Shown: positions 1-63,190, counted from the whole stretch's first letter. The stretch is DNA of 63,190 bases, filler included, from Dugesia japonica (GCA_001938525.1; 6 parts of 6 records of this genome joined end to end with filler, not necessarily neighbours in it); one strand, 5' to 3'. Notes: generated from the sequence alone by a model not told the origin. Translations and numbers: made by a program.

Positions 1-922
1 AATATTAATTATAATATAAATTTAGTTTTCAATGATTAGACTGCTCCGTCTGTTTGTACACCGACAATTCCTGCCGAATTGGACAAGAAAACTGTTCCGT
101 ATCGGAAATTAATTATTTTAATTATAAATTTTATGAAACAATTTAGTATTTTAGGATATCATCAATAAAGAAATTATGAAGGGAAGAAGAAGAAGAAGAA
201 GAATAAGAAAATGAAGAAAATTAAAACAAAAATAAATAAAAAACAATGTGAACGAATATCAGCCCTCTTCAGGGCTACAATTGATGGTTGAATGCACGTT
301 GTGATATGATTTTTTTTTGAATATTATTTATTAGTTTTTTGTTAACTTTATTGATTTTTAGTTTTTGTAAAGTTTTTATTAGATTTTAGTTTTAGTTAGA
401 TTTAGTAAAGTTTTATTTATTTAGTTAAATTTATTAATTTTAACAGATTTTATGTATAGAGTTTTATTTAATCAGTTTTTGTTTTAGTTAGTTTTTATAT
501 TTAATAATAAGTTTTATTTAATAACTTGTTGTTTAATAAGTTGTTCTTATTTTATTTAATTTTAAACATTAAAACATGAACATGCGAACACACAAACATG
601 CAGTAAAACATTAGGAATGCAAATAAAACAATGACAAAACAATAGAGATGCAATGAAACAAAGCAACTATTGCAAAAATATTGAAAAATAAATAAATATA
701 CAATGAATCTAGATTATAAACGATTATAGACTATTATAGACGATATTGTAGAATATATAGATTCAATGTATCCTTTTCAAAATCACTTTATTTTAATTTT
801 TGACAATAAAAAAGGTATTAAAAACTAAATAATATATTTTAAAGATTTTTTAAACAATAAATTCCCCGTAATGTATTTGTTCATGATTATTTGTGTTGCA
901 TTCTAAATCTAAATAAATAAAT

Positions 923-1468
923 TCAATTTGAAATAAAAATAAATAAGTTACCTTTTTTATTAATAGTGCATTTATGTTGTTTTCCTAATGCAAATGATAA
1001 TGAATGCATTTTTATCATCAACTGTATATCTTCTATTACTTCTGGAGTCATGAAATTTAGATCCATGTTGAGAGCATTTGTTACTTTAATCTTGTCTTCT
1101 TCACAAATTTGATTTGCATAGGTAGGAGGATTTAAGTTCAAAAACGTTACCAAATTAGACATTTAAAAAGTTATATTTTCTAATTTCTGGTTAAATTCGA
1201 GTTTTTAATTATATTTTTCATTTTGAAAAATTACTAAGCTGTCCAAGAATTGAATTTCCAACAGCGCGTGCAGGCGAGTGGTTGCTTTCTTCAATTTACA
1301 CTGGTTCCAATATTTCTCATAATTTGTTGTTAAATGCCTGTTTTTTCTTGAAAAAATGAATGGGATACTTACATTTTCCTTATGTAATTCTTCTTCATTA
1401 TCCTTGTTGCAAATTTCGATTTCCTTGATCATTTCTTTTTGCTTTGTTGATAAATTGTTTAACGTCAT
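923..1468 (-). pseudogene. Two-exon subterminal Polinton gene of unknown function (exons 1468-1235 and 1186-923)
   Basis: A 48-bp GT..AG intron (1187-1234) joins ORFs 1205..1468 and 923..1162 in frame, leaving one stop. Motif LHALLEIQFLDSL recurs at about 47260-47300. Confidence 0.5.
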
Positions 1469-1685
1469 TTCGCGAAAATAATGTTTTGATTAATACAAAT
1501 TAGTCTTTATATATTGATGCATGTGTGTGTATGTTCTTTGTTTACACGATTGGTTGTTTGCTGGATTAGTTTTTCTTTGTTTTCATACGTATATGATTGG
1601 TTATATTTACATTTCTTATTTTATTGGATAACAAAATAGTATAAATTGCTAAAATTAATTTAATAATTTCATTATTTTCTAAGAA
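1469..1685. promoter_or_regulatory. Putative bidirectional promoter (CCAAT boxes, TATA-like boxes, E2F-like site)
   Basis: ATTGG at about 1549, 1597 and 1623; TTTATATA at about 1506 and TATAAAT at about 1640; TTTCGCGAAAA at 1468-1478; lies between divergent start codons. Confidence 0.45.
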
Positions 1686-2221
1686 ATGAGTGAACAAGTT
1701 GAAATTATCAGAAAAGTTGCTTCTCAACAAACTTCTCAAGAAGAAGAAGAAAAAGAACAGCAATTTTCCGATACTAAAAGTATGAATAAAGAAGATGTTG
1801 AAACAGATTTAGATATGATAGAAGAAGAAGAAGAAGATGTAACAATAGCAAAAGGGATTGACCTCTTGGAAACATCCTCAAATGTTTTTGATCAAGGTTT
1901 TATTTAATATATTTATTATATATTTATTTATATTTTTAAATTTCAGAACAATTTATTAAAATCTTAGAATACCTATATCCATCACTTAAATAAGACCTCG
2001 CATACTGTGAACCTGAAATGGTTGGGAACCGAATAAAAGAAATAACTTGAGTGGATATTGAAGATGCTACGGACACCTTTTATAAATATCATGACAATCA
2101 ATGCAGACAATGCTCAAGCAGAAGAAGACACCTTAAACGTAAATTTGTTAACATGTTAGTTAGTGACAGTAATAAAAAAGAAGAAAATGAATGTTTAAAT
2201 GTAATTTCGTTGGTATTATAG
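1686..2221 (+). pseudogene. Two-exon acidic subterminal Polinton gene with a C-terminal CxxC (exons 1686-1896 and 1947-2221)
   Basis: 50-bp GT..AG intron 1897-1946. The spliced frame continues DQEQFIKILEYLYPSLK*DLAYCEPE...HDNQCRQCSSRRRHLKRK with two stops. Confidence 0.5.
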
Positions 2222-2435
2222 TTTGATGTAATTTTTATTGATGTCAAATAAATTTTTTTAACTTGAATTTGTTTGTTTTCTTTATTAAAAAAAATTTTAA
2301 AAAAATAAAAAAAATTTTAAAAAAAAATTTGAAAAAAAATTTGAAATAAAAAATTAAAAAAGAAAAAATTAAAAAAATAAAAAAAAAGATCAAGAAAAAT
2401 TTTCTACTTCACCCTTCGGGAGTGGATAAGTTCGC

Positions 2436-2620
2436 CTGATCTAGAGAAACGATGAGTCACCCTGATCTAGAAAATTTTTTGAGTCATACTGGTCTAGAAA
2501 ACCGATGACTCGTGGTTATGAGTCATACTTATGAGTTATCGTCTTTGTCTTAGTCGTCGATGAGTCATACTTATGACTCATTGTCTTTGTTATAAATTTT
2601 CTTTGTCTGTGGGGAGGGGG
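2436..2620. promoter_or_regulatory. AP-1 motif cluster inside the terminal repeat
   Basis: Perfect TGA(G/C)TCA at 2453, 2480, 2519, 2561 and 2574, two near-matches, and three TCTAGA-containing repeats. Confidence 0.5.
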
Positions 2621-4755
2621 TTATCTAGTGCGCTACTATCTACCTACTCATAGTCCTGCTGAGTCCGGGAAAAGATGGATCGTGTTACATGAGAGAGTAA
2701 CATAAATTTCTGTGTTTATAGAAAATAGATTTGAAAGAAAAAACAGTGGAGATGGAGAGTGATAATGAAGATCAAAATAAATAATATGAAAACAACATCA
2801 AAAATTTAGCAACCCAATAGGAATTTTGGGGGCTTAGCTGGGAATATACTCATAATGAACTGATCACAGAAAAGCAGAATATCAGTTCATTATTATTATC
2901 GCATTTATTTAAGATTATTTAAAAGTAATAAATAAAATATTTAAATAATAATTAGTCTTGTGTGATATTCCTTTTATTTAATATTTCCTTTTATAGCTTT
3001 TATTAAATCTTCCGGTTTCAGATACAACTATCCTTTGTATGACTAATTAATCACTAACTGATACAAATCAGCATAATTAGTTTTGCCGTTCGCATTATTA
3101 GATACCCCTATAAAAAAGCAATAAAAATATTAAACCTTTTTTAATTATTTTTTTACTATAATATTTATTTTTGATAATTTTCTGTAAAGTCTAAATTATT
3201 AGAATATTCGAATAATCAAATATTTTAAAAAAAATTCTTTTCGCTATTCGAATAATTGAAAATCTTGAATAGTTGAAATGTCTAATACGACTTCATGTGC
3301 CTAAAAAGGTCATCCACTTAAATAATAAAAAAACAAAACAATTGTTATAAAAAAATTGTTTTTCCTAATTTATTCTCTTATTATTATTATAATAATAATA
3401 ATTATTATTATTATAATTATTTTATTAATTTATTTACAGTAATACTGTGACACTTGTCTATACTCTATACTCTTAGTACAGTATAATTATTTATTTTTTC
3501 TGATGTACCATACATTGTCTCCGTACTTTAAAGAATCAACTAATGACATCATTATTTAATACTTAGCGTCTTTGTTGTTTCATTTTAGTAAACAAAATCA
3601 AATATTTTTCAAAAATTTAAAACCCCCTTCCATATATTCCTGCTACGCTACTGAATAAAACTATTATAAATTTGAATGTATATATATATATATGCGTGTG
3701 TGTGTAAACATATAATTATATATAGAATATATAAATAGTATATTTGACGATTTTAATGCTTACAATCATTTAATTTAAACAATGTTATTTTAATTGTTAA
3801 TTAAATTAATTAATTCTTTTAATATTATAATAACAATTGATTGATAATAAAATGTTTTTATTCGAACTAGTAAAATTTTTCCACTTTAAAATAAATTAAC
3901 ACATATCGGATCATATTTTTAAATTCTTAATCCTGGGAACATTTTTGCTTCATAAATACATTTGATCATTTTGGATAATTCATGTAAATTAATCATAATC
4001 CTCAAATTATTGTCAATGCTAAGTGATTGTAATTGAAGATTCTGAATATTATGCTTTAAATCCTTTGGTTTTATCGGTTTCTTACATCCTATGATTGAGC
4101 TATATAAGTATATATATACCTCACTTACTCAGTGATATAACTCAATTACTCATTTAAATATATTTTACTTATTTACTCAGTAACGTAANNNNNNNNNNNN
4201 NNNNNNNNNNNNNNNNNNNNNNNNNNNNNNNNNNNNNNNNNNNNNNNNNNNNNNNNNNNNNNNNNNNNNNNNNNNNNNNNNNNNNNNNNNNNNNNNNNNN
4301 NNNNNNNNNNNNNNNNNAAGAATCATTAAAATAATTATTATTAATATTATTACTATTATTATTAATATAGTTATTATTAATATATTTATTTATTTATATA
4401 TTTATATTATTAATATATTTATTAATATAGTTATTATTAATATATTATTTTCTTTTTATCATTTGGCTCTTTTTAAATATAAGATTTATAACATACTCTT
4501 TTAGTACCATGTCTGCTATACAAAAATTACTGTGATAAATCAGTACATAATACTTTTTGCCATACTGTCATGGAAAAGTATTTTGGTTGTCGTTATAACA
4601 AGGTGGTATATTACATATGTCTCACATGCAACACATTAAGTATATGATTATACACATATTTCTATATGATTCATGCACATCATTTAATAGTATTTAATAA
4701 GAAAGCATTATTTTAAAAATTAATTACTAATTATATTCCACCGTGTAAGAAAATA

Positions 4756-7530
4756 ATGTAAGAGCCTGAGATTATGGATATTACCGATGATGCAACAGTG
4801 GTTAATATTGAGGTTTATTTTACTCCAGTTGTTGATCCGGTTGTCGATCTGACTGTTAATTCGGTTAATGATCAAACTGTAGATTTAAATAGTAATTATA
4901 TTGATTTTAATAAGGAAATATGTGATAAGGAAGCTGTTTTGAATAAGTTTCTACAAGAAAACCAAGTTAATCTCTTAATTTTGATGAACCAATTGTTGAG
5001 ACAGATTTACATAATTATTATCGAGTATTAAAATTAGATGTTTCTAATTATTATATGAGAGAAATAATGTTGACTGAAAAATTAATTGAAAATTTATTAA
5101 CTTTAATTAAAGAAATTAAAAATGTAAAAATTCAATTTAGTATTGAAGTTAAATTTGTTAAGGACAAGGAAGGTAAGATTTGTAGACTTTCAAATACGGC
5201 TGTTCCTTTGACTGATAACTTCTTTGATGATGAAGTTTATGATGAATACTCCAAAAGATTTAAAAGTTAAAAAGGCTAAAAGTCAAAGTAAAAAATACTG
5301 ATGATTTATGTTTCATTTAAAGTATTCTAGCTGTGATTAAGAGAGACATAGTAGACAAAAATCATAGGAATCGTGAGGAACAATTTAAGAAATATCTAGA
5401 ACTTATATTTGATCATACCGACATGCCAATGAGATTGGTTAATATTCAAAAATTTGAAATGGAAAACCCGGGACTTTCCATTAATATCTTATCTTGGAAT
5501 TCTGTTTCGGTTGACTATTGTGAGGAAGATGAGGCAGTAATAAAACATCCCAATTTGGATATAATTCATAAGAGTAAGGTTAAAGTGGGACAAAAAATAA
5601 ATTTTTTATTACTAGAAAATAACGATAAGTTTCATTACACTTCAGTAATGATTTAAATAGATTAATGAACCGGAATGTTAGAGATATTAAAACACAAATG
5701 CAAGCAATATGGTGTTCAAACTGCTGGAATGGTTTTAAAAATAAGACCGCGTTTGAGAAAACTGAACCACTTTGTGAAAGAATTCAAACTGGTTCTACAT
5801 TGTATAGAATGTCTGATAAGAAAGAGTTAATATGTAAGGATTACTATAAGATTATCATTCCTCCTTTCGTAATTTACGCTAATTTTGAATCAATTTTACC
5901 TAAAGATCCTAAATATTTTCAATGCCATGAACCGATTTTTGCTGGACTTTTACTAGTAAATACCTTTACTTGTGAAAATAAGTATCACTCTTTTATTGGA
6001 CGTGGTTGTATTTTCGAATTCTTGCAAATGATTGATGTAACTACAAATATCGTTTACCCATATTATATAAATAACAGTAAAAATACAATTATAATATTAT
6101 ACCTGGTGAGGAAAAAAGTTTTAAAGCATCGACTATTTACAATTTATGCAATAAATCGATAGTTAATCCAGTAAGAAACCACAATCATTTTACTGGTAAA
6201 TATATATGGCCTGCTTGTTTCAAATGTAATATAAGTAGGAAAATAAGGTTTGATCTTCCTGTTGTTTTTCATAATTTGAAGGAGTACGATCTCCATCATA
6301 TTTTCGAGTATGAACTTAGTAACTTTTCATATTGAGATATTTCTTGCATTCAACTTACTAGAGAAAAGTTTTTGAGTTTGACTGCACATATATATAAAAA
6401 TACTGTTAAATTTATAGAAATCTATAAATTTACTAATTCCTCTCTTAATGCTGCTGTTAAGACAATAAATTTAACCCCATTAACATCAAAGGAGTTTAAT
6501 GATAGTAAACTTATTAAGACTAAAGGGATTTTTCTGTATATCTTTGCAAAAGAAATTTACTACTTACACATCATTCAAAGAAAAACTATGTTATACATTT
6601 GAAACTACTTCAATTGTATTTACTAATTGGGGTTGAAGTGACTAAAATTTTTAGGGCTACGAAATTTGACCAAGATTAAATCTTTAAAGCTTATGTAGAT
6701 GCAAACACTCAATTAAGATCTGAAAGTAAAAATGAATTAGATAAAATTATTATAAACTACTCAATAATAGTCTTTACGGTAGGACTGTTGAAAATCTTAA
6801 AAAGACCTTGAATCTGCGTGTCTGTAATTCTATAAATAAGCTTGTGACCTATACTTCCAAACCGAGCTTTAAAAAAACGTTTAAAATCGACAAAGATCTG
6901 ATTGTTGTTTAACTTAATAAGGATTTTGTTTGGGTAGATCGTCCGAGTTACATTGAAAAACCTGTACTTGATTTTTCTAAGCTTAAAGTATATCAGCTTC
7001 AGCATATACATTTAGAAAAATATCGTAAGGAAGAAAATTATTGTATAAATATTGTTGCGGGCGACACAGATAGCTTCTTTCTAGAGGTTTAAGATATTAA
7101 ATTAGAGAAATTGTTATACTTAATGGTTATACTTAATAGGTTGTAAGACACGTCTAATTATAGTAAAAATCATCCACCTTTTGATAATGACTTGAATTAT
7201 GTTGTAGAAAAATTAAAAGATGAGTCCAAAGGCATAAGGTACAAGAAATGGATTTTTCTGAGACCAGAATGTTGCCGTCTCCCAAGCAAAAAAATGTCTA
7301 TAAAGGCTTAAGGTGTATCATTAAAAGGTACTTACATAAATCATCAGTCATACCTTGATTGTTATAATAATAATCAAAAGGTCTCAGTAAATCAATTTAG
7401 AATTTTTACTAAAGACCACACAATATATAGTTCTAATAATCAAAAGTAGCATTATCAAACACACACGATAAACGAGTATGGGTAGATAAAAATGTAAGTC
7501 TATCATACATACATTGTGAGATAGGACCTT
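4756..7530 (+). pseudogene. pPolB: Protein-primed family B DNA polymerase (Polinton pPolB), frameshifted and internally deleted
   Basis: Motifs VIYANFES (ExoI), RNHNHFTGKYIWPACFKCN (EndoVII/HNH-like), VFHNLKEYD (ExoII), KGIFLY, KLLNNSLYGRTVEN, GDTDSFF, HDKR. The DxNxLY motif region is missing near 6565. Collinear with the copy at 31835-34900. Confidence 0.93.
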
Positions 7531-7924
7531 TTAGTGAAGACAAATCAGAATCGGTTAACATATCTGTAGTCACCACAAAATTATTTATCAAATGGACAGG
7601 TTGGTAACAAGTTTCGAGAAGAAAAAGCTTTTCGAAAATTTTTACAAAATCTCAACAAAAAAATATTTTTTTCAAACATTTTTTCAAATTTAGAATGTTC
7701 TACCGGACTCCCATGAAAATTTCTATTATTTGAATTATTTAAACAAATTCGTCTTTTTCAATGAATTTTCGTAAACACTTCTACCCAATCAGACCAACCC
7801 GAGAAAATATTGTCCAAAATCACCCAAAAATCAACCTTCTCAATGAAATTCTTTTAAAATCTTCCGAAAATTTGAAAAATTTAAATAATTTGGTAAACTA
7901 TTCAAACAATTCGGTTTGAAAAAT

Positions 7925-8470
7925 GAACGTTTTGCTCATTTTCCAAAATAAGTAAATTCACGGTACGTCAATTTGTATTTTTCGATTGGAAAATAACATC
8001 CACATGTGAAGTTTTGTACAAAACTGCATCATCTTCTTCATCGATCAAATCATTAAATTTAAATACTGTGATGGAAAAATCGTTTTTCCTTTCAAATTTT
8101 GGAATATTGATGAGCTTCATCGGCATCTTCTACTCATCGTAAATCAACTCATTTAGGAAGCATTTATATTTTATGGACGCCAACGATGATCATATTTTAA
8201 TACTGACAGTATACTGTACAAGAAACATCTATTGTCCATATTGTGCACATTCACTATTGCATTGGATCTATGTAATGATCCAGGACTTTTCATTTCTTTT
8301 TTCCACTATTTTCTGTAAAAACACGTCTGAAAATTCCATGGCTTTGTATGACCATGGCCATTCCATAATCTCAATTGATCATTTTTATTTCCTACCTTTT
8401 CCAATTCGCGATGTATTTCAAATTGAACTTTACATTTTTGAAATTTTTAAAATTTTAGATTACATAAAAC
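7925..8470 (-). pseudogene. pPolB: N-terminal fragment of a further Polinton pPolB (not in the ORF track)
   Basis: Translates to KCKVQFEIHRELEK...ELIYDE*KMPMKLINIPKFERKNDFSITVFKFNDLIDEEDDAVLYKTSHVDVIFQSKN, aligning with ORFs 34522..34767, 34065..34274 and 5333..5656. Confidence 0.85.
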
Positions 8471-8539
8471 TGATAAAGATAATGTATTTCATGATTTATT
8501 TAGTAATATTTTTTAAAATAAAATGTAATATGATTATCA

Positions 8540-10610
8540 AGTAAAATTACATTGGAAAACAAAATATAATTATTTTTATTTAAAAAGAGAAGCCGATGTT
8601 TTAATGGAAGACTTATTTGAGATTTGATTTTATAAGCATAAGAACTTTATCTCTGAAAAAAATATAAAGTGGCAAGATCAGAAATCATGACTTTATAAAA
8701 ATTTTATCTCTGAAAAAAAAAATTTTTAAGAAGCAACTAAAAAATATAATAATAAAATGGCTTCTTATTCACCAGGTTATATAAATAAATTAATAATATT
8801 TTAAGCAATAACATTTTATAATCATTTATACTAGATTGTGATTTATCATGGTCTAAAGTATCTAATAATTTAAAAATATTAAAATAACTTGGTGAAAAAT
8901 ATCCAGGTTCAAGAATTTCATTTAATTTCCACATTTATCAAGAGAACAAAAAGATTATGATATTGATCATAATAAACATTATAAATTCAAAAATGCTCAA
9001 GCATCTTCTTTCATTAAAGTCTCGAGCAGGGCTCTGCGAGTAAATTTTATGTTTTTTTTTAGAAATTTAAAATAGTTATTATAAGAAATGTCTCAAACCT
9101 CTATAACAGAACAATAATTATTAAATTTAATTAATTCATCAAAATGTGAATCAATATTTGTAAATGGTAAAGATTATTAGAATGGTAAAAAAGCAAAAGA
9201 ATTAATTAAAATTTATTTAAAAGAAAATCCAAATTATGAAAAAGAAGGCAAAACTCTTCCACTATTAGCAGCTGCAATTCCATAAATTTTAGGAACAGCA
9301 GCTTCTACAGCTACAATTGCTGGTAGAGTTGCAACTGCAGTATGTAAATCAAGAGAAGTAATTTAACTAATAAATATAGTTAATTATCTACCTTACAAAT
9401 TAAAGAAAAAGAGATGGATATTAAAAGAAAACAAGAAGAATAATTAATAAAGAAAATTGATAAAGAAGTTAAACAAAGATTATCTAATAATAATTGTCTA
9501 ATAATAATGATTTGAAAAAAGAAGTAAGAAATTTTAAAGACTCTGTTAAAGAACCATATCTAGAGGTGCAACAACAGATTAAAAAACAAGAGTTTGAATC
9601 TCTGGAGTTTTAGCGACAGATTCTAGAGTTTAAAGAGAGATTAAAAATTTTAAATTAATAAATAAAGAATTACTAAACTTTGTTCAAGACTTTCTCGAGC
9701 AGAAAAAGATTTAAAAGATAACATTCCAAATCTAGTAAAAGATGTAAATGAATTGAAAAATAATAACCATGTAACTAAAGTTTTAAAAATTTTACCAATT
9801 TTATTAGATAATTCTAATGACTCTTAAAGAAAAAATTAAAACTTTAGTTGATAAACCAGGAAACAAGACCTCTTTACCTAATAAAAAAGTAGACATAGAT
9901 TCACATGTTTTAAAAAATATATTAGATTTATATAATAAAATTACAAAATATATTTGTATTAAATTAATAAAAATAATTGATAATTGATAATTGATAAAAT
10001 AATAATTCAAAATTAAATAAACAAAAATCACTTGGTAAAAATTATGATCCAATTTTATTAAATAATTTAAAATAATTAAATGATAATATTTTTTTAACAG
10101 CTGATATTAACAATTTTTTAGATGATTAAGTACTTGAAAATAAAATATTAAAATCTAAATTACTTTTTTATTAACTATGAAAGCAGAAATGGATTGTAAA
10201 GATAAAATTTTACCAAGTTTATTTTTATTAGAAAATAATATTAATTTAATTAAAATTAAAAGAAATGGAAATATAAAACGAGAATATTTTTATTTAAATA
10301 AACCTTTAGAATTATATTTTACATTAAATCCATTTGAACAAAAATTATATTTTGTTTTTCATGGATATTGTGATACATATTTTCAAATAAATATAATAAT
10401 TAATGGTATTAATAAAAGTTTTGAATATAATTTTAATAAAAGAAAAAAAAAGAATTTAAATTTTTAATAGAACATTATCAATTTCTAGCCAGTAGAAAGT
10501 ATTACATTAATATTACCTGAATTTATTTGTATTTATAATGTTATAATATTAAATACTGAAAGGGAAATATTAATTAAATTTGCACCACCAAGTATTTTAA
10601 TAAATTAAAT
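8540..10610 (+). other. Decayed virus-like coding region, probably from a different Polinton-like element
   Basis: Extremely AT-rich broken ORFs. Contains GKTLPLLAAAIP*ILGTAASTATIAGRVATAV at about 9246-9345, resembling the amphipathic tails at about 14845 and 39975. Confidence 0.35.
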
Positions 10611-10949
10611 TATTAATTTAAAAAGTGTCTACTAAAGAGAATTGTTAGCAAGACTTCACAAAGCACATTTACCCTGATTTGGATCCTTTGAGAGATTAAA
10701 TTTCTAATTTTCTATATCATTGTTATAATTTGTGGTTTGCAGGTTTCTTTTGTCTTACTATCAAAACCTGACAACCGTTTTCATTATTACTTTTTTGACA
10801 ATTGCATTGGCAAACACTATCACTTTTTAAAAAAGACAAAACTATATTTATCTGAAAATAAAAATTCTCAAATATGTTAATATCTTATGTTACCATGGTT
10901 TTCGTCTTTTTTCTTTGATTTTCCTACTCTTATTTTAACGATCATTGCT

Positions 10950-10950
<1 letters not shown>

Positions 10951-11018
<68 letters not shown>

Positions 11019-11106
11019 NNNNNNNNNNNNNNNNNNNNNNNNNNNNNNNNNNNNNNNNNNNNNNNNNNTAATAATAATAATAATAACAATAATAATAATA
11101 ATAATA
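10951..11106. repeat. (AAT)n microsatellite spanning a gap
   Basis: Direct reading. Confidence 0.95.
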
Positions 11107-12218
11107 ATGTTGGGGTCATGGGTGATATGGCTCAAAAAATATCTCACACACAACCCGCAAACTGGGATTTAAATACTCGTCCTGTGTGTATGTTGATGGC
11201 AGCCCTGGTGACTCTTGTCCAAAGTCAAGAGTGCATGAGTGCACCATCTGCGTGTAATTCGGATTCATTATGTATCGACGATAAAAGTCGTAAAGAAAGA
11301 AAAAATAAATTGTTCAATTATGCTATTTTACACACAATGTACACGAAATTCAAATGTGATTTTAATTAATTGTCATTGAAAAGATCCAAAAAAATCTTCC
11401 GGATCTTTCTTGGAGGAGAAGTTGCATAAGATGTTGATGGTTGAGAGTGTACTCTCTCGCTTAATTGTTTGTTTTCCATGCGGAGCCATTCCACCTCGGC
11501 CTCCAACTACCATAACTTCATACCCTGGGCTGTGTCCCTCCGGGTATACTCAATATTTTGGCTAGGGAGTTGGGTCATCTCGAACTCCAAAATTCCTATT
11601 TTTTCCTGAAAAGCTTGACAAGCTCTTGACCAATTTGTTGTGGTGGCTAACTGTCCATCAAAGCTAGCTGCGATTTGCACCTCTGCTCCAAAGGTTCAGC
11701 TTGGTCTGAGCTGGAACAGGTGCTGATTAGCCACGTTCTGTGGGGCATTTTCGTCCATGTCTAAAAGCAACAGATTAAATCATGCTTAATCTAGATTTCA
11801 TTATTCGTTAATGAAATAGGACTATCGTGAGTCTTAACAAAGATTTTGGAGAAGGTGTTTTTACGTTGCTATGTTGGCTCTCTGTTACTGATAAGTTAAT
11901 TAATAAAAAAATGGCAATAAGTTAAAACCCTATAGGGTATTGTGATAAAGAATGAAGAATAATATTTTATATATTTCAAAATTCAATGGTGGTATTATAC
12001 TAACACCAGTGGTTATAGAGGAATGATAATGTATCTGATTTTAATGACTATAATTTTAAAAGACAATGGATCTAATATTAATAAAATAAAGGTAAGATGA
12101 CTATATTAATAATCCCTATCGCTAAATAATAATATTAATGGTGACGACCAATACTAACAATATAAATAATTTAAAGGTAATAATAATCTTGGTAGTGGTA
12201 ATACGAATGATGATCTCA

Positions 12219-12318
12219 NNNNNNNNNNNNNNNNNNNNNNNNNNNNNNNNNNNNNNNNNNNNTTAATTAATTAANNNNNNNNNNNNNNNNNNNNNNNNNN
12301 NNNNNNNNNNNNNNNNNN
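12219..12318. other. Artificial scaffold spacer 44N-TTAATTAATTAA-44N
   Basis: The same 12-mer with stops in all six frames, flanked by N runs, recurs at 22770, 31646, 45663 and 54578. Confidence 0.9.
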
Positions 12319-12812
12319 TTAATAATAAATAAAAATAATGATAAATCGAACAATCAGTGATGATATATAACATCATAATAATCATGAACCGATATAAACA
12401 AAATAATCATTATTATTAGCATAAATCAGATCATGTGATGATTCGAAAATTATTTCTGTTCATAAAATTTATATTATTAGCATAACAATGAGATCATGTA
12501 CTTGTTTGAAAATTATTTCATTACATAAAATTAATTTTATATTTAATTATAAAACGTTTTTTAAATAAAAGTATTATCACATGTATAAATAATAAATAAT
12601 ATATTATTAATTAATCAAAAACGAAATTTGGCAAACATAACAAAAATTATTTTATTATTACAAATTAAGTTATCATACAACATATCATTGATAGTCATAC
12701 ATTATTTGCTTGATATCCATAAAGGAATCATAACGTGGCTATTATTCATTTGTTGAAAACCATTTAAAGCAATCTTGATACGACACTTTATTGATTTTGG
12801 CATTTTTTTCAA

Positions 12813-24929: not shown

Positions 24930-26160
24930 ATAGGGATTTTAGATTAAATTCGTGAACGGGTCCCCAGAGGGCTGTTTTTCCCCAGCCAAGTTTTTTCTAC
25001 CCCAACAGAATAGAAAAAAGTAAAAAATTGCGAGAAGCAGAGAAATCAAGCTAAATTATTATTAAATTGATAAAAAGGAAACAAATTGGCGGAAATGAAA
25101 ACATTTCGCCTATTGAGAAATTTCGAAGTGATAAATTAAAAACCGTCATTGATATTGAAGATCAAGGTCATACAAATTTTCATTTCAATGATGACATTAT
25201 AGATACAAATAATTATTCAACTTATTCCTAAATACTAATGTTAAATGATATCAGATATTTAATTTTTGATCAAAATGGAGTGCCACAAACTAGTCAGCAA
25301 ATTTGAACAGAGCTGATAAAACGCGGCAGTAAAGAATTTCGGTACGAAGATTGTCTTCCATCCATAAGTGGTCACTCTTTAAGATAACGTTGGTTTTATT
25401 GATGCTTAGCAAATGGTGAAGAAAGTTTTCGCTCTTAATTGATTTATTCACCATCAAAAATTCAGTGTATTGTTTCTGCAATCTATTGTTTCATAATTAT
25501 AATAACTATCAATCATCATTTGTAATTGAAAGTGGTTTTCAAATTGGTTACATCTTAAACAGATTCATAATCATGAAAATAGCGCTTACTAATATCATTT
25601 GTTTAGAAGTTGGAAAGAAGCCAAACGCAGATAAGCAACTGGGAATTAAATAACTGAAGCCATAGAAAGAGAAATACAAAATAAAATAAAACGTTGGCAA
25701 GAAAATTTAAAACGGTTTCTTTCTTGTATTAAATACTTGGCTACTCAAAGTATTGCATTCAGAGGTTCTAGAGAAAACTTATTTAATGATAAAAATTCAG
25801 GGAATTTTTGGGAGCTTTTAAAATTGATTGATGAATATAATCCTCTGATTGGAACTCATTTTGCAAAACATTATTGGCTTTCAAAGTGAAATGCAAATTG
25901 ATACAAAATAACAAAAAGTAAGTAGTTTTGTTTAACGGTTGATTCCATTACATATTTACAACACCGAGAGCGGCTCACGCCAATTTTGATTTTAAAACTG
26001 TTGAAATCAAAGAAACATTCATAAGTTTTGAATATTTAAAAGAAAGCAGAGACACATAAATGTAGTCTTTAAAAAATTAAAAACAGATTTTTTAATGGAA
26101 AATTGTTGTAGTCAGTGTTATGATTATGCAGCCTTAATGAAAAGCCATATTTTGGGTTGC
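24930..26160 (+). mobile_element. hAT (ZMYM1/DUF4371-type) transposase remnant
   Basis: IKYLATQSIAFRGSRENLFNDKNSGNFWELLKLIDEYNP, and LIYSPSK...VYCFCNLLF zinc-finger region. Confidence 0.8.
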
Positions 26161-26169
26161 AATATATAT

Positions 26170-27245
26170 ACATTCCATTTCAAAAGTTTATTCTCACCCA
26201 TGTAAATTCATAAGTCAATACGTATTTTTAATTTTTTTCAATTTGTTTAAGTAATGTAAATTGCAAAATATAGTAAATAATATTTTTAAAAATGTTATCA
26301 ACTTATATTAAATGTATTTAATATTTTATGACACATTTTAGATATAATGAATAATCGAAACTTCCTGATGAAGCACAGAATAATAATTGTGAAATTGATG
26401 ATGGACAAAAAAAATCAAATAATGACGGACAGGCATAATATTGATGTGTCAAAGCGTGGCATTCAAAACATTTTCCATGAATATAAGACCGAAGGAATGT
26501 ATGTGGATTGGAAACGAAGTGGAAGACCACCGAAATTATGCCGACGTGTATGCCTGAAAAATAGAAGCATATCGTTAACATAAATAGCACGTACTTGTAA
26601 CATGGGTAACATTCAACATGTGTCCAGATGCACAGTTCACCGCATTCTCAATAAGTACGGATTAAGAAGTCATCCAACTGGTCAATGATAAGCAAAGGAA
26701 AAGAAGATTGCAATGGACGATATCTAAACAGCAATTTGATGTTGATAAATGAGCACTTGTTGTCTTCAGTGATGAATCAATGTTTTGCACATATAATCAT
26801 AGTCGCTCCTAAAGAAGAAAGCGGTTTCAATATGAAAGATTAAGTCCTATTTGTACTCAGAAGGTTATTCAATATGGTGTGCAAATCCATGTTTTGGGAT
26901 GCTTTTCACGATTTGATGTAGGAATTTTGAAACGAATACACGGTACGTTGAATTCTGCAACCTATCAAAACAAAATTGTCAATGATATTGACCTAATTGG
27001 CAAATGCTTGGTCTTCCCTCTGCGTAGTTTCATATTGCAGCATGACAATGCTCCTTGCCATCGATTTGCATCAACATTATCTTTTCTCAGTGAACGTCAA
27101 ATCGATATATTAAATTGACCACAGAATTCTCCTGATGCCAATTCTATTGAAAATTCGTGGCATTTCATCAAGATCAAAATAAATGTCTTGGGACCTCTGA
27201 ATGCTGATAAAATGTGGGCGGTATTACAAAAGATATGGTATCTAT
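26170..27245 (+). mobile_element. Tc1-like (DD34E) transposon remnant, 3' truncated
   Basis: RSGRPPK, VFSDES, FILQHDNAPCH, PQNSPDANSIEN. Confidence 0.9.
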
Positions 27246-29189
27246 ATATGTGTTGGGCTGAAACAGGCCAGTTAATAATATAAATAATAAAACAAAACAA
27301 ACTAGTGAAAAGAAGAGACAATAATGATCAAGAATAAACGAAGCAATAAAGGAAAATAGGAAAATGAAAACCNATAATAAAGAATAAGAATAATAAAATC
27401 GTTAATAAGAAATAAAATAAAATAACGATTTCAATAAATCGATAAGTTAAAGGCTATGAAAATTAGAAAATTGAAGAGAAAATAATAATCAGAATAAAAG
27501 AAACAAGTGGACATTGATCATCAAAATAAATTAAAAGCCCGAAAATACTACGAAAGTTAAAGATTTAATTATTGTGTAAGAATTAAATAAACTCAAGAAC
27601 CAGTGAGTATTAAATTGAAATAATAAAAGAGGAAATTAATAATTGAGACAAGATGGTGCTCGATAAGATGATAAACCAATAAAGGAAATCTCAAATGATA
27701 AGTACAGAAATAAAAAGAATATCAATTGAATAATAAATGGAGATCGCGAAATAAAAAGAAGAGTAATTCAATAATTATTGAATAAATACATTATACCAGA
27801 AATATAAAACGAAAACGATAATGAACGAAGTAAAAATGAATTTGGAAATAGAATTGGTTATATTATTATTTATAATTATATTCATGTTATACAAGTATAA
27901 ATGTCATAAAATTATGATAAGAAAAAAATGAAATAATTAATTTAGGAAAATAGGGTAAAAACAAAAGTATTTTATTTGAAGATTTCATTAAAATTTGTTT
28001 GACTTACTAGAAAAGAGATATGAAACAAATCAGTATTATTATTGTAGTTTAAAACGTTAATAAAATTATTATGTAATTAGGAAAAATCATATTAGTAGAA
28101 TATGAGGAAATAATTATTAATTAATAATTTCAGCCAATAAGANNNNNNNNNNNNNNNNNNNNNNNNNNNNNNNNNNNNNNNNNNNNNNNNNNNNNNNNNN
28201 NNNNNNNNNNNNNNNNNNNNNNNNNNNNNNNNNNNNNNNNNNNNNNNNNNNTAACAATATGAGTTCTGATTTTCAAAATGAATCAACAATTGAAGATTTA
28301 CCTAACATAGAATAAAGTATTAAAATAATTAGAGTGTAAAATCTTATTATTTTAGAAAAATATTATTAATTTTATTATTATAATATAAATATTATTATTT
28401 CTATAGAAAGAATTCGAATTCAGAGTTACAAGAAAAGAAAGAGAATAAAAAGTTAAATTAGAATTTTAAATTTATATTAAAGTATTTATATTTGTTCCTG
28501 TATTCGTATTTATAAATCGAAAACAAGTTTTCAAAATTATTATTTTTATCAAAAATATTATTAAAAATATCTTTTATTCATGCTGGTTCAGTGAACACAG
28601 CTTTCATTGGCGCCGTGCATGTTCAAACAGGTCAAAATTGAAACAAATATGACAGAATCTATGCATCGGGTATTACAGCAAAAATGATAAAATGTATGTG
28701 TCGGGTGAACACCGCACTAGGTGAACAGAATCTAAATATACAGAGAATCTACGATGTCGAGTCAGCACCGGTAAATCATATGTAAAATCACAAATCATAT
28801 GTAAACCGCGAGCAACTACATGATTAAATGTTAATGTCTAAATATGGACTTTTCTGCAGAATCTGCGAATGATATACTGCATTTGCAGAAAAGTTGAAGT
28901 GGCCTCCCATTGTATCTGTCGAAATTTGACGATACAGCTGGGTTTAAAAGGTGAAACAATTTTCATTAAAAACACAAAATTAAACTTTATTTTAACTCTT
29001 GATCACTTATCTTTAAGTGTCAAGTAGTATTATTGATATTTAAAACAATCAGAAAGAGATAGAAAAGAGTAATTTTTCTTGATTTTATTTTAATTCATAT
29101 ATGAAAGAAGACTGAGGTGATGATTATCATTCATTAGCTTTGCTAGAAGTGATGGTCATCACTATTCAGCTTTTCGAAGGAGATATATC

Positions 29190-29380
29190 TCGTTATATCA
29201 TCTTTAACTCGTTATATCATCCATCATAAAATATGACGAGACGTTAAGAAATTATAAAAGAGTTATGTGACGAGATGTTATGAAATGATAAAGGAGTTAT
29301 GTGGTATAATGTGCCGAGAGGTTATGAAATGATAGAGTTATGTGGTATAAAGTGACGAGAGGTTATGAGATGTTATAACT
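29190..29380. repeat. Degenerate tandem repeat of about 35-42 bp
   Basis: Repeated GAGTTATGTGGTATAA / GACGAGA(G)GTTATGAAATGAT units. Confidence 0.6.
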
Positions 29381-31701
29381 TGGTGTTATAACTACGAAAT
29401 TGATATCAATGAGTATGGGAGAGATAGTAAGAGATATTAGTGATTACTAATCGGTAGTAAATTATGTGAGTAGTGAAAGCGATATCAGATGATGTCAACG
29501 AGTAGGAATAAGCTCGTAAATTATTAACTGATATTTAATGAAGCGATAGAGATATTAAATGATGATTGCCACTTATTGAAAGAGATGGGAAAGGATTCGA
29601 ATATGGTGTGAGCAAAGATATTAAAATGATAGTGTTAGTGTTGAGTTAATGTGGCTGAAAAATGGTGGTTGAATTCTTTTCGATTACGATTTGCATTATA
29701 TTGAGGCAATGCACTTGTGGTGAAAATATTAATTTTGCTTTCATAATTGTTTTTGTCTTCTAGTTTAATTATTAAATGAATTGTCATGATATATAACACT
29801 CAGATAGCTCATTTTATGAATTTAGACACAAATTTATGTTCATTATATTTATGATATCGAAATAATATTGCCGTTGACAGGAGGACCATTCACTATTTGG
29901 AGAGAAATGGATTTTCCGGATATTCTAATTATCAAGATAAATTTTTGCAAAATAATTAGAGCACGATTTATTAACGGAAAGCAGTAGCACTATGACGTAA
30001 GAAGGTTCAAAAGTACGACGATGAATTTAATAAATGAAATGGATGATCCAACTCTCTCTTCAATAGCGAATGATCTGTCAGAGTAGTAGTAATTTTATTT
30101 GCTAATTAATTAAACTAAAAGTAACTTATGAAAAATAGATATCGTGAATATTATAAATAATGAGGTTATCGAAATATTATTAGATGTCCAGACACATAAC
30201 TGCGGCAATGGCCACCAAGTCATTAAAAGCCGAAGGATTTTTTTCAAAACGAGTTCTTATAACATTATGTCCGTGTTGTGTGGCTCGATCGAAATCGTAG
30301 GAACAGATTTGGATCCATGGTGGATCATCCATGATCAGTTAAAAGTAAAGGACGAGGAAATTAGTAGATTGTGAGCGGAGATTGACCGACAAAAGCAACA
30401 GTAAAAGGAACACCTTCAGCAGATTGATCCAATGCATACTCGCGTAAATCAGCAGGAACAATGCTATCAACACCGACTGCTAGAAATCACCAAGTAGCCG
30501 GTAGAGCGAGAGAAAGAGCTTGTTAAGTTGCTTATTCGATCAACAGAATTAGCTAAACAGCAGCATTGAGTTATTCAATTGATGAGATCAAGCCAATTAG
30601 AAGCAGAAGAGTACACGAAGCTATTTGAGCGATTGTCCGGCAAGGTAGAGGCAATTCTACAACAAGTGCTTGCATCATTGGATAAGACTGATATTGTCGA
30701 AGAAACAATTGTGTGATCGAATCTTTCTTGAACTATAATATAGTTTTGTGCTTATGATCTCCTTTAATTAAATTTATCGGTGTAAATAATAATATTAGTG
30801 AGTAACAACCTTTTAAATTTTCATGGCTAATGTTCCAAAGGATTTCAAGTTTATTCTGAAGGATACCTTGTTAATAATATAATATAAAGTCGGTATCTAA
30901 CGACTGGCCTTGATAAAATCTCTCATTATAAATTAATTATGCTAACATTGCAAGAATTATATTTATCAATAATTTCAGTGTCAAACGCAAGAAAATTAAC
31001 AGATACGTCATAAACAGATATTAGAAAGAAATGGAGTTCTATACAAAGAAAACTGCAAAACGAAATTAGAAAAAGCTAGAGAAAGAACTCCACTCTGTGG
31101 TAGAAGAATGCCAAACTACTTGAATGAGACCTCGCATTTTCCTAGACGTGTTAGGTGATGGCCGACATAAAAAAGACCTATGCGGATAGAGAGAGTGTAT
31201 TAATAGTGACGGTACAAACATTGACACAAGTATTGAAGCCTGAAAAAGAAACAGCAACAGAACAACTCAAGGACGTCATTAATTTAGATAAATAATAAAT
31301 ATTGCATGAAATAAAATTTTGTACCATAAACATGAGTAAATAATGAATAGCAGCATTCTTGAGTAGAGAGCTGAATAGATATTGAAAACATAAGACGGGA
31401 TACAGCATAGTCCTGCTGAATCCGAGAATGGGAGATAATGTTAGATCGTGACAATTTTTTGTGGTTACTAGTTATTATCTCTCAGATAGAAATCATAAAT
31501 AAGATAAGGAAATATTTTGATACAGAAAACGATAATAAAGAAATCAGGTAAACAATTATCAAACAACATCAAAAAGCCTAGTAACCCAATATATATATAT
31601 ANNNNNNNNNNNNNNNNNNNNNNNNNNNNNNNNNNNNNNNNNNNNTTAATTAATTAANNNNNNNNNNNNNNNNNNNNNNNNNNNNNNNNNNNNNNNNNNN
31701 N

Positions 31702-31834
31702 AAAAATCATACCACAAAAAAAAACCGTCACAAAAAAAACAGTCACAATCGTAATGTGTTTTCGAGCCCCCCCCCGGGGGGGGGTTCCGCCCAGCGCTAT
31801 GCAAGTTGTGATCGTGTGCCGCTATCCCCTTACT
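31702..31834. mobile_element. Polinton terminal repeat, right end, interrupting a pPolB gene
   Basis: Reverse complement 5'-AGTAAGGGGATAGCGGCAC. The adjacent pPolB frame is cut at EWVF, where the other copy continues WIFLRP. Confidence 0.75.
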
Positions 31835-34800
31835 AAATACCCATTCCAGATAATTTTCTCCTTGACCCTCATTTTTAAATAATCCGATCTTATTGGCCAC
31901 TTCATTAGAGTATAATGGGTGATGCTTTGGATAATTGCTTGTATCCAGCAGACTATCAAATTTAATTTCTCTCAGTAATATATTTTTATCTGCTCCAGTA
32001 CATGACAAGAAAAAGCTTTCTGTGTCAACTGCAATAATATCGATTTTACAACCAAATTGATTTCGATATTTTTCCAACTCTTCATACTGTAACTTGTACA
32101 TGCGTAACTTGGCCTATCCAGACATATGCAATCCTTCTCCAGCAAGACAGCTTTTAATCCCTCTGCAATATCCATCGTCTGTTTGAATGTCACTTTGCTT
32201 GTATACGTAACAAATTTCTTTTCATTATTGCAAAGTCGGAGATTCGTGCGCTTCTTTAAATTCTCCACCGTCTTGCCGTACAAAGCAATATTCAGCAATT
32301 TATAAAAATCCTTCTCTAATTTTGTCTTAGATGCAGGTCTTCTCGCTGAATTTGCGTTTATGTAATTTGCAAAAATTTCCAACTGTTTAAATTTTATTAT
32401 CCTGTGTACTGCCGTCACATGAGCACCTAGCTCTATATACAACTCCAATAGATAACATAATGACTTTTTGGCTCATGTGTTAGCAGCAACTTTTTCACCT
32501 TTGATTCTGACGGGCATTTAGGCTCTGTCGCTAAACGTAATTGATCAAACCTACCGATTATGATCGATAGGTATCTCCAGATCAACTTCCAACAAGTATC
32601 CAATTTCATTATCACAGCTTAATAATAATAACTTCTGATATTCTTCTTCCAACTGATCTTCCGCTATAAACTCAAAGTCTCTATATGGTAAAGGCGGAAA
32701 TAAGGCCCAACCATAAAGATTATTTATATCGATATATAGCAGTGAGGTATTTTCATCTGCTCGAACGTAATGTGTATTTACATATGTTATGCCACCTCTA
32801 ATTCTGGATTCAAATAAACGATGCATTTCCGGGTACTGTAGTAATTCCAACGATCTATTCATTGTTTTGAGAGCACTTGACCAACTCAATCCCGGTAATG
32901 ATAGAAATAGAAGTGGCTCCAATGCATGCTCCTCAAGTGCTTTTTTCTGAATGTTTGGAATACATCCGCCAATAGATAAATATCCAGTTTCATATAATAT
33001 AACCTGTAATCCAAGAGATATTTGCTACGAGATTCGGACCATGCTGAAACTGCCAATTGATATTCTTCTTTGTTTATTTCCGGCCACCTTTCTGGCAATG
33101 TTGTTCAATTGACGAGCATCTCATAAGATGTCGCGAACTTGTACGGAAATATTCCTTTACTTTGATGTCCTTGCTGCGGGAATTCTGATAATGTCATCGG
33201 CCAGTTCTCAAGAGTTGCAGTCAACGATGATAGTGAGCTGCTCAGGAACTGGAAAAAATCAATAAATCGAATTGTGACTCCATTGCAAGGAAACATTGCA
33301 AGGAATATTTCTGTGGCTTGCGCAATTGGTTTCAGCTCCCAATGGTGGAATTGACTGAGAGCATATTTGATTATATGATTTGAATCATAACCCTTAAAGT
33401 TATGAAACACAACAGGCAATTCCATCCTGATCTTTCTGGATAAATTGCATTGATTGCATGCAGCTCCAATATATTTTCCCGAGAAATGATCATGATCTCG
33501 AACCAATTTCTTCACTTTATCTTCACATAAATAGCAATGTGTGCATTTCATAAATAACTTCTGTTTGTCTGTAGTTATTTTCATATCTGCACACATGTTT
33601 TTCTTATACTACGGTTCTACTACATTCTTTGCTTATTTATCATTACAATCCAAAATTTCCAGCATACAATTTTCTCCATAAAATGAATATTATTCACATT
33701 TTCTATCTTCTTCAAGCAATGAAATTAATAAAAACCCTACAGCTATCAGCACATAGTTGACTCGACCATCATCTTCTGGAACCAGGAAAGCTGCAATATC
33801 TGCGTATATTACAAATCCTGGAGTCATGGTTTTTCCGAAATCCTTGAATTTCAACTCCTTTACTTCCGGCATTGTGTACAGTGTAGTTTTTGCCGTTATT
33901 TGGCTGCATAAAGGTACATGTTGATTGAATGCAATCTGTGTCTTGAATCCATGCAGACAATTGTGGCACCATTTTCTTTCTATTTGACATTCTATTGATT
34001 TGACACATAATTTTAATAATCTATCTAAATATGGCACTCCCGTGTAATGATAATCTTGATCGTTTTACAGCACAAACAAATTCATGTGGCGTCGATGTGG
34101 GTTTTTGGTTGAAAAAATCACATCAACATGTAGATTTTTGTACACAATTTCAGTGTCTTCTTCTCCATCAAGTACTTCTTTATACTTGAAAACCGCTATT
34201 GATAATTCATTTCTCCGCTCAAATTCGGGGATATTGCTGAGTTTCAGCGGTATCCTCTGCTCATCGTACACCAATTCATGTAAAAAGCTCTCATATTTCT
34301 ATGTTCGATCCCGATCCTTCTTGATTATATCATACTTGAGCCCTGCAAGTATGCTATAGAGAAAACACTTATTATCATAATTCTTGACATTTACTATGGC
34401 CTTGTTGTAATGATTCTGAAATCCAAATAAATGATCAGCCGGATAAGTAAATTACCAGTGAGAACTTGACTAAAATAAACCTCAGCTCCAATATTCTTCT
34501 AATCTTCCAACCACTACTGAGCTAAGAAAAGGTTTTGATTTCTTCATTTGCTTTAGCTGTTACCTTTGTCAAAAAATAATCTGAATACTCTACTGCTTTG
34601 TTGGACCAGCACCATTCCTTAATTTCCTCTTCATCACCGCAATTTTTCTCAAATTCTGCATTTATTCCAAACTGTACTTTGCAGTTTACGATATTCCTGA
34701 CATCTTCTTCAACCCAATATTTTACATTTTCCGGAATATACACTGATTTCATCTCGAGATTCTCCACCTTGAATTAGAAACTGACATATGCACCTTTAAA

Positions 34801-34900
34801 ATCTGATTTTCGTATATAATCTTCAACAACTGTCGTTATTCTTCTCCTTTTTTCAATGCTTCCATTAATACCATTTTCTTGAGTATCATACGTTTCCTAT
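31835..34900 (-). pseudogene. pPolB: Near full-length Polinton pPolB, frameshifted and 3' truncated by an insertion
   Basis: FVIYADI, CYLC...RDHDHFSGKYIGAACNQCN, VFHNFKGYD, KGIFPY, IRGG, YIDINNLYGWA, KLLNIALYGKTVEN, VDTESFF, IGLFKNE. Confidence 0.95.
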
Positions 34901-36899
34901 TTTTAGCCGGCTGCTGTTCACCAACATCATTTTGTTTATAGCAAATTTATGAAGGTGTATTAATCAACCTGGTAATACTAAAATTATTTTTTAATGTAAG
35001 TCGTTGATCATCATTATCGTCACATGACGATGATGATGCCTCAATCAACCCGCTTATACTAAAATCTTTTATTTTATTATTATTTAAGCCTAAAATCCTA
35101 TTGATTGAATAAGGCAGATTAGTATGTTTAATAGATGATCAGTAAGTAGATAAGAGTGTCTCAAAACACTTGCAGTTATCGCAAACCACCCCCGGGGGGG
35201 GGGACTCGGAAACACATTACGATTGTGCTATGATTTTTTGGTAAGTTTTTTTCCTAAGAGTTTTGGGATCAAAAACTCTTTGATCGGATCAAACTTTTTT
35301 TTTGATCGGGTCATATTTTTTTGATCCTGATGGTGTGTATTTTTAAATTTTAAAATTTGTGTGTGTTTAAGTTGTTAAGTTGTTTTTTAAAAAGTAAGTC
35401 AAGTTCAGTTTGTGCTTGTGGTTGTGTTTGTGTGAGTGTGTGAAAGAATGGTTTTAGACTCGAGGAGTAACTGGAGATCTTGGAAAATTTTTTTGTGTAG
35501 TTTTTAAGATTTGGTTGTTGTTGGACAAAAATTTGGTCTATATGTTGTTTAAAGGACTTATGATGTTGGATGGATGAATTTTGCTAGAAGTGTGGTAGCG
35601 CATCAGATCAGTCGTATGAGTTATCGTGGGGGTATTTTTTGAGAGGCTGTAGGTTTGTATATGGTTGATGGAATTTGTTGGTTAATGTATTATTTAAGAG
35701 GTAACGGGATGGAGAAGATTTTGTATGTCGAAAGTGCTTTGATTTTTTATTTTAAAGGCTTGAATTGGATTGGTTTATTTTTGTAGGTTTTATAAGTGTG
35801 TTAAATAATTTTTTATAGAGGGGGACAAAGATATGTGTGGAAAAACAAATAATTATCATATTTTTTAAGATTTATTTGAAATTTTTCTGGATGTCGGGTA
35901 TGACGTCAGAATCTTTTGAAATCTTTATTTTGGTTAAAAATGCTGTATTTTGCTTAAAATGATGAATTTAATAAGAGTGATGATATTTTTGTAAAAATAA
36001 TGTATTTTGAATATTTTTTTAGTGTTTATGAACCGGGAAGGTTTGTTTTTTAATATTTTTGAACCAGGAAGAGGGGAGTCTTGATATTTTTTTTTGCGTG
36101 AAATTCAAAACAAATATTGTTTGGCGGGAAATTCAGAAATTTATTTTTCCATGGGAAATTTTAATTTTTTTTGAGCAGACTTTATATTTATGTATGAGAT
36201 GTAGCAGTATTGATCTTTAGCATGGGGAGTCTCTATATTTAACAATGTATGGGACAATCTTGATATTTTGCATGAACGAGTCTCTATATTTTGTATGGGG
36301 CAATTTATATATTTAGCATGGTATGGGGCAGTCTAAAATTCATAGTCATGCAATTTTCAGTGCATGTGTGTTGCATCTGAGTTGCATAACTATTGCATTT
36401 ATTTAAAAAATCAATATAAATTCAAAATGGCGGCTATGTGGAGTTTTAAAAATTCTCAGGCGCATGATTTCCACTGTATGTGTGTTGCATTCTCATGGCA
36501 TCTGAGTTGTATGCCTATTGCATTTATTAAAAATTTATTTTGAAAAAAAATCAATATAAAATCAAAATGTTGTGGCTATGTTGAGCTTTAAAAATCAAAA
36601 TAGCGGCTAATTCTAAAAAATAATTTAATAAAATAATAATAAATTAAACTCTTACCAAAATAATTTTCATAATTTTTGTCTTCAATTTCATATAACCACT
36701 ATCATAACCATCATCATTATCATTATGACATGTATCTTCCATCTTTTCATCTTCAATAGTTTTTTCTTCATTAATATTTATTTTTCTGTTATCATTAGCT
36801 TCTATTATATTTTCTATTCATTCATGGTTAATGTCATTTTCAAATTCTTCCTCTCCTTGGACAGTGTTTTCAAAATATAATTCACAAGTATTCATTTTG

Positions 36900-37191
36900 T
36901 AAAGAGTGAATTTATTTTAAAAAACAAGTGCTATTTATATAGACCCGATAACCAATCATATCAATTATAGTAAATATTAACCAATAGGAACTCACAAATA
37001 ACAAGTATGTGTGCATCCCAACTAGTATATAAACCCTGTAACCAATCATAAGTGTTAAAACAAATATTAACAAATCACATTAATTATAGTAAATATTAAC
37101 CAATAGGAACTAGTAAATAACGAGTATGTGTGTATCGTAACTAGTAATAAGCAAAGGTTTACATAACACTAATCACTTTTACAACTCAAAA
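36900..37191. promoter_or_regulatory. Putative bidirectional promoter with a duplicated CCAAT module
   Basis: AACCAAT at about 36950, 36978, 37039 and 37098; internal duplication of about 65 bp; TATA-like TATTTATATA (about 36932) and TATATAAA (about 37026); between divergent ATGs at about 36896(-) and 37192(+). Confidence 0.5.
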
Positions 37192-37622
37192 ATGCTGGAA
37201 AATCAACTCACTAAAGAAAAAGTTTCAACTTCTAGAACTTGGGAAAATTACAGATTTCCATAATTACAAGATGTTCTTTTTGAAAACTCCAATTAATTAT
37301 GACTTCAACGTAATTGATTTTTATTTCATTATAAATTATTATTTTATTTTAGAAACCAGTTTCAATGAAAAAATCCAAATTTAGTTTGGTTCTATCCAGA
37401 ATTCATGAGAAGGATAGAAATATACTGGAAGCCCTGTTTGCAAGATTGAGCAGGCAAATTGAAGTCAATGAGACTATTTATATAGCCTTTATAGAACAAG
37501 ATGAAAACAATTATGAAGACGACAGTCAATGGTTAATTCAAGTGGAGATTAAAGGCTTTAAGAAATCAATTAATTCAGTAGGTGTTATATGGAAAGTCAA
37601 AAATATTGCACAGAAGATCTAA
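37192..37622 (+). pseudogene. Two-exon subterminal Polinton gene of unknown function
   Basis: 43-bp GT..AG intron 37310-37352; exon 2 in frame with ORF 37365..37622; exon 1 disrupted. Confidence 0.4.
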
Positions 37623-37781
37623 ATTTGTTTACTTAATGTTTGCTTAGTGTTATTTTTTTTATTGAAATCAATTTTTATGAAAAAGTCTTGTTAGTTTTAA
37701 TTATAAAAACATTTATTAATACAATATTTTAAAAAACTAAAAAAATAAACAAAAACCTAATAATTATACATTTATTTTTTA

Positions 37782-38092
37782 TTAATAATAGCAAAAATAA
37801 TCATTATAACAATTTAGTTCTTCCATATGGTTCTTCATGGCGACACAGAGGTTAAACTCTGCGTACTCGATACAATCTGGTTTGCAAAATTCAGAATCCA
37901 TGTACTCATTGATAATTGAATCCGGGAGCATTGGTTTCCTTTCTTTATCAAGCCTCCCTCGTTTTTCCATTATGTCCACAAGCATTCCTAAATCAAATTT
38001 ATTATTAAAATTATAAAATTAATAAAAATCAAACCTTATTTACTAAATTGTTCTTCCATTATCTTCATTTTTCCTGTATTTGTTGAATTCAT
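37782..38092 (-). pseudogene. Two-exon small Polinton gene of unknown function
   Basis: 47-bp GT..AG intron 37988-38034 links ATG 38092 in frame to ORF 37782..37985, leaving one stop. Confidence 0.45.
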
Positions 38093-38196
38093 ATTTAAAA
38101 ANNNNNNNNNNNNNNNNNNNNNNNNNNNNNNNNNNNNNNNNNNNNNNNNNNNNNNNNNNNNNNNNNNNNNNNNNNNNNNNNAGCGTAATATATTAA

Positions 38197-38753
38197 TTAT
38201 TTGAAATTTAAATATCTAAATTTAAATTGATATTTTTTGTACTTGAATTGTGAAAATTTTGCATCCATGTTGCGAATTTTCAAAATTTTATCCACCAAAA
38301 TAAACAAATCTAAAGTAATGTTATTCACATATCCTTGAAAATACAGATTTTTAAGTCCAAGTATGACCAGTTTTCTCGTTTAGAACACATTTTCACATAA
38401 AGAGTCATATTTTACAACTCTTAGAGCAGTAAAAAACTCTGGTTCGAACCAACAGTTGACTATTCTTGCTAATTTATACAAATTTATTGAAACTTCCATA
38501 TTTATGACAANNNNNNNNNNNNNNNNNNNNNNNNNNNNNNNNNNNNNNNNNNNNNNNNNNNNNNNNNNNNNNNNNNNNNNNNNNNNNNNNNNNNNNNNNN
38601 NNNNNNNNNNNNNNNNNNNNNNNNNNNNNNNNNNNNNNNNNNNNNNNNNNNNNNNNNNNNNNNNNNNNNNNNNNNNNNNNNNNNTACTTCTTGTGACACT
38701 TTACCTCGGTAATTAATATTGGTTATCATAATTAATGAATTAAAGAGGAACAT
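38197..38753 (-). pseudogene. Second copy of the Polinton TBP-like gene (repeat 1 mostly in an N gap)
   Basis: MFLFNSLIMITNINYRGKV...[gap]...VINMEVSINLYKLARIVNCWFEPEFFTALRVVKYDSLCENVF*TRKLVILGLKN. Homologous to 13278-13829 and to TBP repeat 2. Confidence 0.8.
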
Positions 38754-38813
38754 TGGGTTTTCATGTGAGTTAACTATGTATTAAATTATGAAAAAAAATT
38801 AAATAAAAACAAG

Positions 38814-39446
38814 ATGGAGAGATTAAGAAATGATGCAGTCTATCAAATTGTTGGACCTAGTGATAGTGGAAAAACTTGGTTTGTATGCCAATTATTGAAA
38901 TCAAAGTTATTCAAGACAAAATTTAAAAACATATACTGGCATAGGAGTGCAGATGAGGAGCATGGATTGACTAAATCTGAACTTTGTAGTATTAAAATAA
39001 AAATTATAAATTGTTTTGATTCCAATTTTAATTCTAAAAGATTAAGACCAGGTGATATTATTGTTGTTGATGATCTGTATCAGGAAGCAAACAAAGAAAA
39101 AGATTTCAATAATTTATTCACAAAGATATCAAGACATCGTAATGTGACTATGATATTTATTACTCAAAATTTATTTCATCAAGGAGGTAGTCATAGAACC
39201 CGTAATTTAAACGTACGATATTTGGTTTTATTCAAAAATCTTATAGATCAAACTGTAGTTGATTTTCTAGCAAGACAAGCATATCCAAATAACAGACAAT
39301 TTCTTATTGAATCATTTCAAGATGCCTCAGAAAAACAACATGGATATCTATTTCTTGACTTTACACAACAATGTCCAGATGATTATAGGGTGAGAACAGA
39401 TATATTCAATTCAATTGGTATCACAATATATAAACAAAATATGTAA
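38814..39446 (+). CDS. Polinton DNA packaging ATPase (A32-like), open 210-aa frame
   Basis: Walker A GPSDSGKT, Walker B IIVVDD, SRHRNVTMIFITQN, HGYLFLD, RVRTDIF. Confidence 0.95.
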   Translation: MERLRNDAVYQIVGPSDSGKTWFVCQLLKSKLFKTKFKNIYWHRSADEEHGLTKSELCSIKIKIINCFDSNFNSKRLRPGDIIVVDDLYQEANKEKDFNNLFTKISRHRNVTMIFITQNLFHQGGSHRTRNLNVRYLVLFKNLIDQTVVDFLARQAYPNNRQFLIESFQDASEKQHGYLFLDFTQQCPDDYRVRTDIFNSIGITIYKQNM

Positions 39447-39725
39447 TTTTTCATAATATTTCAAAGAATGACAAAATTAAAGATATTTATAGTTGATCAA
39501 TTAACTGGTGGTGTTGTTAAACTTCAAAAAATATCTTTTGAGAAGAAAGAGTATGGAAAAAGAAGAAACCATCGCATTAGAAACAACATGCAAATAAAAA
39601 GCAACAAGTAAATAAAAGGAATATGTTTAAAAAACTTGCAAAGAGAAGTGGAAAAAAGCTGCGAATAATGAACAGAAAAGCGATTATAAAAAAATAAATG
39701 GTATGCATTATTTTAATAAATAAAG

Positions 39726-40046
39726 ATGAAATTACAAAGAAGCATTCTGTTTTTTTGCATCTTTGATTAAATCATCAAAACCTATTAGAATGAGAATTTT
39801 ACAATCATTCCCGCCATATGTTATAGATGATTTACTTGAAATTATTATAAATATTGTTCATGGTAATGTAGATTTGAGAGCAGCCAAAATGAAAACCTTG
39901 AAAACACATAAAAAACTTTATTAACTCTTGTAAACACAAAAAATATAAAATCAATGAGACAAGTAATCACCAATCAAGGTGTTGGTTTTATAGCAGCATT
40001 TTTACCAATTGCATTAGCTGCATTAGATTTAATTCATTTCAAATAA
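39726..40046 (+). pseudogene. Basic Polinton core-like protein ending in an amphipathic peptide
   Basis: EIIINIVHGNVDL...KTLKTHKK...NQGVGFIAAFLPIALAAL, the usual NxxxGNx...QxGGF-hydrophobic pattern of this Polinton family. Confidence 0.65.
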
Positions 40047-40544
40047 ACAATGGTTGATTTGAATATTAATAATTACAATAGAATTATCTCAAATGAACAA
40101 TAGATGGATTGCAATCATTACCTAACTTGGACCTGAAATTTGCATCAAATTGTTGTTTGAGACAAAAATAAAGACAATATAGACAGATACAGAAATTGAT
40201 GAAAGCAGATCAAAAAACGAAAAGAAAGACGAAAAAGTGGTTATTTGTTAAGCTAGTGTACAGTCTGAACAAGTCAATGTTGAAAAGATTTCCAACAAGA
40301 GCATATAAAGAATATGGTATTGATAATTTATGGTAAATGTATCTAATTGAAATGATTAATTAATTTTAAAAGAATATTTTTGTCTTTTGTCGTTGTATTC
40401 ATTAGATTTACAAGAGCTGTTTCATTTTAATAAAAGGGCCCTGAAAGAATAAACAATATTATGTAAAATGAAATGAATACGAAAACCAATTTGAATAGCA
40501 GCAACACAAATAAAATAACAAGACAAAAATTCATATGAAATCAA

Positions 40545-40630
40545 ATATTTTATACATTTTTACGAAGTAATAGTAGTCCATTAGTTCATCCAAATAATAC
40601 TGCTAGTAATTACATTGTTGAGCTTCAATT
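40545..40630 (+). pseudogene. Penton N-terminal fragment
   Basis: FYTFLRSNSSPLVHPNNTASNYIVEL aligns with 15968-16045. Confidence 0.65.
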
Positions 40631-40631
40631 A

Positions 40632-40662
<31 letters not shown>

Positions 40663-43229
40663 GCTTATAAATAATTGTAAATTCATAGACACAATAAATA
40701 GTCTTTTATGAAAATAATCTTATAAACTAATTTTTATTTATATTAAAAATTATTTTTATTAAAGAATAATGCATTTTAATAATTGCAAATTTAAAGAGAT
40801 CCAAAAATTTTATTACTTTTCTTTAAAATATAAATAAATAATAATAGATAAATAATAAAGAATAAACAATATTTTAAAAAATAATATTCCTAGAAATTAA
40901 TTCCGTTACCCGTCGGATTTTGACGTTTTCTGTTTTTGTCAGATTGAACAGTTTTAAATTATTTGTTTTCCATCTTTCCAACGTTGTCAATTTATTATTT
41001 ATTCTGACCACCTACATTTTTTTGTTTCATTTAAAGTCTTGAATTTTTGTTGCTCCCGCTCATTCTTTATAATATTAAACTTTTCTTTCAACTTTCCGCC
41101 TTATTCTTTTTAATTAAATTATTTTATATTTTATACTCTGTTTTTAGGTATTGCTTACTATTCAGAAGCCTCAGAATAAAATACTCATATGAATACAAAC
41201 ATTTTTATTTACAATGAACATATATATATAAATATATTCAACATTTTTATTAATTTAATAATATTTAATTTAATTTAATACTATCTATTTACAATTTTTA
41301 ATTTATTTTAAAATTTTCACAAAATCTTGATTCTACTCAACCCTAACAGAAGAACACAAAACGAAATTTCATCCAGCAACAATGATTAGGTGAATCAATG
41401 TGTTGGTTTTAGAAGAATAATGAAAAGACGGCTGAGTAATGCTCAGCAGAGACAGTCCTTTATTTAATAAACGAGATTCTTAATTATATTTTCAAAATCA
41501 TGCAATTTATTTTCATTTCATGAGTTTGAAGATTACTCCAATGTAAATTTTTTATCTTACTTTATAAACTTTATAACTTTGAATAAAAAATTTAAAACCT
41601 TATATATAAAATCTACAACTTTCAATAAAATATAAAATATTTGTTTTAAATAAAATTATTAGCGAATTGTACTGACAAAAATGAACGATAGTAAAGACAA
41701 TTTATTATACACTAGAAATTAAAAATAAATTATCAGATAATTAAAAAAGTATACCAGCATTGTAAAATATAATAAACTGATACATTTTCAGATGTTACTC
41801 AAAGCTTAGTCACATGTTTCACAGACGAAAAGAAATATGATTAGAATAGAAAACTCTTGAGCATTCCTGTTGAGTTNNNNNNNNNNNNNNNNNNNNNNNN
41901 NNNNNNNTACTAATCGCATGTAATGAAATAATATGAGACTAAACAATTCTTAAAATTAGATTTTTGATGAAACGTGTTTTTCAAGGAAAAATATTTTGTG
42001 CTAATCAATGAATTAATAAAAAATCTTTTAAATTTAAATGTATTTATTAACTTGGTAAATCCATTTTACAAATGAAAATTATTAATGAAAACTTGTGATA
42101 ATAATGTCAAATTTAATTCATATATCAGTCTAATTTCGGAAAGTTATTTAATGAATATTCGTAAAGTCAGATAAAGAGCTTTTACATTGCCAAATTAATT
42201 TTTAAAGAAAATTACATTTAATTTGAATTTGAGATTATTAGTTAATTTTGTAATTACAGATAATTTTAAATAAATTTAGTATTTTTGCTTAGCTAATATT
42301 AAAATATAGCACAGTCAAGTCACACTTTTAGATAGTTATCATATATTTATTTAAATATAAATTTTTAATAAATAAACTTAATTTTTTGAAAAATCAAGTT
42401 AGGAACTGTTCATTAATTATGGCCCTTAAGACGACCGTTTTTCATTTACATTTGACAAATATATTTAAAATAAATTTATCAAATAAATATTAAAGTGAAT
42501 TAAAATAATAAAATAAAACAAATCTGGATAAAGGTCTGAANNNNNNNNNNNNNNNNNNNNNNNNNNNNNNNNNNNNNNNNNNNNNNNNNNNNNNNNNNNN
42601 NNNNNNNNNNNNNNNNNNNNNNNNNNNNNNNNNNNNNNNNNNTTAATTTATTCAAGTTAAATTAAAAACCAAATTGTTATCGTCATCTTCAGACAAAAAT
42701 GAAAAACATGAGATTATTCAGTCTGTATTATTCACAAAAAAAGATTCAAGAAATTATACTGAATATTAGATGGCTATAATAAAAATTCAAAAGTCTTTTA
42801 AAATTACTTACCCGAGTGTTGTGATTGCAAATAAATTCCTGTATATCATTTTAAAAAGTCCTAAAGAATGTTTAATAAAAAGAAATGACAGAAAAATTTT
42901 TTTTAAGAAAATAATTATTTTTCAGTCTGAGATCTGATACATAAAAATATTTGTGAGATATGACTAAGAATAATTAAATACTTTTATATTGACCTTTATA
43001 AGAGTAAATTGACAGATGTATGTGTTAATAGGTGAATGCGTGATTAACTGTTTGAATGTGCCTATGATTTTAGTGCTCAGACATTATTATATAACCGATT
43101 CCTCAAAAGCTATATATATTTGTTACAGTGTAATTTGGTACTTTAAATATATATTTTATGCTTAACTCTATTTCCAAGTCAAACAATATGATTAAGAAAT
43201 TTCTAACCGAGATAAATTATTTATAAACT

Positions 43230-43650
43230 ACTATCTCAAAAAATCAGGTTGTCAGACATGAAATTGATGGAATGCAAAATGAAATTACATTGTGCAAATG
43301 AGAACATATTAGTAACAATAGGAAAAATAAGATTGAACCTTCAGGTTGATAATAGAACGGAACCAATTGTTTTCATTTTAGGAAAACAAATGGTTCCAGA
43401 AATAATAGGCGGAGTGAAATCTTTAAATACTTTCGGGTTTCATTAAGAGCAAATTGAAAAAAAAACGGGAGTATGAAAAGTTGCGCAGTTTTCAGGGAAG
43501 ATGGACCATAAGACAATGTTAAAAACGAAGAAACCGGTGTTAAGTCAATTTCAAACATGGATTAATTTCATTAATAGTCTAGAAATAAACTCAGAGTATA
43601 TGAAGGGTATATTAAACGAAAACGCAGATACTTTGAGCAGACTGATGAGT
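43230..43650 (+). mobile_element. Gypsy pol fragments (protease region and RNase H end)
   Basis: LHCANENILVTIGKIRL...IIGG; EYMKGILNENADTLSRL. Confidence 0.6.
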
Positions 43651-43739
43651 TTAAGCATATAAATTTATAATTCAATTTTATTTTTCAAAATTTGACAATA
43701 AAGGACAAAAGAACAAAACTGAATTTGATAGAAGATATT

Positions 43740-44330
43740 TTGAAATAAATTTACACGATGGCGTTTATTAGAAGACTTACAAAACAGTTCGAATTTTTGG
43801 ATCATGTAAAACAGTGGTTTCAAAAGTTCAAGATCGTTTAAAAGTGTTTCGTAACAATTTTGAACTAAATGTAATTGGATCTACACAAGATTATGGTAAC
43901 AATTAATTACAAATTTATGAAGATTGACCAAATTTATAATTATTGATCAATACTGCATCTCGGTGTTTGGGAAAACTTATAAAAATAATAGTGATTTTCA
44001 TTTATCTGCAGAGGATTCCAATAATTCAGATGAAAGTAATGTTTTTGTCGATGCTTTTGATATGAACGTCGTACAATAAGAATGTCGTCATGATGTAGAT
44101 TTTAATGAAACATTAAAATAAAACGCAAGGCATGTTGTAAAATTCATTAGAAATTCTACAGTCAGAAATCAATTATCCTAATGTAAAGTAATTGCGGAAT
44201 TTGGTAATGAAATCGAACTTCATTTAGTTGTGAAACACTGCCAAAATTCCATTGCGGTCATGATTACGCCGTTAATAAAAACAAAACGGTGTTTACTTGA
44301 AACTTTTCTGATCTCAATTCAATGATTCAA
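43740..44330 (+). mobile_element. hAT (Ac-like) transposase remnant
   Basis: RHVVKFIRNSTVRNQ...ELHLVVKHCQNSIAVMI resembles the degenerate L..DV.TRWNS...M motif. Confidence 0.5.
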
Positions 44331-45718
44331 AACCCGAGGAGAATAGTTTAGCACAATAATACTGTTAGGATGTTGGAATTATGCACGAACGATTGCTACA
44401 AATAAAAATGTTTTGTTAAATTCATTCTTGAAATGGGAAATTTTTAAATCAAATGAATTTATTATAGTAAATATTTGTTTCTTAATGTAAGAGGTTTTAT
44501 TTAAATGGGTTGTTTTCAAACCATTTGTTTATATTTTGGGAGTGGAGAACCTTTTGAATTCGAGTGATTTTATTTTGATATTTTGTAAGTTTCTATTGAT
44601 TGTTTTTAATTTTTCTGTAACCATTTTTATTTTAAGATTGTATAATTAATTTTGTGAGCGTATATACCTATCTGTTATTCATATTTTCTTTAATCATGAT
44701 TTTCTGAAATTGCAAAGATTAAATAAGACTTTTCACAATATAATTATTCCACAATAGCAATTTTCACGTTAAATTTCCAATCCGTTTTAAAATTCCACAT
44801 TTTCTTCCGCTTTATTTCTTAAATATATTTAAACACCGTTATAAAAATATCCCTTACTTTTAAATTCATTTTTACCAAGTGATATAAATAGATACGATGC
44901 ATTGTGCTTGTATGTTTTATACATATTGAACTTTACAGACTTAGATTTCAAAACCATATTAGAAAAGANTTTTTATGATTTAATATACAGTTAAACTTCT
45001 ATAATTTGTAAATTCTATAAATTACTAAAGGTTTTAAAAATATCAGTAAAATTGTTAATTTTTCAATATTATTTGCGTATTTTATAAAAATATCTCTAAA
45101 ATTTGCTAAAAATATTCGGAAAATCAATAAAGTAAGTTGTAGAAGTTTAACTATATTTCTGAAAACTATTAAAATATAAATATAAATAAATATTTATAAG
45201 TATAAATATAGAAAAAATAACATTTATTCAGATAAATCTTTTCCGGTTTTGCTTTACAATGTAGTAGTTGTAAATTAAAAATTGTAATAAAACATTGAAC
45301 GTAAAGAAATTAAACTATTTGAAATAAAAGTAACAGATATAAAAAATATTTTCGATAAAATTTGATAAGTTAAACTGGTAAAACAATTGAAAAATTAGAA
45401 GTAAAACAATGACTTACTAAAAAAATATATTGATGATGAAAAACTTCAAATGTAATAAATAATTTGTCAATTCTAAATAAAAATATTAAAAAAATACTGA
45501 ATTAGTGAAATTAAAGGTAAAATTAATAATAAAATTATTTATAACAATGAAATAATAAAATAAGTTGAAGATTAATTAGATAATAAAATTAATAAAAAAA
45601 ACTCCAAATAATTAATGANNNNNNNNNNNNNNNNNNNNNNNNNNNNNNNNNNNNNNNNNNNNTTAATTAATTAANNNNNNNNNNNNNNNNNNNNNNNNNN
45701 NNNNNNNNNNNNNNNNNN

Positions 45719-46825
45719 GGTGCTAGTCTGTACTCGAGCTACGAGTCAACGGCTTCATCCCGAAGATCTGGATTTTTTTGGGAACACTAGATTCAAATTC
45801 ATCGCAAGGTTTTACCGGGTCAATTACCCTAGAATAAATTTCATATAAAGTTCCACCCCCTTAGATGCAATCATATAATAAATCAACCCACCAAGGGTAA
45901 AATCCCAACATTTGTTTGAATATTGACATATTCAAATAGTTTTCCATTGGTGAGAAATGCTTAGAAAATTGTTTATAAATAAATGGATTTCTACGACAAG
46001 TTTTCTTTGCTAAAATGGCAAACCAGGGTAAAACTTGATAACAAAGTTTCTACGGTAGATAGCATTCAAGTTAGACGACAATCTGGACTTAAATTCTTTA
46101 ATTCTTAAAGAACATTGGTGGATGGCCAAAATTCCTAAATATTTACAAGAGATAGAAATCGATAAGACGATTGACCTAAAGCTAGAAGAAAGATACAAAG
46201 CATTAGAGAACAAGCGTGTGAAACTAGGCTACGTCTATCGGTCAAAAAATCGAGATACGTTTTTGAAGACCTGTAAAACTTAATACAATAATTGATTTTT
46301 GGATTATAGGTATCGAGCCGCATTTTAGAAGGATTTTTACCGAAGATAAATGTCAAAAATCTTTGATAAATAATTTTCACAATCAAGAACTTGATAAAGA
46401 AATATTCGAATATCTTTATGGCCGATAAATTGAACATAGGATACACAAAAACTAACCAAACACAAGATAGTAACAAAAGGAGGACATATAAATGTTAAGC
46501 TTTGAATGAAACTCATAAACCTAAAGGACCAGACAAACGAAAAGATACGTAAGCCTTTTTGAAAATGGAAGATTCCGCTGACACGTATCTGAAAAAAACA
46601 AAAAACTTTCGAATCAGTATGATTTTTGCAAAGCTGAACGCATGGTGTAAGACAAGTATTCCGATGACAAATGTAGATATTACTCTGTAAAGATTTGGCA
46701 AGTTGAAATTCTTCAACTCATTAAATTTAGATAAAACTTACAATCAAGTAGAGATAGAAGAGGAATCGAAATCTTATCAACAAAATTAGGCCAATATTGC
46801 TTTAATAAAATGCCGTTTGGTCATA
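45719..46825 (+). mobile_element. Gypsy gag/pol remnant with reverse transcriptase N-terminus
   Basis: FAKLNAWCK...PMTNVDITL*RFGKLKFFNSLNLDKTYNQV...GQYCFNKMPFG. Confidence 0.75.
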
Positions 46826-48410
46826 AATTAAGACAAAAGTGAATATGGAAGCACTGTTTTGGTAGAGAAGTCAACTGAGTGAAGAAAATAGCGGGCTATG
46901 TACCATGAGAAAATTCGCCATCACGAAAACAGGTTTCATCAAAGAGAAAACAAAAAAATCGCAGATTTAATTTTTACTTGAAATGTTATTGAAATAATAA
47001 AAATAGAAATATTTTTTCTAGTTAACTCAATGTATTTATTTAATACATTTCTTAATTTTTAATGTGGTTGTATTTGTATTTATTATAGTTTTAGGCGATG
47101 GGCAACATTTTAAGAATTAATTCAATTTTATCGTATATATTATTTTTATAATAAGTTTTGAAATGGATTTCGATAATAATACCATAGAAATTATTTCTGT
47201 CCCCATTAGAACCATTCGTAATAATAAAAAAAGATACATAACCGTATATATACATAACTAGACTGTATAAGAATTGAATTTCTATTAATGCATGCAGTCC
47301 AACTTGTAATCTCTTTTCCAACATGTAATGTTACAATCTCTGATATTGGAGGTATGAATGGATCAAGATTTTACTCTCTTTAAATATTTATATTATAAAT
47401 ATGATTGTAAAAGGTTTCTATAAAGTTTATTAGGACATTATGAGATTGTTTCTAATTAACTGTTACGGAAATTCCATAAAGAATACCTTAAATTTCTTTT
47501 CATCATTAATTAATTTTACTTTTATAACATTTCTGAAACAAAATTTTAATAAATAACAAATAATNNNNNNNNNNNNNNNNNNNNAAAACAAATGTACAGT
47601 TTATTTAAAGCAAAGAAAAATTCATTTCTTAAGAAGAATATATCCACATTTGTTGCATTTACAAGCAAAATGTAATTATAACGCTTTTTGTCTCTTTGCT
47701 AAGTTTGAAGTGAAATTTTGATGAAAATTATGACTTGGGTAGGATAATTAAAAGAAATATGCAAAAGGTCAGATTTTCTAAAGACATCTGAGAGTGATAT
47801 TTGAAGTCAAATTTGTGCCTAATTAAAATCTTTATAAAAATCTTGATATATTAAAAAATTATAAAAATTGCTCTGAGCAATCGATAAGTTTAAAAAGATT
47901 TCTTGTGACTTGTATATCCTTTAGTGATATTGATATCTTATTACAGAAAAGATGGAAATGTCAACTCTTGAAATTGATGGTTGACACTTCTAATTTTCGA
48001 ATGAGTTGATTTAATTTTTAAAAATCTATTTGNACCAAGTTATGAAAGATTTATCTTATTGAATAATGTAGAACTAACCAAAAATAAGAGCCGAAATCTA
48101 ACTCAGCTAGTGATACGATTGATTGACAAAGAATTGGAAGTGTGCCAACTGAATAGTGAAAATGAACAGTAGCCCCCAGCATTTAAAAAAAATTTCTAAA
48201 ACACCAAAATAAAACATAAAATAAGTAACACGAGTGCCTTTTGACCAAGATCTCGTAATGAATGGTGCCTCCAAAATATATATTTTAAGTTGTCAAAAAT
48301 TACAATTTTGTTAGTACATAAAGGCCTCGCATTATATTTTAGACAGCCTTTGGCTGTAAATACTAAAATAAATTTTAATTTTGTGCAAATTGATAATTGT
48401 TTTCGGTTAA

Positions 48411-48585
48411 CCCTTTTCGATTAACGACTTAAGTCCATGGCTTGTAAAAAAAAACGCTACTTTACGACGGGGTAGTCGACTTTTGTCGCCTCGCATTTAT
48501 AATTTGGACAGTCATTTCTGAATTGCTGGAGAGTCAAAGCGACATCGGACTCCAATTTGAATTTTCGTTCAACGCGTTCAAAGGG
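48411..48585. mobile_element. piggyBac-type MITE
   Basis: TTAA|CCCTTT...AAAGGG|TTAA, with TTAA at 48407-48410 and 48586-48589. Confidence 0.6.
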
Positions 48586-48729
48586 TTAAAATAACGTATT
48601 ACAAAGTGTTTTTATAATCCAAACTTTATGAATCAAATAAAAATCACCAAATCTCAAAAAAGTGTAAGACTGATTAAAAAAAATACAAGATACATATAGT
48701 AACAGATTTCCTCCAATTATCTCCTAAAA

Positions 48730-51700
48730 TTAAGAGACATCGTTCGACACCATTTGTCCACTCTCTGCCACAATATCTCCACTTACACCAACAGTTTTCT
48801 CCACAATTTCCCCACTTACTGCCACAATTTTCTCCACAATCTCCCCACTTTCTGCCGCAATCTTCTCCAATTCTCTCATTAAATTAAGACACAACTCTTC
48901 TTTCCATGGAAGACTTACACATTGCACACTAACAGGGAGTTTTTCAGTATCTTTTTGCAACTAAAATGATTTATTAAGAAAACCTAATTTAACAATATTC
49001 TTATTAACCATTGAAATGTTTTTCTGTGTAGGTGTCGATTTATAAATAGGATCAGATTGCAAGTTTTTAATATCATTAGGTTTAACTTTAGTAACTGGAA
49101 CAGTACCTGCAGGAAAGTTCACAAGATTCCAAATGAATATGTAGCTCAACAACGGGCTGTATAAACAATTGGCTTTCAGTGGAAGCGCAGTAAAACCCCC
49201 AGCTGGACAGATGACAACGTCTAAACCGCATTTTGACCATTCATTAATTACACTAATTCTAAACGATTCTATTTCCATTAATAATGCCATACAATCCGAA
49301 CTATTCAGCGTTTCAATACTGCATTGATGGAACAATTTCATATCTGGATCAACTACCTGAAATATATATATATATACCTTTAAATTAATTAATTGGTTTT
49401 TGCAGAAATAAATTTAAAAGGTTTCAAAATATATTTAAAATAATAATGTTGTACAATGTACAAAATACAAGAAAATCAAATATTCCAATATTGTTGTTCT
49501 TTTTTTTCGCTGTTTTATTAAAACTTGAGTATCATCAATATCATTGGATAATGTTTTTCCCCGAGTAGACACAATATAAACAAAGGATGTCTTGCAGGCC
49601 AGAAAATCCTCACCAAGACACTGAGTACTTGGATATTGGCCAGCTAATAGCTGTAAAGGGAGCATGAAAAGGAAAAAATAAGAAGATAGAGTGTATGAAC
49701 TATCAAAGTACTCTTCATTTAGGGGACACTCTAAAAATAGCTATTCACAATAGTGTTCAAACCATCCAACTCACTCTACGTGTTGNTTCACTTATTACCA
49801 GGTTCTGTACCTTTACTCACAATATAATTATGTAAGCTACCGTGATTGGCTTCAATGCCAGATACTGAATAACAATGGAGCGCTTCACAGCAAACTGATA
49901 TGAACAGTTCTTACACTTTTGATCATAACTACTTTTTTTCCCTGAGGGAAAGTTGGATTGTTATAAATTCTCTTGCACGCCAAAGCCGCATAAGGAAAAA
50001 ATAGTGACCACTCCCAGCTCCTTCACTAATCTCAATCATGTTCGAACTGTTCATAAAAATAGTTGTTCGAGGTGAAATAGTTGTTCAAGATAGAATAGTT
50101 GTTCGAGATGAAATTAAGAAGAACAGTTCTAACACTTTAGATCATGTATTCATTTTTTCAAAGTGTGTCATATAGTAAATATTACAAATATTTGGAAATT
50201 TTTTAAATATATTTTGAAAATTTTTAAATATATTTCTGCAAAAACCTGTAAATAACAAATAAATCAAATATTAAATTGCCGTTTAAAAGTCCAAGGATCG
50301 AGAAATTCCGAAAATTATTAAATAAAAACCAAATCTTTAAATGAGAAACAAAACAAACAATTAATAGTGTCCATAAAAATCGAATTTATATTATATTGAA
50401 TCAATAGCATGAAGAAGCTCCAAATATTAATCTATAAATAATTAATAAACAAAGAAACAAAAAAATCAAATTAGAAAAATCGAAAATCAACACCCACGAA
50501 ACGATACCTTGGAAATTTAGTAATACATCTGATTCTGTTTTAATGTGATAGATTTGTTCCGCCACAACTCGGTAAAAAAAACTGCGTTTAAATTTAAATC
50601 CATAAAAAATATTAATTACCGTTTATTCTATTCAGTAAAATTTACATGTGAACTTTTTTAAATAATTTCTNNNNNNNNNNNNNNNNNNNNNNNNNNNNNN
50701 NNNNNNTGTATTATAACCAAAACTTAAGTGAAACAAAAAAGCGAAAGGAGTGCCGTAGATTTTTCGTATCACACGATTTAGTGTTCATTTCTAGAAATAT
50801 GTTAAAACAAGCACCTAGATATTTTGTCTCATTAAAATTGTTTTAAATAAAAGAAATTTAAAACACGTAAAAACAGAGTGCAATAATTTTTTGGAATCGC
50901 GTAAAAATAGAATTAAGTGTATAAATAATACTGGATATAATAAGTAATATCAGTGCTTAACTCATCAGCTATGTTTTCACTCATTTGTATAATTTCTTAA
51001 CAGCAATTTCATTTTAATATTCTAATGCAGTGATCGGTAAACTTTATTGTTTGACGGCACATTACATTAAAATTCAACAATTTGATATCATTTTAATGTA
51101 TTTAACAAATTTGAATTTATACATTTTTATATAATTAATAGTTTTGGAAGTAAATAACTTTTAATATACAATCAATTCATATTTTAATGAGAAGGATGTT
51201 CTTGTTTTTGTGGACATGTTAAATCTATTCTTGGTCCAACGCTCGATAAACACACATAAAATAAAATAAACATCAATTCGACGAGGCACACCATTAGAAT
51301 CTAATGTAGAAAGTGACATACGTTGCATAAAGATGGTTATGATAATGTTAATGATTCTTTATTCTTAATACTATTTAATTTAATTTAATAATTGAAAGCT
51401 CATTTAATTCTTCCAATTTTCTATTATTTCTTTAGCATACTACTTCTCTGTGTCCCTACATATCTGAAATTACATCAGTCTCCCTCAAATTCACTATCAA
51501 ATTTTACCAAAATATATATTCAACTTTTCTTAGTTTCCAATCAATTTTAAAAATCTTCATCGTACAATTAAACAATGATCATCCAAATATCCATGTTAAA
51601 TTTACAAGGCTAAATTTTTTATGAAATTTACATATTTTGAAGACTTCTATTTATGGAGACAGAAAATCTAAAATTAGATTATGTATCGAGATGCATTTGA

Positions 51701-53170
51701 TTTAATATGTGAATAAATCTATTTGGATTTCACAATTGAAATGAAAAAACTACGTATAAAACTCACAATATCTAGCTGGGAGAAACATTGAAAATCCATT
51801 TAAGCATTTAATTAACTGTCAGAGCTTGTGAAAGAGTTAAATGTAAATCAATCAACTAGGTACCGCTTGATTTAAATGAGAAAAATCAGCATTTTGAAGT
51901 CTGTCCNTTACCTATTTTTCGGAGCACAAATGACTCATTTCTCAATTCATTGTGACGTGCCATGAAAATTGAATTTTATGACAATCGCAAACGTGCAGCA
52001 CAGTGGTTGAACAAAAAATGCAATAAATTCATCTGGCATTGATCAACAGACGTCCTATTATTCTTCATAGACAATGAACGGTCATTGCACAAATGATGAC
52101 AAGTAAGTGACATGCGTTACGGTACGAAACTTTTGCAGCATCAAATATATTCGCCGGACTTTTCACTTACAAATTATCTTTTTTATGAACATTTTTGGCA
52201 CACCCTGCAAGGGAAAGGTTTTAACTAACAATTTTCTGTTGAAAATGCCTACCAACATTTTATTGAATCCAGGACACCGGAATTCTATACTACCGGGATA
52301 AATCAGCTTATTTCCCATTGGCAGCATGTGTTAATTGTAATAAGTGTTATTTCAATTATAAATATTATTTGGATATGACTAATTTGAGTTTAGAAATAAA
52401 GGTTAAAAATCGACATTATTTTCTTACCAATAAATAAATTATTAACATTTAACGGATTAAAGAAAAAATATAATATNNNNNNNNNNNNNNNNNNNNNNNN
52501 NNNNNNNNNNNNNNNNNNNNNNNNNNNNNNNNNNNNNNNNNNNNNNNNNNNNNNNNNNNNNNNNNNNNNNNNNNNNNNNNNNNNNNNNNNNNNNNNNNNN
52601 NNNNNNNNNNNNNNNNNNNNNNNNNNNNNNNNNNNNNNNNNNNNNNNNNNNNNNNNNNNNNNNNNNNNNNNNNNNNNNNNNNNNNNNNNNNNNNNNNNNN
52701 NNNNNNNNNNNNNNNNNNNNNNNNNNNNNNNNNNNNNNNNNNNNNNNNNNNNNNNNNNNNNNNNNNNNNNNNTTTTTTTTAATATTAATTAATAAAATTA
52801 CCCAATCCGGCAACTTATATTTGAAAAAGTTATAAAAATAGCTCAGAATATTTTTATCGATATGAACGATTCCATTAATGATTGAATTGTCAATTTGATC
52901 GTTTTTGATTATTGCTTTTAGTTTTTGACCACCATCGATTGATATAGAACGTAAATACAATTTCCACCACTCTTTACCACACAAAGGCGGTTTCCATTGT
53001 ACTACCTATAATAACAAAATAGAAAACTTTATTTACCCAATAAGAACCTCGTGTCCTTTTTCTTTTAATTTTTTAGCTGATTCTTCTACTGCTCGGCGCA
53101 TAGCCGGAACCACATAATAGCTATCATCATGAAAGAAATAACCAATTTTTAACTTTTTTTTGTTGTAATT
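48730..53170 (-). CDS. FAAH: Fatty-acid amide hydrolase-like amidase, last four exons (53170-53048, 53005-52802, 49356-49009, 48960-48730)
   Basis: All junctions are GT..AG, phase 0, with an open frame: KLKIGYF..D...VPAMRRAVEESAKKLKEKGHEVV, LDVVICP, SYIFIWNLVNFPAGTVPVTKV, LPVSVQCVSLPWKEELCLNLMRELE. The amidase-signature exons are not visible. Confidence 0.9.
49530..49750 (-). mobile_element. 3' fragment of a non-LTR element inside the FAAH intron
   Basis: AAACAAAGGATGTCTTGCAGGCCAGAAAATCC matches 57684-57718, the 3' end region of the NeSL-type element. Confidence 0.5.
51700..52436 (+). mobile_element. mariner (DD34D-type) remnant inside the FAAH intron
   Basis: RPIILHRQ; LQHQIYSPDFSLTNYLFY...LQGK, a degenerate HPPYSPDLAPSDYHLF. 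Confidence 0.7.
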
Positions 53171-53247
53171 CTAAAAAAAATTATGAACTTTTGTAGATAA
53201 ATTTTCTTTAACATATTTAAAGGTTAGTATAATAAATTTAAATAAAT

Positions 53248-53680
53248 ATATAGGGAGTTCAAAAGATCTTGAGACAATTTCAAATATTGATTAAAATTAC
53301 AAATGAAACATGAATCTAATGGAACGCTTAAATAATATCAAGTGATTAATAAAGTTTATATTCAATTGGAAAGAAAATTTCTGTGTTCTTCATTACTTGA
53401 ACGGAAGATATCCAAACGACACGCAATTTCCGTCCATGTTCTTCTTAGCATTACTTCATCAATGGCATGTACAGCGGTAGTTATCCTCAAATTCAGATCA
53501 TTTATATCCTTAACCTTTGCCTGATACAAATCATTGTTCACGGAACTCCACAAGAAAAAATCAATTGGTGTTCTATCGTGGGAACGAGGAGGCCACCAAA
53601 TCAGGCCATCTCTTCCAATTCGACGATCAAGAAAAGTTTTACTTAAAAAGTTACGAACATTTTTACCCCAATGAGATAGT
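53248..53680 (-). mobile_element. Tc1/mariner rosa (DD41D-like) transposase 3' remnant
   Basis: VRNFLSKTFLDRRIGRDGLIWWPPRSHDRTPIDFFLWSSV...DLNLRITTA. Confidence 0.85.
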
Positions 53681-53689
53681 ACGGTAAGT

Positions 53690-54050
53690 TCTTTACAATA
53701 TTTAGTTTTATAATTCTTTTGTGTTTGAATATCGGAATTAGTTTCAATAAACCAAGAAACACGTTGTGGTTTTTCTTTTCTAAGCGTTATTTTATAAAAT
53801 TTCGCTATTTTCCATTTATATTTAATTAATTTTTAATAACTTTTTAAAATTGTTTAAAAACTTTCGACCACCGTTGATTGAATAGGAATGTAAATACAAC
53901 TTCCCCCAGTCTTTATCGTATAAATGCGGTTTCCGTTTTACTACCTACAATAATGAAATAGAAATCTTTATTTTCCCTAAAAGAACATACATTATTCGAA
54001 GACACAACTATACCTATTTTAAGATTGTTAGCAGAACACTTTAACTATTT
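53690..54050 (-). pseudogene. Diverged duplicate of two FAAH exons
   Basis: Intron and acceptor 53941-53990 resemble 53001-53047. VVKRKPHLYDKDW versus VVQWKPPLCGKEW; NNLKIGI versus KKLKIGY. Confidence 0.6.
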
Positions 54051-54231
54051 AAATCAATAAAACTAAGCTTATCCATAAGAACGTATTTAAATCGAAAAGA
54101 TAAATAAATAGTTATTATAGTATTGCTCGAAAACTTCGTCACGATTTTCAGCATATGGAATTAAAATAGTTTTTAAAATATACGAATGATTGAAAACAAG
54201 TCGTTTATATATACATATCTAAAAGGTAAAT

Positions 54232-54533
54232 TACCGTATTTTCAGGTATATAATACGCACGTCATAATAAATTAAAATTTTATTAAGGAAAAAAATATTG
54301 ACATAATACGTACAAGCGTATAATACGTAGATATAATTTGTTTAAATTTGCCTAATTTAAAATTTATAATTTAATAATTTAAAGTTACCTAACACGTATT
54401 TTCAGGTATATAATATATATAATGATTAAGGGAAACAGAAAATCTTATACAGCGAAACAAAAAAATGGAAATTTTAATATATGCAGAATCAAATGGAAAT
54501 AGAAACGCTAGTCGATATTATGAGGTAAACGAG
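54232..54533 (+). mobile_element. pogo/Tigger-like element 5' end with a Brinker-type DNA-binding domain
   Basis: Terminus TACCGTATTTTCAGGTATATAA; KGNRKSYTAKQK/MEILIYAESNGNRNASRYYEVNE. Confidence 0.75.
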
Positions 54534-54633
54534 NNNNNNNNNNNNNNNNNNNNNNNNNNNNNNNNNNNNNNNNNNNNTTAATTAATTAANNNNNNNNNNN
54601 NNNNNNNNNNNNNNNNNNNNNNNNNNNNNNNNN

Positions 54634-55393
54634 AATTACTCATTTATTTAAAACATTATATTTTTGGGTAAATTACTCAGTTATTTAAAACATTATATTT
54701 TTGGGTAAATTTTACTTATTTAAAACATATTATATTTATGGGTAAATATATATTGTATTATATAACCTAATAATTTATAAAAGTTTGTATTAGCCAATAT
54801 TATATAAAAGTTTATATTACCCAATTATTTAAACAAAGACATATTACCTAAAATTTTAAATATTTTTTAATTACTCATTTATATAAACAAAGACATCTAA
54901 CCCAAAATTATAAATAGTTTTAAATTACCCATTTTTATAAACAAAGACATATTACCCAAAATTATAAATAGTTTTTAATTGAAAATTTAATAAAGAATGA
55001 GGATTTTTGTTTTAAATTTTAAATGGAAATTTAATAGCTAATGATTATTTTTGTTTTAAATTTTGAATGAAAATTTAATAGCGAATGATTATTTTTTGTT
55101 TTAAATTATAAATGACATTTTAATAATGAATGATAATTTTGTTTTAAATTTTAAATAAAAATTGAATTAACAAATCATTATTTTGTTTTAAATTTTAAAT
55201 GAAAATTTAATAGCGAATGAGTATTTAATTTTAAATTTAAAGTGGAAATTTAAAAGCGAGTGATTATTTTGTTTTAAATTTTAAATAGAAAAGTTTTTCT
55301 AACGAATGATTATTTTTGTTTTAAATTTTGAATGAAAATTTAATAGCGATTGATTATTTTTGTTTTGGATGAAAATTCAGTGCGCCACTATCT
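54634..55393. repeat. AT-rich tandem arrays ending in a Polinton-like terminus motif
   Basis: Units of about 30-55 bp (TATATTTTTGGGTAAATT; AAACAAAGACATATTACCC) followed by about nine 43-45 bp units (TTTTGTTTTAAATTTTAAATGAAAATTTAATAGCGAATGATTA), then GCGCCACTATCT at 55382-55393. Confidence 0.65.
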
Positions 55394-55599
55394 ATTATTA
55401 TTATTATCATTATTATTATTATTATTAATAATAATAATATTATTTTTATCATCAATAAAACATAAATTGAATAAATAAGAAAAACAAGTGATCAAAAATA
55501 TTTTATTGAAATCATAATAAAATCACAATTCATCGTCAAATAGTCATACATCTTTCTTATGCAAGTCGATTTCAAAGTTGGAATTTGTTATTATTGCAA

Positions 55600-56970
55600 C
55601 GATTATTATTGTTTTATTTAATTTTAAAAAATTTTTATACCAAACTGCTGAAAATTTTACAGCGATCATTTAACACAAATAAAGTTTTCAAAAATATTTT
55701 CCTTCTTAAATAGGTTACAAAAGTGTCTATGCGATAGAGAATCTTTCACTGATTCCAAATATGTTAACCTTAAATCGTTGAAGTTAACACTCGATGAAAT
55801 AAATGGGGTTTTGCCGTGAAAAAATCTCAAACTTTGAAATTTTGTATTCAATTTTCTCAGCGTACATAACTCGTATGGTTTCAAGGCCCAAGCCTAAAGC
55901 GGTTATAGATTTATTATTGAACATATTTAAAACCTTATGAGATTGAGATACAACCTTTATATTTAAAATATTCTTAAGAGCATTTTTAATGAAAAGTTTG
56001 AATTTTTAAAGCCTTCAGAATAAGGTAAAGATAAAACAATTTTAGGATATGTTTTTACAACCTCAGATACATCAACACAAGACAAGTCACTATTTAGTTT
56101 ATTCAAAGTTTCATAAAATCATTTGTCCATAAACAATTTAGAATACCCGTTATTATGAAGTAAGTTAATTAAAAAAAGTAAAAAAGAGAGATCAAGAACG
56201 ATGAATTAGTGTTTTAATCATATTACTTTTATATTTTATGTCACAAAAATTGACAGGATTTGTAAACAAACCGGTATCAGTTTTCTTTCTATATATCTCT
56301 GTTTCAAATGAAGTATTCTTTCTTTCAATAAGCAAATCAAGGAATAAAATAGTTAAATTGATCTCTTCTTCAACCGTAAAGCCTATATTGGGATGCAAGT
56401 TATTCATATACTCCAAAAACGGATGTACTTGAGAGTGATTTCCGAAGACAAGAAAAATGTCATCGACATAACGTTTATAAACTAAAGGTTTAACAGAAGA
56501 ATAATCATTAATTTACTCTTTACTTTAGACAAGAAAAAAGAAACTAATGTTGGAGCTAATGGGGATCCTATCGCCACTCAATCAATCTGTCTATACCATT
56601 CATCATTAAAAAGAAATTGAACATTCAATGTTGCAAAAGTTAAATGATCATGGAACGCTATATCATCTAAAAAAGATTTATTAGGATTAAAATCACTCCA
56701 TATTTCACCACATAAATCAATTGTCTCTTTTAATGGAACATTAGTAAATAAATTTGTGACATCAAATGAGCCCATAAAGCAATCATTATTAGCCAATGGA
56801 TACTGAGAAATAAAAGATGAAAATTCAAAACAATCTTTGCGCTCAAATTCAGATGTAAATAAAAGTTTAATAAGCTCATCCAACAGCTTTGCAACCTTAT
56901 ATTGATTTGTTTTTATCATGGACAAAGCATGACGCATAGGGACATCTTTCCTATGAACTTTGGGAAGGAA
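55600..56970 (-). mobile_element. Penelope-like retroelement reverse transcriptase remnant
   Basis: SFDVTNLFTNVP, YRQID/VAIGSPLAP, YKRYVDDIF, NNLHPNIGFTVEEE, FLDLLI, YRKKTDTG. Confidence 0.88.
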
Positions 56971-57283
56971 ATAAATTAATTTAATTAATTCAATTTAATA
57001 TAAATTTGTAATGGTTTCATATTTGGTTTTCATTAAATTTAAGCGAATTATGGGAATTTTGTGAATTTTCAGAGATTTTTGTAAGTTTTCGCGAATTAAA
57101 GAATTCCTGTAGATTTCATTAATTTAATGTAGAATATATGTGATTTCGACAAATTTTGAGTAATTTCTAGGGGTTTTCCTGAATTAAAAGTGAATTGTGG
57201 GGTTTTATCAATTTAAATGAAATTTTGAGGTTTTCATAAAGTTTTAAGGATTTATGAATTTAAATGGATATATGAGGTTATAC

Positions 57284-57510
57284 CAGGCGCGCACCCCAGG
57301 AGGGTTTACCTGCTTGAGCACCTCTATTTCCTCCAAGCTCATGAAAACATCAAATTTATTTGCAAATTATTAAAAATTTTAGCTAAAATTCATGTCTCAA
57401 CAACTGCAAATGAGAGATTATTTTCAACTTTAAGAATGCTGAAAACTTATTTGCGCTCCATAATGATGAAAATCGATTAACTGGGTTGTCGTTTTTGAAC
57501 ATTAAACTAT
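57284..57510 (+). mobile_element. hAT remnant (terminal-repeat-like start and C-terminal dimerisation motif)
   Basis: VSTTANERLFSTLRMLKTYLRS; CAGGCGCGCACCC terminus. Confidence 0.65.
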
Positions 57511-57659
57511 CCAAATATTTCACATATTAAATTAATTTAAATATTAAATTAATTGATATTAAACTAAATACAAAACTAATTAAAACATTATTAGAAACTT
57601 AATCAAATTAATTTAGAATGCAAATATTTAACAAATAAATATAAAAATTTGGGGAATTA

Positions 57660-60600
57660 AAAAATATTTGAACACGTCGCGATAAACAAAGTCATCTTGC
57701 AGGCTAGAAAATCTTTCCCAGGTTTAATAATGTACTGGTTCAGACAGTGTAAAGCTATCAAACAAAACAAAAAGAGAAGAAATAAGAAGACGGCGCAAGA
57801 AAAAAGGGAAAGATTGGAAGCCTTAATTGAAATCTTCCACATCAGACAATTTGGCTCTACTCACATTGAATCTCTTCATATTCAAGAATGCCAGCCTGTT
57901 CGTTGTGGAAACTCCAATTCTTACTCGACCAGACTATGAATTTCCTGGTCGAGACAAGAGCAAATTGTCTAATCACATTAGCGCGTAACCCAATCTGTTT
58001 TAGCACTGGTTCATTTTCAACACACTATAATCCCAGACACCCTAATGAGACTGTCTCAAAGAGAACTTTCCAATTTGGAAGGTTTTTTTGAATAACCTTC
58101 CTCAGTGGTGTGTATTTATTTATGTTCAAGTCCCTTACTTATTTTAGATTACTGTACGGAAAGCTGATAAGAGTACACAGTGACAAAAAACGTATGCTTG
58201 AGTTTCTAAATGGTAAGAACACTTCCTGCAGGATTTAAAGGGCATACCGTAATTACTATCTACAGTAAGGGTGTTTGTTCTTGCCCTATGGATGAACCGC
58301 CAATGCTCAGGTTTTAAAGAGCGATCTTACAAAGGTTTAGTAGAAAGTAGGAATGCACCAATCGCAGTGGAAAACGCAACAGTTTTAACAGGGTATTCCA
58401 CTTTCTAGTGTGTTTCCAATTTAATAGACCATGAAGCAGTTTAGTCATGGCTCTCCGTTCTTTTAATGGAATTAAATAATATATCACCTGCAAGCAAATT
58501 CCCAGTTCATTCGTCTTAAATTTTACTTGCATGTTAAGCTCACGATTTAGATATGTGATTGCATCATGATACTTAGACCACCAGTATTTGAGATTTAATT
58601 TGGTGGTATCTAGAGAGAACCAGTTCAGTGCTTCCTAGATCAAACACAGATTTAAACTTTTCATGTGCTTAAGGAGGAAATACCATTACATTTATAATAG
58701 CTGAAGCAATCAGAATACAGCGCTCTGATTAACCAGGTAGCCTTTACGGTTACCCCCATACGATTGAGCAGGCCAAAAATATGCTCGATAGTGATACTTT
58801 CAAAAGTGTTAACTATATTCAAGAAAGAGGTTTGCAAGTTGGACTTTGTATATCGGCTCTGTTCATCAAGGAAGCAGCGCAGTAAAAATTCGTGCTCAGA
58901 GCACCCTTCAGATTATCCAGCACTCTTCTGAAGTTTATATAGCAAGACTAAATTTTTCGCCCAGTTTGAGAGTTATGGTGCAAGACACGCCATGAATAGC
59001 TTGTATATGCAGTCAAGCAAGGCTATTGGCATGCAAGATGAGACAAGATAATAGGAACCAGCTTTGCCAGGCTTTGGTATCATCATAGTTGAGTATATGC
59101 CAGCTATTTGTAGTCACTCCAGATACGAAAATTTTCTTAAAAACATTATTAGAACACAATTCGGGTCTGCTGATTTAAGATCATGATATAGGATATTATT
59201 AATATTAGGAGCTGAGACTGACAGACCATTGAGAGTGAACAGCAATATTGCCACGGACAGCAGCTAGAACCGATTAATTATTTCTGCACTTAATTGATGT
59301 TTCATGCTAGTAGGTTCTGGACAATAAAAGTCGAAATTAACTTCCCCGGATTTTAAAGGGGGCAAAGATCCCAGTTTGTGACGAGTCCGACAAAAGACTT
59401 GGACTAAAAGTAGGTTACAAGATCAAGTTGGGACGGAAAGCTATTGGAGGAAACCTCATTAGTAATAAGCTCAAAGACCGCTTTTTGAGAGTGATAAAAT
59501 TTATCCCTGAGTTTGAGATCAACCTCGACACGCTTTTTTTCCTCGCCAATTTTAAAGTTCAAATCATTTGGCTTGTTGTTTCTGATAGAGTAGATGTAGC
59601 TATAGAACAGGTCTATAAAAACATTAACATCATTACCATCAATATCACTAGCCAAAACTTTTAATTTATTTTTACGATCCTTTGGATCGATATTGATTTT
59701 CACTGAATCTTTGTTGTTTTTATGTTATATTAGTAATATTAATAAAATTACCTTTATTATTTGATTTAAAATTTAAGAATTCAGACAAATTAAGATCAAC
59801 TTTAATGAGATTATCGAAATGAGCAATCGAGTAGATGTTGCCACGAACAATCAACGCACTTTCACCATCATTGTGATAGAAATTGCAAATCTTGAAAGGT
59901 GGGTCAACAAAATAAATGTCTCTTTGCCTGCTGAATTCAGATAGACAAGTATGAAGTTCCCTGCTTACTCTGATGTCAATTGCTCTAATGTGCTCAGATT
60001 TAGAATCAAAAAGAAAGGATTTTTCTTCTCAACATTGAAGATAAAAAAAGACCCCTCTCATACCAGATTCAAGAAGAGAACAAAGAACAATATTACGGTT
60101 CATGAAAAGCTTAAAAGTGACGTTCTCGACAATAAAATTGTCATCCTGGTCTATACAAGCTCTTGAAACTGATGGATTCAAAATAAAGAACTTGTCACTA
60201 GGCACAAAACAAAACACTTGGCAAAAACAAAAAAATCCTCAGTTGACATATCTATGAAGATGACGAAAGAATCGAGATAAGAAACAAGATGGGTACAGCC
60301 ATCTTGTTTCTTTGTGACAATCTAACTGGATAAAGTGTCGCAAACAAAATTCTTGATCTCGCTTATTTCCAGATTGAAAAGTCGTTCATTAAAATAGAGT
60401 TTAAGAGCATTACTACAGACAAATGTTTTGTAATCAAATCCATTTTGTTGAGTCTTCCTTTCAAAAATTACCTCTCTAGAAAAGACAAAACTATCATCAA
60501 AGTCAGTGTTAAGTGCATTTGTTAGACGTTTGTCATAGTCAGCCGCAAGATTAGGTTTGAAAGCTATGCTGGATAAATATTATAATCCATTCATTGATCT

Positions 60601-61350
60601 TGAACAGGACCCAATGCAGATTAATGAGGTTAGTTGCAGAGACTATTTTATTAGCAGCTAAATAACTACCAAATGGCATACTAGAAATCTAAGAGACCTT
60701 TTCCTGAAATAACAATCTTAATAATGCTGCCACTGTTCAGGTGGATATCATAAAAGCATTGATCACGGAACCAGCTGCTATAAAAAATCTCGTAAGAAGA
60801 TTTATCTAAAGTTGCGGAAGTGAGACAACTGTGGATCCTAACCATCATTTCTCAGGAGATATATCTTTTTTGGGCTCTTGATTACATCAGAGAAGGTAGC
60901 AGTGTTCCTAATTTTGGCAGCATTGTGGATAGTAACGATGGAAACCGCAGTATTTCTAATATGCATTGTAATTGCCTTAACAGTTTTACTACGCGTGTTA
61001 ATCAACTTAGGCGTAGAGTTTATCCGTTTGGTATTATTTTTTTTTGGTTTGGAATATTTTAAAGACTTAGCACAAGTAAAAACTCTTTTTGAACCAGGAA
61101 GACTTCCAGAAAGAGTCAGTTGGCTAAGGATTTGCATAATATCAATGTCTTGAAAGAAGCCGATTCATCAAAATAGCAAGGGTGTGCCGCAATAAGCGAG
61201 TGCTAAATGTTCACAGAAATTTCATCCTTATCTACAACATAAAGAGAAGGAATCTCCTGATTATAACCAGCAATAGTGTCATGGACATGAAGTTCTTCAG
61301 CAGCTAGAACTGATTTATTATTTCTGCCCTTAATTCACTTTCCTTTTTTT
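57660..61350 (-). mobile_element. R2-group (NeSL/Utopia-like) non-LTR retrotransposon with restriction-like endonuclease, decayed
   Basis: Reverse transcriptase N-terminal motifs SAPNINNILYHDLKSADP, IPKPGK...PIALLDCIYKLF...QKS...GCSEHEFLL; WRFIHRARTNTL...CRKCSYHLETQAYVFCHC; VSLGCLG...NEPVLKQIG. The YADD core is deleted. Confidence 0.85.
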
Positions 61351-63190
61351 CTTAGGTTTGGCTGTCAAGCTAGGTTCATTATGATAGATATTATCAATTT
61401 GAATACACTTTGATAAAACTTTATTTTTAATTTCAATGTTGTTGAATTCACAACCATTAAATTTAAGCACATTAAATATTAAACAAATTAAAACGAAAAT
61501 TTCGAATATTAAGCGAATTATTACTAAATTAATACGGAACTATAAAGGAATTGTAGAAAATAATAAACGAATATTATATGATATTAACGAAATAATAATT
61601 TATAATGCAAAACAGTAAAGGGATTATTATAAATAATAAATAAATTATTATCCAGTATTAGCGAATTAATACTTTATGGGCAATTGTAAAGTATTCGGTA
61701 ATCATTTAAGAAACTCAATAGAAAAGTGGACTATAATAGATTAAAAATTGTAAAAATGAAATTAAATTTGGATTATAAAAATAAAGATGAATGAAAAAAA
61801 CGACAATTGATAAAATTGTAAGCGATTTACAATAATTGAACAATAATAATACAATTAAACTAAATAACCCTTAGAGTCCAAAAACATATAACTTTTGAGG
61901 TCCTATAGAAGTGCGAATTAATACATTATAAACGAATAAGGTGATGTGGTTTATAAATAAACAGATTCTAACAAAACTATTGATGCTTCTTAGAAAATTA
62001 CAAGATAAATAACAAAAAAATATCTCCCGATTTATAATTTAATAAATGTTATAATAAATTCATATTCAGAAACTTTTTATACAAGAATTATACAAGTTAA
62101 ATATTTTGATTTATTTTTTGTCCATGTAATTTTAATTTACTGTATCCTTCTCTGGGATTTTAGACTTATTTAATTTCTTATATTGCCAACAATAAAAAAT
62201 TATTAATAAACAAACAAGTCAACGAAACCAAAAGCTATTTATACCCATTAAGGATAAAAAAAACTAACAGACATCGAGGTAAAACGAGATCAGCTAACCG
62301 AATAAATATCAATATTTGTTACTTTAAAACAAGAACTATGTTTATTTATTCATTTCATTGTTAACTTCGTAATTTCACATTATTAATTTGTTTTCGAAAT
62401 TTAATTACGTTTCAGAATATAATAATCATTTTTATAGAATGACATTTAATATATCACAACTCAAAATTTTTTAAAACAGTTAATAATATTCAAATACAGA
62501 AAAAATTTATTTTTAAAATGAAACTCCAAAATGATTTTTTCTTTGTTCATAATAAATTTAGAAGTTATGATTTTTATTATTGATTGTAAATTCTTCTTTT
62601 AAATTAAAATCGCCTGTTTAATATATATATATATATATAGAATCATTTCAATTTGCAAATACCAAATTTACTTGGAGTGTGTTGCACAGGTGTGCCTGAA
62701 ATTATTTAGATAATATTAATATCATCATTATTTGATTGTTATCAATTTAATAGAGTCGAATTAACACTTATTTACTGTTACGATTTAATGAAAAATATAC
62801 AAAAATTATTTACTTTCATATATATTAAAATATTAAGAATAATAAGACAGCCACAAACTTTCATACTAAATTACGTAAAATAGTCGATTATGGAAGTGGG
62901 TAGGATATTTCTGAAATTCAAATATTGATTTGACCCGTATGTATTTAGTGATTGATGCGACCCGTATGAACATTGTTAATGAATGATATAATATATTTCT
63001 CGAATCACTGCATCACTTATATTCTATTTAGTTCTGGATACTAATAATGGAAATATAATTAAAATTTTCAGTAATGTGTTTACCAGTTATATTTTACTAT
63101 AGAAATATTTTAATCTGTAATTATTTACAAGACATTTACAAGTTTCTTAATATATTTCAATCGTAAATATAATGTTTGTATCAAAATAAA

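Follow-up and report, generated by a model that had tools for sequence, protein, structure and literature searches.

The poxvirus factor VITF-3 belongs with the TBP-TFIIB systems of large dsDNA viruses. As described in the available part of PMC7221094, these viruses carry a TBP fold without the eukaryotic N-lobe regulator surface, in which they resemble the Polinton protein considered here, but they mostly supply their own TFIIB-like protein; in a selection of 91 ORFs from the related Polinton loci, no Pfam match to TFIIB or RNA polymerase families was detected, with remote homologues possible among the orphan ORFs. The second described system is KSHV ORF24, the vTBP of beta- and gammaherpesviruses, which acts at TATT late promoters (PMC12529657, available part). 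The likeness is that a viral TBP-fold protein is coupled to host Pol II and to a variant form of the TATA box ahead of the virion genes, a combination shown for ORF24 and suggested here for the Polinton. ORF24, however, has several domains, makes direct contact with Pol II, depends on five further viral factors and is without the acidic residues for TFIIB contact (same part of PMC12529657). In contrast, the mini-TBP of Polintons is a bare saddle of 150 aa, with the TFIIB-contact acids kept and no room for extra N- or C-terminal domains, and the associated box varies in its 3' half.

Animal Polintons (Mavericks, adintoviruses), as far as the available part of PMC8502044 describes them, share with the loci related to ours the pPolB, the chromodomain rve integrase, the A32 ATPase, the adenain-like protease, the PLA2 domain and the capsid-type genes. 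The available part of that paper mentions TBP in a single place, the legend of Fig. 5, which concerns viruses found in non-animal datasets, with no accompanying text; no promoter motif was found in the portion of text examined, and neither TBP nor TATA gave a match in the portion of the supplement examined. The accessible part of the preprint of Starrett et al. (10.1101/697771) likewise names TBP only in figure legends, again for viruses from non-animal datasets, and both TBP and TATA are absent from the main text of PMC11131425 and of 10.64898/2026.06.19.733378. Within open text, figure legends were the only place where a mention of TBP was found in print. The question addressed here is how Polintons, having no RNA polymerase of their own, pass from the silent integrated state to particle making. 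What lies at 38197-39446 is an unremarkable fossil, and the family to which it belongs carries an unusual transcription module that lends itself to testing.

Three decayed copies of the TBP-like gene

The window, i.e., the whole stretch of DNA analysed, consists of 63,190 nt from Dugesia japonica (GCA_001938525.1) in six assembly pieces, with joints of the form N44-TTAATTAATTAA-N44, of a genome that is AT-rich (about 27% GC) and repeat-rich. Copy 1 is located on the piece 12319-22725 and copy 2 on the piece 31702-45618. A preliminary description had placed at 38197-39446 a divergent pair of a TBP-like gene and a Polinton A32 ATPase gene. Both genes were confirmed, the TBP-like gene on the minus strand and the ATPase gene on the plus strand, and all the TBP-like peptide motifs quoted in that description were found on the minus strand of copy 2. 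The two copies were also correctly described as diverged in DNA: only the ATPase genes align (68% over 595 nt), and the TBP-like genes show no blastn match at 1e-5.

The first 15 codons of the copy 2 mini-TBP gene (38685-38729, minus) agree with P0131 at 14/15 residues and with P0122 at 13/15, and the alignment of relatives places the family start at 38729, with an in-frame ATG upstream at 38753. The spacer of 60 bp given previously holds only from this upstream ATG; from the start shared by the family, the spacer is 84 bp (38730-38813). The rest of TBP repeat 1 is expected within the following assembly gap of 174 N (38511-38684), the flanks of which align to P0122 residues 1-15 and 76-148. 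Compared with P0122, about 59-60 codons are missing, which fits 176 nt, and the relatives hold repeat 1 in those codons; the IFxSGK repeat is present in the copy 1 mini-TBP. The C-terminal lobe (38197-38508, minus) is a pseudogene with one in-frame stop at 38380-38382, and 54/73 of its residues are identical with P0122. Since it matches the profile of 33 intact relatives with an iE of 1e-23, this piece is not a chance likeness; in Pfam, the C-terminal piece alone gave no match. Its reading frame continues about 30 codons beyond the end of the nearest relative, and homology stops near 38290. The stop is private to this copy, because nearly all the depth from other copies differs at the stop codon in three DNA runs.

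The A32-like packaging ATPase gene of copy 2 (38814-39446, plus; 210 aa) is open but eroded. It matches Pfam Pox_A32 at 29.1 bits (cut-off 22.8) and has 324 relatives, the best at 79% identity; 8 of its 97 near-invariant positions are altered, the intact members showing a mean of 1.1 and a maximum of 10. Downstream are a decayed small basic ORF (39736-40019, plus), which is next after the ATPase in related elements (tblastn to ORFs of L004 and L002, E 2e-15 and 8e-8) and putatively core-protein-like, and then an internally deleted plus-strand segment (40175-40628) with an integrase fragment (40175-40360) and a penton-like fragment (40548-40628); the penton label is based on position and likeness to L013, without a Pfam match. 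The downstream synteny claimed in the preliminary description is correct on the ATPase side, where copies 1 and 2 both continue with the small core-like ORF, the integrase and the penton. On the TBP side, both copies have an SSB-like gene next after TBP, but in opposite orientations (13064-12714, minus, in copy 1; 37320-37604, plus, in copy 2). In copy 2 this decayed gene for a gp2.5-type single-stranded-DNA-binding protein (profile iE 6e-10) is convergent on TBP across an 80-N gap. Between the two genes lies a decayed ORF (37800-38050, minus) that has no match among the fetched loci.

A decayed gene for a protein-primed-type B DNA polymerase (pPolB; 31829-34680, minus; tblastn to the polymerases of L004 and L013) is present on the assembly piece of copy 2, and we infer that it belongs to the copy 2 element. 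It is located 3.5 kb from copy 2, across a gap and within another inverted repeat; pPolB is present also in L004, L013, L050 and L056. Inverted repeats of 64 nt (78%) at 31719-31782 and 35189-35252 flank the remnant, with a similar end at about 23039-23116, and the remnant may be a polymerase segment carried within another DNA transposon.

In copy 1, the mini-TBP gene is broken into four frame pieces (13314-13756, minus). The cassette on the other side (13841-17948, plus) contains remnants of ATPase, small ORF, integrase, penton-like, major-capsid-like, protease-like and exonuclease-like genes, with five sense ATAAACA boxes and one antisense. The integrase remnant of copy 1 is near-whole, and rve is found in related loci. 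Capsid-type genes are represented by remnants in copy 1 and by the penton-like fragment alone in copy 2, the labels being based on size, position and mutual likeness without Pfam match; a Peptidase_C5 match was obtained in L046. No terminal inverted repeats or target-site duplications were found around the cassettes, of which the copies are deleted and the pieces short.

A third mini-TBP copy, absent from the preliminary description, is located at 4095-3799 (minus). It has lost its 5' end and faces a pPolB remnant, not an ATPase; 73/98 residues are identical with P0121, and the profile iE is 2e-32. Copy 3 is the only window copy above the Pfam TBP cut-off (24.4 bits against 22.9), the broken pieces of copies 1 and 2 being below it. 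The decayed pPolB opposite copy 3 (5294-7514, plus) lies across a 129-N gap, and a second pPolB fragment is found at 7920-8400 (minus). The three copies represent separate subfamilies, because their nearest database proteins are different (74-76% identity).

The claim that the TBP-like gene is a stable, selected family gene is supported. The search with the window pieces yielded 76 protein relatives, all with precomputed PF00352, the best full-length ones of about 150 aa. The intact relative P0127 scored 55.7 bits against the Pfam TBP cut-off of 22.9, and 33/33 aligned members matched at E<=0.001. The profile of these 33 relatives detected 472 cluster representatives at E<=1e-10, some of them cellular-type TBPs. 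Of 89 metagenome loci (L numbers), 80 were fetched and confirmed. Another Polinton hallmark gene is present in 39/80 loci and in 21/26 loci of at least 4 kb; in L004 and L013, a nearly complete cassette is preserved, which includes the ATPase, the integrase, capsid-type genes and the polymerase. Conversely, the TBP gene is present in 3 of 10 loci fetched independently via the ATPase.

Selection was estimated by pairwise Nei-Gojobori dN/dS on natural sequences. Among the TBP genes of intact loci, 36 of 528 pairs, not independent of one another, were usable (0.05<pS<0.6) and gave a median dN/dS of 0.21 with a maximum of 0.46, 0/36 reaching 1. The codon-aligned comparison of copies 1 and 2 proposed in the preliminary description gave 0.20 over 65 codons for TBP, near saturation (pS 0.68; pN/pS 0.42, bootstrap 0.28-0.60), and 0.22 for the ATPase. 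For copy 3 against copy 2, the TBP value was 0.46. The value of 0.82 for TBP copies 1 and 3 (pN/pS interval 0.62-1.31) is not distinguishable from 1 and counts against the window-level selection test; our reading is decay plus distance. Near-invariant TBP positions are altered at 5/25 in copy 2, 5/36 in copy 1 and 8/27 in copy 3, against a mean of 0.8/38 in intact members. Selection on copy 2 is historical, as the gene carries one stop and changes at 5/25 of these positions.

In the DNA runs of the host, about 11,000 contigs per run match 37200-40700 at >=92% identity, and so the copy 2 family is highly repeated, although such depths are not copy numbers. This Polinton family is one of high copy number, its copy at 38197-39446 is decayed, and, as one fossil among very many in the Dugesia japonica genome, that copy adds little alone. 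In four RNA runs, between 11 and 306 reads matched, most of them at a likeness of 85-95%, from either strand and in most cases diverging from the stretch beyond the match; they indicate neither expression nor silence and yielded no start sites.

Fold and partner surfaces of the mini-TBP

The mini-TBP resembles the cellular TBP/TRF family (PF00352) in the two-lobed saddle, the C-lobe E-P-E-L-F-P stirrup and three of the four intercalating Phe residues, but differs in its smaller size, its shortened helix H1, the loop in place of H2, the replacement of a stirrup Phe by Pro and an identity of about 20%. The AF2 model of P0127 (an intact relative, not a window copy) has a pLDDT of 93.6, and its best Foldseek matches in the PDB are TBPs. 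Superposed on human TBP 164-337 (VIA Z 12.6, rmsd 2.8, 146 aligned), the model forms a pseudo-symmetric saddle that covers residues 1-151 of the 151-aa protein. About 28 residues are missing relative to human TBP, and sequence alignment puts this loss in the N-lobe: H1 is short, and H2 is replaced by a loop of 18-20 aa, in agreement with the model, in which no long helix is present between strands E45-51 and E65-77. The TBPs of related Polintons form a series from full-length proteins with a basic H2 (L071, L074, L077; H2 linker 31-32 aa) through intermediate ones (L050, L056, L064; 25-31 aa) to the mini type (18-20 aa). The contig L071:2065-3582 is Polinton-like and encodes, besides a near-canonical 180-aa TBP, a second ORF with one TBP-lobe match. 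In the Polintons L074, L077 and L079 (e.g., L077:1302-2728), the full-length TBP gene stands beside a PC4-domain gene, and the upstream word is TAAGA, not ATAAAC.

In the alignment, the column of the first (N-lobe) stirrup Phe is an invariant Pro, whereas the three other DNA-intercalating Phe residues are invariant in 33/33 members, as is the first Asn of the DNA-binding face among aligned mini-TBPs. The C-lobe is complete, with E96, E98, F100, P101 and F116 (P0127 numbering) invariant and both TFIIB-contact glutamates kept in 33/33; the pattern E-x-E-x-F is found in 180/212 matches, fragments included. According to the available part of PMC7221094, the C-lobe glutamate pair contacts TFIIB, the basic patch of N-lobe H2 contacts TFIIA, TAF1, Mot1/BTAF1 and Brf1/2, and the TBPs of large viruses are often without both surfaces and bring their own TFIIB. 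Judged from the alignment and the model, the mini-TBP has dropped one partner surface (H2) and kept the other (TFIIB glutamates). For TRF2, the loss of Phe is given as the reason why TATA is no longer bound (PMC10005294, available part), and by analogy the loss of one Phe could weaken DNA binding by the mini-TBP.

The commonest neighbour of the TBP gene encodes a 116-aa protein, for which an Atlas score of 0.86 had raised the idea of a partner like TFIIB or a sigma factor. This assignment was ruled out: the model of an intact relative (pLDDT 91.9) folds as a gp2.5-type SSB, close to Enc34 SSB (Z 8.4, rmsd 2.9, 103 aligned) and T7 gp2.5 (Z 8.0, rmsd 2.9, 105 aligned).

The ATAAACR box and candidate readers

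The sequence (T/G)ATAAAC(A/G) is present ahead of 11/11 intact ATPase genes, the upstream windows of which served as the discovery set. The motif was then counted in 70-nt windows before genes (167 remaining of 206 after de-duplication). Before virion/packaging-type and accessory genes, ATAAACR is found on the sense strand in 58/100 windows and on the antisense strand in 1, against shuffle means of 3.2 + 1.0; by group, these are 35/67 for mini-TBP loci (antisense 1, shuffle mean 3.2) and 23/33 for intermediate loci (antisense 0, shuffle mean 1.0). Before TBP and POL genes, the box is found in 1/46 windows. ATAAAC is the top 6-mer of the windows (61 sense, 1 antisense), 36/58 matches are located 25-33 nt upstream of the ATG, and 9/54 instances have a final G. 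In held-out material, the box lies 24-29 nt upstream of 6/7 small ORFs of the MG..CC type; among ten loci fetched via the ATPase, two with reduced TBP have it in 5/12 windows, and the other eight in 0/23. Where the box overlaps coding sequence, synonymous codon choice is constrained: 17/18 intact ATPases ending in Tyr-Lys use TAT AAA, about 40% being expected from their own codon use.

Coverage by the box is uneven. Gaps in the mini-TBP group include the penton (2/7), the small pre-capsid ORF (1/6) and the SSB gene (2/16), and 37/72 non-coding box matches have no ORF of at least 90 aa within 70 nt. Over the whole window, the box is not enriched (54 against 48 expected). In the copy 1 cassette, three ATAAACA boxes are located 26-34 nt before a likely start; in copy 2, a box within the ATPase 3' end (39430-39436, plus) lies 31 nt upstream of the next ATG (39468), that of the post-ATPase ORF. 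Nine viral loci selected by integrase proved to be distant elements and do not enter the counts. Queries with the ATPase gave nothing usable in viral contigs, metagenome contigs or phage records, and the capsid alignment was too divergent to serve as a search query.

Our main reading, to which we give a probability of about 60% on sequence and model data, is that the mini-TBP of about 150 aa is a late-promoter factor of the Polinton itself, a candidate for binding this box and for an early-to-late switch through host TFIIB and Pol II. Host TBP would transcribe the mini-TBP gene early, and the mini-TBP would then bind the (T/C)ATAAAC(A/G) box ahead of the ATPase, capsid-type and several other genes, with its intact C-lobe on the TATA half and its remodelled N-lobe on the AAC(A/G) half. 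The TBP N-lobe reads the 3' half of the TATA element, and host TBP is said, from the crystallography of TATA variants, to be poor at binding TATAAAC. The C-lobe is placed on the 5' half of the box because a Pro after the C-lobe Phe favours T at the first TATA position (PMC12529657, available part). Offered the duplexes TATAAACA, TATAAAAG and TATAAGAA, the mini-TBP would favour the one with the matching box. Once bound, it would recruit host TFIIB and Pol II and, without H2, would escape TFIIA, TAF1, Mot1/BTAF1 and Brf1/2. Such a switch can be tested directly, as it comes down to a single 150-aa protein and a single 8-bp element. Nature would here also have tried whether a TBP saddle without H2 and with three Phe can start transcription and evade Mot1/TAF control, and the pair might be put to use as an orthogonal promoter system.

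The box could instead be read by a host factor, such as a Forkhead protein or a host TBP paralogue, with the mini-TBP acting elsewhere, for instance as a TFIIB decoy or as a competitor at host TATA boxes that damps host transcription. The invariance of the TFIIB-contact glutamates alongside an eroded N-lobe agrees with such a role, as do the ATAAACA sequence itself, which we take to fit the Forkhead consensus, and the looser constraint on TBP (dN/dS 0.21, 36 pairs) than on the ATPase (0.016, 3 pairs). We consider a host reader unlikely, however, in view of the strand specificity of the box (58 against 1), its tight spacing peak, the instances that end in G and the invariance of three Phe and the first Asn on the DNA-binding face of the protein. 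The distribution of the box relative to TBP type also speaks against it. In five loci with full-length TBP, the box is replaced by TAAGA, found in 11/27 windows (0 antisense; 0/200 shuffles as high), ATAAACR being found in 1/27; this count includes the mutually related L074, L077 and L079, and the distances scatter over 0-59 nt. TAAGA is at background level in the reduced-TBP loci. Seven partial contigs in which no TBP was seen are marked by neither word (0 and 3 of 35 windows).

We hold a wider proposal tentatively and with somewhat less than even confidence: a one-protein orthogonal promoter code of animal Polintons, in which a captured TBP was trimmed stepwise (from 180 aa to about 167 and then about 150 aa), losing the helix for host regulators but keeping the TFIIB grip, and each TBP type would read its own 3'-altered box (TATAAAC or TAAGA). 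If true, no smaller early-to-late switch would be known from any eukaryotic DNA virus, and the protein would be a natural TBP of reprogrammed specificity. The motif and the reduced TBP share one region of the ATPase tree (89/85, unstarred), and for this reason their match may reflect one inherited event. Such shared ancestry is part of another explanation, in which the box is an initiator, RNA-processing or translation signal, e.g., for poly(A) or leader addition. Its resemblance to AATAAA fits this explanation, and the distance of 25-33 nt to the ATG, which implies very short 5' leaders if the box has a TATA role, is awkward for a -30 element. We regard such a signal as improbable because the box is present also where no gene on the same strand precedes it, as in the copy 1 spacer and before the SSB genes of L002 and L005, and because in L013 and L044 (integrase) it is located well within the preceding coding sequence, ahead of its stop.

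Finally, the element might depend, like a virophage, on a helper large DNA virus, the box being a late promoter of the helper and the mini-TBP serving the helper polymerase. Virophages use helper late promoters, and TBP-fold proteins are carried by large DNA viruses. Many of the TBP genes, however, are preceded by elements of the host Pol II type, namely ordinary TATA boxes, often with CCAAT and TCA(T/C)T, and [GC]TATAWAWR is found in 13/39 early against 6/67 late windows, the labels 'early' and 'late' being assigned by gene function. No helper was seen, and the host-type TFIIB glutamates are kept, which in large-virus TBPs are often lost (PMC7221094, available part). Dependence on a helper is the least probable of these explanations, and a late-promoter factor of the Polinton itself stays the preferred reading.

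The divergent spacer and accompanying sequences

The preliminary description suggested that the short divergent spacer may be a shared promoter and that a comparison across copies could reveal a conserved motif. A shared promoter finds support in part. In copy 1, the spacer contains overlapping boxes at 13804-13816, TATAAACA on the plus strand toward the ATPase and TATAAAAAG on the minus strand 47 nt before the TBP ATG, as read from the sequence; at such an AT content, words resembling TATA on a single strand are frequent. Only copy 1 keeps the pair: the copy 2 spacer has no intact ATAAACR box and the copy 2 ATPase none ahead of it, and the spacers of other host copies are variable. A 249-nt contig with 28 differences that covers 13636-13880 shows that other host copies span TBP and ATPase, and at the joint 38735-38814 three DNA runs, together with loose ends, show other host copies that carry different spacers. 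In the subfamilies of Dugesia japonica, an early TBP promoter and a late ATPase promoter would stand back to back in one short spacer.

As a family trait, the head-to-head pair was ruled out. In none of the 66 metagenome loci where 300 bp or more precede TBP is there a close head-to-head ATPase. Of the 26 loci that contain both genes, 22 are co-directional, with the ATPase downstream of TBP in 21 and upstream in 1; 3 are convergent, and 1 is divergent, at 1.7 kb. Copies in the host do bridge the two genes, and the TBP/ATPase pairing is therefore a layout of this lineage, in which the spacers vary, and does not hold throughout the family.

Farther along the TBP side of copy 2 is a decayed acidic ORF that extends leftward from about 36880. 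An 84-bp direct repeat (87%) at 36930-37150 holds several CCAAT boxes, along with TATA-like words on either strand, and is similar to the host-type promoters ahead of the TBP genes in L002 and L003. Host-side remnants at 48730-49740 (minus), 53362-53832, 56192-56994 and 25650-27118 look, by their translations, like an amidase exon (intron-split), mariner/Tc1- and hAT-type transposases and a LINE reverse transcriptase; a Pfam scan of 27 window ORFs gave no match.

The TBP-bearing elements also carry accessory genes, including those for a ubiquitin-conjugating enzyme (L013:222-719), a PLA2-like domain (L050:3994-4398) and KilA-N (L056:7145-8005). Ten Polinton-like contigs (L083-L092) are filed within bacterial genome bins and are probably mis-binned eukaryotic-virus DNA. 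Just before the integrase, a conserved ORF of 18-43 aa with a Met-Gly start and a Cys-pair end is present at L002:5299, L004:4691, L009:2475, L013:4536, L044:3410, L046:1531 and L089:6131; its product is possibly a myristoylated virion peptide. A decayed trace of the same ORF seems to be present in copy 2 near 40100-40155.
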